From the NCBI GenBank assembly GCA_025455065.1, contig JALONG010000002.1, forward strand, positions 422 through 64,421: a DNA stretch of 64,000 nucleotides, in the 5' to 3' direction. Below the pieces are notes generated by a model. That model worked only from the letters and a program-made list of their open reading frames with translations. It had not been told where the DNA came from and made no database searches. Shown in pieces: positions 1-64,000 of this stretch. The stretch is from Candidatus Kapaibacterium sp. GTDB lineage: Bacteria; Bacteroidota; Ignavibacteria; Kapaibacteriales; UBA4661. The position numbers and the translations under genes are program-made. Numbering within the stretch: the first letter of the stretch is position 1; each line of letters begins with the position of its first letter.

Positions 1-1
1 G

Positions 2-2971
2 TTATTCACGCGCCTACCCTTTGACAGTGCCGGAGCAAAAGCAAGCCTACATTGCACATTTATTGACACGTTCTCACGATTCTGGGTCGCAAAATCGAAT
101 GGGTTATACCTCTTTACAGGAATTCAGAGAAAAAAAATTGGTCGCCCTGTGGGATTCCCCTGTGATACCATAACAGCTATCGCGCAGGATTCAAGCGGTA
201 TGTTGTGGTTCGCCGGAAAGGGTGTACTTGCTGCATACAACGGCACATTTCGGCAAACTATTTATCTTCCTGATGCTTACCGTGCATCCTTTGTCCATTC
301 CTTGCAATGTAGTGCGGACGGTACGTTATGGCTTGTCGCCAAGGGCAATCTTCTTCGGTGGAATCATCATTCATGGCAAATCGTACAAGAAATCACCGAC
401 CTTGCCGACAAAATATTCTGTTTAGATAAGCAAGGGCGTGTATGGCTTAAAGCGCGTAACGGTCTGTGGTTTGGGCTGCCCGGTCAGTGGCAGTCCTTAA
501 CACGCAGCAAAGGGCTTTTAGAAGAAAATGTTCAAATGCTTGCTGAGGATAATGTCGGTGGGATGTGGATTGCTTATTTCAACAAAGGCTTGCAATACCT
601 GAAAAATAGTGACTTACAGGTTTATACCTTAGAAAACGGTCAATTATCAAATAACTCTGTACGTTCTCTTTTGGTTGGGCGTGAAGGCGAAATCTGGGTG
701 GGTACCAACAACGGTGGACTGAACCGGCTCCGACGAGGCTCACTTCAAATGTTGGATAAGTGGAGCGGTTTGCCGCATGAGAAGGTATTCCCTGTGATGG
801 AAGCACGTGATGGTGCGCTTTGGGTGGGAACTAGCGATGGTGGCGTTTATCGCTTTTTTCAAGGGAAGGTGCAGAATTTGAGTGAAAAGCAGGGCTTAGG
901 AACAAGCATTGCACGGAGTTTGTATGAAGATAAGCAGGGAAATATCTGGGTTGGAACCAGCGGCGGTGGCGCGCACTTGATTAATGTTCGTGCATGGAAG
1001 ATTCAAGAATCCTTACAAAATCGTCATGGGCTGACAAATAATACAGTATTCAGCATCATTCAAGACAAACGTGGTACGCTTTGGTTTGGAACAGAGGACG
1101 GGCTATATTATCGTACTGCTGCTCCGATGCATAAATCAGGTAATCAAGGAATGAAGCTGCATATCAAACAGATAACAACGAAAGAGGGTCTTTCCCACAA
1201 TCGCGTACGGTGTTTAGCACTCGACAGTACAGGAGCAATTTTGGTCGGGACGGCTCACGGATTGAATCGGATAGACACAACGGGCAAGATAACCGCGTAC
1301 ACCGATGCCAATGGATTACCCGGAACAAACCGTATTTTTGCCTTGTACGTTGCGCCGGATTCGACGATTTGGATAGGAACGTTTAATTCGGGGTTAATTC
1401 GCTTCAAAAATGGCGTATTTACGCATTTTACGCAAGCACAAGGACTCTTTGACGATGTTGTCTATGCGATTGCTGAAGATGAGCAAGGACGATTCTGGAT
1501 GTCGTCGAATCGTGGTATTTACTGCGTTGCAAAGAAGGTGCTGGAAGAATTTTCCACAGGAGGGCTTCCGCGTATCACGTGTAACGTTTTCAATAAATAC
1601 GACGGGATGAATGACAACGAATGTAATAGCGGCTCTACGCCGTCTGTTTGGCGGCTTAGGAATGGTCGCCTTGCTTTCCCAACGCTTGGTGGAGTGGCAT
1701 TTATTCAGCCGACGGCTTTGATAAAAAATACGTTGCCACCACCAGTGCTGATTGAATCGGTTATGAGTGATACAACTCAACTGTTGCCAAGTCAAGAACG
1801 TAGGTTCAATGAGCCTTTGACAATCACTCACACACAAAATCATCTGGAAATCCGCTTCACGGCAACAAGCCTTCTTGTTCCGGAAAAAGTTCGCTGCAAA
1901 TATATGTTGGAAGGGTACGACAAACAGTGGATTCAAGCCGAAGAGCGTCGTGTAGCGTATTACGCTAATCTTCCTTCCGGTGCTTATAGATTTCGTGTGA
2001 TTGCGCGTAATAACGCCGAGATATGGAATGACAAAGGCGCACAACTTGAGTTGAAAATTTTACCGCCATGGTGGTCTTCGTGGTGGGCGTGGAGTGTATA
2101 TATTTCAGTTGGAGTGAGTATCGCTTACGTGCTGTTGCGTTATCGAGACCGCCAACAACGGAAAATACTTTTGACAAAACAGCGTGAGCGTGAAGCGGAA
2201 ATTATTCGTCAAAAAAATGCGGAATTGGAAGAAGCAAATGCTGAACTGCGGAATTTGAATGAGGAGAAAAACGAGTTTTTGGGTATTGCCGCGCATGATT
2301 TGAAAAATCCGCTTGGAGCTATTAATATGTTTGCAGAAATGCTCCTCAACGATGATGAATCCATCACGAATGAAGAGCGCCGAATGTATTTGGAAACAAT
2401 GAAAGCATCGTCGGAGCGCATGATTGCTCTTATTGGTAATTTGTTGGATGTGAACGCTATTGAACGCGGAGGGTTTACCGTTAATACAGTCCATATTCCG
2501 ATTGCTCCCTTTGTACTTTCGTTGGTGGATTTGTACTGCGCGAGTGCAGAAAAAAAATCTCTTTTACTGCACTGTAAAATTGATGTAAATTCCGATACAT
2601 CTGTCCTTGCCGACGAGCAAGCATTGATGCAGGTTTTGGACAATCTCGTCTCCAATGCCGTGAAGTATTCGCCGCAAGGAAAAAACATCTATATTCGTTT
2701 AATACCAGGTATCAACGCTATTCGTGTGGAAATTCAGGACGAAGGTCCGGGCATTTCTTCGGAGGACATGAAAAAACTTTTTGGCAAATTTGCCCGCCTT
2801 TCTGCTCGTCCGACAGGCGGGGAACACAGTACCGGTCTGGGCTTGAGTATTGCCAAAAAAATGGTGGAAGCGATGAATGGGCGTGTATGGTGCGAAAGTG
2901 AGTTGGGCAAGGGTGCGACGTTTATTGTCGAGTTGCCGTGTACTCCGAATACTACTCTCAACAAAGCATGA
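2..2971 (+). CDS. Sensor histidine kinase, type A core: periplasmic beta-propeller (Reg_prop repeats), Y_Y_Y, TM, coiled coil, HisKA, HATPase_c. The 5' end is truncated by the window edge: the frame is open back to nt 2, and the first in-frame GTG is at 149.
   Basis: 940-aa ORF with repeated G..WxGTxxGLxxxD propeller motifs, the Y_Y_Y motif (RFRYMLEGYDKQW), one TM segment, H-box EFLGIAAHDLKNPL and N/G1/G2 boxes (NAVKYS, DEGPGIS, GGEHSTGLGLSI). No stop codon upstream in frame. Confidence 0.85.
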   Translation, partial: LFTRLPFDSAGAKASLHCTFIDTFSRFWVAKSNGLYLFTGIQRKKIGRPVGFPCDTITAIAQDSSGMLWFAGKGVLAAYNGTFRQTIYLPDAYRASFVHSLQCSADGTLWLVAKGNLLRWNHHSWQIVQEITDLADKIFCLDKQGRVWLKARNGLWFGLPGQWQSLTRSKGLLEENVQMLAEDNVGGMWIAYFNKGLQYLKNSDLQVYTLENGQLSNNSVRSLLVGREGEIWVGTNNGGLNRLRRGSLQMLDKWSGLPHEKVFPVMEARDGALWVGTSDGGVYRFFQGKVQNLSEKQGLGTSIARSLYEDKQGNIWVGTSGGGAHLINVRAWKIQESLQNRHGLTNNTVFSIIQDKRGTLWFGTEDGLYYRTAAPMHKSGNQGMKLHIKQITTKEGLSHNRVRCLALDSTGAILVGTAHGLNRIDTTGKITAYTDANGLPGTNRIFALYVAPDSTIWIGTFNSGLIRFKNGVFTHFTQAQGLFDDVVYAIAEDEQGRFWMSSNRGIYCVAKKVLEEFSTGGLPRITCNVFNKYDGMNDNECNSGSTPSVWRLRNGRLAFPTLGGVAFIQPTALIKNTLPPPVLIESVMSDTTQLLPSQERRFNEPLTITHTQNHLEIRFTATSLLVPEKVRCKYMLEGYDKQWIQAEERRVAYYANLPSGAYRFRVIARNNAEIWNDKGAQLELKILPPWWSSWWAWSVYISVGVSIAYVLLRYRDRQQRKILLTKQREREAEIIRQKNAELEEANAELRNLNEEKNEFLGIAAHDLKNPLGAINMFAEMLLNDDESITNEERRMYLETMKASSERMIALIGNLLDVNAIERGGFTVNTVHIPIAPFVLSLVDLYCASAEKKSLLLHCKIDVNSDTSVLADEQALMQVLDNLVSNAVKYSPQGKNIYIRLIPGINAIRVEIQDEGPGISSEDMKKLFGKFARLSARPTGGEHSTGLGLSIAKKMVEAMNGRVWCESELGKGATFIVELPCTPNTTLNKA

Positions 2972-4416
2972 AACACATCCAATATATAATCCAAATAACT
3001 GCACCGTTTATTGCACCGGAGGTCGTGAGTAACCCGCCCACGTTGCTGTATCAAAAAGCGATTTTTCTGGTCTTGGCGTTGATGGTTATTACCGTTTCCT
3101 CATTTGGTAGTATTTTCTTTTATGCAAGTATTGATGCGGCGGTGCTTGCAGTGTTTTCGGCTATTATTTTCTTGACCTGTCTGCTTTCCTTGGGTGTACT
3201 CTATTTTTCTCGCAATATCCACCAAGCAGCTAATATCCTTGTTTTGGGGCTGTTGATTGCCAATACGGCAGCCGTATTGCAGACCGGTGGAATTTTCTCC
3301 ATAATTATCTTCAGTTTTGCCCCTGTTGCAATACTGGGACTTGTTTTTTCTCATCGGCGGAAAATGGCGCAGATTGTATTTGTGTCAGTGGCTATTGTGC
3401 TTGTATTGATGATTCTTGAAGCTAACGGTTTCACACCAAAGCCAGTCTATAAAATTCAAGAAAGTTGGTTGTGGTTTGGGAGCATAATGATTCTACTCAT
3501 AATTGGTACGGTTGGCACTTTTTTCTTTTTGGATGCTATTAGGGAAAAAGCATATGAGCAATTGGAACAGGAACGGAATAGCGTCGAAGAGCGTATTTTG
3601 GAAGCAACGCAAAAACTGCAAAATCAACAACACCAAATTTCCCTCATCAACGAACATCTTGAAGAACGGAATACCGAGTTGCAACAAGCCATCCAGACCG
3701 CAGAAGCCGCACAAAAACTGCAAGCCGATGTGTTACGCAACATAGACCACGAAATGCGTACACCACTTTCGGTAATTCTGGGGTTTGCAGAAATTTTACA
3801 CGAAGAAGTTACCAGTCAAAACCCGGAATTGGTAACATTCGTCGAGCAGATTTCTCATGCCGGAGAAAACCTGTTGGGTATTTTTAACAATGCAAAAATA
3901 CTCACCACTGTCGAATCAAGCGATTTTGCGCTTAGTCCCAAAACCACGATTCTACCATCCTTGCTGCAGCAACTAACGGGGCTGTTTCATAACGAAGCAG
4001 TGCAAAAAGGTCTTGCGATATCGTGTTCGTGGTCGCCGGAGTGTGAAGAGCCTGTGTTGCTGGATGAAGAGTACGTGCAAATCATTCTGCGACAAGTGCT
4101 TTCAAACGCGGTGAAATTTACCAAACAAGGTTCGGTGCAGCTTCAATGTGCTGTTCTGAGGTCAAAAAGCGGTAAGGGCAGTGTGCTGGAGTTTCGTGTG
4201 ATTGATACGGGTGTGGGTATTGCAGCGGAATTTATGGACAAAATTTTTATGCCTTTTCAACAGCAGGATGCAAGCACCACAAGGCGCTTTGGCGGCTTAG
4301 GGCTTGGGCTTGCGGTGGTCTTGGCAATAGTGAATGCGATGAATGGCAAGGTTTGGTGCGAGTCTGTTGTGGGAAAAGGTACGACGTTTATTGTGGAATT
4401 GCCGCTTGCAGAATAG
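2968..4416 (+). CDS. Polytopic membrane sensor histidine kinase, type B core: about 6 TM helices, coiled coil, HisKA, HATPase_c. The likely start at ATG 2968 overlaps the upstream stop as ATGA; the ORF track begins at 2938.
   Basis: Hydrophobic N-terminal 190 aa, H-box NIDHEMRTPLSVILGFAEIL, NAVKFT, DTGVGI, GGLGLGLAVV. Paralog of 17200..18657. Confidence 0.8.
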   Translation: MKHIQYIIQITAPFIAPEVVSNPPTLLYQKAIFLVLALMVITVSSFGSIFFYASIDAAVLAVFSAIIFLTCLLSLGVLYFSRNIHQAANILVLGLLIANTAAVLQTGGIFSIIIFSFAPVAILGLVFSHRRKMAQIVFVSVAIVLVLMILEANGFTPKPVYKIQESWLWFGSIMILLIIGTVGTFFFLDAIREKAYEQLEQERNSVEERILEATQKLQNQQHQISLINEHLEERNTELQQAIQTAEAAQKLQADVLRNIDHEMRTPLSVILGFAEILHEEVTSQNPELVTFVEQISHAGENLLGIFNNAKILTTVESSDFALSPKTTILPSLLQQLTGLFHNEAVQKGLAISCSWSPECEEPVLLDEEYVQIILRQVLSNAVKFTKQGSVQLQCAVLRSKSGKGSVLEFRVIDTGVGIAAEFMDKIFMPFQQQDASTTRRFGGLGLGLAVVLAIVNAMNGKVWCESVVGKGTTFIVELPLAE

Positions 4417-4418
4417 CT

Positions 4419-4450
4419 ATTTGCCAAATAGCCGTAATTGCGTATTTTAT
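4419..4450 (+). terminator. Possible weak terminator hairpin after the type B HK gene.
   Basis: GCTATTTGCCAAATAGC inverted repeat followed by a T-rich segment (cgtaattgcgtattttatt). Confidence 0.3.
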
Positions 4451-4515
4451 TAGAAAGTTTGCCTTCTCATCAGATTGCTTGCTATTATTAGGGTAGATGC
4501 AACAAGACGCAACAA

Positions 4516-7500
4516 GTGATGAAGAGGTTATACCTCATAGATATGGGCTTCAGTTATTGCGCCATGAGACATTCTCTCCTCATCTTGCTTCTCCTTTTTG
4601 TTGCTGTCGCTGTACATTCTGTTGCGGCACAGCATTTGCCAATGTTTATGCCCCCGCAAGAACAACCTGCAACCCGCACTGCATTTGACCTCCATCCCCA
4701 AAAAAGCATTGCGCATTACATCCGCCGCACGTGGCAAATGGAGCAGGGGCTTCCGCAAAATTCCGCCCAAGCGCTTTGTCAGACACGCGACGGTTATTTA
4801 TGGATTGGCACCGAAGAAGGCTTGGTGCGCTTCGACGGAGTGCAGTTTACCGTTTTTGATGTGAATAATACCCCCGCTTTGGGGGCAAATACGATTCAGG
4901 CACTCTGCGAAGACCGCAGTGGAACGCTTTGGATAGGCACAAACGGCGGCGGGGTCTGTGCTTACAAAAACGGCGTGTTTACCTCATTTACGAGCCGTGA
5001 TGGCTTGTCCAACGATTTCGTCAGTTCCATTGTTGAAGACCGCACCGCAAGCGGCAAAACGGTGTTGTGGATTGGTACGTTGGGAGGTGGGCTGAATCGT
5101 ATGGAGATAAGCGGCAACGTGCCTGTTTTTACAGCCTACACAACTGCAAACGGGCTAACGCACAATATCATTTTCAGCCTTATTCAATCCCACACCGGAG
5201 CGCTGTGGATAGGTACAAACGGTGGAGGGGTGAATCGGTATGAACAGGGCGTATTTTCTGCCTTAACCACAGCCAACGGGCTGTCCCGCAATCAAGTCCG
5301 TTCTCTGTGCGAAGATAGGAACGGAGCGCTTTGGATAGGAACATTCGGCGGGGGCTTAAATTGCTATGCCGACGGCAAAATGACTGTCTTTACCACAAAA
5401 AACGGTCTGCGGCACGATATTGTCTGGTCGCTATGCGAAGACCGTAGTGGTGCGCTTTGGATAGGAACATTTGGCGGAGGGCTTAATCGTCTCTACAATG
5501 GCGTAATGAGCGCATATACCGAAAACAACGGACTTTCAAGTAACCTTGTGCGATCCATTTGCCAAGACCGCGAAGGTGCGCTCTGGGTAGGAACAGTGGG
5601 CGGTTTGAACAATTTTGCTGACGGGAAATTTACAACCTACACCACCAAAGACGGCTTGACGCATGATGTGGTGCGGGCTGTGCTTGGAGAGCGCTCAGGA
5701 AGCGGTATATGGGTTGGGACATTTGGCGGTGGTGTTAATGTCTTGACAAATGGTAACGTGCCAAGTGTCAAAAGTATCATTACTACTCGCGCCGGAGGAC
5801 TTCCGACGGACATCATTTATGCACTGTTGGAAGAGCGAAACGTTAGTGGAAAAGCGGGTGCCCTCTGGATAGGTACAAACGGCGGCGGATTATGCCGTGT
5901 ACAAGGCGGCAAAACAACGACGTTTACAACAAAAAACGGTTTGACCAACGATGTGGTTTTTACGCTGTTACAAGACAAAAAGGGCGTTTTGTGGATAGGA
6001 ACGGTCGGCGGTGGGGTAAACCGTTACGAAAACGGTGTATTTACGCATCTGACCACACAAGAAGGGCTTCCGAGCGACAATGTGCGAGCATTGCTGGAAG
6101 ATAGGAATGGTGCTGTTTGGATAGGAACTGTTGGGGGTGGTATTGCACAGTATTTCGAGGGGAAAATCACGGTTTACTCCACTAACGAAGGGCTTTCCAA
6201 CAACACCATCCGCTCATTCCACGAAGATGAAACGGGTGTGTTGTGGGTTGGTACGGTTGGCGGAGGGCTGTGCCGCTTCAAAGACGGCGTGTTTCGGGCA
6301 ATCACCACCAAACATGGGCTGTTTAATGACGTTATTCACTCCATTGTGGATGACGGTTGCGGATATTTCTGGATGTCCTGCAACAAAGGGATATTTCGTG
6401 TCCTGAAGCAAGATTTGAACGCCTTTGCCGACGGCACAAAAAAAAGTGTTACAAGCGATGTGTTCGGCACATTAGACGGAATGTTTAATGCCGAATGTAA
6501 TAGCGGCAGTCCCGCAGGAATACGCGACGCACGCGGGAATCTTTGGTTTGCAACGATGACGGGTGTTGTTACGGTGAACCCTCGCAGTAACGGGCTTGGC
6601 GGGGGAATGGTACAGCCGACGGTCATCATTGAAGCGGTGCAAGCAGACAGCCTTCGGAGAGACGTTTCTGCGCCGCTCACGGTGTCTGCGAATGCTGAGA
6701 ACATCGAATTTCATTATACCGCCACAAGTCTGACTGCGCCTGAGCGCACGCGCTTTCGCTATATGCTCGAAGGCTTCGACAAAGAATGGGTTGATGCAGG
6801 GAAACGGCGTGTTGCCTATTACACGCACTTGCCGAAAGGGCGTATGTACCGCTTTTGTGTACAGGCGAGTAATGGTCAAGGGCGCTGGGGAAGCGGTATG
6901 GCATCAGTGGAACTGACCTTGGAAGCAGCATTTTGGGAAACATGGTGGTTTTATGCGCTCTGTGGGATTTCGCTGGGGGGATTGATTATTCTTGCCGTGC
7001 GTATGCGGATTGGGCAGTTTCAGCGTCGTGCGAAGCGCTTGGAATCTCTTGTTTATGAGCGTACGACGGAGCTACGCCAAAGCAACGAAGAAATTCAACA
7101 TCATCTGGAAGTGCTGGACAAACAATCGCAGGAAATTGAGAGTGCAAACACCGTTCTCCGCGAGAAAAACCTTCAACTTGAGGCGTTGCACCAAGAAAAA
7201 GACGAGTTTTTGGGTATTGCCGCACATGATTTGCGGAATCCTTTGGCGAGCATCAAAATTGCGGCTGAACTCATTCGTAAAGCCCGTTCTGTGCCGTCTG
7301 GAGAAGGAATTGTTACTGAGCAGTTACACAAAATTGAGATTCTGGCAGAGCGTATGACGGGTATCGTTTCTAATTTCTTGGATTTGAACGCTCTAGAATC
7401 CGGTGCAATGCAGGTCGGTCGTCAGGAAGTAGCTCTGCGTCCGCTTGTGCAGGAAATCATTGAGGAATATCGTACCAAAGCAGCAATCAAACATATCACA

Positions 7501-7950
7501 GTTATTGCCGATTTCCCGGAAGCCGCTCCACTACTTGTGTTGGGGGATAAACAACTTATCGAAGAAGTTTTGGAAAATCTGCTGTCCAACGCCGTCAAAT
7601 TTTCGCCGCACGGGAAACGTGTCGTTGTCAGGATATGGGATAGCGGTAATGGGAAAAGGGCGGAGAACGTTGTAGAATCTTCATCTCCTGTTCCTTATCC
7701 TTCATCCGTGCTTCGTATCGAAATTCAGGACGAAGGTGCGGGAATTTCTGCCGAAGATATGCCGCTGTTGTTCAAAAAATTCACCAAACTCGCCACACGT
7801 CCGACAGGCGGCGAACACAGTACCGGTCTGGGACTCAGCATTGTCAAAAAGATGGTGGAAGCAATGAACGGGCGCGTTTGGTGCGAATCGGAATTAGGGA
7901 AAGGCGCGACATTTATTGTGGAATTGCCGCACGGGAGTGATATTTTGTGA
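4516..7950 (+). CDS. Sensor histidine kinase, type A core: beta-propeller, Y_Y_Y, TM, HisKA, HATPase_c. Alternative start at 4564 (MRHSLLILLLLF.., signal peptide).
   Basis: 1144-aa ORF with about 14 Reg_prop repeats, RFRYMLEGFDKEW, EFLGIAAHDLRNPL and GGEHSTGLGLSIVKKMVEAMNGRVWCESELGKGATFIVELP. A 20-aa insertion precedes the G1 box. Confidence 0.9.
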   Translation: MMKRLYLIDMGFSYCAMRHSLLILLLLFVAVAVHSVAAQHLPMFMPPQEQPATRTAFDLHPQKSIAHYIRRTWQMEQGLPQNSAQALCQTRDGYLWIGTEEGLVRFDGVQFTVFDVNNTPALGANTIQALCEDRSGTLWIGTNGGGVCAYKNGVFTSFTSRDGLSNDFVSSIVEDRTASGKTVLWIGTLGGGLNRMEISGNVPVFTAYTTANGLTHNIIFSLIQSHTGALWIGTNGGGVNRYEQGVFSALTTANGLSRNQVRSLCEDRNGALWIGTFGGGLNCYADGKMTVFTTKNGLRHDIVWSLCEDRSGALWIGTFGGGLNRLYNGVMSAYTENNGLSSNLVRSICQDREGALWVGTVGGLNNFADGKFTTYTTKDGLTHDVVRAVLGERSGSGIWVGTFGGGVNVLTNGNVPSVKSIITTRAGGLPTDIIYALLEERNVSGKAGALWIGTNGGGLCRVQGGKTTTFTTKNGLTNDVVFTLLQDKKGVLWIGTVGGGVNRYENGVFTHLTTQEGLPSDNVRALLEDRNGAVWIGTVGGGIAQYFEGKITVYSTNEGLSNNTIRSFHEDETGVLWVGTVGGGLCRFKDGVFRAITTKHGLFNDVIHSIVDDGCGYFWMSCNKGIFRVLKQDLNAFADGTKKSVTSDVFGTLDGMFNAECNSGSPAGIRDARGNLWFATMTGVVTVNPRSNGLGGGMVQPTVIIEAVQADSLRRDVSAPLTVSANAENIEFHYTATSLTAPERTRFRYMLEGFDKEWVDAGKRRVAYYTHLPKGRMYRFCVQASNGQGRWGSGMASVELTLEAAFWETWWFYALCGISLGGLIILAVRMRIGQFQRRAKRLESLVYERTTELRQSNEEIQHHLEVLDKQSQEIESANTVLREKNLQLEALHQEKDEFLGIAAHDLRNPLASIKIAAELIRKARSVPSGEGIVTEQLHKIEILAERMTGIVSNFLDLNALESGAMQVGRQEVALRPLVQEIIEEYRTKAAIKHITVIADFPEAAPLLVLGDKQLIEEVLENLLSNAVKFSPHGKRVVVRIWDSGNGKRAENVVESSSPVPYPSSVLRIEIQDEGAGISAEDMPLLFKKFTKLATRPTGGEHSTGLGLSIVKKMVEAMNGRVWCESELGKGATFIVELPHGSDIL

Positions 7951-8116
7951 ATGTTTTGGGGAGGATTGCCGATACAAAACCGTGATTTTCTGTTGGTATT
8001 TCTCCACAGAACTTTCTATTTTGTACCTACCGCATCTGCCAATATTCAAGAACACAAGCAAGTGGTTTTGCGGTGGTAGTATTGCGCTGTCAATCCATTG
8101 TTCTGTGTATCACGCT

Positions 8117-10369
8117 ATGATTCGGCAAAAGCCCCCGCTTATCTTTCCATTCATACAACCAAGCAGACTATCGCTTCAGGGGACGCTTCCCTTAGCGGTA
8201 ATCATGCTTATGGTCGCTTGCGCACATATCATTCCGGCTGTTGCGCAAATCTCCGAAATTGATTCTTTGCTGCTCAAACTTCAATCTGCCGAAAAAGCCT
8301 CTGCCACGGCAGACACCGCATATATTCGCCTTTTGAACCAACTCGCCTACCGCTACGACGGTTTCAAAACCGACAGTGCTATGTTCCTCGCCGAAAAAGC
8401 CCGCTCGTTTGCCGAAAAACTTGGCGACAAGCGGGGTTTGGCGCGTTCTTACATCAATATCGGGAACATCAATGAAACCAGAGGGCAGTACAATAGTGCG
8501 CTGAAGGCTCATTTGCAGGGTATTCAGATTGCAGAATCTATCGGCGATAAAAGTTTGACTGCCAGAGGATGTAACGGTTTAGGAATTGTCTATTGGGACA
8601 AAGGCGAGTATCAATCAGCATTGCAGAGCTATTTGAAATCACTGCGATTGTATGAAGAACTCAAAGACACCGTGAACACTGCCCGTGCGGTGAACAACAT
8701 CGCTATTATCCACCAACAGCAAAATAATTTCAAAGAAGCAATGAGGTTTTATCGGCTTTCCTACGACATTGCGCACAAAGGCAGAGACAAAAAATCTATC
8801 GCGGTGGCGGCAGGAAATATCGGACAACTGTTTTATCTGGAAAAACAGTACGATTCGACGCTGGCATACATGGAAGAATCGAAGGCGCTGGCATTGGACA
8901 TCAACGATAAACATACGATTGCCGCACGGATGACAGACATCGGGGAAGTGCAGCAAGCAACGGGAAAATACGACGAAGCACTCAAGAATCTTTTTGCAGC
9001 GCTGCGCATCAAAGAAGAAATCGGTGAATCAACCTACATCATCAATTCGCTCCAATCCATCGCTGTTACGCTTGCCGCCGCAGGACGCGCCCGCGAAGGT
9101 CTGCCATATGCGCTTCGTGCTGTGGATAGTGCGCAAGCATTGGGCGCAAAGTCGTATTTGCGGGATGCACTGCGAAATTTGGTAACGGTCTATGATTCCC
9201 TCCGAATGTACAAAGAAGCATACCAAACGCACCGAATCTTAGCCGATGTGCGCGATTCCTTGATAAGCAGTGAGTCCTTGCAAAAAACGCTGCAATTACA
9301 AGCAGAGTTTGAATCGGAGAAAAAAGACAAACAAATTTTGCTTTTAACTAAAGATCAAGAATTGCAAGCAACAACGCGAAATATGCTCATTGCGCTGGGG
9401 ATTGCCTTGGCACTCGGCATTGCAGCGCTGTATGCACGGTTTCGTTTGAAAGTTTCGTCGGAGCGGCAATTACAAGCGCAGAACGCAGAAATTTTGCGCC
9501 AGCAACATCTTTTAGAAGAGCAAGCCGCCGACATTGAAACAGCAAATACGGCACTGCATGAGAAAAATATCGCACTGGAGCGGCAGCAAAACATTTTGGA
9601 AGAACAAGCACGAGAAATCGAAATTGCGAACTCCGAGCTTCAGGAAAAAAATCTTACGCTTGAGGCTCTGAACCAAGAAAAGAACGAGTTTCTCGGAATT
9701 GCCGCACATGATTTGAAAAATCCGCTTCAGCAAATTATCATGGCTTCGGGGACTATTGCGCGGTATTATGACCGTATGAGCGATAACGACATTCAGCAGC
9801 AAGTCCATAATATGGGCGTTGTGGCGCATCGCATAACGGAAATTGTGACAAATTTGCTGGATGTGAACGCGATAGAACGCGGTGGAATGACCTTCACATC
9901 GCGCAATTTCGACATTCTGCCGATTGTGCAAAATGTTATTCAGAGTTATACTGCTTCTGCAAAAGAAAAAAATATCACGCTACACCTTCATGCAGGAAGA
10001 TCATCAAATCTTGTTTTTGCCGATGAACAAGCCACGCAGCAAGTTTTGGATAATCTCATTTCTAACGCTGTGAAATACTCACCACACGGAAAAAATATTG
10101 TTGTCCGCTTGAAATCAAGTACAGAAGTGGTTCGTGTAGAGATTCACGACGAAGGTCCGGGTATTTCTGCGGAAGATATGCGGAAGTTATTTGGTAAATT
10201 TGCACGTCTTTCGGCGCGTCCGACAGGCGGTGAGCATAGCACAGGTCTGGGTCTCAGCATAGTAAAAAAAATTGTAGAAGCGATGAACGGGCGTGTGTGG
10301 TGCGAATCGGAATTGGGAAAAGGCGCAATGTTTATTGTCGAACTTTCCTGCTTTCCTGCTTCCATTTAG
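8117..10369 (+). CDS. TPR-repeat sensor histidine kinase, type A core. Start uncertain: 8117 or 8204 (MLMVACAHIIPAVAQ, signal-like). The ORF track start at 7916 overlaps the upstream gene.
   Basis: TPR-like repeats (AYIRLLNQLAYRY.. ARSYINIGNI.. ARGCNGLGIVYW..), one TM segment, long coiled coil, EFLGIAAHDLKNPL and the conserved type A C-terminus. Confidence 0.85.
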   Translation: MIRQKPPLIFPFIQPSRLSLQGTLPLAVIMLMVACAHIIPAVAQISEIDSLLLKLQSAEKASATADTAYIRLLNQLAYRYDGFKTDSAMFLAEKARSFAEKLGDKRGLARSYINIGNINETRGQYNSALKAHLQGIQIAESIGDKSLTARGCNGLGIVYWDKGEYQSALQSYLKSLRLYEELKDTVNTARAVNNIAIIHQQQNNFKEAMRFYRLSYDIAHKGRDKKSIAVAAGNIGQLFYLEKQYDSTLAYMEESKALALDINDKHTIAARMTDIGEVQQATGKYDEALKNLFAALRIKEEIGESTYIINSLQSIAVTLAAAGRAREGLPYALRAVDSAQALGAKSYLRDALRNLVTVYDSLRMYKEAYQTHRILADVRDSLISSESLQKTLQLQAEFESEKKDKQILLLTKDQELQATTRNMLIALGIALALGIAALYARFRLKVSSERQLQAQNAEILRQQHLLEEQAADIETANTALHEKNIALERQQNILEEQAREIEIANSELQEKNLTLEALNQEKNEFLGIAAHDLKNPLQQIIMASGTIARYYDRMSDNDIQQQVHNMGVVAHRITEIVTNLLDVNAIERGGMTFTSRNFDILPIVQNVIQSYTASAKEKNITLHLHAGRSSNLVFADEQATQQVLDNLISNAVKYSPHGKNIVVRLKSSTEVVRVEIHDEGPGISAEDMRKLFGKFARLSARPTGGEHSTGLGLSIVKKIVEAMNGRVWCESELGKGAMFIVELSCFPASI

Positions 10370-10393
10370 CACAAGGCATACACTTCGCTTTTT

Positions 10394-12085
10394 GTGAAGG
10401 ACTTCCACACATACTTTTTCCGCATACCCTACATATTATTTATCCGCGAAATGAAATATCTTTTACCGTCACACGCAGTTCATCTTCCATACACTGAGAT
10501 AGAGCGCCTACGCAGACTCTATATGCTTGCTTTGGGCGTTATTGCACTGTTGGCAATTATGGGACAAATTGCCGTACAAATTGTCTTGCGCAACGACGAG
10601 ACCAATGCCAGAATTGTCAATATCGCAGGCAGACAACGGATGTTGAGCCAAAAATTGTGTAAACTTGCCGCGCAGATGAGTTTTATGGAGCAAACGCCTA
10701 CCTCGGCTGCGAAAGAGGATTTTCTCGCTTCGTTGTTGCTGTGGCGGCAATCTCACGCCGCTTTGCAGTATGGTGATGTTGCGCTGAAAATTTCCGAGGG
10801 AAAAATCAGCGATAGTGTGAAAGCGATGTTTGTCCGCCTTGCACCGACCTTTCTCAGTATGGATGCGCATTGTCAAAAAATACTCTCCCTTGCTTCCGAT
10901 ACGGCACAACGTCCGCTCATGCAGCATGAAGCCACGCTTCTCTTTCGCTATTCCAACGAATTTTTGCCACAGATGAACGCGATTGTGTTTCGGTATGACG
11001 AAGAATTTCGGGCATCTGTGAGGCGTTTGGAGATTCTCGAAGGTTTGCTTTTTGGTATAACACTGCTGGTATTGTTTTTGGAGGCAGCGCTTGTCTTTCG
11101 TCCCGCTGTGAAGCATTTACGCGCTTCGGTGGAGGCGATTGAAGCAACGAATAAGGAATTACGCCATAGCAACGACATTCTCGTTCGCCAGCAAGCCGTC
11201 TTGGAAGACCAAGCCGTCGAACTTGAGGCAATCAACGTGAAATCGCAGGAACAGTATCTTGAGTTGGAGCGCTATAAAACTACGTTGGAGCAGCAAAATC
11301 GTGAATTGGAGCAGCACCGAAGCGCTTTGCAAGAGCAGATGTTTGAGACGGAAAGGATGTACAACGAAGTACGTTTGGCTCGCCGCGCTCAATCGGAATT
11401 TCTGGCGAATCTTTCCCACGAAGTGCGTACGCCCTTGGCTGCGGTGATTGGTTTTACGGAAATTATTCTTGCGGATTTTATCACCGAAGAGGGGAAAGTG
11501 TTTGGTAATCGGGTGTTGCAAAGCGCAAATATGCTGCTTTTGCTGATGAATGATTTAATTGATTTTGCGCAAATTGAAGCGGGGCGTTTTGAAATTCATG
11601 GTGAATTGCAACCGATTCGTCCTGTCATTGAGGAATTGTCTGCTTTGATAGGTGCTGACGCGAGGGTAAAAGGGCTTCAGATGAATGTGGAAATTGCGCC
11701 GGAAGTACCGAAATTGCTGATATTTGACGCTGCTCGTGTGCGCCAAATTTGCTTTAATCTGCTCAGTAATGCTGTCAAGTTTACAGAAAAAGGTCGGGTT
11801 GATTTCCGCATATCGTTTAATGCTGCGACAGGAATGATGCGGTTTGAAGTCGAAGATACCGGCATTGGAATTCCCAATGAAGACCTTGACCGCGTGTTTG
11901 AGCCGTTTATTCAACAAGATGGCTCTCAAACGCGCAAATATGGTGGTGTTGGTGTCGGATTGGCGTTGGTACAGCGCATTGTGCGGCTGAAAGGCGGTAC
12001 TGTTACCCTTACCAGCGAACTTGGCAAAAGAACGCTCGTTGTAGTAGAATTGCCCCAAGAAACACCAAAAGAGAGCGAAGAATAA
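10394..12085 (+). CDS. Sensor histidine kinase, type B core, with a PilJ/NarX-type periplasmic sensor domain (motif [12 protein letters not shown]). Alternative start at 10451.
   Basis: [11 protein letters not shown] motif characteristic of the PilJ/NarX N-terminal sensor family, TM segments, coiled coil, H-box [40 protein letters not shown]. Confidence 0.8.
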
Positions 12086-12088
12086 CCA

Positions 12089-14449
12089 ATGCAGTGCAAT
12101 ATATTTCATACTATCTTGACGTTAAGTCCAAAACGCCATTACCGACTGTTTCAACGGTTAGTCGTGGTGCGATACTGCCTGCAATGGTGCTTCGCAATGG
12201 TGTGTATCATTTTGCCCTTGTCAGAAATTTTGGCACAAACGCGGATGCCCCCAGAAGCGCTATTGCTCACCGAAGCGTTGATGCTCACCGAACAAGATTT
12301 GGAGCGCGATGCCAATCTTTTGGGTATAACGGGTGTTCGCGGAGCAACGCTCTACACAGCGCCTTGGCGGTATTCTCCGGCGGATTCACCGGATTTTTCT
12401 TCTCCGACATTGAACGACAGCGCTTGGAAACGTCTGCCGTATTCAATGTTTTGTGCTGACACGATGTCTTGGAAGGTGTGGAAAGGTGCGGCATGGTTTC
12501 GTTTGCGGATAAAGGTTTCAAAAGATCTCCACCGCCGTCCGCTTGTGTTGGCTACGCCTTCAGTTGGCGCAATGGATGTGTATTGTGATGGTGTGCTGCT
12601 CGGGACGCTGGGGCGCGTCGGCACAAGCGCCGAAAACGAAATCCTACCAAATTATGCACGAAGTAGTATCCGCATTTTTCCACTGTTACCCGATTCCGCA
12701 CGAGAATACACGATTGCTGTGCGTTACTCATGTTTTAACCATAACAGCTACCGACGCGCTTTTCTAGGCTGGCAACCCGCGCCAATGCTGGGGATGAATA
12801 TGGTCGTAATGGAAGAATCATCATGGCAACTCTATCGAAGCCGCGTCCAATCGGTGTTGGTGGAGTTTGGCGCATACTGCATTGCGCCTTTGTTGGCGTT
12901 TGTGGTGCATTTGCTGTTTTTCTTGCTCTACCGCTCGGAGCGGAGCAATCTTGCCTTGGCGGTATGTAATCTGATGTTGGCAATCGCGGCATTTTTGGGT
13001 TTGTTGTTATTGCATGATGTTGGGCAGACAATTAAGACGATATTTTTTGCGAATATCCTTGTGCGCTCTGCGATAAGTTTTGCATTTTTAGCGTTTGCCT
13101 ATTCGCTGTATTATCTCTTTTTTGAGCCGCCGTTTCCCCGTACAAGGTATGCGATAATTGCGCTCACGGTCGTGGGGCAAATCTTCGCCTTCCGTCCGCT
13201 TTTTGTCGAGCCGAACTCTCGGTTTGCCAATGCGCAAGGTGTTCTGGTGTTGCCGTTATTGTATAGTTTGTATCTTGCTGTTCGCATAATGATGAAAAAG
13301 CCCAAAGGTGCATATACACTGGGGGTTGGAATCATCATTACCTTGATTGCCGTGGCGGTGGAAACCACATTGGAATTGCGCGGAGTAGTTTTTGCGGCAC
13401 GTCCGCCGCTTGTGGGCTTGATGATTCGTATGAGTATCTTTTTGTCATTGCCCATAGCGCTCATGCTGTCTATGGGGCAGCGTATCGCCGCTCAAACACA
13501 AGAGCTGACAGACCAAAATGAACTTCTTGAAAAGCAAGTTGAAGAGCGCACGGCAGAACTCCAAGCTGCAAATGAAGAAGTTCATCGTCAATTAACCATT
13601 TTAGAAGAGCAGTCCAGAAATATTGAGTTGGCAAGTGCCGAATTACAAGAGCGAAACAAGGTTCTCGACCAACTCAATACTGAAAAGGCAGAACTCATCG
13701 GCATTGTGGCGCACGATTTGAAAAATCCGATAAGCGGTGTTCTTGGTTTGACGGAGGTCTTATTAGAAGAAATTCCCAAAGAAGGTTTGGCAGCACAGAT
13801 TATTGAGCAAATTTCCTCGACAACAGCGCGAATGTTACAGTTGGTGAAAAATTTGCTGAATGTGCAGCAGTTCGAGACAGGAGGAATGCGGCTTCAGATG
13901 ACTGAATGTGATATGATGCCTCTTCTCGAATCCATTCTCTCGGCACATCGTCACCATGCCGAAGGGAAAAATATTGCAATCAATGTACTGCCAACATCAA
14001 CAAGTACAGTCGTTTTGGGCGATGAACAAGCGCTCTTGCAGGTGTTCGATAATCTCATTTCCAATGCCGTAAAATATTCCCCGCAGGGAAAAAATGTGTT
14101 CATTCGCCTGAGCAGGCACTCTCAAGACAGCAATAATACTGAAGCCACACACAAAACCAATGACCAGGGGCTAATGACTAATGACCACGCAACTAAGCAC
14201 CAGGCAACTAACCACCGCCTACGCATTGAAATTCAGGATGAAGGAGAAGGCATTACTGCTGAGGATATGAAAAAAATATTTGGTAAATATGCGCGTCTTT
14301 CTGCACGTCCGACCGCCGGAGAAGATAGTACAGGTTTGGGATTGAGCATTGTGAAATCATTGGTGACCGCCATGAATGGTGATGTTTGGTGCGAGTCTCA
14401 GCCACAACAAGGAGCGACGTTCCTAGTGGAATTGCCGTTAGCAGAGTAA
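12089..14449 (+). CDS. 7TMR-DISM sensor histidine kinase (extracellular domain plus 7 TM), type A core, with a 35-aa TNDQ-rich insertion before the G1 box.
   Basis: N-terminal extracellular domain followed by about 7 hydrophobic helices, coiled coil, ELIGIVAHDLKNPI, NAVKYSPQGKN and GEDSTGLGLSIVKSLVTAMNGDVWCES. Insertion SQDSNNTEATHKTNDQGLMTNDHATKHQATNHR. Confidence 0.85.
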   Translation: MQCNIFHTILTLSPKRHYRLFQRLVVVRYCLQWCFAMVCIILPLSEILAQTRMPPEALLLTEALMLTEQDLERDANLLGITGVRGATLYTAPWRYSPADSPDFSSPTLNDSAWKRLPYSMFCADTMSWKVWKGAAWFRLRIKVSKDLHRRPLVLATPSVGAMDVYCDGVLLGTLGRVGTSAENEILPNYARSSIRIFPLLPDSAREYTIAVRYSCFNHNSYRRAFLGWQPAPMLGMNMVVMEESSWQLYRSRVQSVLVEFGAYCIAPLLAFVVHLLFFLLYRSERSNLALAVCNLMLAIAAFLGLLLLHDVGQTIKTIFFANILVRSAISFAFLAFAYSLYYLFFEPPFPRTRYAIIALTVVGQIFAFRPLFVEPNSRFANAQGVLVLPLLYSLYLAVRIMMKKPKGAYTLGVGIIITLIAVAVETTLELRGVVFAARPPLVGLMIRMSIFLSLPIALMLSMGQRIAAQTQELTDQNELLEKQVEERTAELQAANEEVHRQLTILEEQSRNIELASAELQERNKVLDQLNTEKAELIGIVAHDLKNPISGVLGLTEVLLEEIPKEGLAAQIIEQISSTTARMLQLVKNLLNVQQFETGGMRLQMTECDMMPLLESILSAHRHHAEGKNIAINVLPTSTSTVVLGDEQALLQVFDNLISNAVKYSPQGKNVFIRLSRHSQDSNNTEATHKTNDQGLMTNDHATKHQATNHRLRIEIQDEGEGITAEDMKKIFGKYARLSARPTAGEDSTGLGLSIVKSLVTAMNGDVWCESQPQQGATFLVELPLAE
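14122..14220 (+). repeat. In-frame heptamer-like (ACCAATG / ACTAATG) repeat tract encoding a TNDQ-rich insertion inside the HATPase domain.
   Basis: AAAACCAATGACCAGGGGCTAATGACTAATGACCACGCAACTAAGCACCAGGCAACTAACCACC has 7-nt periodicity. Homologous tracts occur in three other HK genes. Confidence 0.55.
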
Positions 14450-14685
14450 TCCTATGGTTCTCGGCAACCAAGGTTCTTCAGCCAAGGTATCAAGCGAGAG
14501 TATGCCTTCTTGGGCAGGCTCTTGCTTCGGAATGAGAGCTATCCGCGTGAGAGGTAAGGTTCTCGCACCTGACCAGTTACCTTTCCTTGACGATGATACA
14601 CTTCTTTGATGCAATACACTGAATTTGGATAGAGGTTCTCACTATGAAAACTCCATTATTCTGATGAAATCAACTATTCGGAATC

Positions 14686-14922
14686 ATAACTATTCAGGTA
14701 TCGGTAAAAACAGTGAGAGTGGGAGGGACGCGGACTTCAGAGGACTTGAGAGGACGAAGAAGGCTTGAGAAAAAACCTTACGGGGGCGCTCCCATTCATG
14801 CGTCTGTTCCCTGTCGTCTCACATTCTTTGAAGTCATTTTGTCCTTTGAAGTCATTTTGTCCTTTGAAGTCCTCTTGTTCTCTCAAGTCTGCGTTCTTTG
14901 TATTGCATACCTGAATAGTTAC
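14686..14922. mobile_element. MITE-like 237-bp foldback element with 16-bp terminal inverted repeats and flanking 8-bp direct repeats (TCGGAATC).
   Basis: Left terminus ATAACTATTCAGGTAT (14686..14701) matches the reverse complement of the right terminus ATACCTGAATAGTTAC (14907..14922) at 15 of 16 positions. TCGGAATC occurs at 14678..14685 and 14923..14930. Internally there are GGACTTCAGA-type 10-mers (14732..14771), their inverse (14866..14889), and an 18-bp tandem repeat TTGAAGTCATTTTGTCCT x2.3 (14828..14875). Confidence 0.45.
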
Positions 14923-14949
14923 TCGGAATCTTTTACCACCAAACAATTC

Positions 14950-17097
14950 ATGGTTTACCTTTTTAAACAATATCTCCGCAACCGACAAACCAAGCACCAA
15001 TGCGCTTCAGCCTATTGGCGAGGTGTTTGTTGTCGTCTTGTTTGGAAGGCAGGTTTGGTGTTGTTGTTATTGCAGGTGTTTCGACAATTTCCAGTAACAG
15101 CGCAATCAAATGTGGCACAACAGTACCGCTTTCAAGGCAAATTAACGCTTGCACAACAAGAAGCGGAAAAAGCATTGCTGACACGATTAGAACGTGCGCG
15201 AGACACCGTGCGTGTAGAGATTTTGGATTCGATTGCTTGGGTGTATCGCGGAACGGATTTTGGTCGTGCAATGTATTACGCCCAACAAGCTGCGCAGGAA
15301 GTTGCACGCTTGGGTTTTCCTCGCGTACGAGCAGAAAATAACAATTACATCGGCATTATTCATCGGAATTTAGGGAACTATCCCAAAGCAATGCAATCTT
15401 TTGATGAAGCACGACGTATTGCCGAGCAGTATGGTTACAGACGGGAATTGGGCTATGCGCTGAATAATATCGGCGAGATTTACCGTTTTCAAGAGAAATA
15501 TGCCGAAGCACGGGATTATGTTTTCAGAGCGCAAAAAATTTTTCTCCAACTCCGCGATACAAGCGGTTTGTACTATTCAGCGATTCGTCTGGGGGAAATA
15601 GCCCTGAGTCTTCAGAGTTACCCACAAGGATTGGCATACTTTCAAGAGGCAGAGCGGTATTCCCTTTTAACGCATAACAAGGTTTGGGAAGCAGGTGTGC
15701 TGAATCGTCTTGGACAGGTGCTACGTTTGCAGAAGCAGTACCAATCAGCACTGGAAGTTTTTTTGCGAGCCTTAGCGATTGCACGGACATTAGAACACGA
15801 TGAAGATGAACAATCACATATTTTGATAGAAATTGGGAAAACACATATTGCCGTAGGAAGTACGGATTCAGCAACTCTATACTTGAAACAGGGATTAGCC
15901 ATAGCAGAAGCAATCGGTATCAAGCAACGTGTCTTAGAATCCTCAAAAAACCTAGCGGAAATTTTTACCCGACAGCGCAGTTACGAAGAAGCATTGCGGT
16001 ATCGTACCTTACAAATGACAATGAAAGACTCCCTGTTTTCTGAATTAGGGCGGCGAGAAATCGAAAAAATTAGCGCACGGTACGAGCTTGAAAAGCAGCA
16101 AAATGATATTGCTGCTTTGAGTGCAGCTCAAAAACAGGAGCGTATTATCAGCACCGGCTTAGTGATTGGTGTGATGTTGCTGCTGGCTGTTGCGTTACTG
16201 CTGTATCGAAATGTTCGAGCCGAACAACGTGCAAACCAAGAAATAATGCGCCAGCAGGAGGTTTTGGAGCATCAAGCGTTGGAAATTGAAACGACCAACA
16301 CGACGCTGCAAGAACAAAATGAGGAACTTGCTGCGCTGAACACCGAAAAAACAGAATTGATGAACATTGTGGCACATGATTTGAAAAACCCGATTGGAGC
16401 AATCCATGGGCTTGCAGACTTGATTACAAGCGGTATGGTACAGGAAAAACAAGTACAGGAAACGGCAGAGCATATCGCGATGACAGCAGAACGAATGTTG
16501 CGGCTGGTGACGAATGTTCTTGATAGTTCAAAGTTTGAGGCAGGGATGACCCAACTTGAGGCTGTGGAATTTGACATCATTCCCGTTATTGAACTGACGT
16601 GTTCTCAATACCAAGCAGCAGCCGAAGCAAAAGGCATTTCGCTTCATGTTGAATCTCATGGTGAATCGGCTCTCGCATTGGCTAATGAACAAGCGCTCAT
16701 ACAGGTTGCTGACAATATCATTTCCAATGCCGTGAAATATTCTCCGCAGGGAAAAAAAGTGTGGGTGAGAATTTGGAGCAAGAATGAAGAGTATTCGCCA
16801 ATGCTCAATGGTGATTCGTTCAATAACCAAATGACCAACGACCAAAAAACAAATGGTAATGTCGTCCGCATAGAAGTTGTGGATGAGGGACCCGGTATTT
16901 CGGAAGAGGATATGAAAAAACTCTTTGGTAAATTTGCACGCCTCTCTGCCCGTCCCACAGGTGGTGAGCATAGTACGGGTTTAGGGTTGAATATCGTAAA
17001 AATGCTGGTCGAATTGATGAACGGGCGCGTGTGGTGTGAATCGAAACTTGGGTACGGCGCAACATTTATCGTGGAATTGCCGACGAATGTCTCGTAG
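14950..17097 (+). CDS. TPR-repeat sensor histidine kinase, type A core. The likely start at 14950 (MVYLF..LVLLLLQVF..AQS, signal-like) lies just downstream of a foldback element; the ORF track start at 14713 reads through repeats.
   Basis: TPR-like repeats, TM segment (LVIGVMLLLAVALLLY), coiled coil, ELMNIVAHDLKNPI and GGEHSTGLGLNIVKMLVELMNGRVWCESKLGYGATFIVELP. Short insertion NNQMTNDQKTNG. Confidence 0.8.
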   Translation: MVYLFKQYLRNRQTKHQCASAYWRGVCCRLVWKAGLVLLLLQVFRQFPVTAQSNVAQQYRFQGKLTLAQQEAEKALLTRLERARDTVRVEILDSIAWVYRGTDFGRAMYYAQQAAQEVARLGFPRVRAENNNYIGIIHRNLGNYPKAMQSFDEARRIAEQYGYRRELGYALNNIGEIYRFQEKYAEARDYVFRAQKIFLQLRDTSGLYYSAIRLGEIALSLQSYPQGLAYFQEAERYSLLTHNKVWEAGVLNRLGQVLRLQKQYQSALEVFLRALAIARTLEHDEDEQSHILIEIGKTHIAVGSTDSATLYLKQGLAIAEAIGIKQRVLESSKNLAEIFTRQRSYEEALRYRTLQMTMKDSLFSELGRREIEKISARYELEKQQNDIAALSAAQKQERIISTGLVIGVMLLLAVALLLYRNVRAEQRANQEIMRQQEVLEHQALEIETTNTTLQEQNEELAALNTEKTELMNIVAHDLKNPIGAIHGLADLITSGMVQEKQVQETAEHIAMTAERMLRLVTNVLDSSKFEAGMTQLEAVEFDIIPVIELTCSQYQAAAEAKGISLHVESHGESALALANEQALIQVADNIISNAVKYSPQGKKVWVRIWSKNEEYSPMLNGDSFNNQMTNDQKTNGNVVRIEVVDEGPGISEEDMKKLFGKFARLSARPTGGEHSTGLGLNIVKMLVELMNGRVWCESKLGYGATFIVELPTNVS

Positions 17098-17199
17098 AAG
17101 AACAAAAAATATATCCGATTGGAGGCGCTTAGATGAGGTACAAATGGAGATGCTGTCATACATGAAATCACAATTTTTTATTTTATTTCCACTGCGCAG

Positions 17200-18657
17200 A
17201 TGCTTGACCAAGTTATCGCATACTTTATGCCGGAAGCGCTGGCACACGATACCGTATCAGCGGAGAATCAACGTGCAAGGTTGATTATTTTGGCAGCCGG
17301 CATCATCATTGTTCTGGCATCCTCCAGTGTTGTTGGGTATGCTGTGTATGGCGCATATCTCCTCAGTGTTTTAGCATTTGCAGCTGTTCTTTTGAGCATT
17401 GCTGCATTGTTGTTATTGCGATATAAAGCCAGCCTACAAGCCTCGGTTATTGTGATGATAGTAGGTTTATTGGTGATATTGTTTGGTACAATTCTGTTCA
17501 CCGGCGGAGTGCTGTCACCGCTCATTTTTTCTCTCTATGCGCCGCCCATTTTCGGCTTGCTATTTTTTGACAGAAAGGTCATGGTGCAAATTTTTGCCGT
17601 GTGTGTGGTGTTTATTCTTGTGGTCATTGGATTACATTGGCAAAGAATCACGTTTCCTCTTCTGTATCCTGCGGAGTTACACGGTTATTGGCAAGGTGTA
17701 ATCTCCATTCCATTGTTGATAGGTGTTATCGGTGCATTTTTCTTTTCGGACACTGTTCGTCGTCAAACGCTCGCGGTATTGCTGCACGAGCGGGATTCTA
17801 TTCAAGAAAAAGTTCAAGAAGCCACAGCAGTTTTACAAGAGCAGCAAGAGAATATAAGCCGCATAAATACTTCTCTCGCCGAGCAGAACGTTCAACTGCA
17901 AAACGCGATTCAGGAAGCGGAAACAGCAAAAAAATTGCAAACTGATTTTCTCCGCAATGTCAGCCACGAGGTACGCACGCCACTTTCTGCGGTGTTGGGT
18001 TTTGCGGAAATTCTGCAAGACCGCGCCCATCCTGACGACATGACGAGTAAAGAATTTATTGAGCAGATTCACCTTGCGGGGCAGAATTTGCTGGATATGT
18101 TCAATAATATCTTAGCCCTTTCGACGATTGAAGCCTCTGGTGTGGAAGTGACATACGAACTGGGGCATCTGCCGACGTTATTGCATGATATTGAACGTTC
18201 TCTTGCTCAGAATATCGCACAAAAAGGGCTTGCACAGAGTATAACCTGGACAAAAGAATGTGAAAAACCCTTGCTTATTGATGCCCACAATATCCGAGAG
18301 ATATTGCGGTATTTGCTTGCCAATGCAGTAAAGTTCACCGAGCATGGTACAATCACTTTGCACTGCGAACTTGCTCTCATGCCCGATACAAGTGACATTC
18401 AGAGCCTTCGTCTGAGCGTACGAGATACGGGAGTCGGTATGGAGCAGCAATATTTGGAGAACCTTTTTCAGACGTTTCGTCAGCAAGACGCAAGTAAAAA
18501 TCGGCGTTACGGGGGATTAGGTTTGGGACTGTCAATCGTCAAACGGCTTGTGGATGCGATGCACGGCGTGATTCGCTGTGAATCAGTTGTGGGCGAAGGT
18601 ACAACGTTTATTGTGGATATTCCCCAGGGCAAAATAAAAAAACTACCAACCAACTGA
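17200..18657 (+). CDS. Polytopic membrane sensor histidine kinase, type B core; paralog of 2968..4416.
   Basis: About 6 TM helices, then [80 protein letters not shown]. Confidence 0.85.
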   Translation: MLDQVIAYFMPEALAHDTVSAENQRARLIILAAGIIIVLASSSVVGYAVYGAYLLSVLAFAAVLLSIAALLLLRYKASLQASVIVMIVGLLVILFGTILFTGGVLSPLIFSLYAPPIFGLLFFDRKVMVQIFAVCVVFILVVIGLHWQRITFPLLYPAELHGYWQGVISIPLLIGVIGAFFFSDTVRRQTLAVLLHERDSIQEKVQEATAVLQEQQENISRINTSLAEQNVQLQNAIQEAETAKKLQTDFLRNVSHEVRTPLSAVLGFAEILQDRAHPDDMTSKEFIEQIHLAGQNLLDMFNNILALSTIEASGVEVTYELGHLPTLLHDIERSLAQNIAQKGLAQSITWTKECEKPLLIDAHNIREILRYLLANAVKFTEHGTITLHCELALMPDTSDIQSLRLSVRDTGVGMEQQYLENLFQTFRQQDASKNRRYGGLGLGLSIVKRLVDAMHGVIRCESVVGEGTTFIVDIPQGKIKKLPTN

Positions 18658-18664
18658 AAACCGC

Positions 18665-19888
18665 ATGATTACTGTCGCCGAAGCAAAACGTCTTGTGCAG
18701 CAGCACATTCCCCAACCAACGATTATTGCCCAAAACCTTGCAGAAGCCTGCGGATTCACGCTTGCAGAGGACATTACCGCCCCCTTTCCCTCACCAAGAT
18801 TTACCAATAGTGCAATGGACGGCTTTGCGCTGCGGTTTTCGGCATCCTTCGCAGAACATCATGGTGAAGTCCGATGCACGATTGTTGGTGAAAGTGCAGC
18901 AGGGAAGCCATTTCAAGGCACGTTGCGCGAAGGGGAAGTCATATCCATCAGCACCGGTGCAGTCGTGCCGGATGCTGCCGATACGGTTATTCCGCAGGAA
19001 GATTGTGAGGTGAGTGGCGAAGTGGTGCGCATTGTCAAGCCCTTTCGCAAAGGTCAGTGGGTGCGCCAAAAGGGTGCAGAATATGACGAAGGCGCATTGG
19101 TTCTGCGTTCAGGGACGGTCTTGCGTCCGGCGCATTGTGCCTTAGCAGCGCAGCTTGGCTTACACACGCTTCCCGTGTATGCCGCTCCACGGGTGGCTTT
19201 GCTTGCCACTGGGCGCGAAATTTTTTCAACAAGTTCCGCTCAACACGCTGCCCCCAGACTACTTGACGAAGGGCAGATTTATGATGCTAATACGCCCATG
19301 CTCCAAGCCGCCGTGCGGGATGCCGGGGCAGAAGTGAAAATGCTCCGCAGCATAGATGACACGTTGGAAGCCACACTGGAAGCGCTTTCGGAGGCTTCTG
19401 CGAAAGCTGATATTATCTGCACGACGGGTGGTGTGTCGGTTGGCGAACATGATTTTATCAAACAAGCTGCACAAATACTGGGCTTTGAGACTATTTTTTG
19501 GCGCGTCCGCCAAAAGCCCGGAAAACCACTTTTCTTTGCAAAGCGTGATAATACCTTGCTTTTCGGCTTGCCCGGCAATCCCGTTTCGACCTTGATGTGC
19601 TTTTTGCACTATGTCCGCCCGACGATTGCAACGCTTCTGGTGCGCAGTGCAACGTGGCAAACAATAACGGCGCGAATGAGTAAAAGCCTCGTTAATGTTG
19701 GGGGACGGGCAGAATTTCTCCGTGTTCGTTTGGTACATGAGGCTGAACACCCAATGCAAAGCGCTGTTCCGCTTGACAAACAAGAATCGTTTATGCTGAC
19801 ATCGCTCACGGATGCAGACGGATTTGTGTTTGTGGATGTTGATGCAAACCTGAGCGAAGGTGCGCCGATTGAGGTAATGCTGTTTTGA
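18665..19888 (+). CDS. moeA: Molybdopterin molybdotransferase (MoeA/gephyrin E-domain family).
   Basis: 407 aa with SAMDGFAL, GEVISISTGAVVPDAADTVIPQE, TTGGVSVGEHDFIK and LPGNPVS, all characteristic of MoeA. Confidence 0.85.
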   Translation: MITVAEAKRLVQQHIPQPTIIAQNLAEACGFTLAEDITAPFPSPRFTNSAMDGFALRFSASFAEHHGEVRCTIVGESAAGKPFQGTLREGEVISISTGAVVPDAADTVIPQEDCEVSGEVVRIVKPFRKGQWVRQKGAEYDEGALVLRSGTVLRPAHCALAAQLGLHTLPVYAAPRVALLATGREIFSTSSAQHAAPRLLDEGQIYDANTPMLQAAVRDAGAEVKMLRSIDDTLEATLEALSEASAKADIICTTGGVSVGEHDFIKQAAQILGFETIFWRVRQKPGKPLFFAKRDNTLLFGLPGNPVSTLMCFLHYVRPTIATLLVRSATWQTITARMSKSLVNVGGRAEFLRVRLVHEAEHPMQSAVPLDKQESFMLTSLTDADGFVFVDVDANLSEGAPIEVMLF

Positions 19889-19906
19889 GCTAACTGTTTG
19901 TGTCAT

Positions 19907-20023
19907 ATAGGACTTTCGCAAAACCATACTTTTGAGGCAAGGGGTTGAAACCCCTTGTTGCGTAAGTCATTGTTTAACAAGGGGCTTTAGCCCCTTGCGA
20001 CTTGTTTTTGCGAAAGTCCTATC
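19907..20023. repeat. Nested palindromic element: a perfect 17-bp outer inverted repeat enclosing two near-identical GC-stem hairpins. Probably a bidirectional terminator or a REP-like element between convergent genes.
   Basis: ATAGGACTTTCGCAAAA (19907..19923) and TTTTGCGAAAGTCCTAT (20007..20023) are perfect reverse complements. Inside are CAAGGGGTTGAAACCCCTTG (19938..19957) and CAAGGGGCTTTAGCCCCTTG (19978..19997). Confidence 0.6.
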
Positions 20024-20030
20024 ATAAATT

Positions 20031-20157
20031 TTTGACGCAGATTTTCATGATTCAACAGATTATCATGATTGCTCAAAAACAAACAACAAAACGAAAACTA
20101 TCTCGAAAGCCTCTCAAAATCAGCGCAATCAGTTTAATCATGACAATCTGCGTCAAA
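20031..20157. repeat. Short element bounded by a 22-bp imperfect inverted repeat (MITE-like, no clear target-site duplication).
   Basis: TTTGACGCAGATTTTCATGATT (20031..20052) matches the reverse complement of AATCATGACAATCTGCGTCAAA (20136..20157) at 21 of 22 positions. The spacer is A-rich. Confidence 0.45.
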
Positions 20158-20217
20158 GAGTGAAATAACAGTCTCGTTTTGATATGATGGCTACTTGACA
20201 ATGTTTTGAGGCAGGTA

Positions 20218-21624
20218 TTATGCAGTTTTTTTACCAAGCAAAAAGTACGTTTTCATCATGCCGCGTCCTTTGATGTCAATAGAGCCGCGCTCTTCAAAGG
20301 TAAAGGTTTTTTCCAACAAACCTTGCACCACTTCGGAGCAGTGAATCTTCCCCGGTTCTCCGTGTGATTCCATACGCGAAGCCACGTTTACGGTGTCGCC
20401 CCACAAATCATAGGCGAATTTGTGCTGTCCAATAACTCCTGCCACAACTGTTCCCGCATGAAGTCCGATGCGGATTTGCAGTGAAAGTGCTTTTTCTTCG
20501 TTAAATGTTTTCATTGTTTGAAGCAGTTCCAATGCCGTATATGCTGCACATTCGGCGTGTTCATCGCTGCGCTGCGGAGCGCCGGAAACTGCCATGTAGC
20601 CGTCGCCAATGGTCTTGATTTTTTCGACATTGTGTTTACGCAAGACATTATCGAAAACAGTAAAAATTTCATTGAGCATTTGTACAAGCTCTTCCGCCGA
20701 CATTCGCGCCGCAAGCGTCGTGAAGCCTACAATGTCAATAAATATCACGGTTACGGATTGGTAGGTGTCGGCAATAAGTTTTTCGCCGTGTTTCATGCGC
20801 TCTGCTATCGGCGCGGGAAGCATATTAAGCAAAAGCTGCTCGGAGCGGTGGCGCTCGGCATCAAGTGCTTGATTGGAATAGAGCAGTTCTTCGTTTGCCG
20901 ATTGCAAATTATCCATCATGCCGTTAAACGCATTGATTAAGCCGCCGACTTCGTTATCAAACGCTCGAATATGAAGCCGCTGCGTCAAATCTCCCGCGCC
21001 GACGCGCTGCGCAACGGAATACAAGGCAATGATGGGTTTTGCCAAACGCCGCGCAAAATAAAATGCACCAAGCGAAGAAATAAACGCTCCCAAAACCCCG
21101 ATAAACAGCAGCACTGAACGGCTGCGATTGATACTTTCTTGCGTTGCGCGAGTATTTAGCGCCAACATCACCTCGCCCAAACGTTCTTGATTCACCACTG
21201 CAATTATCGGCACAGTGGCAATGGCAATATCACCATTCAGAAAAACGTGAAGAAGCGTGTCGGGCTGCGTGTTGGTGTAGGTGCGGACAAAAGGAAGAAG
21301 CATAGATGGGGTTTTGGTGTAGATGCTGTCTCCTGTTGCATTGCGAATGATGATGCCCTCGAAGTTGGATAATTGCTCAATTCCCTGCATGGATTTTGCT
21401 AAAAATTCACGGTCATTGAACGCCACGCCTCCGGCGCTTCCCGCAGCAGCGAGTTTCCCGATGGCTTGGGTTTCCTGCAATACAAACTCATCCCCACTTT
21501 CTTTTTGCTGAAGAGCTGAAGCAATCACGTTCAGTGCCGTTAATGCTACAATAAACAGCAAAATCAACGCTGAAATTTGTGCGCTGATTGACCACGAGGC
21601 AATTACGGAAAAGCGAGAAGTCAT
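20218..21624 (-). CDS. Class III adenylate/guanylate cyclase with a CHASE8-like periplasmic sensor and HAMP domain. Alternative upstream start at 21699.
   Basis: TM, periplasmic domain, TM, HAMP (FYFARRLAKPIIAL...GDLTQRL), then a cyclase homology domain (VTVIFIDIVGFT...TIGDGYMAVSG...LWGDTVNVASRME). The N-terminal sensor is homologous to that of HK 24737..26491. Confidence 0.85.
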   Translation of the reverse strand: MTSRFSVIASWSISAQISALILLFIVALTALNVIASALQQKESGDEFVLQETQAIGKLAAAGSAGGVAFNDREFLAKSMQGIEQLSNFEGIIIRNATGDSIYTKTPSMLLPFVRTYTNTQPDTLLHVFLNGDIAIATVPIIAVVNQERLGEVMLALNTRATQESINRSRSVLLFIGVLGAFISSLGAFYFARRLAKPIIALYSVAQRVGAGDLTQRLHIRAFDNEVGGLINAFNGMMDNLQSANEELLYSNQALDAERHRSEQLLLNMLPAPIAERMKHGEKLIADTYQSVTVIFIDIVGFTTLAARMSAEELVQMLNEIFTVFDNVLRKHNVEKIKTIGDGYMAVSGAPQRSDEHAECAAYTALELLQTMKTFNEEKALSLQIRIGLHAGTVVAGVIGQHKFAYDLWGDTVNVASRMESHGEPGKIHCSEVVQGLLEKTFTFEERGSIDIKGRGMMKTYFLLGKKTA

Positions 21625-21749
21625 TCTTGGGAATTTGAGTATAGAAGAAAACAGAGCAATGCGAATATAGGAAAAAACTTGCACAATACAAGGAATCATG
21701 CCATATTGAGGCGTTGCCGAAATGTTTCTGTTACTCTGATTTTTTTACC

Positions 21750-24113
21750 ATGAATACCTGTTATTGCGCAAGTATGATTCTTCGGAGCATTGCAATCTAC
21801 ATCGGTTGTGGGCTTGCGTTTGTGCTGGCACCCGCATCAATCGAAGCCCGCCAAGATAGTACCCAAGTTTCTGACACAGCAAGCAAAGAGGCATTAAAGA
21901 ATCTGCTGGATAACTACCTCGACCTCTCCGCCGTCAGCAGTGTGGATGTGGGCGGTGTATCGCGTACACAACAAACATCGGCAAAAAATGCTCCCGCAAC
22001 TGTGATAACCATTACTGCCGAACAAATTCGCTTACGCGGCTATACCTCGCTGACGGATGTTCTCATGGATTTGCCGGATTACAAAATCGAAGGTTTGGCA
22101 GGTCAAGAATCCGTGAATCGCGTGAATGTGCGTGGAGTTTTTGGGCAGGATAAATTTATCGTTCTTTTGGACGGAGTGCGTATTTCCTCGCCAACGAATG
22201 AGTTTATGCCGCTTTTGGAAAATTATCCTGTGCATTTGGCATTGCAAATTGAGGTGATTTACGGACCCGCTTCGTCGCTTTACGGTGCAGATGCAGTAAT
22301 GGGCGTTATCAACATCGTTTCCAAGCGTTCTTTTGATATGGACGGTGCGGTGGAAGTGCAGGCAAGCGGCTCCATGTACAATCGCTTCAACGGCAATATC
22401 CTTGCGGGGTTTAAGCTGAATGAGCAAGTAAATATCATGTTCGGTGCGCAGTACATGACCGACCAATTTCCCGATTTGCGGCAGTTTTATCCCGACGATT
22501 ACGGGCGTGAAAATACGCTGCAAACGGGCGTGTTCCCAACGGCATTTGGCACAATGCGCCCACAAAAGCCCATCAAACAACAGTGGGCTTCTCCGATGAC
22601 GGCTAACGCCCAATGGCTTAAAGTCGAAGCGGGAGGATTGACGATAAACCTGCTCCGAAGCCATGCGCGGGCAACAACGAACTGGGGCTATCCGCAATCC
22701 AACGCTGTGTACAACGACGACGTGTTTTTTGCACCCACCATCACAATGCTTTCCGGCACATACCAAACCACGATTGACCGCACAACGCTTATTTCCTCGC
22801 TGGTTTATAGCCAATACGATTTAGATCCGCTTTCTAATTATCGCAATTTGTTTAACGACCTCGGACCCGGGTACAAATACGCATTTGGCTCAATGTTCAA
22901 AGCCGAGCAGCTAGTTCAGCACACGCTTTTGGACAATCTCACGCTCAGTGGCAGCATCACGGCGGAAAGTTTTATGTCCGTACCAAAAACAACGGATATG
23001 GTGAATCCGCAAGTTACCAGTGTTGGGTTGAATTATCTGGAAGGGCGAATTTTCGGCACTATAAACGCCCAAAACCCGCTTGGAATCAGCGCAGACATTT
23101 TCAAAATTCCGTATATCAATATCGGAGGTTTTGCGCAAGCACAATGGTTGCCTGTGCCGCAAGTGACCGTCACCGTCGGCGGGAGATATGATGCAAACTC
23201 GCTTTTTGGCACGTCGTTTAATCCGCGTGTCGGTGTAGTGTGGTCGCCCTCACGGCAATTTACCGCAAAAGCAATGTACGGAACGGCGTATTTAGGTGCT
23301 GCGCCGCGTTATGCCTACGAACAGTTTGGTGCATTTAGCTACGACAGCGTGAACAACACGTATTCAAGCGGTTTTTGGAAATTAGCGAATCCAAATTTGA
23401 AGCCGATTTCTTCGCAAACCGCAGAGTTGAACGTTTCTACATTTCTCAGTGATGATTTGAGTTTAACGGCAAGCGGCTTTTTTACAACGCTTACGGGGCT
23501 TTTCCGCGAAGTGTCTGATGCTACATCGCTGAATATCTACAACGGACGGTACAAGGGTTATCCTGTTTCGACGATTATCATTTTCATCAATCAAGGACGG
23601 CAATACACCTACGGCGCAACGCTGAACGCAAGCTATATTGCGCTTCGGAATCAAACCGCAAAACTGGAATTCTTCGGCGCTCTTTCGTGGATTGACGGCG
23701 CGGTGAGCATCACGGACAATAACGCTGATTTCCGCGAAACGCCCTACGTTTCGCCCTTTGCCTTCAAAGGTGGTGTGCAAGTGACGTTTGAAAAATTTAA
23801 TTTGAGCGCACGGGTGATTTGGCAAGACCGCCAGCGCACCGCAGCATTTCAGGCTGCACGACCGGAACGGCGGCAAACGATTGACGGTTTTACGCTGGTC
23901 AATCTCACGGCACGGTACGGTTTTGCGTCGTGGTTGGAAGCATTTGTGCGTATTGATAACGCGCTGGATTCGCGGTACAGAGGTGTAACAGACCTCACCA
24001 ATCCTGAAGCCGTTGGCAGACCAAATGCCTCGGAGATTGAGTTTTTGCGAGGCGTTCCGCAACTCCCGTTCAGGGCGACGGCGGGTGTTCAACTGACGAT
24101 TGGAGGGCAGTAA
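21750..24113 (+). CDS. TonB-dependent outer-membrane receptor (plug plus beta-barrel). Start at 21750 or 21774.
   Basis: Signal peptide, plug-domain motifs (ATVITITAEQIRLRGYTSLTDVLMDLPD; IEVIYGPASSLYGADAVMGVINIVSK), and a long beta-rich C-terminal region. Confidence 0.8.
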   Translation: MNTCYCASMILRSIAIYIGCGLAFVLAPASIEARQDSTQVSDTASKEALKNLLDNYLDLSAVSSVDVGGVSRTQQTSAKNAPATVITITAEQIRLRGYTSLTDVLMDLPDYKIEGLAGQESVNRVNVRGVFGQDKFIVLLDGVRISSPTNEFMPLLENYPVHLALQIEVIYGPASSLYGADAVMGVINIVSKRSFDMDGAVEVQASGSMYNRFNGNILAGFKLNEQVNIMFGAQYMTDQFPDLRQFYPDDYGRENTLQTGVFPTAFGTMRPQKPIKQQWASPMTANAQWLKVEAGGLTINLLRSHARATTNWGYPQSNAVYNDDVFFAPTITMLSGTYQTTIDRTTLISSLVYSQYDLDPLSNYRNLFNDLGPGYKYAFGSMFKAEQLVQHTLLDNLTLSGSITAESFMSVPKTTDMVNPQVTSVGLNYLEGRIFGTINAQNPLGISADIFKIPYINIGGFAQAQWLPVPQVTVTVGGRYDANSLFGTSFNPRVGVVWSPSRQFTAKAMYGTAYLGAAPRYAYEQFGAFSYDSVNNTYSSGFWKLANPNLKPISSQTAELNVSTFLSDDLSLTASGFFTTLTGLFREVSDATSLNIYNGRYKGYPVSTIIIFINQGRQYTYGATLNASYIALRNQTAKLEFFGALSWIDGAVSITDNNADFRETPYVSPFAFKGGVQVTFEKFNLSARVIWQDRQRTAAFQAARPERRQTIDGFTLVNLTARYGFASWLEAFVRIDNALDSRYRGVTDLTNPEAVGRPNASEIEFLRGVPQLPFRATAGVQLTIGGQ

Positions 24114-24114
24114 G

Positions 24115-24645
24115 GTGAAACCTCTGCTACGAACATATCTCATTCCGTTCTGCCTTGTATTCAGCATCAACGCTGCACGTTCTGTTGGCGTTATTGCTCA
24201 AGAGATGCCGATTCGTGTTGAAACGCAAGCAGAAATTTTCCGCAGAATTTTTCTCTTCAATAAGTCGTTTGAGGGGAAGAAAAAACTAAAAATTGCGGTT
24301 GTGTATAGTGCTTTATCCCAAGATGTCAAAGATGCGGCTGTGGCGGCTTTTCAAGCGCAAGGTATGACGGCTGTGGCAATCACGGAATCTGCATTGGAGA
24401 AGAATCTTTCCGATGTTCAAGCGGTGTATATTGCGTCCGGTGTGATGAACGCCGAAAAAATTTGTGCGCAAAACCGCGTCCTGTCTATCACCGGCATCCC
24501 TACACTCACCAGAAACGGCAAGGCTTCGATTGCGCTTGGCACCAAAAACGGCAAAGCAAGCATCATTGTTCACCGCCAACAACTCAAAAACGAAGCACAG
24601 GAAATGTCGGCGGAACTCCTGCAAATGGCACAGGTGATACAGTAG
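24115..24645 (+). CDS. Periplasmic YfiR-like (DUF4154) family protein. Likely GTG start at 24115, immediately after the receptor stop codon.
   Basis: About 175 aa with a signal peptide. The sequence pattern (KIAVVY...; C-terminal ...GKASIIVHRQQLKNEAQEMSAELLQMAQV) resembles YfiR/DUF4154 proteins, which typically sit next to TonB-receptor and membrane-sensor genes. Confidence 0.5.
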   Translation: MKPLLRTYLIPFCLVFSINAARSVGVIAQEMPIRVETQAEIFRRIFLFNKSFEGKKKLKIAVVYSALSQDVKDAAVAAFQAQGMTAVAITESALEKNLSDVQAVYIASGVMNAEKICAQNRVLSITGIPTLTRNGKASIALGTKNGKASIIVHRQQLKNEAQEMSAELLQMAQVIQ

Positions 24646-24736
24646 GGGGGAAGTATAAAGCATGAACAATGAAGTATAACCAAAAATGTAAGGACTCTTG
24701 AGTATGCAAGATGTTCATACTTTATACGTTGAAGTT

Positions 24737-26491
24737 TTATCCTTTCAGGTTTTCCTCCTCCAAAAGCATCGCACTTTCAGCGTTTACCGTTTTTTCCGTT
24801 GCAACAAACTCCGCAATAAATGTCGCTCCTTTGCCTAATTCCGATTCACACCAAACGCGCCCGTTCATTGCTTCGACCATTTTTTTGACAATACTCAAAC
24901 CCAGACCGGTACTGTGTTCGCCGCCTGTCGGTCGTGCCGACAACCGTGCAAATTTCCCAAACAGTTTTTTCATATCCTCCGGCGAAATACCGGGACCTTC
25001 GTCTTGAACTTCAACGCGAATTTTTTGGTCATTGGTCATTAGCGATTGGTCATTAGTCTTGTGTGACGCTTCAGTATTCGTACCGCTTACATTATCACCT
25101 AACGACTGACCAATGACCAATGGCGAATGACCGCCAATCCTCACAAACACATTCTTCCCTTGAGGCGAGTATTTAACGGCATTAGAAACAAGGTTATCCA
25201 AAACCTGCCCGACTGCCATGCTATCACCCATGATATAGGCTTCTGAGGCTGTACGGTTGAAATGGAGAGTAATAGATTTTGCGACGGCTTGCGGCTGATA
25301 AAAATCAATAATACGTTCTAAAATAGGCGCGAGATTGACTGCTTGTGCGGTAAATTGCCGCCCGCCTCGTTCCAGTGCATTGACATCCAGAAGATTGCGA
25401 ATAAGTTCAAACATTTTCACTGAAGAATTGCGCATCATCTTTGCCATTTCTTTGATGTCGCTTTCGTCAAGTTTTTCATTTACCAGCATATCGGACATCC
25501 CTTGTATTGCGCTCAAAGGGTTTTTCAAATCGTGCGCTGCAATGCCTAAAAACTCATCTTTTTCTTGGCTCAATTCCTCCAACACCGCATTTTTACTCTG
25601 TATTTCTTCGTTTGCCTGAGCCAGCTCTAATGCGCGTTGTTCGGTTTCTTCTTTGGCAATAGTCAAACTGTGGTTCAAACTTGCAAGTTCGAGATTTGCT
25701 GCCTGCATTTCTTCATTGCTTGCTTCCAGTGTGTCGAGCATTTCATTGAACGTCGTTGTTAAAACGCCAACTTCACTCCGCAAGGCGCTTCTGTGCTGTG
25801 CAGGGGCGCGTTGCATAAGGTCTCCTGCGCTTACCCGTTTTGCAATGCGGGATAAATTCTGGATTGGGCGGGCAATGCGCTGAACAAGAAAAAATGCTGC
25901 AATCGCACAGACAATAGCTGCAACAAGACTGCCCAGCAAAATACCGATGCGGCTTCGCAAAATCGTTTCGTTCATTTCATTAGTATTCAGTACCACAATC
26001 ACTTCGCCCAAAAGTTCCGGGTTGTCGTCGGTGCGGACAGGCGCAATTACCGGAACAATCGCTATGGCACGACCTTTCTCGTCAAAAGCAACATTTATGC
26101 TGTCGGAGCGAGTGAATAAACCGCGAGAACGAAGATCGGGAGAGGCTTTGGAGTAATTTCGTGTGTAAGCAGTGTCGCCATTGCGATTTTTAATAATAAT
26201 GAGTTCAAAGGACTGTAAGCGCTCAATTCCCTGCATGGATTTTTGCAAAAATTCGCGGTCATCAAATGCTAACCCCCCACCACTGCCTGCTGCGGCAAGC
26301 TCACCGATTGCACGTGCTTGGCTCAACGTAAACTCCTCCCCGCTTCGGCGCTGTTGGAGCGACGAAGTAAGGACATTCAACCCTGTTACAAGGATGATAA
26401 TCATCAAAACTAACTGCGTGATTTGTCCGCCAATAGACGAGCGTAATGCCGTAAAGCGTGATAAAACCTGCTTCGGTGGTGCAGAATTCAT
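24737..26491 (-). CDS. Sensor histidine kinase, type A core, with a CHASE8-like periplasmic sensor, HAMP and coiled coil. Contains the TNDQ insertion.
   Basis: TM, periplasmic domain homologous to the adenylate cyclase sensor, TM, HAMP, EFLGIAAHDLKNPL, NAVKYSPQGKN and GGEHSTGLGLSIVKKMVEAMNGRVWCESELGKGATFIAEF. Insertion GTNTEASHKTNDQSLMTNDQ. Confidence 0.85.
   Translation of the reverse strand: MNSAPPKQVLSRFTALRSSIGGQITQLVLMIIILVTGLNVLTSSLQQRRSGEEFTLSQARAIGELAAAGSGGGLAFDDREFLQKSMQGIERLQSFELIIIKNRNGDTAYTRNYSKASPDLRSRGLFTRSDSINVAFDEKGRAIAIVPVIAPVRTDDNPELLGEVIVVLNTNEMNETILRSRIGILLGSLVAAIVCAIAAFFLVQRIARPIQNLSRIAKRVSAGDLMQRAPAQHRSALRSEVGVLTTTFNEMLDTLEASNEEMQAANLELASLNHSLTIAKEETEQRALELAQANEEIQSKNAVLEELSQEKDEFLGIAAHDLKNPLSAIQGMSDMLVNEKLDESDIKEMAKMMRNSSVKMFELIRNLLDVNALERGGRQFTAQAVNLAPILERIIDFYQPQAVAKSITLHFNRTASEAYIMGDSMAVGQVLDNLVSNAVKYSPQGKNVFVRIGGHSPLVIGQSLGDNVSGTNTEASHKTNDQSLMTNDQKIRVEVQDEGPGISPEDMKKLFGKFARLSARPTGGEHSTGLGLSIVKKMVEAMNGRVWCESELGKGATFIAEFVATEKTVNAESAMLLEEENLKG
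25027..25140 (-). repeat. Heptamer-repeat tract plus an inverted copy, forming a roughly 110-bp imperfect palindrome inside a coding sequence (HK 24737..26491).
   Basis: On the + strand, TTGGTCATTGGTCATTAGCGATTGGTCATTAGTC (left) and GACTGACCAATGACCAATGGCGAATGACCGCC (right) are approximately reverse-complementary. They encode TNDQSLMTNDQ and HSPLVIGQS on the gene strand. Confidence 0.55.
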
Positions 26492-26696
26492 CGGAATATT
26501 CTACCAAATTGATGAAAGATAAGATTTCGGCGCAAAATAACACATTTTACGAGGCTTGCAAGGCGAATACGCAATACCTCCAAAATTTTGCACCATTGCT
26601 GCCCACTGACCAAAAAAGCAAGCCCGTTCAGCACTCGCCTAGTGCTGAACGGGAATACTCAATACTACAAACCAATAGCTACAAACCAAAACCAAA

Positions 26697-28145
26697 TCAC
26701 AGGGAATTGAGAAACGCCATTAGTGCATCGCGGTCACCTTTAGGCAGGCGGCGCACGTAATCACGCGAAGCAAGTGCCTCGCCGCCGTGCCAGAGAATTG
26801 CTTCCATGATGTTTCGTGCGCGTCCGTCGTGGAGCAGGAACGTGTGACCATTCACTGCTGCCGTCAAACCCAAGCCCCAAAGCGGTGTTGTGCGCCATTC
26901 GCGCCCATTGGCGAGGAAATCAGGGCGGTTGTCTGCCAAACCTTCGCCCATGTCGTGCAAGAGCATATCGGTATAAGCGAAAATCGTTTGATTCGAGACT
27001 TCGGGAACGCCTTGCAAATTGCCAGTTTGCATAGAAGGCGTGTGGCAAGCGGAGCATTTTGCTTGGTCGAAGAGAAGTTTTCCGCGCTGTACGCTTGCAT
27101 CATTCACATTGCGCCGTGCCGGAACGCCCAGAGTGCGCGTGTAATGGACAACATCGTTTAGTATGCGGTCGTTCACTTCGGGAGGATGTGCGGCGATTGC
27201 CTGCATCTGTCCTGCGGAGCTTTCTGTTGGGAAGAGTGATGTTGTTACGCCCATGTCGCCATTGTATGCACCGGCGTTTTGCTGACGAAGCGAGGGTTGA
27301 TTTGCTTTCCAGCCAAAACGCCCAAGCGTCACGCGCTGCGCCTGCACATCCCACACGCGATTGACTTTGCCGGAAATGCCGTCATTATTGCGGTCGTTTA
27401 CGTCCTCACCTGCAACGATGGTTTCTTCGGGAATTGCTTCCAACAAGCCCAAGCCAAAGACGGGTGAAGCAATACGCGGCGAAATCTGCACTCCGGCAGG
27501 GAAGGGTAAATACGTGTTCTGGATTTGGTAACGCGGGGAGCGAAGTGAGTAAGTGCCGCCGTCGGTGAATGTGCCGGGCTGCTCGGTGTAGGCAATCGAA
27601 AATTTGCCTTCGGGCTGAACTCCTGCTACGGCTTGGTCTTGCAACTGACCGCCGAAACCCGTGATTCCAAGAGGTTCTCCGTGTGCATCCGTTCCCATTT
27701 GACTAAGCCTGAGCAGCAAAGAATTGAAGCCTTTGTCGTCAAGCGACGGCTTTCCGCGCCCGTCCCCCACGTGGCAGCCTTCGCAAGAAACGTGATGAAA
27801 TATCGGTCCTAATCCGCCCGGATTCGTCGCTGTGGGGCGGGGCGCGTGTTCTGCGGCAAATGCTTCGTCTCCCGCATCATGCCTACGAAGACTTTCGGCA
27901 TTAAGGTTTGGTGCGGCTTGCGAGAACGCATTTTCATCGGTCAAAAAAACGGTTGTGGCTCCGCCTGCCAAGCGTTCATCAACGGCGCGGGGAGGGCGTT
28001 GGCGGACGGCGGCGAGGGATTCCCCTGAGAGTTCTTCGGTTTGGACGGGTAGAATTTCTTCGGTCGAACAGCCTGTAAATACTGACCCCGCGAAGATAGC
28101 GGCGCAGATGAGACCTGCTTTGCGCCTTTGCATAAACGTTTTCAT
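26697..28145 (-). CDS. Di-heme c-type cytochrome of the DUF1111 family (putative di-haem oxidoreductase/peroxidase-like), lipoprotein.
   Basis: Lipoprotein signal (..AGSVFTGCS) and two CxxCH motifs (CEGCH, CSACH) spaced as in DUF1111 proteins; about 480 aa mature protein. Confidence 0.65.
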   Translation of the reverse strand: MKTFMQRRKAGLICAAIFAGSVFTGCSTEEILPVQTEELSGESLAAVRQRPPRAVDERLAGGATTVFLTDENAFSQAAPNLNAESLRRHDAGDEAFAAEHAPRPTATNPGGLGPIFHHVSCEGCHVGDGRGKPSLDDKGFNSLLLRLSQMGTDAHGEPLGITGFGGQLQDQAVAGVQPEGKFSIAYTEQPGTFTDGGTYSLRSPRYQIQNTYLPFPAGVQISPRIASPVFGLGLLEAIPEETIVAGEDVNDRNNDGISGKVNRVWDVQAQRVTLGRFGWKANQPSLRQQNAGAYNGDMGVTTSLFPTESSAGQMQAIAAHPPEVNDRILNDVVHYTRTLGVPARRNVNDASVQRGKLLFDQAKCSACHTPSMQTGNLQGVPEVSNQTIFAYTDMLLHDMGEGLADNRPDFLANGREWRTTPLWGLGLTAAVNGHTFLLHDGRARNIMEAILWHGGEALASRDYVRRLPKGDRDALMAFLNSL

Positions 28146-28254
28146 AACGTTTCTCCAAAAAATAGTGAACAAAAATAGAGCGTTGCTTGCTGTCATTGCT
28201 CTTTGCTAACGATGCAATTTGCAATAAACACCGCTTCAATCCTTGTTCCTGGAA

Positions 28255-28346
28255 GTCATGTTCTTCTGTTCTCATTGGTCATTTTTTTGCCCTCCAAATC
28301 GTCATGTTTCTCTGTGCCAAAACGTCATACTGTTTTCTGCCAAAAG
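28255..28346. repeat. Four tandem degenerate 23-bp repeats, each beginning GTCAT, upstream of the propeller HK gene at 28428.
   Basis: gtcatgttcttctgttctcattg / gtcatttttttgccctccaaatc / gtcatgtttctctgtgccaaaac / gtcatactgttttctgccaaaag, with period 23. Confidence 0.5.
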
Positions 28347-28427
28347 AGAAACTTTTTCACCACACAACCGTAGATGACAACGGACGCTGATAATCTCTTG
28401 TTGTTCACCCATTGTTCCGTGTCGTGT

Positions 28428-31400
28428 ATGCAACGTTTTGTTCACGCTGTGCGGCTTTTTCCGCAGATAGTACGCTTATTCCGTTGCGCTTCAATCGGCA
28501 TTGATGCGCACGTGGGGTTGTTGCCGTTGATACTCGTTTTGCTGCCGTTGTATTGTGTTGTTGCCGCTCCCGAAACGCCTGTATTTCCTAAACGCGACCT
28601 CAAATTTGACCATTACAATCTTGCTGAAGGATTATCGCAAAGCAGCGTATTTGCTGTTCTCCAAGACCGCTACGGCTTTTTGTGGATAGGCACACAAGAC
28701 GGTCTGAACCGTTACGACGGCTATCGTTTCACGCATTATCGTCATAATCCCGACAATCCCCACTCACTCGCGTCAAATTTTATCAGTGCGCTCTACGAAG
28801 ACCGTTCGGGAACATTATGGGTGGGGACGCAAGAAGGCGGTCTCCATGTTTTTGACCGCACAACCGAAGGTTTTACGCGGTATCGCACAAATCCTGCCGA
28901 GCCCTTCAGCACAAAATTTATTGGAAGCAATTTTATCCGCGGCATCACCGAAGATGCGTCAGGAACGCTCTGGTTGGCTACGCTTGGTGCTGTCAGTACG
29001 TTCAACAAAAATACAGGAGAATGGCGGCATATCACGTCGAATACAAAGAATCCCGATGACGCAAAAAGCCTCAGTTCGCCGGCAACGTGCGGTATTCTGC
29101 GGGATAACGAGGGAATGATGTGGATAGCGACTTTGGGAGGCGGTCTCAACCGCATTAACCCGCAAACCGGCATTGTTACTCGCATCAATGACCATTCGGT
29201 GGGCTTTCGTATTTCCGGGCGCAATGTAACGGCGCTTTATCAAGACAATACAGGAAATATCTGGGTTGGAACGGACAACGGTGTGGATATTTTGCGGCTT
29301 CGTGAACAGAAATCTGAATATCTGCCATTGAACGAAACGATGAAAACAGGCGGTGTAGAAAGACCTGTCAGAGCATTTCAACAAGAGAGTGATTCCGTGA
29401 TGTGGATTGGCGTGGAATTTGGCGGTTTGACGGTGCTGAATATGCGCACGGGTAAGCAATCAAGCTACCGTCACGAACAAACCCGACTCTCAAGCCTCAG
29501 CAACGATTTTCTTTGGTGCATTTACCGCGACAAACAAGGTGCGTTCTGGGTTGGCACGCAAGGCGGCGGTGTGAATGTCTTCAATCCATTTGCAAGGAAA
29601 TTTACGTCCTTCAGGCAGGAAATCAATAATCCTTTCAGTCTGAACAATAATTTTGTTCGCGCAATGTCCGAAGACGGCAAAGGCACTCTTTGGGTTGGAA
29701 CCGAAGGTGGCGGTTTGAGCCGATATGACCGCCTCACGCAGCGCTTCACTGCTTATACCTTTGATAAAAAAGCGCGAAGTGGCATCAGCCATAATATCGT
29801 TCGTGCGATTGTCTATGACGCAAAGCGTGATGCACTCTGGGTAGGCACAGGCGGCGGATTGAACAAACTCGACCTGAAAAGCGGCGTGTTTACGGTCTTT
29901 CGCGCTGATAAGAACAATCCCCACGCAATTTCGGATGATGCCGTGCGGACGCTCTTGCTTGACGATGACGGTACACTGTGGGTAGGAACGGACAACGGTG
30001 GTGTGAATCATTTGAATCCCGAAACAAAGCGTTTTCGTGCGTATCAACATAACCCCAATGACGCTGCAAGCCTGAGTTTTAATGCCGTACTGTCTTTGCA
30101 CAAAGACCGCTTGGGAACGCTTTGGGTGGGAACGCTCAGGGGATTGAACAAACTGAACGCCGCAAATGGCACATTTACGGTCTTTGCTGCTGATAATACC
30201 AAAGCAACTATGCTGCAAAGTGGAAACATTCGTGCTATTCATGAAGACCGTAAAGGGCGATTCTGGATTGCAACGTGGGGCGGCGGGCTGCACCAATTCG
30301 ACCGCCAAAGCGGACATTTTGAGGTGTTCCGAGAAAAAGACGGGTTGCCGAATGATGCGGTGTACGGGATTTTGGAAGACAAATCGGGACATCTTTGGCT
30401 GACCACAAATAATGGACTTGCTCGCTTTAATCCTGACGAGCGCTCATTTCGCACCTATACCGTGGAAGACGGTTTGCAAAGTAACGAATTTAACGGAGGG
30501 GCGTATTTTCAAGGTGCTTCGGGTAGAATGTATGTCGGAGGTGTAAACGGACTAAGTGAATTTTGCCCCGAAACGATTACCGACAATGATGTGCCGCCTG
30601 CGGTTGTAATAACGGGCTTCAAAAAGTTCAATAAGCCCGTACAGTTGTGGAAAGACCTTAATGCCGAGCCGGAAATTACGTTGCCGCATGACGATAATTT
30701 TTTCTCAATCGAATTTGCCGCGCTGAGTTTTGCCAACGCAAAGAAAAATCGGTATCTCTACAAAATGGACGGCTTCGATAGGCAATGGATTGATGCCGGA
30801 ACAAGCAAGGAAGCGGCATACACGAACTTAGACCCGGGAAGCTATGTTTTTCGCGTTAAAGCCTGCAACAACGACGGTGTGTGGAATGAGGAAGGCGCAC
30901 GGCTGAGAATCAGCATTCTGCCGCCTTGGTGGATGTCGCTGTGGTTTCGAGCGGGAATAGTGCTGGGGTTTGTCGGAACAGGAGGGGCGTGGTTTTGGAT
31001 GCGCCTGCGTAATGAGCGGCGTCGCAGAGCAGAGTTAGAGCGCTTGGTGCATATTCGCACCGAGCAGTTGGAAACAAGCAACCATGAGCTTTCGCAGGCA
31101 AACGAAGAAATTCAGACCCATATCCAAACCCTCAGCGAACAGGCATGGGAAATTGCCACGATGAATACGCAATTACAATCGCGCAACCAAGAATTAGAGC
31201 GTTTGAACACGGAAAAAAATGAATTTTTGGGCATTGCTGCACATGATTTGAAAAACCCGCTTTCGAGTATTGTGCTGATGACAGAAATGCTCCAAATGCA
31301 GCATAAAACCTTAGCGTCAGAACAAGTACAGGAAAAACTCGGGCGGATTGAATCAACGGCTATGCGGATGCGGGATATCATCACCAATTTGCTGGATGTT

Positions 31401-32024
31401 AATGCCCTAGAATCCGGCGCACTCACGCTTTATCCGGCTGAGTTTGATGCCAAAGACCTTGTGCGGGATGTTGTTGAAGAATACCAAGAACGTGCAACAG
31501 AAAAAAATATCACGCTGCACCTCGACATTGCCGACGCGCCCGAACATGGGATATATGCGGACTATGCAAAAACGCACGAAGTTTTGGAAAATCTTGTTTC
31601 CAATGCCGTAAAATACTCGCCGACGGGGAAGAAGGTCAATGTGCGTGTGGTCGTTGGTCATTCGTCAGACGATAATGTCAGAAACACCAATACTGAAGCG
31701 GCACACAGGACTAATGACCAACGGCTAATGACCAATGACCAATCAACCAATGACCAATTCACCAAGCCCCAAGCAACCAACAATTACCTTCGTATTGAAG
31801 TCGCTGATGAAGGTCCGGGAATTTCGGATGAGGATATGAAGCGGCTTTTTGGTAAATTCGCCCGTCTGACTGCACAGCCGACAGGAGGCGAAGATTCTAC
31901 GGGCTTGGGACTGAGTATTGTGAAAAAAATCGTAGAAGCAATGAACGGCAGGGTTTGGTGTGAATCTGTTCTTGGAGCAGGAGCCACGTTTATTGTCGAG
32001 TTGCCTCGGAGCGGCGCAGAATAG
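28428..32024 (+). CDS. Sensor histidine kinase, type A core: beta-propeller, Y_Y_Y, TM, HisKA, HATPase_c, with a long TNDQ-rich insertion. ORF track start at 28374.
   Basis: Many Reg_prop repeats, Y_Y_Y (RYLYKMDGFDRQW), EFLGIAAHDLKNPL and GGEDSTGLGLSIVKKIVEAMNGRVWCESVLGAGATFIVELP. Insertion NTNTEAAHRTNDQRLMTNDQSTNDQFTKPQATNN. Confidence 0.85.
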   Translation: MQRFVHAVRLFPQIVRLFRCASIGIDAHVGLLPLILVLLPLYCVVAAPETPVFPKRDLKFDHYNLAEGLSQSSVFAVLQDRYGFLWIGTQDGLNRYDGYRFTHYRHNPDNPHSLASNFISALYEDRSGTLWVGTQEGGLHVFDRTTEGFTRYRTNPAEPFSTKFIGSNFIRGITEDASGTLWLATLGAVSTFNKNTGEWRHITSNTKNPDDAKSLSSPATCGILRDNEGMMWIATLGGGLNRINPQTGIVTRINDHSVGFRISGRNVTALYQDNTGNIWVGTDNGVDILRLREQKSEYLPLNETMKTGGVERPVRAFQQESDSVMWIGVEFGGLTVLNMRTGKQSSYRHEQTRLSSLSNDFLWCIYRDKQGAFWVGTQGGGVNVFNPFARKFTSFRQEINNPFSLNNNFVRAMSEDGKGTLWVGTEGGGLSRYDRLTQRFTAYTFDKKARSGISHNIVRAIVYDAKRDALWVGTGGGLNKLDLKSGVFTVFRADKNNPHAISDDAVRTLLLDDDGTLWVGTDNGGVNHLNPETKRFRAYQHNPNDAASLSFNAVLSLHKDRLGTLWVGTLRGLNKLNAANGTFTVFAADNTKATMLQSGNIRAIHEDRKGRFWIATWGGGLHQFDRQSGHFEVFREKDGLPNDAVYGILEDKSGHLWLTTNNGLARFNPDERSFRTYTVEDGLQSNEFNGGAYFQGASGRMYVGGVNGLSEFCPETITDNDVPPAVVITGFKKFNKPVQLWKDLNAEPEITLPHDDNFFSIEFAALSFANAKKNRYLYKMDGFDRQWIDAGTSKEAAYTNLDPGSYVFRVKACNNDGVWNEEGARLRISILPPWWMSLWFRAGIVLGFVGTGGAWFWMRLRNERRRRAELERLVHIRTEQLETSNHELSQANEEIQTHIQTLSEQAWEIATMNTQLQSRNQELERLNTEKNEFLGIAAHDLKNPLSSIVLMTEMLQMQHKTLASEQVQEKLGRIESTAMRMRDIITNLLDVNALESGALTLYPAEFDAKDLVRDVVEEYQERATEKNITLHLDIADAPEHGIYADYAKTHEVLENLVSNAVKYSPTGKKVNVRVVVGHSSDDNVRNTNTEAAHRTNDQRLMTNDQSTNDQFTKPQATNNYLRIEVADEGPGISDEDMKRLFGKFARLTAQPTGGEDSTGLGLSIVKKIVEAMNGRVWCESVLGAGATFIVELPRSGAE
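31690..31795 (+). repeat. In-frame GACCAAT heptamer-like repeat tract (about 9 units with 7/8-nt period) encoding a TNDQ-rich insertion in the HATPase domain.
   Basis: GACTAATGACCAACGGCTAATGACCAATGACCAATCAACCAATGACCAATTCACCAAGCCCCAAGCAACCAAC. Single-base deviations avoid in-frame TGA codons. Confidence 0.55.
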
Positions 32025-32147
32025 CTGATTTTTTGTCAAGAGGGAAGTCGCAAACTTTTCTTGCATTTTCATCAATGCCCCGTTATTGTGAACTACATCC
32101 GCGCTATTATTCCCGTTTTGATAGTTCGTCATTTCACTGCATCCTTG

Positions 32148-34230
32148 ATGCTGTGCGGGTTTCTCGTTTTTGGTGCTGCGGGACAAGCAACGGTGCTGTT
32201 TGCAGAGGCAAAAACATTTGAGGCAAAAATTGCCGAAGCGCGAAAACAAGGGAATGATACGCTCTTGGTGCTTGCCTTGGCGGATTGCGCCTATTCTCAT
32301 TATCTTTCCAATCCCAAGCAAGGAATTGCCGAAGCGGATGAAGCCATAGCATTGGCGGAGCGGGTGAAATTCCCGCGTGGTGCTGCAAAGGCATTTGTCT
32401 ATAAAGGTTGGTGCCATTATGTTCTTGCGGAATATGCAGAAGCAATTCGTGCATACTTGCAAGCGGAAACTCTTGCGGAGCAAAATGGCGATTCGTCTAG
32501 TCTAGGGCTTGCATTGCAGTACAAGGCGAATCTTTACCGTCGTGTGTATAAAGACGTAGAGCGCTCTTTCCAAGATCATGCTAAAGCCGCACGATTACTG
32601 GAAGGAAAAGTTGATAGCGCAGACATGATGCTGTTATGGCAAGATTTGGGTATTGATGAAGGAGCGCGGCTGCACACAAGCGAGAGTGTGCGCTATCTTG
32701 AGCAAACAGTGAGGTATTTCTTCGAGAAACGGGATACGGTGAATTGGCTTGTTAGCTATGCCTATATCGGAGAAGCGTACTTGCTTGCGGAGGAATATGA
32801 GCAAGCGAGACCATATTTTGAGGAAGTGCTGCGTATTGCCGAAAAAACGAACTCCTTCCGTGCCAAAGCCATGACACAGAGCCGTTTAGCGAGGATTTAC
32901 CTTTCGGAACGCCGATACTCGGAAGCGGCAATTTCCGCAAAGGAGGCTGTGGAAGCGTCGCAACTCGCAGGGTCGAAAGATTTTTTGGTGGACAGTTACG
33001 GCGCGTTAGCTGAGGCACTACGGGCTTTGCAGCGTTTTGAAGAGGCTTCCGATTACCAAGTTTTGCTCACAAATTTGCAAGATTCACTCTTTGCCGATAA
33101 AATGCGGAACTCGCTGACGGTGCAGCAAGCAAACTACGAAGCAGAAAAAGCACAAAGCAAAATTCAAGACTTGGAATTACAACAACAGGCTCAACGGCGC
33201 ATCGGATATGCTTTGGCTATTGTCGTTATTGTTGTTGTCTTGGCAGCACTTCGCATTTGGCGCTCTGCACGAGCCGAACATCGTGCATTGGTGCAGGTGG
33301 AAGAAAAAAATCGGAATATTTCGCAGCAACGCGAAGAATTGGAGCAGTTAAACGCACAACTGCTCACCGCAAACGAGGAAATCCAGCGCCAACTCACCAT
33401 TCAAGCCGAACAATCGCAGCAGTTGGAACTATCGCAAACGGAGATTCAAGCGGTCAGCGATGATTTGCAGGAAGCAAACCTCGAATTGAGGGCTTCCAAT
33501 GAACTACTCGCGCTGGAACGAGAGGCTTTGGAGCGCGTGAATACGGAGTTAGCGCTGAAAAATACGGCACTGTCGGAAGCAGAAGAGTTTCGGTTGAATA
33601 TGCTCAGTATCGTTTCGCATGACCTCAAAAACCCGATAAATTCTATCTCCGGCTTAGTCAGTGTTTTGCTGGATAATCCTGAGTTGGGAGAACGTGAACG
33701 TGAGATATTGCGCTATGTTCACGAATCAGGGGAACGAATGAGCGCACTTGTGCGGGATTTACTGGATACTGCTGCCAGAAGTGCCGGAAAAATCACGCTA
33801 CAATTAGCCCCGACGGAATTAAAGGACATCACCGCCGGAGTGCTTGCGCATCATATTCATTCGGCGGCGCGGAAAAAACAGCAGTTTATTTTTAATCCAC
33901 ATGAGGAAATTTGGGTAACAGGAGATGTGCGTCGTTTGTTTCAAGTGTTCGACAATTTGGTCAGTAATGCTCTCAAATACTCGCCATATGGCAGTTCGAT
34001 TTGGATTGGCATAGGACGAAAAGATTCTTCAGCGCTTTGGAGCGTCCGCGATGAAGGAGCGGGTTTCACGGAAGAAGACAAAACAAAGGCTTTCGGCTTT
34101 TTTCAAAAACTTTCTGCCGAGCCTACGGGCAGATTGTGGAACTGCACGGGGGAACAATTCGCATCGAAAGCGAGGCGGGGCAAGGTGCAACGATGATTGT
34201 CGAAATGCCGTTATTGCTGCCTTCGTAAGA
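32148..34230 (+). CDS. TPR-repeat sensor histidine kinase, type C core, with a frameshifting deletion in the G2-box region near 34135; possible pseudogene. The ORF track ends at 34196 in the wrong frame, and the conserved C-terminus QIVELHGGTIRIESEAGQGATMIVEMP continues in another frame to 34230.
   Basis: TPR-like repeats, TM segment (IGYALAIVVIVVVLAAL), coiled coil, H-box LNMLSIVSHDLKNPI, NALKYSP and FFQKLSAEPTG. The reading frame then shifts exactly where the GxGLGL box should be. Confidence 0.7.
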
Positions 34231-34356
34231 TATAAGACCAAATCTCAACGGAAATTTTTTTTCTTGTCCTTCTGATGGATGCAATGTAGATTGTTCTCCG
34301 CAAATTATTCTGAGCAGTTATCCTTGCTTCTTTTCTTGGTTATCACCTTCGGTCGC

Positions 34357-36616
34357 ATGGCGCATCGTTCCTTGATACATAATTTTCCTCGTTTGTTGCT
34401 GACAAGCGCCTGTTTGCTGTGGTTATGTGCCAATCTTTCTGCGCAATCCGCCAACCCGAAAAACCCCGGTACTCAAGGCTTTGAGCAGTCATCAAATCCT
34501 GTTGTAGAGCAGGTTTCAGAGAACATTCCACATTACACTGTTGAAACTGATGAGGCGGTGCAGTTATTTTTTCCATCGCTGTTGAAGGATGTGGCTCGCT
34601 CTGCAAGGATTGACGCGATTCTTGAGCAAGAAAGCCTTTTTCGTCTTAGTACCGCAATGTCGCTTTCTGCTACGCCGAATGCGGTTTGGCTGGTCTTTGA
34701 TGTGCAAAACAAAAGCGGGAAGCCGCTTGCTCTCTGGTTTGACGATACGGGATTAGACACATTACAAACGTTTTGTGTGGTGCGCGATGCTGCGGGAAAG
34801 AAGACCATTGTTTTGCACGAATATGCAGGATTAACCTTTGCTTCACACCCGATTGCGGGATTGCCTCTCAATATGCTCTACGCAACAGGAGCAGACACCC
34901 TCCCCAAGCGAGTTTTTGTGCGGCTTGCGAGCCGAGAACCCATGGCGATTTCGGTGTATAGCGGCTCCGATGATGCGCTTCGTCGCTATTACGAAGGGCG
35001 CTTTCTTTTAAATGCCGTTATTGTTGGTCTGATACTTGCACTGATAGCCTACAACGTGCTTTTGAGCCTTATGCTGCGGAGTGTCACGTATATGCTTTAT
35101 GTTGTTTACGGGCTTTCGGCATTGTTGTATATCCTTTATGCAACAGGGTTAATCGTCCCTTTTTGTGGAAAGGCTGTAACGGAATTTGTTCTCGGAAAAT
35201 CCTTTCAAATCGGCTTGTTGGTAATGTTTTTTACCGTAGCTTTTGCGACAAGATTCCTGCACGTTGCAGAGCGCCTCCCCGCATGGTTACTACCCGGTCG
35301 TGCTGTTTTGGTGATAATTGTCCTTAGCGGTTTTGTGCGGTCAATAGTACCGATGACGGAAACTGCCTACACGGTGATTATTGCTGTTGTTGCAACAATA
35401 ACATCAGTATTTTGTATCAGTATGAGCATCGTTGCAGGGCTTCGCGGCAACAAAGCGGCGTGGCTCTATTTACTGGCGTGGATATTACTTTTGACGATGT
35501 TTGTGATTTTGATTCCGGCAATAGAAGGGTATATTCCTTTGACTCCTTTGTTGTTGCTATTGCCGCAAGTCGGCTTCACTGTCGAACTCCTGCTCATGTC
35601 GTTTGCTCTTGCTTATCGGATTCGTATTCTCCAGCAGGAGCGGCAATCGGCATTGCTGGAAAATGAGCGCCTTGTGCAAGAGCAGAACCGTATTTTGGAG
35701 CAGAAAGTCCATGAGCGAACAATGGCGCTGGAGGACGCAAATTTACAGCTTGCTGCGGCAAATGAGGAAATTCAGCGACAGTTGGAAGTACAAACCGAGC
35801 AGGCTCATCATATCGAACTTTCCAATACCGAACTCCAAGAAACATCGGACAATCTTGCGCTCGTCAATCACGAACTTCTCGAATTAAATGAGCAATTATC
35901 GGGGCAGAAGGAAGAATTACAAGCCAAGAACCAAGCATTAGCGGACGCGGAACAGTTCCGCCTGAATATGCTCAGTATCGTTTCGCATGATTTGAAAAAT
36001 CCGATTAGCGCAATAACAGGCTTGGCGAGTGTGCTTCTGGATAATCAAGGGTTTGACGAGCGTACCAAAGAAATGCTCTATTACATTGCTGATTCGGGTG
36101 AGCGTATGAGCGCACTTGTCCGGGATTTGCTGGACACTGCCGCGAGAAGCTCGACACACATTGCCCTCGTGCTTGCACCAACGGAATTGAAAGACATCAC
36201 CGCCGGAGTCCTTGCGCATCATATTCACGCTTCGGAGCGCAAACGGCAGCGCTTGATTTTTACTTCGCATGAAGAAGTTTGGGTAAACGGTGATGTCAAG
36301 CGCCTCTTCCAAGTATTTGACAATTTGGTAAGCAACGCCGTGAAATACTCCCCTGAGGGCGGCACAATTTGGGTGAGTGTTAGCAAAATACTCACCCAAA
36401 CCGAGAAGAAAGCGCTTTGGAGCGTCCGCGATGAAGGAGCGGGTTTCACGGAAGAAGACAAAACAAAGGCTTTCGGCTTTTTTCAAAAACTTTCTGCCGA
36501 GCCTACGGGTTGCGCGGCAGATTGTGGATCTGCATGGGGGAACAATTCGCATCGAAAGCAAGGCGGGGCAAGGTGCTACGATGATTGTCGAATTGCCGTT
36601 GTTGCAAGATTGGTAG
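34357..36616 (+). CDS. 7TMR-DISM sensor histidine kinase, type C core, with a frameshift in the G2-box region near 36500; possible pseudogene. The true C-terminal frame corresponds to track ORF 36377..36616.
   Basis: Signal peptide, extracellular domain, 7 TM helices, coiled coil, LNMLSIVSHDLKNPI, NAVKYSPEGG and FFQKLSAEPTG. The conserved VARQIVDLHGGTIRIESKAGQGATMIVELP is then found in the +1 frame. Confidence 0.7.
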
Positions 36617-36808
36617 AATGTTGTTCTCTGTTATCAGAATATTCTCTCGCTAGGCAGTGCTAGGGGAATTGTTAGATGAAGAACGCATAAAACCTCACTG
36701 AAAGCACGGTGCTTGCTATATCGCAAGAAATTACTATTTTTGCGAAGCAGTATAATACCTCAAATGTGCTGTTTCTTGCGCAGTATGTGTTACAAACATT
36801 TTTGCACT

Positions 36809-37258
36809 ATGCGAAAACTTAAAATACATTGTTTGGCGTTGCAATTGGCTTTATTGCTTACGTTTGCAGCAGGTGGGAGGGTGGTAGCTTCACATCGGTT
36901 GCCTGCAATGGAACCCTCACCGTTTTGCCATTCTGTTGCCCAGGAAGCACAGCGAATACTCGTTTCAACAACGTTTCCCACTGAAATTACGAGCATCTGT
37001 TTCGCTCACACCGAAACACTGTCGCTTATTCACCCTCTTCGTTCCGCCATTGATATTGTTGAAACCACTGAACCGGAACAGGAAGATGATGATGAACATT
37101 CTGCCTTGAGTCGTGGTAGTGTAACCTTGTTCAACAACGACTGCGCAAAAAGTGATGCTCGTGCCGCAAACGCATCCTTCGGTGTTCTCTCTCCTGTCCC
37201 GCTTTATATCCTGCATCATAGCTGGAAACACTTCGTGCTGCCTCTTCCCCGCGCATAG
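36809..37258 (+). CDS. Hypothetical small secreted protein with an acidic stretch.
   Basis: ORF with an N-terminal signal-like segment (MRKLKIHCLALQLALLLTFAAGG). No recognisable family, and I do not see clear coding-bias evidence. Confidence 0.3.
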   Translation: MRKLKIHCLALQLALLLTFAAGGRVVASHRLPAMEPSPFCHSVAQEAQRILVSTTFPTEITSICFAHTETLSLIHPLRSAIDIVETTEPEQEDDDEHSALSRGSVTLFNNDCAKSDARAANASFGVLSPVPLYILHHSWKHFVLPLPRA

Positions 37259-37260
37259 GT

Positions 37261-37490
37261 TGTTCGTGCGCCATTCCTCCTTATCTCTACGTTAAATTTT
37301 TTATCGAAAGACGTGTAACGTTCCTGTTATGCGGCTTTTGCGGTATTTTCTTTCGTGAAATTTTATCACCAATCCGCGAGCCTGTCTGAAACTAGCACGA
37401 ATCCTTGAGTTTATCCTCAATAAACGTGATCGTTTCTAATTGCAATCACTGTTTTCATTCGTGAAGATTCGTGCAATTCGTGGACATAAT
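37261..37490 (+). promoter_or_regulatory. Cluster of TTCGTG/CACGAA motifs upstream of dabA, including three direct ATTCGTG repeats at helical-turn spacing (37457..37485). Candidate regulator binding sites.
   Basis: cATTCGTGaagATTCGTGcaATTCGTGgac lies 20 bp upstream of the dabA start codon. Further copies are at about 37264, 37354, 37398 (inverted) and 37424. Confidence 0.35.
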
Positions 37491-37507
37491 CATCGGAGAC
37501 AACAACG

Positions 37508-40078
37508 ATGACGACCAAACCTATTCAAAAATATCTTTTTATCGAAGATCACGTTCTTCACAAACTCCGACATTATCTGCCTTCGCAAGCGCCGTTGAAG
37601 GATTTTATTCATCACAATACGCTCCATGCTTTTCAACACCATTCTTTTCACAAGGCTTTACGCTTAGCTTCAGAGGTGTTCGGTTACAAGGTCTATTTGC
37701 CGCTCAAGGACTTCCGCGCACGGTTTCATTCTGGGCAGATTCGGGAAGATGTCCTGGAAGCTGTATTGCTGAAAGCCAAAGGCGCATTGTCACTGCCATT
37801 ATGGAAAATGCGTCTCTTGGAAAAAAACTACGACGCTACACTAAACGCCCGTATTGGTGAAGTACGCAAGCATTGGAAAGATTACGGTATTCATCTTGAC
37901 AAACTCGTGCATCCGCTTCTTTTCCGTATTCTGAGCGGGTATCTTGACCAAGGCATTGCGCTTTGGCGGATGCCTGTTCCGGCAAAAGGATTGCTGAAAG
38001 CACTCCGCGAAATGGAGCGGTTAAGCAGTTTTGGCGGTATTTTTACTACGCACCGCGCAAAGCGTCTTTTGCAAGATGAACACTGTTCTATGAAAAAATT
38101 GCTGCATATCGTCGTTGGTGATGAGGCACTGTTTGAACAGTATGTGTTTGACCAGCAATTTTCGCATCCGGGCTGGTCGGGCATGGTGGCGTTTTTGGAA
38201 GAGCATCCGCACGCACTTTTGGACGAGAAGCATATTGCGCTGCACGACCTCATTATGCTCGAATTGCTGCTCGAAATTGAAATGCTCGACCGTGCTTTCG
38301 GCGAGATTTGGTCGCCCCTCGGGTTGAAGTTAGAAGAGCATCCCACTCCACTGTTTCACGAAACAGAGTCCTCCGAACTTGAGCAAGTATGCGCTCTTTG
38401 GCAGGAAGCGTTTGAGTGGAGTTATTACGACCAAGTGCTGGCGGGGATTCAAGGCGCGAAAACAATGGCGTTCGCGGGAAATATTCCCAATGAGTCTGCA
38501 CAAAAGCCAGCAACGCTCAGTTTCCAAGCGATGTTCTGTATTGACGACCGCGAATGTTCCTTGCGGCGATATGTGGAGACGATTGAGCCGGAAAGCCGTA
38601 CCTACGGCACTCCGGGCTTCTTTAATGTGGAGTTTTATTTTCAGCCCGAGCACGGCAAATTTTACACAAAATCCTGTCCCGCACCGCTTTCGCCGAACTA
38701 TCTCATCAAAGAGATTGATACAACGCGCAAACACCAACGCGACGCGCATTTCACCAAACATACACACTCGCTTTTTCGTGGTTGGTTTATCACGCAAACG
38801 CTGGGTTTGTGGTCGGCGCTAAAACTTGCGGAAAGCGTTTTTAAGCCTACACTGAATCCCGCATCAACACACTCGTTTCGGCATACCGACAAACGCGCTA
38901 CACTCACTATTGAGCGCACGGACGATACGGCAGACGAAAACGGTTTGCACATTGGGTTTACCGTTGCCGAAATGGCAGATAGAATCGAGGGTTTGCTCAA
39001 AAGTACGGGGCTGACGCATGATTTTGCGACGCTTGTCTATCTCATCGGACACGGGGCGAGCAGCTCCAATAACACGCACTATGCAGGTTACGACTGCGGT
39101 GCGTGTTCCGGTCGCCCCGGGTCAGTGAATGCGCGTGTGGCGGCGTTTATGGCGAATCACACCTCTGTTCGTGCGGTATTGCAAGAGCGCGGTATTGTTA
39201 TCCCTGACACCACGCGCTTTCTGGGGGCATTACACGATACAACACGCGATGAAATCGAATTTTTCGATGACGCAAACCTTACCGAAAGCCAACAACAGCG
39301 CCACAAGCACAACACTCAGGTTTTTGCTCAAGCCCTCGACCTCAACGCAAAAGAGCGTTCGCGGCGTTTTGTGCTGACGAACTCCGCACAATCACCGGAG
39401 CGGATTCACAACGAGATGAAACTTCGCTCGGTATCGCTGTTTGAGCCGCGCCCCGAACTCAATCATGCTACGAACACACTTTGCATCGTGGGGCGGCGTG
39501 AAATGACGGAGCATCTTTTTTTAGACCGCAGAGCGTTTATGAACTCCTACGATTGTACCTTAGACCCTGATGGAATCTACCTTTTTAACATCTTGAAGGC
39601 AGCTGCGCCTGTCTGCGGCGGCATCAATTTGGAGTATTATTTTTCTCGCGTGGATAACTACCGTCTGGGCGCGGGAACAAAACTACCGCACAATGTGATT
39701 GGCTTAATTGGTGTTGCCAACGGTATAGATGGGGACTTACGTCCGGGCTTGCCAAGTCAGATGATTGAAATACACGACCCGACGCGGCTTTTGATGATTG
39801 TACAGCATTATCCCGACGTGGTTTTGCGCACAATTCAGAAAACGCCTGAACTGTACGAATGGTTCGCTCACGAGTGGATTCATTTGGTTGCGGTGCATCC
39901 TGAAACGGGGGAGTTGCTGCGTCTTGAAAAAGGGAAGTTTATACCCTACAAGCCGCTTCAAAAAACTCTTCCAATGACTGATAACCCCATGACACTGCTT
40001 GAATCGCACAAGGAAAATCTGCCCGTGATGGTTCTGACAAACAAACAGGAACCTCCAGTAATCGAAGAGGAGGCGTGA
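37508..40078 (+). CDS. dabA: DabA-type DUF2309 (YbcC) protein, the putative catalytic subunit of a DAB inorganic-carbon accumulation complex.
   Basis: 856 aa, soluble. Beta-carbonic-anhydrase-like CxDxR motif (FCIDDRE) and an H-x15-C pair (GHGASSSNNTHYAGYDC) spaced as the reported Zn ligands of DabA. The stop overlaps/abuts the next gene. Confidence 0.75.
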   Translation: MTTKPIQKYLFIEDHVLHKLRHYLPSQAPLKDFIHHNTLHAFQHHSFHKALRLASEVFGYKVYLPLKDFRARFHSGQIREDVLEAVLLKAKGALSLPLWKMRLLEKNYDATLNARIGEVRKHWKDYGIHLDKLVHPLLFRILSGYLDQGIALWRMPVPAKGLLKALREMERLSSFGGIFTTHRAKRLLQDEHCSMKKLLHIVVGDEALFEQYVFDQQFSHPGWSGMVAFLEEHPHALLDEKHIALHDLIMLELLLEIEMLDRAFGEIWSPLGLKLEEHPTPLFHETESSELEQVCALWQEAFEWSYYDQVLAGIQGAKTMAFAGNIPNESAQKPATLSFQAMFCIDDRECSLRRYVETIEPESRTYGTPGFFNVEFYFQPEHGKFYTKSCPAPLSPNYLIKEIDTTRKHQRDAHFTKHTHSLFRGWFITQTLGLWSALKLAESVFKPTLNPASTHSFRHTDKRATLTIERTDDTADENGLHIGFTVAEMADRIEGLLKSTGLTHDFATLVYLIGHGASSSNNTHYAGYDCGACSGRPGSVNARVAAFMANHTSVRAVLQERGIVIPDTTRFLGALHDTTRDEIEFFDDANLTESQQQRHKHNTQVFAQALDLNAKERSRRFVLTNSAQSPERIHNEMKLRSVSLFEPRPELNHATNTLCIVGRREMTEHLFLDRRAFMNSYDCTLDPDGIYLFNILKAAAPVCGGINLEYYFSRVDNYRLGAGTKLPHNVIGLIGVANGIDGDLRPGLPSQMIEIHDPTRLLMIVQHYPDVVLRTIQKTPELYEWFAHEWIHLVAVHPETGELLRLEKGKFIPYKPLQKTLPMTDNPMTLLESHKENLPVMVLTNKQEPPVIEEEA

Positions 40079-40079
40079 T

Positions 40080-41951
40080 ATGGATTGGATTATCAATAGT
40101 TTTTTATTCGTTCCCTTTGCCGGATTTGTCATCAGTTTGCTCATTCCTCAGACACAGGAAAAAATCTTGTCTCGTGTGGCTTTTCTCACATCGGGTACGA
40201 ATTTGCTGGGCTTTCTTGTCTTTGGCGTTCTGTGGCTTTGGAATGGCGTGCCGGTGCTGAATGTGAAGGATATTGTGCTGTATCGTACCGACGGTTATGA
40301 GTTTTTGGTGGATGTGTATTGCGATGCTGTAACGGCAGTGTATATGCTGGTTGGCTCGTTTTTGGCGCTCATTATTACGATGTACAGCCGGACGTATTTG
40401 CACAGAGAACAAGGTTACAAGCGCTTTTTCAACACAATTCTGCTGTTCTATTTCGGCTATACACTCACGATTTTTTCCGGCAATTTCGAGACCTTGTTCA
40501 TTGGTTGGGAAATACTGGGCTTATCGTCATTTTTGCTGATTGCGTTTTACCGCGACCGCTATTTGCCTGCGCGGAATGCAGTGAAAGTGTTTTCGGTCTA
40601 TCGTATTGGTGATGTGGGCATATTGTTGGCGATGTGGGCTTCGCATCATCTTTGGCATGAAAACATTACGTTTTTGAAGTTGAATAATTACGTGCTTGTC
40701 CACGAGCATTTGCAAAGCCACAGCGCTGTTGGGGCGTTTATTTCGTTGATGATTGTAGTAGCGGCTGCAGCAAAATCGGCGCAATTACCGTTTTCATCAT
40801 GGCTGCCCCGCGCAATGGAAGGTCCTACGCCGTCCTCAGCGATTTTTTACGGCTCGCTCTCGGTGCATATCGGCGTGTTTTTGCTGCTTCGCACGTACCC
40901 GTTTTGGGAATACCAATCTTCCGTGCGAGTGTTAATAGGTCTTCTGGGGCTTTCGACGGCGGTTGTCGCTTCGATGATAGCGCGAGTGCAATCGTCGGTG
41001 AAAAGCCAAATCGGGTATGCTTCGATTGCGCAAATTGGTATCATTTTTATCGAAATAGCGCTTGGATTCAAGGTTTTAGCACTTGTGCATTTTGCGTCGA
41101 ATGCGTTTTTGCGGACGTATCAACTCTTGGTTTCGCCGTCGGTGGTGAGCTATCTCATTCGTGAGCAGTTTTACCATTTCGTGCCGCATGAACACACGGT
41201 GGAAGACCGCTTGCCAAGGCGCTTGGAATATGGTTTTTATATGCTTTCGCTCAAAGAATGGAACTTGGATACAATGATGAGCCAGAGGCTTTTTGGCACG
41301 TTCAAGCGAGTAGGGCATACGCTGGATTTTCTCACCATGAAAAATGTGCTGCTTTGGGCGCTACCGCTCTACCTGATAGCATTGGTGCTGCTTTTTCGGC
41401 AGCCCGTTCTTCCACCGTACATTATTCCGTATCTGCCTGTTGTCTTTTCGATGATTGGTCTCAGCATGATTTTGAAGGCTTTTTCGGAGAAGGCTTCACC
41501 GCTTCTTTGCTGGCTTTTGATAATCATGTATCATTCGTGGATAGCGTTGGCGGTGGCATTTAACGAGCAGTTCGGCGCACGTGATGTGGTGATGTATTTG
41601 AGCGGTATCGCGATTATGGGTACTGTCGGCTACATAGGGCTTCGGCGCTTGCAGAAAGAGGAGAGAGAGCATTTTGCACTTGACCGATATTTCGGACACA
41701 GTTACGAGCATCCGCGCTTTGCAATGGTAGTATTGCTGGCGTGTTTGGGCGTGATGGGCTTTCCTATAACTCCAACCTTCATCGGCGAAGACTTGGTTTT
41801 TAGCCACATCCGTGAAGAGCAGTTTTTGCTGGCGTTTTTTAATGCGGTAGGTTTTGTGGTCGGCGGGATTGCGGTTATTCGTCTGTATGCCCGATTGTTC
41901 CTTGGTGCGCACGTGAAAACGTATCACGAAGTGCCGTATAAATCGGCGTGA
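40080..41951 (+). CDS. dabB: DabB-type membrane subunit (NuoL/MnhA-like proton-pumping antiporter fold, PF00361).
   Basis: 623-aa polytopic membrane protein with complex I subunit L-like motifs (LFIGWEILGLSSFLLIAFY, SWLPRAMEGPTPSSAIFYGSL), immediately downstream of dabA. Confidence 0.75.
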   Translation: MDWIINSFLFVPFAGFVISLLIPQTQEKILSRVAFLTSGTNLLGFLVFGVLWLWNGVPVLNVKDIVLYRTDGYEFLVDVYCDAVTAVYMLVGSFLALIITMYSRTYLHREQGYKRFFNTILLFYFGYTLTIFSGNFETLFIGWEILGLSSFLLIAFYRDRYLPARNAVKVFSVYRIGDVGILLAMWASHHLWHENITFLKLNNYVLVHEHLQSHSAVGAFISLMIVVAAAAKSAQLPFSSWLPRAMEGPTPSSAIFYGSLSVHIGVFLLLRTYPFWEYQSSVRVLIGLLGLSTAVVASMIARVQSSVKSQIGYASIAQIGIIFIEIALGFKVLALVHFASNAFLRTYQLLVSPSVVSYLIREQFYHFVPHEHTVEDRLPRRLEYGFYMLSLKEWNLDTMMSQRLFGTFKRVGHTLDFLTMKNVLLWALPLYLIALVLLFRQPVLPPYIIPYLPVVFSMIGLSMILKAFSEKASPLLCWLLIIMYHSWIALAVAFNEQFGARDVVMYLSGIAIMGTVGYIGLRRLQKEEREHFALDRYFGHSYEHPRFAMVVLLACLGVMGFPITPTFIGEDLVFSHIREEQFLLAFFNAVGFVVGGIAVIRLYARLFLGAHVKTYHEVPYKSA

Positions 41952-42010
41952 GGCATTATCATTGTTCCCCAATTTTTTACCAACGAATCTCAAACTTTTT
42001 TCAAAAAACT

Positions 42011-43666
42011 ATGAATACAACATCAAATAACGCCTCACAAACCGCACCGTTATCAGGTTTACGCGGACTTGCTCAATCGTGGCAGTCGGATATGCTTGCC
42101 GGCTTTTTAGTCTTTCTTATTGCGCTTCCCTTGTGCCTTGGAATATCAATGGCAAGCGGTTTTCCGCCTGTTGCGGGGATTTTTACGGCAATTATCGGCG
42201 GCATTGTCGTAAGTTTTTTCGGTGGTTCCAATTTAACAATTAAAGGACCGGCTGCAGGCTTGATTGTTATTGCGCTCGGCGCTGTGGAAGAACTCGGCAA
42301 AGGCGACCCGCTTGTGGGCTACAAACTAGCTTTGGCGGCGATTGTTGCGGCAGGTGTGCTGCAAATTCTTTTTGGCGTACTGAAATCGGGCGTGCTGGGA
42401 GATTTTTTTCCGTCGGCGGCTGTTCATGGAATGCTTGCGGCGATAGGAATTATTATCGCTTCCAAGCAAATTCACACTTTAGTCGGTGTGAAGCCCATAG
42501 GGAAAGAGCCGTTGCACCTTCTCGCCGAAATCCCACACAGTTTTTCGGTGATGAATCCCGAAATAGCCATTATCGGGGCGGTGAGCCTTCTGATTCTTTT
42601 CGGAATGCCGCTTATCAACAACAAGTACGTGAAGATGATTCCTGCGCCGCTTGTCGTGATTTTGGTAGCGATTCCACTCGGATTTTATTTCGATTTGGCG
42701 CATGAACACAAGTATTTGTTCTTGCCGCAGCACGAATACACGATCGGTCCGAAGTTCCTTGTAACGCTGCCGGAAAGCCTCTTTGCGGCAATTACATTTC
42801 CCGATTTTTCGCAAGTTTTTTCACCTGTTTCCATCAAGTACATCATCATGTTTGCGTTGGTGGGAAGTTTGGAATCACTGTTGAGTTCTAAGGCGATTGA
42901 CACGCTCGACCCGTATCACCGGAAATCGAATTTGAACCGTGATTTGCTGGGTGTAGGCGTTGGAAACACGCTTGCAGGTTTGATTGGTGGGCTACCGATG
43001 ATTTCCGAGATTGTGCGCTCGTCGGCGAATATCAATAACGGCGGAAAAACGTGGTGGTCTAATGTGTTTCACGGAGCATTTTTACTGGTGTTTGTGGCAC
43101 TCTTTCCCGGATTAATTCATCAAATTCCCTTGTCGGCATTAGCCGCAATGCTGATTGCAACAGGTTTCCGTTTGGCTGCACCGAAAGAATTTTACAAGAC
43201 CTTCAAAATCGGCGTAGAGCAGTTGGTGATTTTTTTGATAACGATTGCCGTAACGTTGGCAAGCGATTTGCTGATTGGCATTGCGATGGGGATTTTGACG
43301 AAATTTATCATCCACTTTGCCAATGGACTGCCACCGAAGTCAGCATTTAAGCCACTTTTTAGCGTGAATACGCCGTGTGACGACGAGTTTGTCGTGGATG
43401 TATTCCATTCTGCGGTGTTCTCGAATTACATCAAACTCAAAAAGTCGCTTGACAGCTTGCCTCGTGGGAAGAACATCACGATTGATTTCTCGAATACGGC
43501 GCTTGTGGATCATACCGTGATGGAGAATCTGTACCATTATCAGCATGATTATCGGCAGAATGGCGGTGAATTCACGATTCGCGGGTTGGAAAATCATCAA
43601 CCACTTTCCAATCACCCGCTTGCGTCGCGGAAGGCAGTTGTGTACTCGAAGCCGACATTGGTGTAA
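42011..43666 (+). CDS. SulP-family anion transporter with a C-terminal STAS domain (BicA-like bicarbonate/sulfate permease).
   Basis: About 11 TM helices with SulP signature regions, and a C-terminal STAS-like segment (ITIDFSNTALVDHTVMENL). ORF track start at 41948. Confidence 0.8.
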   Translation: MNTTSNNASQTAPLSGLRGLAQSWQSDMLAGFLVFLIALPLCLGISMASGFPPVAGIFTAIIGGIVVSFFGGSNLTIKGPAAGLIVIALGAVEELGKGDPLVGYKLALAAIVAAGVLQILFGVLKSGVLGDFFPSAAVHGMLAAIGIIIASKQIHTLVGVKPIGKEPLHLLAEIPHSFSVMNPEIAIIGAVSLLILFGMPLINNKYVKMIPAPLVVILVAIPLGFYFDLAHEHKYLFLPQHEYTIGPKFLVTLPESLFAAITFPDFSQVFSPVSIKYIIMFALVGSLESLLSSKAIDTLDPYHRKSNLNRDLLGVGVGNTLAGLIGGLPMISEIVRSSANINNGGKTWWSNVFHGAFLLVFVALFPGLIHQIPLSALAAMLIATGFRLAAPKEFYKTFKIGVEQLVIFLITIAVTLASDLLIGIAMGILTKFIIHFANGLPPKSAFKPLFSVNTPCDDEFVVDVFHSAVFSNYIKLKKSLDSLPRGKNITIDFSNTALVDHTVMENLYHYQHDYRQNGGEFTIRGLENHQPLSNHPLASRKAVVYSKPTLV

Positions 43667-43759
43667 TCTACTCATCGGCAAACGTCGTTAAATCCAACCA
43701 TCAGTTAAGAGTGCAGAAGTAGGCTCATGGTGGTCGGATGTTTATTGACGCAAATGCGC

Positions 43760-44758
43760 CTATTCACGCGGCTTCCAGCCGTATGTGCAATACTCGCGGT
43801 CAAATGTGCCGTCGTTATACAAATTCACCATTGCGTATCCCGGTTCGCACTCTTGCCACGCACCTTTCCACCACGCGCCACTTACTGCGCCGTTGCAAAA
43901 GTACGTTACACCCGTGTAATCAAGCCTGTCCACCAAATGCGTATGTCCCGAAAGGCAGACTTTTACATTAGGATACTTGCGGAAAAGCTGCTGAATTTGT
44001 AAACCGTCGGAGTGCATGAGGTTGCGCTGAATCGTCCAATCGCTGTTCTGGTCTGGTTTGCGGAGGAAAAATGCCGATGTCATGCTTAAAATTGGAATAT
44101 GCGAAAGAACGAGAATGGGCGTTGTCGGCTTGATGGTTGCTAATTCACCGCGAAGCCATTCGTATTGTTCGCTATCCAATCGTGCCTCGTACCCCGCATT
44201 GCCGCGAGATTGTGTACTGTCCAGTACGATAAAATGCCAACCGGCTTGTGCAAAAGAGTAATACCTGTGCGGTAATCCAAGCACTTCCACAGCCCATTTT
44301 TTGCCGTAACGCTGCTCATTTCCCTTTGCGCCGCTTTTGTCCTGAAGCCATCCCCAAACATCGTGATTGCCGATGCAGTGCTTAATAGGTGTTTTGTTTT
44401 CGCGTTTCAGTGTCTCAAAAAACATATCCCATTGGAGTTGTGTTCTCGCCTCGTTCTGCTCCAAAGCATCCATAATCGAATCACCGCCATTGAGCAACAA
44501 GTCGGGTTTATCCGTTTGTGCGTGAATGTGTCGGAGGCAAGCCGTCATGCCCTCTGCCGCGCCGCGTTCCGGCTGCACGTGAACGTCGGTGAAATGGGCA
44601 ATTCGCAACACCCGCTTGCGGTCGGGGTTTGAGGGAATTGTGGTCTGTTCTGATGTTTCGGTATTGGTCAGGAACTGCTCTGCGCTGAGGAAAGAAGCAG
44701 ATGCCAGAGCAGTTTGTTGTAGGAAATTACGACGGGAAGCGTTAGATGAAGTGTGCAT
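43760..44758 (-). CDS. Tat-exported calcineurin-like metallophosphoesterase.
   Basis: Twin-arginine signal (RRNFLQQTALASASFLSA) and phosphoesterase motifs (HFTDVH, GGDSIMD, GNHD, GHTH). Confidence 0.8.
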   Translation of the reverse strand: MHTSSNASRRNFLQQTALASASFLSAEQFLTNTETSEQTTIPSNPDRKRVLRIAHFTDVHVQPERGAAEGMTACLRHIHAQTDKPDLLLNGGDSIMDALEQNEARTQLQWDMFFETLKRENKTPIKHCIGNHDVWGWLQDKSGAKGNEQRYGKKWAVEVLGLPHRYYSFAQAGWHFIVLDSTQSRGNAGYEARLDSEQYEWLRGELATIKPTTPILVLSHIPILSMTSAFFLRKPDQNSDWTIQRNLMHSDGLQIQQLFRKYPNVKVCLSGHTHLVDRLDYTGVTYFCNGAVSGAWWKGAWQECEPGYAMVNLYNDGTFDREYCTYGWKPRE

Positions 44759-44867
44759 TGGTCAAGTCTGACGGTAACAATGAGCGGAAGATTGATTGCT
44801 ATAAAATACAGGTTTTTTCGGTATTTTGTTTGAGCAGTAAAAAAAATTTCACAAAAATCTTTATTGC

Positions 44868-45467
44868 ATGATGAAAAGTATCACTATGAGAAGTATCGCT
44901 GTTTATTGCGGCTCCTCGTTTGGGGCGGAAGAACTCTACAAACAACACGCTTTTGCGCTTGGAAAAACTCTTGCCGAGCGGGGGATAACGGTGGTGTACG
45001 GCGGAGCAAACGTAGGGCTTATGGGGGAAGTCGCCGAAGGCGCATTACAAGAGGGTGGGAAGGTTATTGGCGTATTGCCGCGCTTTTTGCAGCGCAAAGA
45101 ACTGGCGCATGAAGGCTTGTCTGAACTGCATTTGGTTGAAACCATGCACGAGCGGAAGCTCAAAATGAATGATTTGTGTGATGGCGTTATTGCGCTTCCG
45201 GGGGGCTTTGGGACGATGGAAGAACTCTTTGAAATGCTAACGTGGGGGCAACTTGGTTTACACGCAAAGCCTGTTGCGCTCTTGAATACAGGCGGGTTTT
45301 ACGACGGTCTCTTGGCATTTCTGGACACGATGAGTAATCACGGGTTTTTGAAGCGTGACAATAGGGAAATGCTCTTGGTGGGCGCTTCGGCGGAGGAAGT
45401 GTTAGAGAAGATGAACAGCTATTCACCGCCCAAAGTCCCAAAATGGATTTCTCGTCAGACGGCATAA
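44868..45467 (+). CDS. LOG-family cytokinin riboside 5'-monophosphate phosphoribohydrolase-like protein.
   Basis: 199 aa with IAVYCGSSFG, the PGGFGTMEELFE (GGxGTxxE) motif and a conserved C-terminal region. Confidence 0.8.
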   Translation: MMKSITMRSIAVYCGSSFGAEELYKQHAFALGKTLAERGITVVYGGANVGLMGEVAEGALQEGGKVIGVLPRFLQRKELAHEGLSELHLVETMHERKLKMNDLCDGVIALPGGFGTMEELFEMLTWGQLGLHAKPVALLNTGGFYDGLLAFLDTMSNHGFLKRDNREMLLVGASAEEVLEKMNSYSPPKVPKWISRQTA

Positions 45468-45671
45468 AATCGTGCTATCTCGCCTGTCGTTGTTCAAGAA
45501 CGGGAGTCGTTTTTGCGGGAAATTTCCAACTATTTGCAAAATTTTTCCAATTTGTCCTAAGAACTTGCATATTTCGTCAATTTTTGCGTAAATTCCAATG
45601 CTTCGGTGTTGTATGAGTTACTGCGACTATTCGCTTATTGTTTTTTTTATTCCGCAACAACAATTTTTTCC

Positions 45672-45693
45672 CACAATCGTCTAGGCGATTGTG
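45672..45693. promoter_or_regulatory. Perfect 8-bp-arm palindrome CACAATCG-TCTAGG-CGATTGTG about 120 bp upstream of fadD. Candidate operator for a dimeric repressor (FadR/TetR type).
   Basis: Seen directly in the sequence. The location in the fadD 5' region and the symmetric architecture are typical of repressor operators. Confidence 0.4.
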
Positions 45694-45815
45694 CAATAAT
45701 TTTGGTTAAATAAACCTTCATTAATCAACAGTTTGTGTGAGTGTTTTGTCGGAGATTCGTGTGTGTAATTTCCCGCAAACAGTCCATTTTGTTCACCCTC
45801 AAATTTTTTACAGCT

Positions 45816-47507
45816 ATGGTGCAAGAAGTAGAAAAACTCTGGCTAAAATCCTACCCGAAAGGTGTTCCCGAAACCATAAATCCCGACCATTTCGGTTCGC
45901 TTTTGGAATTTATGGATGATTGCTTAAAGCAATATGGCGATAAACCGGGATATGAAAATTTGGGTGTGATTATGACGTACAACGAGGTAGATAAGCAGGC
46001 AAGAAATTTCGCCGCGTTTTTGCAGAGCAAAGGCTTGAAAAAAGGCGACCGTATTGCTGTTCAGATGCCGAATATGATTCAATACGCCATTACCGTCATG
46101 GGCGCTCTCAGAGCGGGTTTGACGGTGGTCAATACGAATCCGCTTTATACACCTCAGGAAATGCGTCATCAGTTCAATGATTCCGGTGCAACGGCGCTGG
46201 TGATTGTGGCGAATTTTGCGGCAAGTTTGCAAACGATTCTGGCAGAAACGAAACTCAAAACCGTGATTATTACGGAAATTGCAGACGTAGTGCCGGGTAT
46301 CAAAGGTTGGGTCATGAATATGGCGATTAAGTATGTCAAAAAAATGGTGCCGCCATTCGATATTCCCAATGCTATCAAGTTCAACGATGCTCTTGCAGAG
46401 GGCGCAAAACTCAAATATACCAAACCCGACCTCCAAAACAGCGACCTCGCATTTTTGCAGTACACCGGCGGTACGACGGGCGTTTCCAAAGGTGCAATGC
46501 TGACGCACCGCAATATCCTCGCGAATATGGAAATGCTTGTAGCGTGGACGTTCTTCAAATTGGACAAACCGGGCGAAGAAATTATCATTACTGCGCTTCC
46601 ACTCTATCACATCTTTGCTTTGACGTTTAACTTTTTCGGTCCAATGCGCTACGGAGCGAAGAATGTGCTTATCACCAATCCCCGCGATATGGACGGCTTT
46701 GTGGCGGAATTGAAGCGTCATAAATTTTCCGTCATAAGCGGTGTAAACACGCTCTTCAACGGTTTGCTCAATCATCCTGAATTTGCAAATTGCGATTTTT
46801 CGCATCTCAAAATTTCGCTTGGTGGCGGTATGGCTGTGCAAGATGCTGTTGCGGAAAAATGGGAAAAAGTTACGGGCTGTGTGTTGAATGAGGCATACGG
46901 GTTAACCGAAACGTCACCCGGATTGACGGTTAATCCGATGGACGGTACGCACCGCAGAGGCTACATCGGCTTGCCGATTCCCAGCACGGAAATTGGTATT
47001 TTTAACGACGATAACCAAATGGTGCCGCTTGGAGAACGCGGTGAAATCTGGGCGCGTGGACCGCAGATTATGCTTGGTTATTGGCAGCGTCCTGACGAAA
47101 CAGCAAATGTTATGCACGATAACTGGTTCAAAACCGGCGACATCGGCGTTATGGATGAGAGCGGTTTTATCAAGATCGTGGATAGAAAAAAAGAAATGAT
47201 TCTCGTTTCGGGCTTTAATGTTTATCCGAATGAAGTGGAAAATGCGATTGCTCTTCATCCGAAAGTGCTGGAAGTAGGCGTTATCGGTGTTCCCGACGAC
47301 AAATCGCATGAAGCAGTGAAAGCCTTTATTGTGAAAAAAGACCCGAGTTTGACGGCGGATGAAATCAAAGAATTCTGTAAACAACATTTAACGGGCTACA
47401 AAGTTCCGAAACACGTAGAATTCCGTACCGAGTTACCCAAAACAAACGTTGGAAAGATTTTACGCCGCGTGTTAAAAGATACTGACACAACGATTAAAAA
47501 ATCGTAA
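45816..47507 (+). CDS. fadD: Long-chain-fatty-acid--CoA ligase (AMP-binding FadD family). ORF track start at 45741.
   Basis: AMP-binding motif YTGGTTGVSKGAMLTHRNI, the GYGLTE motif, and C-terminal GDIGVMDESGFIKIVDRKKE...PKTNVGKILRR. Confidence 0.85.
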   Translation: MVQEVEKLWLKSYPKGVPETINPDHFGSLLEFMDDCLKQYGDKPGYENLGVIMTYNEVDKQARNFAAFLQSKGLKKGDRIAVQMPNMIQYAITVMGALRAGLTVVNTNPLYTPQEMRHQFNDSGATALVIVANFAASLQTILAETKLKTVIITEIADVVPGIKGWVMNMAIKYVKKMVPPFDIPNAIKFNDALAEGAKLKYTKPDLQNSDLAFLQYTGGTTGVSKGAMLTHRNILANMEMLVAWTFFKLDKPGEEIIITALPLYHIFALTFNFFGPMRYGAKNVLITNPRDMDGFVAELKRHKFSVISGVNTLFNGLLNHPEFANCDFSHLKISLGGGMAVQDAVAEKWEKVTGCVLNEAYGLTETSPGLTVNPMDGTHRRGYIGLPIPSTEIGIFNDDNQMVPLGERGEIWARGPQIMLGYWQRPDETANVMHDNWFKTGDIGVMDESGFIKIVDRKKEMILVSGFNVYPNEVENAIALHPKVLEVGVIGVPDDKSHEAVKAFIVKKDPSLTADEIKEFCKQHLTGYKVPKHVEFRTELPKTNVGKILRRVLKDTDTTIKKS

Positions 47508-47552
47508 CAGCACGTATCGTTTTAATCCAAGCATATTGCACGTCTTACAGGC

Positions 47553-47595
47553 AAAAGCCGCATTCAACAAAGGTTGGATGCGGCTTTTGCGTTTG
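47553..47595 (+). terminator. Rho-independent terminator downstream of fadD.
   Basis: AAAAGCCGCATTCAAC-aaag-GTTGGATGCGGCTTTTGCGTTTG: GC-rich stem of about 12 bp followed by a T-rich tract, 46 bp after the fadD stop. Confidence 0.6.
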
Positions 47596-48102
47596 CCCGA
47601 TTGGTGAAGCAACGCGGATGCAAGGCGTAAGTGTGAAAGTTTTGCCATCGTACCTTGCGTCGTCCTTGAAAAACCTCAAAGAGCAAGGAGATACCAGTGT
47701 TGTTGATATTCCAAAATGCTGAGTCAAAATTCCCGGAAAAGCGTAGATTTACCTATTCTTATGAGGGTTTTGCTCTTGAATCTCAAACAATTGCACCATC
47801 TTTCTGATGAATAAACGATAGCCGAGTAGCGAGAAAACGCCTCTTGGCAATACTTTTCGGGCGAGAATAATTTTTTCGGGCGAGAAAACCTTCCAGTGGC
47901 ACATTTCCTGCGACCAGTTGGAGATGAGTTGGTTACGTCAGCGCTTTAGCGACATCGGTATCGAACGAATCTTTTAGTCCAGCATCATGATTCATGGCGC
48001 GGCGGCAAAGGAAATTGAAATAATAACTGATAAAACGGTTCAAGAAAAGAATATCACCTTTTTGATTGATAGCATATTGGTAATCAAATTCGTTGAAGCA
48101 AC

Positions 48103-48945
48103 ATGGCGGATTGCCACGCAGGAAGATGTTTGTTTTCCCCAAAGCCAAGTTCATACTTTTGCTTCCTCTACATTTTTCCCCACTTTTCTCCACTTCTCAT
48201 TACAACCTTGAATACATCACCAAACCTCACGCCACGCATCGTCATCATCATTCCTGCACTCAATGAAGAAGATTCCATTGGGCTTGTGTTGAGCCATATT
48301 CCGAAAGAACTCGCTGCAACGGTTATTGTCTGTGATAATGCCTCTCAAGACCGCACGGGCGCTGTTGCTGCGGAATTTGGTGCTGTGGTGGTGCCAGAGG
48401 AAGAGCGCGGCTATGGAGCGGCGTGTTTACGGGCGCTTCAAGAGGCGAATCGGTATTTACCCGATATGGTTGTATTCCTTGATGCTGATTACAGCGACAC
48501 ACCGGAAGAAATGATGCTTTTGCTTGAGCCGTTAAGACGCGGCGAAGCAGATTTGGTTATCGGTTCACGGCGTTTAGGGATGGCTGTGGGAATGGTTGAA
48601 CGCGGAGCGCTGTTGCCGCAAGCGCGGTTTGGGAATTGGCTTGCAACATGGCTTATTCGCTTGATTTGGGGTGTGCGATTTACCGATTTAGGACCGTTTC
48701 GCGCAATTACATGGGAAGCTCTTGAAGCTTTGCAAATGCAAGACCGCAATTTTGGCTGGACGGTCGAGATGCAGGTGAAAGCAGCACAACAAGGGTTTCG
48801 CTGTGTTGAAATTCCCGTGTCGTACCGAGTACGCATTGGGAAATCAAAAATCACCGGTACGCTCAAAGGTACTGTCAGAGCCGGATACAAAATACTTTGG
48901 ACAATCGCTGTTGCAGCATGGAGAAGTATGCAGTACACTAAGTGA
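48103..48945 (+). CDS. Family 2 glycosyltransferase (DPM1/dolichyl-phosphate mannosyltransferase-like). The true start is probably a non-ATG codon downstream of 48103.
   Basis: IVIIIPALNEEDSIG, VCDNASQDRTG and LDADYSD, characteristic of GT2 A-type folds. Confidence 0.75.
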   Translation: MADCHAGRCLFSPKPSSYFCFLYIFPHFSPLLITTLNTSPNLTPRIVIIIPALNEEDSIGLVLSHIPKELAATVIVCDNASQDRTGAVAAEFGAVVVPEEERGYGAACLRALQEANRYLPDMVVFLDADYSDTPEEMMLLLEPLRRGEADLVIGSRRLGMAVGMVERGALLPQARFGNWLATWLIRLIWGVRFTDLGPFRAITWEALEALQMQDRNFGWTVEMQVKAAQQGFRCVEIPVSYRVRIGKSKITGTLKGTVRAGYKILWTIAVAAWRSMQYTK

Positions 48946-49092
48946 CAATGTTCTTTCGACAAAATGCTACGTCAATCTCAGCCTGAACTCCGCATAAAAT
49001 CTCACTTGATGCTGTCGAAAGGCTGTCTTGAATTTTTGTCAATGAGTTTAGAGACTACACGCAACCAAGAAAATGATGATAATTGAAAAAGC

Positions 49093-49126
49093 AAAACCCC
49101 ACAAACACACGTGTTTGCAGGGTTTT
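49093..49126. terminator. Bidirectional hairpin terminator between the convergent GT2 and DUF2807 genes.
   Basis: AAAACCCCACAAACACACGTGTTTGCAGGGTTTT: stem flanked by an A-tract and a T-tract. Confidence 0.55.
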
Positions 49127-49185
49127 CTTTCGTTGTGGAGGAGAGTATTGCTAAGGGTCTTCACGTTTATTTTCTACATTTGTCG

Positions 49186-50109
49186 TTAGCGTTTGCTAAC
49201 GCTTCCGCTTCCGCGAATAGTTTTGCTGACGCTGGTTGCATTGCCGGAATAGTAAACATCACCACTTGCGAAAATTTGCGCGTCGAGTGATTTGTTTGCA
49301 TAAACTGTCGCGTCGCCTGAACCGGAGATTTGAACGCTGACATTCTCCGCCTGGAGGCGCTCTGCTTGGACGTTTCCGCTTCCTTTGATAGTAACATCCA
49401 ATTTTTCTGCTTTTCCGCCTCGAAAGCGTATTGAGCCGCTACCGCTTGAGTTCGATGTAAAGTATTGTCCTTCGGCGGAACTCTCTACGTCCAATGAGCC
49501 GCTTCCTGTCATTTGAGTTTTTAACGTTTTTGCCGCATAAATGCTTGCATCACCTGAACCATAAATCTGCACGGCTGCTTCATTGGCTTGCAATTTGCTT
49601 GCATTGATGCTACCACTACCGCTAATGGTCAGGTCGTGCTGCTCAACTTTTCCGCCTTTGTAGCGAATAGAGCCGCTTCCACTTACCACTGACACAAAGC
49701 GCTTTGCGTCAATCAAGCCTTCGATATCAGCCGAACCGCTTCCGCTTATTTTCACGCCTTCGAGTGTAGGATTGGTGATGATAAATTTCAGATGAATATT
49801 GTTGTACGAGCCACTTTTCATGCCGAGTTTGAGTTCTCCGTCAGCGGAAACTTCCGTCAGAACTGATTCCCAAATATTATCATCGGCTTCGATGACCACT
49901 TCGCGTTTATTGCCTTTTTTGAACAGGACATCGCCTGTGCCAACGATGTTAATCTTGGAAAATTCTGTAACGGGGCGGGTGTCGGAGAGAATTTTTCCTG
50001 AGCCGCGTGTGCCTCCGCCGCCAAACCATTGTGCAGGGGAAGAAACTGTTGCCGTAATGCTCAAAACCAGCGCTGTTGCTGCTATGCGAAAGAAGGAAAA
50101 AGTTTTCAT
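49186..50109 (-). CDS. DUF2807/DUF4097-family putative adhesin-like beta-helical protein with a signal peptide.
   Basis: Signal peptide (MKTFSFFRIAATALVLSITA) followed by repeated G-S-G-S-I/A..K..V..SGSG beta-helix-like repeats typical of the DUF2807 (head GIN domain) family. Confidence 0.6.
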   Translation of the reverse strand: MKTFSFFRIAATALVLSITATVSSPAQWFGGGGTRGSGKILSDTRPVTEFSKINIVGTGDVLFKKGNKREVVIEADDNIWESVLTEVSADGELKLGMKSGSYNNIHLKFIITNPTLEGVKISGSGSADIEGLIDAKRFVSVVSGSGSIRYKGGKVEQHDLTISGSGSINASKLQANEAAVQIYGSGDASIYAAKTLKTQMTGSGSLDVESSAEGQYFTSNSSGSGSIRFRGGKAEKLDVTIKGSGNVQAERLQAENVSVQISGSGDATVYANKSLDAQIFASGDVYYSGNATSVSKTIRGSGSVSKR

Positions 50110-50488
50110 TGGTTGTGAAGAAAAAATGTTGAACAAGTATCTATTTTTTTCTCACTACGCACAAGAGGTAAATTTTGTTTCAAAAAATACGAAAACCACC
50201 ATTTTCCCTCCGCTCTATATATAGCTCTGAAACAAGTATTAACGAGGCTTCTTCAGCAGATGTAAAAAATACTCCCATAATTAGTTTCAGCAAAATAATG
50301 AGCAAAAATGCTTTCGGTCGATTTTAATGTACGACTTTGCGAGAGAATTTACAGTATTGCGTCCTAAGCGCATGGATATTATCGTGGAAAGCAGAAAAAC
50401 ACTCGCTCCTAAGCAAAAAAGTTGTAGATTGTTGCTCTATTCCCGTCGTAAATCTCTACTTGTTTTACGCTTATTTTTCCTACGAAAA

Positions 50489-53400
50489 ATGACGCTTGCT
50501 AGTCGTGTAGGTGCTGTCGGTATGCTGGTCTTGAGCCTTCTGGTCTTTGGGACAGAAAGCCTTCATGCACAATTTTTACCGCGTGATTCGCTCTTGAAAG
50601 AATTGGCTGTACGCCGCGCCGCAAGTGCTGTTCGGGATTCGGATTATGTGCGCCTGTTATTCCTCGTTGCGCGGAGTTATCGCCCCAACACCGTACAAAT
50701 GCGCCCTTTTGTGGATGAAGCGCGGCAATTAGTTGAGATCTTGCACAGTCCACGCCTGCGGGCATTATTGCACCTTAATATCGGGAATATCTTACGCTTA
50801 GAGCGCCGTTTCACAGAAGCCCGCGATACGCTGAACCTTGCTTTTCAGGGTTTTTCCGAGCAGCGCGATTCTTCAAATATGTCCTCGACGGCGGGGCTGA
50901 TTGCGGTGCTGTATCAGCAGCGTGATATGTTCTCTATGGCGCTTCAATACTATATGCAGGAGATGGAAATTGCGGATAAATGCGGTGATGATAAGAACAG
51001 TTTTTTAGCACGAGTCAATCTCAGTGAAATTTCGATTGCGATGCAACAGCCGGAAAAGGCTCTGTACTTTGTTCGGCAGGCAAAACCGATTTTGGCGCGT
51101 ATTGGCTCAGATGCTTTCCGTGTGGAATGGGCGAAATCTATGGCTGCTGCGTACAGAATGACGCAAAAGCCTGATTCTGCCTTGCTTGTGGCGCAAGAAG
51201 GCGTGAAAGGCTCATGGAAACTTAATGACACGCTTTTGGTGGTGAATTTGTTAGCCCAGGAAGTTCGTTCGTTACGGGCAATGCAACGGTTTGATGAAGC
51301 ATTGGTACGTTTGGATTCCCTTGTCAGTCTTGATGTGGGGCTGAGTGCCGAAGGAGTTTTGCGCCCTACGATGTGTGCTTTGGCTGCTGAGGTGATGAGT
51401 GCTGCCGCGTTAGACTCTGTTTTTCTGTCCAAAACGTCGGCAGTCCGAAAAACTCATCTGTTGGAACAGGCGTTATCCTTTGCCAAGCGGGGGGTATCGC
51501 ATCCCAAAGCAAGCAAAAAAGATATGCTTGATTTGTATGTGGTCTTAGCAAAAGTGTACAATGCGCAAGGTCGGACTAATGAAGCATTTCTAGCCCAAAG
51601 CAGCCTTCTTACATTACGCGATTCGGTCTTTACGGCAAGCCTGCACGCGAGTATTGCCGATATGCAGGAACGCTACGCGCTTGCGCAAAAAGAAGCCGAA
51701 ATTGCTCTGCTGCAAGCGCAGGAGCGCCGCGCAACGATGCTGAATCTGCTATTGACAACGCTCACGCTTTGCGGTCTGTTTGTTGCTGGTGTTTCCTATC
51801 ATCGGTATCGTTCCCAAGAGCGCTCGGAACGGGCTTTACAGGAGGCAAATGAACGTTTGCAGGGGTTATACAAAGAAGCTCTTGCCTACAAAACGCGCAT
51901 TGAAGACCAAAATATGGTCTTAATGGCGCATGAGCGGAAATTACTTGAATCGTTACAGCACAAACAGTTTTTGTCCATTGTTGCCGGTAGTACGTCGCAA
52001 ATGGTCATTATTACTGATGCCGAAGGGCGTGTGCAATTTGTCAATGAGCAGTTTGAGCAGCGCACCGGGTACACTGCTTCGGAAATGATTGGGATAAAAC
52101 CCGGAAAAGTGTTGCAGGGCAAAAACACCAATCCTGAAACGACACGGGAAATCGCACAAGCGCTCCGAGAACGCCGTGCTTTTGAAGGTGAAATCGTGAA
52201 TTACACTAAAGAAGGACGTGAGTATTGGGTGCATCTTTCCATTACACCCGTGTTCAATGACAATGGTGAATGTGAGCATTTTTTGGCGATGCAATACGAT
52301 GTTACTGACCAGCTCCGCAAGCAAGCAGAGGAGCGGATTCAGGCGGAGTTAACGCTGCAAAGTATGATGGCTTCGACGCGAGAAATTGTGATGCTGGTCG
52401 GTGCGGATTTTCAGATGATGCAGTTCAATAAAACCGCTTACAAAGCTATGCGTGAGATGATGCCGGAAATTGAACCGGCAATCGGAATGGATATGCGGCG
52501 ATATTCTCCGGTTCCTTTGGAGGAAGTAGAAAAAGATTTTGAAGAGGTAATGAAAGGCAAATCTGTTGCGTTTGATTTGGATATGCCAAATCCCTCAAAC
52601 CCCACAGAAACACTGACTTTTGAAGTGAACTATAATCCCGTGCGCAATTTACAAGGGGAAATTATTGCGGTAAGTTTTGTTGCGCGAAATATCACCAAAC
52701 GCCGACAGGCTCAGGCACAAATTGAGCAAATGAATCTTTGGTTGGAAAAGCGCGTCCAAGAGCGTACAAAAGAGATAGAAATGCGGGCATTGCAACTTTC
52801 GGCAACAAATAACAAACTTGCGACAGCGTATGCCGACTTGGAAATGGCACAGTTGGAATTGTGGTCGAAAAATCAGGAGTTAGAAAATGTGAATGTGCAA
52901 TTACAGGAAGCAAACTACGAAAAAAGCGAGATTTTAGGTATTGTTGCACACGATTTGAAAAGTCCGCTTTCGGGTATTCAAGGGCTTGCTGAAGTCTTGC
53001 GTGCAGGTATTGATACGGAGTATGCCCAACAAGCCGCTATCGAAATTTACAACGCTTCCGAAAGAATGTTTCGCCTTATCACGAATCTTTTGGATGTCAA
53101 TGCGATTGAAACAGGCAAAATGCCGATAAATCTTGGTCCTTTAGATGTGGGGTTCATCATTGAAACGATTGTTGAAAATTACACTTTGAGGGCTTTGGCA
53201 AAAGTAATTACGATTAATGTCGTTCTCCCCACAAGCCGTGTTTACGCGCTCGCAGATGAATTTGCACTGCCGCAGGTCGTGGAAAATTTAGTCAGTAATG
53301 CCGTTAAATATTCGCCGTTTGAAAAACAGGTTTGGGTTCGCGTGAAAGAAACAATCAACACCCAGAAACAAGCAGTGGTGAGGGTGGAAGTGCAAGACCA

Positions 53401-53605
53401 AGGACCCGGTATTTCTTCGGGCGATATGCAGAAACTTTTCAGTAAGTTCTCTCGCCTTTCTGCTCAACCCACAGGAGGTGAACACAGCACCGGTCTGGGG
53501 TTGAACATTGCCAAAAAAATTGTTGAAGCGATGAAAGGCAAGATTTGGTGTGAGTCTGTGCTTGGAGAAGGAGCAACGTTTATCGTTGAACTTCCGAAAG
53601 CCTAG
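50489..53605 (+). CDS. TPR plus tandem PAS sensor histidine kinase, type A core. ORF track start at 50327.
   Basis: Signal/TM, TPR-like repeats, TM segment, two PAS-like segments (VIITDAEGRVQFVNEQFEQRTGY...; second around 52380..52700), EILGIVAHDLKSPL and GGEHSTGLGLNIAKKIVEAMKGKIWCESVLGEGATFIVELP. Confidence 0.85.
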   Translation: MTLASRVGAVGMLVLSLLVFGTESLHAQFLPRDSLLKELAVRRAASAVRDSDYVRLLFLVARSYRPNTVQMRPFVDEARQLVEILHSPRLRALLHLNIGNILRLERRFTEARDTLNLAFQGFSEQRDSSNMSSTAGLIAVLYQQRDMFSMALQYYMQEMEIADKCGDDKNSFLARVNLSEISIAMQQPEKALYFVRQAKPILARIGSDAFRVEWAKSMAAAYRMTQKPDSALLVAQEGVKGSWKLNDTLLVVNLLAQEVRSLRAMQRFDEALVRLDSLVSLDVGLSAEGVLRPTMCALAAEVMSAAALDSVFLSKTSAVRKTHLLEQALSFAKRGVSHPKASKKDMLDLYVVLAKVYNAQGRTNEAFLAQSSLLTLRDSVFTASLHASIADMQERYALAQKEAEIALLQAQERRATMLNLLLTTLTLCGLFVAGVSYHRYRSQERSERALQEANERLQGLYKEALAYKTRIEDQNMVLMAHERKLLESLQHKQFLSIVAGSTSQMVIITDAEGRVQFVNEQFEQRTGYTASEMIGIKPGKVLQGKNTNPETTREIAQALRERRAFEGEIVNYTKEGREYWVHLSITPVFNDNGECEHFLAMQYDVTDQLRKQAEERIQAELTLQSMMASTREIVMLVGADFQMMQFNKTAYKAMREMMPEIEPAIGMDMRRYSPVPLEEVEKDFEEVMKGKSVAFDLDMPNPSNPTETLTFEVNYNPVRNLQGEIIAVSFVARNITKRRQAQAQIEQMNLWLEKRVQERTKEIEMRALQLSATNNKLATAYADLEMAQLELWSKNQELENVNVQLQEANYEKSEILGIVAHDLKSPLSGIQGLAEVLRAGIDTEYAQQAAIEIYNASERMFRLITNLLDVNAIETGKMPINLGPLDVGFIIETIVENYTLRALAKVITINVVLPTSRVYALADEFALPQVVENLVSNAVKYSPFEKQVWVRVKETINTQKQAVVRVEVQDQGPGISSGDMQKLFSKFSRLSAQPTGGEHSTGLGLNIAKKIVEAMKGKIWCESVLGEGATFIVELPKA

Positions 53606-53650
53606 CTTGGCTTCACCGTGATATAATTTTCAATATTCCCTACAAACCCC

Positions 53651-54103
53651 ATGAATCCTGTTGTTGAACTTTTCCGCTCGTATATCGGTGTGGAAACGCT
53701 TGATGAGCGCGTACCAGTGGTAGTGCGCTGGCTGAATTTGCAGATTGTCGAAGCAAATGTTGGTCATATTAAACTCTCTGCCCGTGTACGCCCCGATATG
53801 TGCAACCCCGCACAGGTACTGCACGGCGGACTGCAATGTACGATTATGGACGAGGCTTTTGGTATGGCAGTCGGAACACTGGGCGTGGATAATTTTCACG
53901 TCAATACGAATCTGCACGTTGATTTCTTGCGCCCTGCGCCGCTTCATGCTGTTGTTATTGCAGAAGCACGTGTCGTGCGTGCGGGAAAGCAGATAAAAAA
54001 TGTCGAATGTGAATTACGTTTGGAAGACGGTTCTATCGTTGCTCGTGGCACATCAAATCTTTTCCGTACGGGAATTAATCCCTTAAAAGCGCATACGGGA
54101 TAA
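53651..54103 (+). CDS. PaaI-family hotdog-fold thioesterase.
   Basis: 150 aa with HGGLQCTIMDEAFGMAV, the TIGR00369/PaaI-type motif. Confidence 0.75.
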   Translation: MNPVVELFRSYIGVETLDERVPVVVRWLNLQIVEANVGHIKLSARVRPDMCNPAQVLHGGLQCTIMDEAFGMAVGTLGVDNFHVNTNLHVDFLRPAPLHAVVIAEARVVRAGKQIKNVECELRLEDGSIVARGTSNLFRTGINPLKAHTG

Positions 54104-54111
54104 TTGTCGTA

Positions 54112-57100
54112 ATGTCCATGTTTGTCATATCTGTCATAACTTTTTTCAGCAGATGTATGCACGTGCTTGTTATCGTCATATCGTTGTTATTGCTCTATGC
54201 GGAACCTGCATCAGGGCAGGGAGCATATTCGCCCCAAATTGCCTTTAAGCATTTGACGATTGATAACGGATTGCCGCAAAATACCGTATTTTCTATTGCG
54301 CAAGACCATCACGGCTTTATGTGGTTTGGTACGCAAGACGGACTTTGTCGGTACGATGGTTATGAAATGAAGGTATTTCGCCATGACCGCAAAAAACCGT
54401 ATTCGTTGCTCAATAATTATGTTTTATCCATGCTGATTGACAGCAAACAACGGCTTTGGGTGGGAACTGCCGGTGGCGGACTGAGCCTTTACAATGAAAA
54501 AAATAATCATTTTACGCCCTTTGTCCATAATCCCCATGTCGCACAAACACTTTCAGACAACAGAATTTATGCACTATGCGAAGACCGGACGGGTAAACTT
54601 TGGGTGGGCACTGAGCGCGGCGGAATAAATCTCTTTAATCCTGAAACGGGCAAGGCGCGAGCCTTTCTGCATAATCCGAGCGATATTCACAGTATTCCTG
54701 CAAATCGTGTCGCGGCGATTGTGAAGGATGCCGCAAAAACTTTGTGGATAGCAACGGTTGGGGGCGGTCTCTGTTATTTCAATCCCACGGATTCTACGTT
54801 TATTCGTGTACGGTTTGAGGCAAATGACGCTATGGCAACGCATGGAATTGTGAAAACGCAAGACCGTGCTGAAAAAGCAGGGAAGCCGCTGTTGGCGATT
54901 GACAACAATAGTGTTTCTGCGCTGTATGCCGACAGCGAAGGGTATTTGTGGGTGGGAACGCACGGAGCAGGGGTTTTGCGAGTTAATGTACGCCATAACA
55001 CGTGGGAGCGCGTTGTATCGAACTTTTCGGGCAAGCAACTACGCCCTGAAAATGACGTTTTTTCTATTGTTGGTGACCAAAATGGACGGATTTGGATTGG
55101 ATTGGAAGGCGGTGGTGTAAGAATTTATGACCGCTTGGGCGGTATTATCCTTTCCTGTGTCCACGACCCGCTCAATGCACCGAGTTTAAGCGATAATGTT
55201 GTCCGAAGAATGTACTGCGATAATGCCGGAACCATGTGGATAGGCACTGCCACAGGTGGGGTGAATAAATACGCCTCCGGAGCGCACCGTTTTTCGGTGT
55301 ATCGGCATGAACCCCTGAATCCGGGAAGTCTCGCGGCAGATGTTGTTCGGGCATTTTGCGAGGATGCAGCAGGAAATATTTGGGTAGGTGCTGTGGACGG
55401 TGGATTAAACAGATTCTTGCGAAAAGAAGGTACTTTCGAGCGTCATCAATACGCACCTTTGCACGATAAAGCCTTGGGAAGCGAGGATGTATGGGCATTA
55501 GCGGCTGCACCCGATGGTGAATTGTGGGTTGGAACACAAAATGGTTTATTTGCGTATCATCCAACAACAAAAACGCGCACGGTTTATCGTCATAGTCCTA
55601 GCGAAGCCGGTTCTATAACAAATAATATCATTCGCGCCCTGCATTTTGACCGCGACGGTGTGTTGTGGGTAGGAACAAATTTGGGTGGATTATGTCGTTT
55701 TGATGCTGCTTCGCGGTCGTTCAAATCATACCGTTTTTTGTTTAATGACAGTTTGACGACAACCGGAGCCGGAACAGTTTCTGACCCGATACGAGATATT
55801 CTCCACGCTTCCGACGGTACGTTGTGGGTTGGAACGGTAAACTTAGGCGTTCTGGCATTTGACAAAGAGCGAGGCGTAATTAAGGCTTCGTACAGGCACA
55901 ATGAGGCTGCTCCGGAAGGGCAGAAAGGTTTGAGCAACAATACCATTCGCTATTTGCACGAAGACAAACGCGGCAATATATGGGCTGGGACGCTGGACGG
56001 ACTAAATTGCATCAGCCCGCAAACAGGAGCAATTCGTGTTTATACCGAAGATGACGGGTTGCCGAATGAGGTTATTTACGGGATTTTGGAGGATAATGGA
56101 GGATTTTTTTGGCTTACCACTAATAAAGGTTTGGTACGCTTTCATCCCGAAAAACGTTCCTTCAAAACCTATACAAAACAGGACGGCTTGCAGAGTAATG
56201 AGTTCAATGGGCGAGCAGTGATGCGGGGTTCGGATGGCTGGTTTTACATGGGCGGTATAGGGGGTTTTAATACCTTCCACCCTGATTCTATTCGTGATAA
56301 TGGGCGTATTCCACCTGTTGTTTTGACTGATATTAAAGTCTTCGGAAGAAGCCTTGAACTTGACACAACAATTACGGAGCGCACAACACTGACATTGCCG
56401 TACACGCACTCGAATTGCACGTTTTCCTTTGTTGCACTGAATTTTGTCGGTGCGGAAAAAAATCAATATCGCTACATTTTAGAAGGCTTCGACAAGGAGT
56501 GGGTTGAAGCCGGAACAAGGCGGGAAGCCATTTACACGAATTTAGAGCCGGGCGATTATACCTTCCGTGTGCAAGGCAGCAACAACGACGGTATTTGGAA
56601 TATGGAAGGGGCTGTATTGACGATAACCATCACGCCGCCTTGGTGGGGAACGTGGTATTTTCGCTTGGGCGCGGTTGCCGGTGTTATTGCATTTGGCGTT
56701 TTTACATATCGTCGTCGGATTTTTGTCTATAGAGAAAATGAGCGTCGTTTGGAAAACCTTGTGCAGATGCGGACGCAGGTGCTGACCGAGACAAACAACC
56801 GCTTGGGTGCGGCGAATGAAGAAATTCAGCGTCAGATGATGATGCAACATGAGCAGTCGCACGAGTTGCAGAAGGCTTATATGCAACTTGACGAAGCAAA
56901 TGATATTTTGATTACGCGAAATCACGAACTGATGCAACTAAACAAAGAGAAAAACGACCTTTTGGCGATTGTTTCGCATGACCTCCGTAATCCGCTTGTT
57001 TCCACGCTTTTGGCTATTAAACTCCTGCAAAAACGGTACCCGAATTTGAGTGATGAAGAAAAGTTTGCATATTTAGCAAAAATCCAGAGTGCGAGTGAGC

Positions 57101-57747
57101 AGATGATTGATTTTATCACGAAATTGCTGGATGTAAACGCGCTGGAAACGGGAAAAATGCCCGTCAGCCTTGTTCCTTGCGATATTCGCGTAGCAACAGA
57201 AGCCATTATGGAAAATTATCACCCCCGCGCTGTTGCAAAAGGCATAACATTTAGCTATGAAGCCGCTTCCGAACCGATTGCTCTGGCTGATGCCGTGCTG
57301 TTGCCACAGGTATTGGATAATTTGCTTTCCAATGCACTCAAGTATTCGCCAAATGACAAAGTGATTGCAGTGCGCATCACCACTCGCAGCGCGAATAATG
57401 TTGAAAATACAAACGATGGAAAAACTGTCCGTTTGGAAGTCCAAGACCAAGGACCGGGCTTAACAGAGGAAGATAAACGACGATTATTTCAAAAATTCGC
57501 TCGACTTTCGGCGCGTCCCACCGGAGGCGAACACAGCACAGGTCTTGGATTAAGCATTGTGAAAAAAATGGTGGAAGCGATGCACGGCAAGGTTTGGTGC
57601 GAGTCTGAAATTGGCGTAGGCTCAACGTTTGTGGTTGAATTACCTGCGTTTCAATCAGCTAATCAGTCTGTCAATCATTTCGGTAATACGTACATCGGTT
57701 ATGCAGCACTCATGAACAGCGAACAGCATAAATACACGCTTCATTAA
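54112..57747 (+). CDS. Sensor histidine kinase, type A core: beta-propeller, Y_Y_Y, TM, HisKA, HATPase_c.
   Basis: 1211 aa with many Reg_prop repeats, YRYILEGFDKEW, DLLAIVSHDLRNPL and GGEHSTGLGLSIVKKMVEAMHGKVWCESEIGVGSTFVVELP. Confidence 0.9.
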   Translation: MSMFVISVITFFSRCMHVLVIVISLLLLYAEPASGQGAYSPQIAFKHLTIDNGLPQNTVFSIAQDHHGFMWFGTQDGLCRYDGYEMKVFRHDRKKPYSLLNNYVLSMLIDSKQRLWVGTAGGGLSLYNEKNNHFTPFVHNPHVAQTLSDNRIYALCEDRTGKLWVGTERGGINLFNPETGKARAFLHNPSDIHSIPANRVAAIVKDAAKTLWIATVGGGLCYFNPTDSTFIRVRFEANDAMATHGIVKTQDRAEKAGKPLLAIDNNSVSALYADSEGYLWVGTHGAGVLRVNVRHNTWERVVSNFSGKQLRPENDVFSIVGDQNGRIWIGLEGGGVRIYDRLGGIILSCVHDPLNAPSLSDNVVRRMYCDNAGTMWIGTATGGVNKYASGAHRFSVYRHEPLNPGSLAADVVRAFCEDAAGNIWVGAVDGGLNRFLRKEGTFERHQYAPLHDKALGSEDVWALAAAPDGELWVGTQNGLFAYHPTTKTRTVYRHSPSEAGSITNNIIRALHFDRDGVLWVGTNLGGLCRFDAASRSFKSYRFLFNDSLTTTGAGTVSDPIRDILHASDGTLWVGTVNLGVLAFDKERGVIKASYRHNEAAPEGQKGLSNNTIRYLHEDKRGNIWAGTLDGLNCISPQTGAIRVYTEDDGLPNEVIYGILEDNGGFFWLTTNKGLVRFHPEKRSFKTYTKQDGLQSNEFNGRAVMRGSDGWFYMGGIGGFNTFHPDSIRDNGRIPPVVLTDIKVFGRSLELDTTITERTTLTLPYTHSNCTFSFVALNFVGAEKNQYRYILEGFDKEWVEAGTRREAIYTNLEPGDYTFRVQGSNNDGIWNMEGAVLTITITPPWWGTWYFRLGAVAGVIAFGVFTYRRRIFVYRENERRLENLVQMRTQVLTETNNRLGAANEEIQRQMMMQHEQSHELQKAYMQLDEANDILITRNHELMQLNKEKNDLLAIVSHDLRNPLVSTLLAIKLLQKRYPNLSDEEKFAYLAKIQSASEQMIDFITKLLDVNALETGKMPVSLVPCDIRVATEAIMENYHPRAVAKGITFSYEAASEPIALADAVLLPQVLDNLLSNALKYSPNDKVIAVRITTRSANNVENTNDGKTVRLEVQDQGPGLTEEDKRRLFQKFARLSARPTGGEHSTGLGLSIVKKMVEAMHGKVWCESEIGVGSTFVVELPAFQSANQSVNHFGNTYIGYAALMNSEQHKYTLH

Positions 57748-60074
57748 TGATTACGCATCAAAGTACAAACGACGAGTTGTCAATTTTTTCTAGTGTTTTA
57801 GGAGCAGTAATGTCTTGTCAATGGCTTGCAATCAGGGCTTTAAGCATAATTAGCCTAATGATGCTTGGGTTTGGTGTTGGCAATGCGGTATTTGCACAAA
57901 TGCCGCAGAATATAGCTTCAATCAACCTTGCAGGCAATGAAGGGCGTATCAATATCGGGCGAGAATCCTTGCACTATATCGAAGATGCTTCCGGTAAGCG
58001 CAGTATTCAGGAGGTAATCAATGCGGATACTTTTTTATGGAAGAACGTTCCTACCGACAAGCCCAGCTTTGGTTTTACGCGCTCTGCTTATTGGTTTCGC
58101 TTTTGTGTGCAGCAGTCAAACTCGCCGCTTCGGAGTGCAAATATCGGTGTAAATACCGTAGTGGGATTCGGCAATGATTGGCTTCTGGAAATTGATTATC
58201 CGCCATTAGATTACATCACTATATTCCACACAACCCTCTCCAAAAGAGGCTTGGGTAGTGCTTCGCAGGCAGATTCTTTGGTTGTAAGGAAAATAATTGA
58301 AACAGGCGATAGAGTGCCGTTCCAAACAAGGCTTGTGCCGCACCGAAACTACGTTATACCGCTTGTTATCAGCGACACCGCAACTCACGTGTACTATGTG
58401 CGCATTGTGACCGAAAGTTCGCTGCAAGTCCCTATGACGCTTTATCGGAGAGATGCCTTTGAGCGTCATAATACGCGATTTGATATGTTTTATGGAGCGC
58501 TGTTCGGCACGATGCTAACAATGGTCGCTTACAATTTGGTGTTGTTTTTTGCAATGGGCGTACCGTCGTATCTTCTTTTTGTGTTGTATATGTCGGCTTC
58601 GGCGTGGTATTATGCGGCTATTAGCGGGTATGGGTTGTATGTTGTCGGCGAAATGCCGTATTGGGCCAATACGCTAACGTTGGTCGCGCTGTTTGCCGCA
58701 TACACGAGTTTAGCCTTTTTTGCACGATATTTCTTACAAACCTTCCGGCATAGCCCTACGTTAGACAAAGCGCATTTTACGATAGGAATTCTAGGCTGCA
58801 TTGGGCTTGTAGGGGTGTTTGTGTTGCCATACAGCATTATGGTTTTCTTCGGTTCGGCTTTGGTTCTTATTGTCTCAATCTTGTGCTTTACCAGTAGTAT
58901 CGTGATGATACGGCGCGGCAATAAAAGTGCGCAGTATTTCCTCATTGCGTTGGCGGCATTTTTAGTAGGAGGTTTAACGACGTTATTGCGAAATGTCGGG
59001 CTTGTACCGAATAATATTTTTTCGGTGCATAGCGTTGAAATCGGCTCTGCACTTGAAGGAATTTTGTTCTCGTTTGGTTTGGCAGGGCAATACCGTATGC
59101 TGAAAAAGCAAAAAGAACAGGCGCAGGAAAAAGCATTGCAACTCCAAAAAGAAGCAAATGAGCGTTTGGAAGAAAAAGTGCGCGAAAGGACATTAGAACT
59201 GGAAGAAAGCAATGATGAGATTCAGCGCCAATTAAAAATTTTAGACGAGCAGTCGCGTGAAATTGAAATTGCCAACACGACGCTTCAGGAAAAAAATCTG
59301 CAATTAGAAGACCTCAATCGCGAGAAAAACGAGTTTCTGGGCATTGCGGCGCATGATTTGAAAAATCCGCTTTCATCCATTACGATGTCTGCTTCCATTG
59401 TGCTTTCCTACCGTGACAAACTTACGCAGGAAATGCTTGAAGACCGCTTGCAAACTATCTTAAACACCTCAGGGCGAATGATGGAAATTATCAAAAATCT
59501 GCTGGATGTGAATGCGATTGAATCAGGGCAGTTCGCTTTTACGGTGGAACACGTCGAAATGAACGAGATTGCAAGCGGTTTGGTGAATGAATATCAAGAC
59601 CGCGCCGCCGCAAAATCTCTTGAACTTGTTTATGAGCCGCAAGCAGCCTTAACAACCGTCATGGGCGACAAAACGGCGCTCACGGAGGTTTTGGAAAATC
59701 TCATTTCCAATGCAATCAAATACTCACCACCGCACAAACGGATTTTTGTTACGCTGACTAATCGTCAGAACATAGATTCTATGGGTCTTTCAGAGCAACC
59801 TCGCACACAGAGCCTATCACCGATAACCTCTATCCTCATTGCAGTTCGTGACGAAGGTCCCGGGCTTTCGGATGACGATAAGACAAAACTTTTTGGGAAA
59901 TTTGCACGGCTTTCCGCACGACCAACAGGCGGGGAACACAGTACCGGACTGGGACTCAGCATTGTGAAAAAAATGGTGGAGGCAATGCACGGGCGCGTGT
60001 GGTGTGAATCGGAATTGGGCAAAGGTGCGATGTTTTTGGTGGAACTGCCCGTCAGCAATACAAGCTCAAACTAA
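57747..60074 (+). CDS. 7TMR-DISM sensor histidine kinase, type A core. The start overlaps the upstream stop as TAATG.
   Basis: Signal peptide, 7TMR-DISM extracellular domain, 7 TM helices, coiled coil, EFLGIAAHDLKNPL and GGEHSTGLGLSIVKKMVEAMHGRVWCESELGKGAMFLVELP. A 25-aa insertion precedes the G1 box. Confidence 0.85.
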   Translation: MITHQSTNDELSIFSSVLGAVMSCQWLAIRALSIISLMMLGFGVGNAVFAQMPQNIASINLAGNEGRINIGRESLHYIEDASGKRSIQEVINADTFLWKNVPTDKPSFGFTRSAYWFRFCVQQSNSPLRSANIGVNTVVGFGNDWLLEIDYPPLDYITIFHTTLSKRGLGSASQADSLVVRKIIETGDRVPFQTRLVPHRNYVIPLVISDTATHVYYVRIVTESSLQVPMTLYRRDAFERHNTRFDMFYGALFGTMLTMVAYNLVLFFAMGVPSYLLFVLYMSASAWYYAAISGYGLYVVGEMPYWANTLTLVALFAAYTSLAFFARYFLQTFRHSPTLDKAHFTIGILGCIGLVGVFVLPYSIMVFFGSALVLIVSILCFTSSIVMIRRGNKSAQYFLIALAAFLVGGLTTLLRNVGLVPNNIFSVHSVEIGSALEGILFSFGLAGQYRMLKKQKEQAQEKALQLQKEANERLEEKVRERTLELEESNDEIQRQLKILDEQSREIEIANTTLQEKNLQLEDLNREKNEFLGIAAHDLKNPLSSITMSASIVLSYRDKLTQEMLEDRLQTILNTSGRMMEIIKNLLDVNAIESGQFAFTVEHVEMNEIASGLVNEYQDRAAAKSLELVYEPQAALTTVMGDKTALTEVLENLISNAIKYSPPHKRIFVTLTNRQNIDSMGLSEQPRTQSLSPITSILIAVRDEGPGLSDDDKTKLFGKFARLSARPTGGEHSTGLGLSIVKKMVEAMHGRVWCESELGKGAMFLVELPVSNTSSN

Positions 60075-60121
60075 AATAATCAACACTGTACTCATGTTTT
60101 TACCACTATCTATTTTGCACT

Positions 60122-60478
60122 ATGGCAACAAAACAATTCAAACTCACCGCCGAACAAATTAAACCGCTTGCAGAAGGCTATGGCGCTTGCTTTGCGACCG
60201 ATAAAATCACGGTTGAAGGGCGCAACGTCGGCTTCATGTACCGCGAAGAACCGGATTATGAGAACGATAGCGGCTGGCGCTTTTTGGCTGGCGATGAAAC
60301 CGGAGAATATATGAACGAAGCAGATAATGTCGGGGTTTATGACGTGAACACGATTGCGAATTATGACGAAGAAATCATTCCCTTTTTGGATGCTGACGAA
60401 GGTACAGCCTTTGCACGGGATAAAGAAACGGGGGAATTTTTTGAGGTGGAATATGATGACGAGGATGATGAAGAATAA
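60122..60478 (+). CDS. DUF2185-domain protein (the family I recall as Imm33-type immunity protein) with an acidic C-terminal tail.
   Basis: 118 aa; pattern FKLTAEQIKPL..GYGACFATDKITVEGRNVGFMYREEP....SGWRFLAGDE..EY.....N..VYDVNTIANYD..I.P.LDA..GTAF.R matches DUF2185 members as I recall them. Confidence 0.6.
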   Translation: MATKQFKLTAEQIKPLAEGYGACFATDKITVEGRNVGFMYREEPDYENDSGWRFLAGDETGEYMNEADNVGVYDVNTIANYDEEIIPFLDADEGTAFARDKETGEFFEVEYDDEDDEE

Positions 60479-60620
60479 GTATTGATGCGGTCTGCACGGT
60501 TGAATCTTTTTTGAAGGTTTTTCCGTATATTGCACGCATCATCTCAGGTAATTATCGCTGCGACTATATTCACAAACCCACGACCAACAGGCAATTTTCC
60601 TCATTTTTCCTTCCAGAATT

Positions 60621-61094
60621 ATGGCACGGTTTTCTTTAACAATCAATACCAAACCTACAACCGTAGATGTAGAGCCGGATACACCGCTTTTGTGGGTTCT
60701 CAGAGACGAACTCGGTATGACGGGAACAAAGTACGGGTGCGGCATTGCGCAGTGTGGTGCGTGTACCGTGCATCTGAACGGCGCTCCGGTGCGCTCATGT
60801 TCGCTTCCTGTGTCGGCGGCTGTGGGGCAGAAAATTACTACGATTGAAGGGCTGTCGCCTGACCGCAGTCATGCGTTGCAACAAGCATGGATAGCAGAGC
60901 AGGTACCGCAATGCGGCTATTGTCAATCAGGGCAGTTAATGTCTGCCGCAGCGCTCTTGGCTGCAAATCCGAGTCCGACTGATGAGGAGATTGATACCGC
61001 CATGCAAGGAAATATCTGCCGTTGCGGGACGTATGTGCGTATTCGCAAAGCAATTCATCGTGCCGCAGCAATGAAGCCTTCGGGCAGCCGATAA
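60621..61094 (+). CDS. (2Fe-2S)-binding small subunit of a molybdenum hydroxylase (IorA/CoxS-like).
   Basis: 157 aa with [18 protein letters not shown] and CRCGTY cysteine clusters typical of the two [2Fe-2S] centres of xanthine dehydrogenase/aldehyde oxidase small subunits. Confidence 0.85.
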
Positions 61095-61122
61095 TTTTCT
61101 ATCAGTAACTTTCCATCGTTCT

Positions 61123-61641
61123 ATGTACTACTTGTCAAAAGCTATGAAAGCACCGCTATTCCTCGCTTTTATCGCAATCTGCGAAATGTCTGCACAAGCA
61201 TCTGCACAAGAAAAACCCAGCGACATTGTGCGCTTCAGTAACCCGCCAACTATGTCGCAACCAAAGGCTTACAGCCATGTTGCGGAAGTTCGCGGTGGGC
61301 GTTTGGTGTTTTTGTCGGGACAAGTGGCACAAGACACGCTTGGGAACGTTGTCGGCAAGGGCGATATTCGCGTACAGACAAAGCAGGTCTTTGCCAATAT
61401 CCAAGCGGGTTTGGCATCGGTTGGCGCGGATTGGTCAAATGTTGTAAAGATGAACACGTACCTCACCGACGCGAGCAATATCGCTGCTTTCCGTGAAGTT
61501 CGGGAGCAGGTCATGGCAAACGTGAAACCGCGCCCTGCCAGTACGGCAGTTGTTATTGCAAAACTTTTTGGCGAAGAGTGGCTTTTGGAGATTGAAGTTG
61601 TGGCGGTTGTTCCCGAAAAGCCTCGTAAAACCAAGCGCTGA
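61123..61641 (+). CDS. RidA/YjgF-family protein with an N-terminal signal peptide.
   Basis: RidA fold motifs (VRFSNPPTMSQPKAYSHVAEVRGGRLVFLSGQVA, VVKMNTYLTD) preceded by a hydrophobic leader (MKAPLFLAFIAICEMSAQASAQ). Confidence 0.75.
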   Translation: MYYLSKAMKAPLFLAFIAICEMSAQASAQEKPSDIVRFSNPPTMSQPKAYSHVAEVRGGRLVFLSGQVAQDTLGNVVGKGDIRVQTKQVFANIQAGLASVGADWSNVVKMNTYLTDASNIAAFREVREQVMANVKPRPASTAVVIAKLFGEEWLLEIEVVAVVPEKPRKTKR

Positions 61642-61653
61642 CGGAAGCGTATC

Positions 61654-62556
61654 ATGAGAACAGATTCTTTTTATTACAAACTGTTTCAACTTTTGCCGGA
61701 AGTCTTGTTATTACTTGCGGGAGCAGATACAACGCGGGCGAGAGAGTATCGGTTTCATTCGGTTGAGGTAAAAGATTTTGCCTTTCGTTTGGATGGCGTG
61801 TTGGCGCTGGCGGAATACCACGATGTGTTCTTTTTCGTGGAAGTACAGTACCAAAAAGATAAGCATTTATATCATCGCTTGTTTGCCGAAATAATGACAT
61901 TTCTCTACCAACAGCGTCCTAAAGGTGAATGGCAAATTGTGGTTATTTTCCCTAAACGCAGCATAGATACAGGCGTTCCACCGGATTTTCGAGAATATCA
62001 CTCTTCTGGGCGCTTGAACGTCGTGTATCTTGACGAATTGCCGCAGAGCCTTACAGACCGCTACCCGCTTACACTTCTCCAGCTTGTTAATGCGCCATCT
62101 CGCAAAGAAATCATTGCGCCATTGGCAAGAGAAGTATTGACAGAAGCCATGCAGAATGAAGAAGAACCTGACCGCAGAGCAGAGTTTGAGCGGCTTGTGG
62201 CGCGAATTATTAGCGTAAAATTACCCAAACTTTCCATTGAGGAGATTAGAGCAATGACAGAACCATTATTAAGCGACTTCGAGAAAACACGGGTGTACCG
62301 TGAAATCCTTGCCCGTGGCATAGCAAAGGGTGAGGCAAAAGGTGAACGCCGAGGTCTTAGTCAAGGTCTTAATCAAGGTATCAGCCTTGGGCAGCGCAAG
62401 CAGCAAGAAACTAGTGCGCTAAATTTTCTTGCCATAGGCTTGAGCGTCGCCGATGTTGCCAAAGGTACGGGCTTGTCGGAGGCAGAAGTACGCACATTAC
62501 AGCAACAAGCTACAAAAGAGCAGCCCAAAACCCGCAGAAAACCACATAATTCGTAA
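61654..62556 (+). CDS. Rpn-family recombination-promoting nuclease/putative transposase (PD-(D/E)XK fold with a DUF4351-like C-terminus).
   Basis: N-terminal YYKLFQLLPEVLLLLAG...RFHSVEVKDFAFRLDGVL...FFFVEVQYQKD matches the Rpn/YhgA-like transposase_31 family pattern. The C-terminal helical region is DUF4351-like. Confidence 0.65.
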   Translation: MRTDSFYYKLFQLLPEVLLLLAGADTTRAREYRFHSVEVKDFAFRLDGVLALAEYHDVFFFVEVQYQKDKHLYHRLFAEIMTFLYQQRPKGEWQIVVIFPKRSIDTGVPPDFREYHSSGRLNVVYLDELPQSLTDRYPLTLLQLVNAPSRKEIIAPLAREVLTEAMQNEEEPDRRAEFERLVARIISVKLPKLSIEEIRAMTEPLLSDFEKTRVYREILARGIAKGEAKGERRGLSQGLNQGISLGQRKQQETSALNFLAIGLSVADVAKGTGLSEAEVRTLQQQATKEQPKTRRKPHNS

Positions 62557-62587
62557 TCACACTTCCTCGTATTTTTTTTCTGACCAC

Positions 62588-64000
62588 TATGAGTACCGCT
62601 ATCTCACACCAACGCCGCGATTTTCTCAAAACTTCATCTGTCGCTGGTACCGCTTTGGTACTCGGTTTTTCGGATGTTTTTGCTGAAAATGCCACATCGG
62701 AATCAATGCTGATTGCCTCTGAATCTCATGAAATCACACCGTTTGTGAAAATAGATGCAAACGGCGCAGTAACGCTCTTCAACCCGCGTCCCGACATGGG
62801 GCAAGGCACGTTCCAATCAATGCCGGCGCTGCTTGCGGAAGAACTTTGCATTTCAATGGACAATGTGAAGATTGTGCAAACCGAAGGCGATGCAAAGCAC
62901 GGCAATCAAAACGCAGGCGGCTCAAGCAGCGTGAGGGGCTTATGGAAACCTTTGCGCACCGTTGGCGCGGCTGCACGGGAAATGCTGATTTCTGCTGCTG
63001 CTGCTACATGGGGCGTTCCGGTGAGCGAGTGCAAGGCGGAAAACGGGCGTGTCCTTCATACGACGAGCAAACGTTCATTAGGTTATGGTGAACTTGCCGC
63101 AAAAGCAGCAACAATACCTGTTCCGAAAGAGCCGACACTCAAAGAGCAGAAAGATTTTACGATTTTGGGTAAACCCGCTTCCCGTGCCGATGTGCCGATG
63201 AAAGTGGATGGTACGGCGAAATTCGGCATTGATGCACGTGTTTCGGGTATGGTCTATGCTTCTGTTGAACATTCGCCAACGGTTGGCGGAAAAATTGTGA
63301 GCATTGACGACGGAAAGGCACTCAAAGTGAAAGGTGTGAAGAGGGTTGTAAGGGTGATGCGTCCACTCTTCGGTTCAGAATTGGAAGGTGTCGCCGTTAT
63401 TGCTGATTCCTACTATGCTGCGCTGAAAGGACGGAAAGCGCTTAATGTAACGTGGGACACCAAAGGGTTTGATACCTTCTCTACCGATAGCTTTTACGCG
63501 GCGATGCGGCAGGCGGCTGCAAAAGACGGAATCCGTGTGGAAGCATCCAAGGGCGATTTTTCAACAAGCACAAAAGTTGCCGCAAAAATGCTGGAAGCGG
63601 TCTATGAAACGCCCTTTGTTGCTCATGCGCCGATGGAGCCTGAAGCAGTCGTAGCGCATTACAAAGACGACGGCACGATTGAAATTTGGGCTTCGACGCA
63701 AGGTCCGGTCTGGACAAAACGTGCAGTGGCAAAGCAGTTCGGTATTGCTGCCGAAAAAATTATGGTGCATCCGCAGTTTTTGGGCGGGAGCTTCGGTCGG
63801 AAGGGCGGTTTGGATGATTTTATCATGGAAGCCGTGCATCTTTCTAAAGAAGTGAAAGCGCCTGTAAAGCTGGTTTGGACACGTGAGGACGACATTACGC
63901 AAGGTCCCTTCCGCCCCGGTATGGTTAATGCACTTTCAGCAACAATGGATGCAAATGGAGCAGTTACAGGGATTCGGCATCGTATTGTCGGACCGTCCAT
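62588..64000 (+). CDS. Molybdopterin-binding large subunit of an IorB/aldehyde-oxidase-family oxidoreductase with a Tat signal; 3' end truncated by the window. Not in the ORF track because there is no stop.
   Basis: Own translation of frame 2: MSTAISHQRRDFLKTSSVAGTALVLG (twin-arginine signal) then ..KIDANGAVTLFNPRPDMGQGTFQSMPALLAEEL..WASTQGPVWTKRAVAKQFGIAAEKIMVHPQFLGGSFGRKGG.., typical of isoquinoline 1-oxidoreductase beta subunits. Confidence 0.8.

Follow-up and report, generated by a model that had tools for sequence, protein, structure and literature searches.

DAB and MpsAB complexes are the most widespread CO2-capture machines of prokaryotes; they are candidates for CCM engineering and also act as virulence factors. 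Current work on their coupling mechanism draws on two structures, one proteobacterial and one from the Aquificota, whose types are closely related. In DAB1 (DabA/DabB/DabC; Thermocrinis albus and H. neapolitanus; Phillips et al. 2026), a beta-carbonic-anhydrase (beta-CA)-like DabA sits on a NuoL-like DabB, and DAB2 of H. neapolitanus (9rd0; Desmarais 2019; Lo et al. 2026) likewise pairs a PF10070 protein with a PF00361 protein. MpsAB of S. aureus and NdhF-YbcC (MpsB) of B. subtilis are found in heterotrophs, where they likely supply bicarbonate for growth in air. As published work has shown, pairs of either kind accumulate Ci and rescue E. coli strains deficient in CA.

Among the ORFs of a 64,000-nucleotide stretch of a Kapabacteria genome (the window), we found a DabA/DabB-type pair which, with a SulP anion transporter and a small upstream gene, forms a candidate operon for inorganic-carbon uptake:

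36735 to 36742, plus strand: TATTTTTG, which fits TAnnTTTG, the -7 promoter motif of the Bacteroidota type, and lies 64 nt before the small ORF.
36806 to 37258, plus strand: small membrane-protein gene, 149 aa, unannotated, first gene of the putative operon.
37259 to 37507, plus strand: intergenic region and 5' leader of dabA, with a TTCGTG cluster.
37508 to 40078, plus strand: dabA, 856 aa, predicted cytoplasmic beta-CA-like subunit (Pfam PF10070).
40080 to 41951, plus strand: dabB, 623 aa, predicted NuoL-like cation-conducting membrane subunit (Proton_antipo_N and Proton_antipo_M).
42011 to 43666, plus strand: sulP, 551 aa, SLC26/SulP anion transporter with a weak STAS-like C terminus (Sulfate_transp).

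The family is already known; judged by alignment, the present copy falls in a large, so far unstudied branch in which several residues essential to the two solved DAB complexes are missing, and the pair reads as neither a typical DAB1 nor a typical DAB2. We consider it likely (probability of about 0.7) that the operon supplies the cytoplasm with bicarbonate in an energy-coupled manner, and we weigh the evidence for and against this reading below.

DabA matched the full PF10070 profile (positions 2 to 747 of 747; E value, 2e-220) and no NCBIfam model. With the adjacent PF00361 subunit, this bears out the first-pass annotation, which had placed the DUF2309 protein and its NuoL-like partner in the DabA/DabB (DAB, DAC, MpsAB) family. 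A HMMER alignment to H. neapolitanus DabA2 (PDB 9rd0_A; E value, 4.4e-62), a member of a system with ∼27% identity to ours, superposed C344/D346/R348, within the CIDDRE motif (residues 344 to 349), on C351/D353/R355, and H515/C530, within GHGASSSNNTHYAGYDC (residues 514 to 530), on H524/C539. The zinc ligands (C344, H515, and C530) and the Asp-Arg dyad (D346-R348) are thus not lost on alignment with a characterized DabA, and the zinc site is intact. They are invariant in 81 of 81 clade sequences (the window and 80 relatives), and about 146 of the 150 family representatives keep them. The His and Cys residues first described as an H-x15-C pair are the right ones, but they lie 15 positions apart, with 14 intervening residues; the metal motif reads His-x14-Cys-x2-Cys (H515, C530, and C533) and corresponds to H607/C622/C625 of MpsB. 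The protein also shares with DAB2 the NNxH...DCGACxG loop and the conserved H585/D590 of DabA2 (here H576 and D581).

Outside the zinc site, DabA departs from both solved types. FCIDDRE and SLFEPRPELNH stand here against FCIDVRS and DWxxxRPEWGL in DAB2, and the DAB1 motifs GI(A/G)GFFG, NNPYESALDCGACGG, and DWxxxRPEWGL become GTPGFFN, NNTHYAGYDCGACSG, and SLFEPRPELNH. The Leu that replaces the canonical beta-CA Gln/His within the RPEWGL motif (Leu658 in DAB2) is absent from this DabA, which carries His653 instead; all 81 clade sequences have this His, as do 145 of the 150 family representatives, and Leu is found at the position in seven type-I DabA sequences. The structure papers on DAB1 and DAB2 describe this active-site Leu as strictly conserved and thought to disfavor bicarbonate binding, and DabA2 Leu658 was reported to be nonessential. 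A His at a strictly conserved Leu site counts against the reading that we prefer. The hydrophobic membrane finger (about residues 420 to 447) contains Q430, which two multiple-sequence alignments put at the position of DabA2 Glu444, in an uncertain register; no conserved acidic residue was found anywhere in the finger in the clade alignments. In DAB2, Glu444 is essential, E444A and E444Q both being inactive.

DabB combines a NuoL-like core with a divergent C-terminal part. Its best PDB sequence matches were NuoL/ND5 (E value, 1e-38; residues 10 to 363), ahead of DabB2 (1.8e-29). Its TM5 Glu (E144) and TM7 Lys (K232) are present, it retains both ion pairs of NuoL (residues of note are E144, R175, D178, K232, Y257, H337, N341, and R345), and public annotations often name its homologues NuoL. 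On these grounds it could be a true complex I NuoL or an Mrp antiporter subunit, with the DUF2309 gene an unrelated neighbor. We regard this as highly improbable: the NuoL equivalog score is 204 bits against a cutoff of 556, the match is confined to the first 360 residues, and counterparts of TM12 Lys399/Asp400 and lateral-helix Asp563 of NuoL were not found in DabB. Moreover, the 64-kb window is otherwise free of nuo and mrp genes, in agreement with the initial view that the membrane partner does not belong to complex I, and dabB always lies directly downstream of dabA. The C-terminal ∼270 aa are divergent (the last 273 aa gave no match to PDB sequences), and an AF2 model (pLDDT, 80.6) superposes on NuoL with an rmsd of ∼3 Å over ∼350 residues, its C-terminal half diverging. 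C-terminal divergence from NuoL has been described for DabB2 too, and DabB2 likewise combines a NuoL-like core retaining the TM7 Lys with loss of the TM12 Lys/Asp and divergent C-terminal helices; our DabB is ∼70 residues longer. As in DAB1, the model places cytosolic helices after TM11.

A conserved cation-path core of E144, K232, and H337 is present in DabB. Of the DAB2-type proton path, K232 is kept, and the TM8 His and the TM11 His-His-Lys are missing: DabB2 has Ile151 (TM5), His260 (TM8), and H-H-K (TM11), against Glu, Tyr257, and H-N-R here. Six type-I DabBs read H/H/H/K at the TM8/TM11 positions, whereas Y257, H337, N341, and R345 are invariant in 76 sequences. The TM8 His is essential in both solved types (His260 in DabB2 and His229 in T. 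albus). That the clade lacks the finger acidic residue, the TM8 His, and the TM11 H-H-K, which the structure papers tie to coupling, also counts against an energy-coupled bicarbonate supply. Vectorial CO2 hydration as in DABs, proposed at the outset, is something that we only infer here, because the pair departs from DAB1/DAB2 at essential or strictly conserved residues (Glu444, DabB His260, TM11 His/Lys, and Leu658).

These departures bear on another possibility, namely that the pair is a Na+-coupled bicarbonate transporter as proposed for S. aureus MpsAB, in which DabB would carry Na+ and possibly HCO3- and DabA would be a metal-binding accessory. The DabB channel (Tyr257, Asn341, Arg345, and a retained TM5 Glu144) is unlike that of the proton-coupled DAB1/DAB2, and the finger Glu, which DAB2 needs for proton transfer, is absent. 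NCBI names a 49%-identical Saprospiraceae homologue, a fusion protein, "Na-translocating system protein MpsB," and published work found that MpsAB rescued Na+/H+-antiporter-deficient E. coli and detected no CA activity for MpsB. We nevertheless judge such a transporter unlikely: the full beta-CA set (Cys, His, Cys, and Asp-Arg) is invariant and the canonical beta-CA His that stabilizes the transition state is also present, which argues for catalysis over mere binding, and the dedicated neighboring SulP would be redundant with a bicarbonate transporter.

The SulP protein matched Pfam Sulfate_transp with an E value of 1e-64, and its best-scoring solved relative was BicA (6ki1_A; E value, 6.5e-26), with which it shares the SLC26/SulP fold. 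The first-pass annotation described a SulP permease with a STAS domain, of the BicA family. The SulP family assignment held; the STAS domain stayed below threshold (STAS_2, 18.6 bits against a cutoff of 29.2; STAS, 14.4 against 22.6), as did the BicA equivalog. Alignments to full-length SLC26 structures nonetheless run through the STAS region, which is degenerate compared to that of BicA, and in the aligned TM8 motif a Glu stands in place of BicA Asp258. The protein fell below every NCBIfam cutoff (BicA, 141 of 880 bits; DauA, 171 of 614; sulP, 182 of 380). That it reaches none of them and that SulP substrates are diverse are further points against our preferred reading. They would fit a general anion transporter (of sulfate, dicarboxylate, or another anion) that shares the operon and has no inorganic-carbon role, as would the DauA score being slightly above that for BicA, the degenerate STAS region, and the lack of sulP in 13 of 68 informative loci; PF00916 (SulP) spans many substrates.

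Gene linkage makes a general anion transporter improbable. The dabA-dabB pair, mostly as a triplet with sulP, recurs in 80 other genomes, so the association is not due to chance. In each of the 75 loci that extend far enough, dabB lies directly downstream of dabA. Of 68 informative loci, 55 carry an orthologous sulP (≥45% identity) beside dabAB, and three arrangements occur among them. The linked sulP genes form one orthologous clade (49 to 84% identity) covering several orders of Bacteroidota and Kapaibacteria, and the linkage has outlasted three rearrangements. In divergent arrangements, the sulP unit and the dabAB unit are each led by paralogous small ORFs. Moreover, the literature records both bicarbonate transporters of the SulP family and fusions of SulP to CA. 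Our locus resembles these fusions in linking a SulP physically to a CA-type protein, which here is part of a DabAB pair and not a fused soluble CA. The SulP-dabAB association first noted in this one genome is therefore conserved, and linkage across three arrangements supports a functional tie between the genes. We view SulP as a candidate bicarbonate transporter.

The gene order dabA-dabB is the reverse of dabB-dabA in DAB2 and of mpsA-mpsB in MpsAB. The LysR neighbor of DAB2 is absent, and the locus additionally includes sulP and a small leader ORF, neither of which has been reported for MpsAB. The B. subtilis canC-ndhF-mpsB cluster has a beta-CA gene beside the pair, as do two relatives of our locus (L064 and L079), where it adjoins dabA; in some relatives an OmpR-type regulator and a kinase adjoin dabA.

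The small ORF corresponds to a public gene call (P0456) named "hypothetical protein" and had no Pfam match. Its product carries a hydrophobic helix at the N terminus, an acidic segment (EPEQEDDDE), and the motif PLYILHHSWKH at the C terminus. In 42 of 81 loci, a member of this family precedes dabA or sulP by 70 to 250 nt. Codon-level conservation, synonymous changes, and switching between Ser TCN and AGY codons indicate that it is a real coding gene, and on this codon evidence we rejected the possibility that its conserved C terminus is a DNA motif. DAB1 also has a third small membrane-protein gene in its operon. The protein found here is encoded upstream and has a single hydrophobic helix; hhalign found no similarity between its family and Nitrobacter DabC (probability, 0.1%), and no DabC-type, NuoM-like multihelix gene lies between dabB and dabA at this locus. 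One paralog heads an RND efflux operon. Because of this paralog and the lack of DabC resemblance, we rejected a solely DAB-specific third subunit; the protein may still take part in bicarbonate supply.

The small ORF, dabA, dabB, and sulP are likely cotranscribed as one unit. The stop and start codons of dabA and dabB, first described as abutting, are in fact one base apart (TGAtATG). The ATG of sulP at 42011 lies 59 nt past the dabB stop; orthologues align from this codon rather than from the earlier GTG at 41948 listed as the ORF start. The gap between the small ORF and dabA is 250 nt, a distance that speaks against the operon as proposed. The TATTTTTG match is a weak hint of a promoter for the small ORF; TAnnTTTG shows no enrichment across the window, with 44 occurrences against 47 expected, and does not occur on the plus strand between the small ORF and dabA. 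Scans for sigma-70 promoters and terminators returned fewer sites than, or no more than, shuffled sequences; neither the window nor the dabA leader had an Rfam match, and the search for tRNAs in the window was negative. The dabA leader contains six copies of TTCGTG, five of them on the plus strand, including a tandem trio at 37458, 37468, and 37477, and a seventh lies inside the 3' end of the small ORF (37232 to 37237). Seven copies in about 250 nt (37232 to 37482) compare with ∼0.2 predicted from the window-wide density, and the closest relatives (L001 and L002) have one AATTCGTG ∼40 nt upstream of dabA. This cluster may be a putative regulator-binding site.

In the energy-coupled supply of bicarbonate that we favor, DabA, a zinc beta-CA-like enzyme, would dock on DabB, which would let a cation, either H+ or Na+, run down its gradient. 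This flow would power the hydration by DabA of CO2 entering the cell by diffusion, so that the carbon is trapped as HCO3-, and SulP would move HCO3- across the membrane in parallel, covering conditions where bicarbonate, not CO2, is available. The locus was first read as carbon concentrating; an autotrophic locus of this kind did not stand up, with no Rubisco, carboxysome, or rTCA genes in the window or related loci. The host is probably a heterotroph, and by analogy with S. aureus MpsAB the most probable purpose would be to feed bicarbonate-dependent carboxylases at ambient CO2, not an autotrophic CCM.

A bolder proposal, which we put forward tentatively and think rather doubtful, is that the clade represents a second, mechanistically distinct DAB class ("type II"), with a beta-CA His, no finger Glu, a rebuilt DabB channel, a dedicated SulP, and a small membrane protein, not described before, at the head of the operon. 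This class would be widespread in Bacteroidota and Kapaibacteria and would take in all 150 of the family representatives closest to the window DabA. If the clade behaves like DAB2, the locus is merely one more annotated DabAB operon. If "type II" is real, it could use another coupling route or ion (Na+) and could reconcile the conflicting models of H+-driven vectorial CA (DAB) and Na+/HCO3- transport (MpsAB). A large natural clade that keeps the zinc site, replaces "essential" residues, and has a genetic tie to a SulP transporter offers ready variants for tests of how ion flow is coupled to CO2 hydration, and the operon is a candidate module by which abundant heterotrophic Bacteroidota would take up both CO2 and bicarbonate.

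Four open reading frames (ORFs) were found on the same strand between 36.8 and 43.7 kb:

36806-37258, plus strand: small leader ORF, 149 aa
37508-40078, plus strand: dabA, 856 aa; match to the whole Pfam profile PF10070 (DabA), E 2e-220
40080-41951, plus strand: dabB, 623 aa; Pfam Proton_antipo_N and Proton_antipo_M
From ATG 42011, where orthologues begin to align (listed ORF start, GTG 41948), plus strand: sulP; Pfam Sulfate_transp
43760-44758, opposite strand: metallophosphoesterase gene, the next gene downstream of sulP

A single base separates the dabA stop codon from the dabB start codon (TGAtATG), and the unit ends at sulP, since the metallophosphoesterase gene lies on the opposite strand. 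The rest of the 64-kb window is free of nuo, mrp, Rubisco, and carboxysome genes. In public records, a 200,670-bp contig encodes an identical DabA under the name [quoted passage not shown] and the window DabB is a "hypothetical protein." The first-pass annotation had described a DabA/DabB-type inorganic-carbon pump adjoining a SulP/BicA-like transporter at 37508-43666; as an assignment to protein families this is right and, in that sense, ordinary.

We aligned the window DabA with DabA2 of Halothiobacillus neapolitanus (PDB 9rd0, chain A; E 4.4e-62). CIDDRE aligned with C351/D353/R355 and GHGASSSNNTHYAGYDCGAC with H524/C539; in DabA2, they serve as Zn ligands and as the Asp-Arg dyad, and DAB2 loses its function when they are mutated. 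We then examined 80 relatives of the locus drawn from GTDB species genomes (54 to 67% identity), spanning Kapaibacteria/Ignavibacteria MAGs, Cytophagales, Flavobacteriales, Saprospiraceae, and Chitinophagales. All five residues were invariant in the 80 loci, and the zinc site that the first-pass annotation had read from the CxDxR and H...C residues is therefore upheld.

The sequence of DabB is nearer to NuoL/ND5 (E 1e-38) than to DabB2 (E 1.8e-29), the match being limited to residues 10 to 363, and its last 273 residues had no match in the PDB. In an AF2 model (pLDDT 80.6), ∼350 residues superposed on NuoL at ∼3 Å, with divergence thereafter; DabB2 and Thermocrinis albus DabB have likewise been described as having a NuoL-like core followed by a divergent remainder. 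The NCBIfam NuoL score of DabB (204) is far below the cutoff (556), dabB directly follows dabA in 75/75 loci long enough to show the order, and nuo genes are absent from the window. Thus, DabB is not a complex I subunit, in keeping with its initial assignment as the membrane partner of DabA. Between two helices, DabB contains a His-rich loop (residues 186 to 215, window 40635-40724; WASHHLWHENITFLKLNNYVLVHEHLQSHS) that is conserved in the clade and longer than the NuoL counterpart, with H189, H190, H193, H208, H210, and H214 conserved at ≥90%.

The window clade was then compared with seven references, namely, H. neapolitanus DabA2 and six annotated plasmid-borne DabAB loci (Methylocystis, Haloarcula, Nitrobacter DAB1, Pantoea, Salinivibrio, and Phaeobacter); for DabB, scoring covered just these six loci, and DabB2 values were taken from the DAB2 paper. 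Two clean types emerged, type I (the references) and type II (the window clade).

Features of type I and type II loci
DabA dyad motif: type I, FCIDVRS; type II, FCIDDRE
DabA lid motif: type I, GFAGFFG; type II, GTPGFF(G/N)
DabA finger: type I, FVE(S/T)(A/G)G, with Glu444; type II, (I/L)(S/T)QTLG, hydrophobic segment without a conserved acidic residue
DabA active-site motif: type I, DWxxxRPEWGL; type II, S(L/I)FEPRPE(L/Y)(N/G)H
DabB TM5 (NuoL Glu144 position): type I, hydrophobic residue; type II, Glu144 retained
DabB TM8: type I, His; type II, Tyr257
DabB TM11: type I, H-x3-H-x3-K; type II, H337-x3-N341-x3-R345
DabB length: type I, 455 to 565 aa; type II, 621 to 625 aa
Gene order: type I, dabB then dabA; type II, dabA then dabB
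Neighboring gene: type I, usually a divergent LysR gene; type II, small leader ORF, usually sulP

DAB2 is inactivated by E444A and by E444Q, function is abolished by DabB2 H260A and by T. albus H229A, and the L658Q/G/A/N variants of DabA2 are still active in vivo. Conservation statements in the two DAB structure papers are based on close homologues only, and the metal motif of Staphylococcus aureus MpsB (H607/C622/C625) is compatible with both types. A HMMER scan of 1.84 billion representatives yielded 3604 family members; among the best 150 of these (33 to 52% identity to the window DabA, 392 to 1390 aa), the type II His position was occupied by His in 145 and by Gln in 1, with 4 gaps. Since nearly all of these closest representatives carry the type II His, type II is, judging by sequence, a large branch and not an oddity. 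One family member from a Saprospiraceae MAG (P0123, 1390 aa; NCBI name, "Na-translocating system protein MpsB") has its DabA part at residues 549 to 1386, which suggests a natural fusion of DabA with an N-terminal membrane domain.

The third protein belongs to the SulP/SLC26 family, its best solved relative being BicA (6ki1_A, E 6.5e-26). It scored under every NCBIfam cutoff (sulP, 182/380; DauA, 171/614; BicA, 141/880), and its STAS domain gave a subthreshold match only. A sulP orthologue (49 to 84% identity) adjoined dabAB in 55 of the 68 loci with enough flanking sequence: in the order dabA-dabB-sulP in 29 (gaps of 17 to 197 nt in almost all, 851 nt in locus L078), divergently upstream in 20, and upstream on the same strand in 6. 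This linkage, the strong line of evidence on sulP, is kept through rearrangements and therefore indicates that dabAB and sulP share a function. Bicarbonate transporters of the SulP type are known elsewhere, as are SulP-CA fusions; we found no description of a DabAB-SulP module in the literature.

The small leader ORF had no match in Pfam or NCBIfam, and all public homologues of its product are "hypothetical protein." The family has a constant layout, with a hydrophobic helix at the N terminus, then an acidic stretch (consensus FEExExEE), and the C-terminal motif P-L-Y-x-L-x-(R/K)-x-L-x-I. Codon comparison revealed third-position changes that are synonymous, as well as serine codons switched between TCN and AGY; selection thus acts on the protein. 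When searched against all six-frame ORFs of 81 loci, the family HMM matched in 42, with every match but one lying 70 to 250 nt ahead of a dabA or sulP gene in the same orientation, and 17 divergent loci had two paralogs, one for each unit. The exception (L017:12529-12882) precedes genes for a HlyD-like membrane-fusion protein (13021-14106) and an AcrB-like RND pump (14132-17377), so the family is not confined to inorganic-carbon operons. We read the leader protein as an operon-heading small membrane protein, a candidate for a regulatory or accessory role rather than a proven DAB subunit. The family is unrelated to a DabC.

Seven TTCGTG hexamers cluster in the 250 nt upstream of dabA (window 37232-37482), including three tandem copies with 9- to 10-nt spacing just upstream of the dabA start (37458-37482); the closest relatives have a single AATTCGTG at the same place. 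A TAnnTTTG motif upstream of the leader ORF was not statistically meaningful. In several Flavobacteriales MAGs (L048:5297-7407 and likewise L037, L049, L057, L066, L068, and L070), an OmpR-type response regulator and a HAMP histidine kinase are encoded between divergent sulP and dabA and may be a regulatory system specific to the module. Directly upstream of dabA, a canonical beta-carbonic anhydrase gene was found in a Cyclobacteriaceae MAG (L064:4763-5398; Pro_CA, E 2e-56) and, identified by translated sequence alone, in a Ferruginibacter MAG (L079:3591-4262), an arrangement that recalls canC-ndhF-mpsB of Bacillus subtilis. Three loci (L012:6472-7764, L022:6643-7983, and L036:2746-4053) encode, between sulP and dabA, a 430- to 446-aa protein that has a signal peptide, matches no Pfam family, and might be an outer-membrane channel.

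Sensor histidine kinases dominate the window itself: there are 15 (149-18657, 24737-26491, 28374-36663, and 50327-60074), of the Reg_prop/Y_Y_Y, TPR, 7TMR-DISM, PilJ, and PAS types, most of them arranged head to tail, with an adenylate cyclase gene among them (20218-21699, minus strand). All 15 lack a receiver domain, and the window ORFs scanned include no response-regulator gene. Both kinases that immediately precede the operon (32061-34196 and 34279-36663) lose frame at the identical HATPase_c point, after "...FFQKLSAEPTG" (window 34150-34200 and 36530-36620), and in both the remainder of the domain (IVELHGGTIRIES.AGQGATMIVE.PLL) runs on in another frame. Shared paralog pseudogenisation, a sequencing error that recurs within a repeat, and a real frameshift are all possible.

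Three results go beyond the first-pass annotation, and we found no description of them: the signature of type II, the conserved linkage of sulP, and the family of leader ORFs. The coupling mechanism is not transferable from the two solved complexes, DAB1 and DAB2, since other residues occupy the positions implicated in those complexes; the window DabAB may be coupled to Na+ or use another route for protons. The most economical reading of the locus is a bicarbonate-supply module, in which DabAB would carry out energy-coupled CO2 hydration and SulP would transport HCO3- alongside it. MpsAB, the S. aureus relative of DabAB, has been shown to supply bicarbonate to carboxylases in a heterotroph, and by analogy, the module probably serves carboxylases in a heterotroph here as well.
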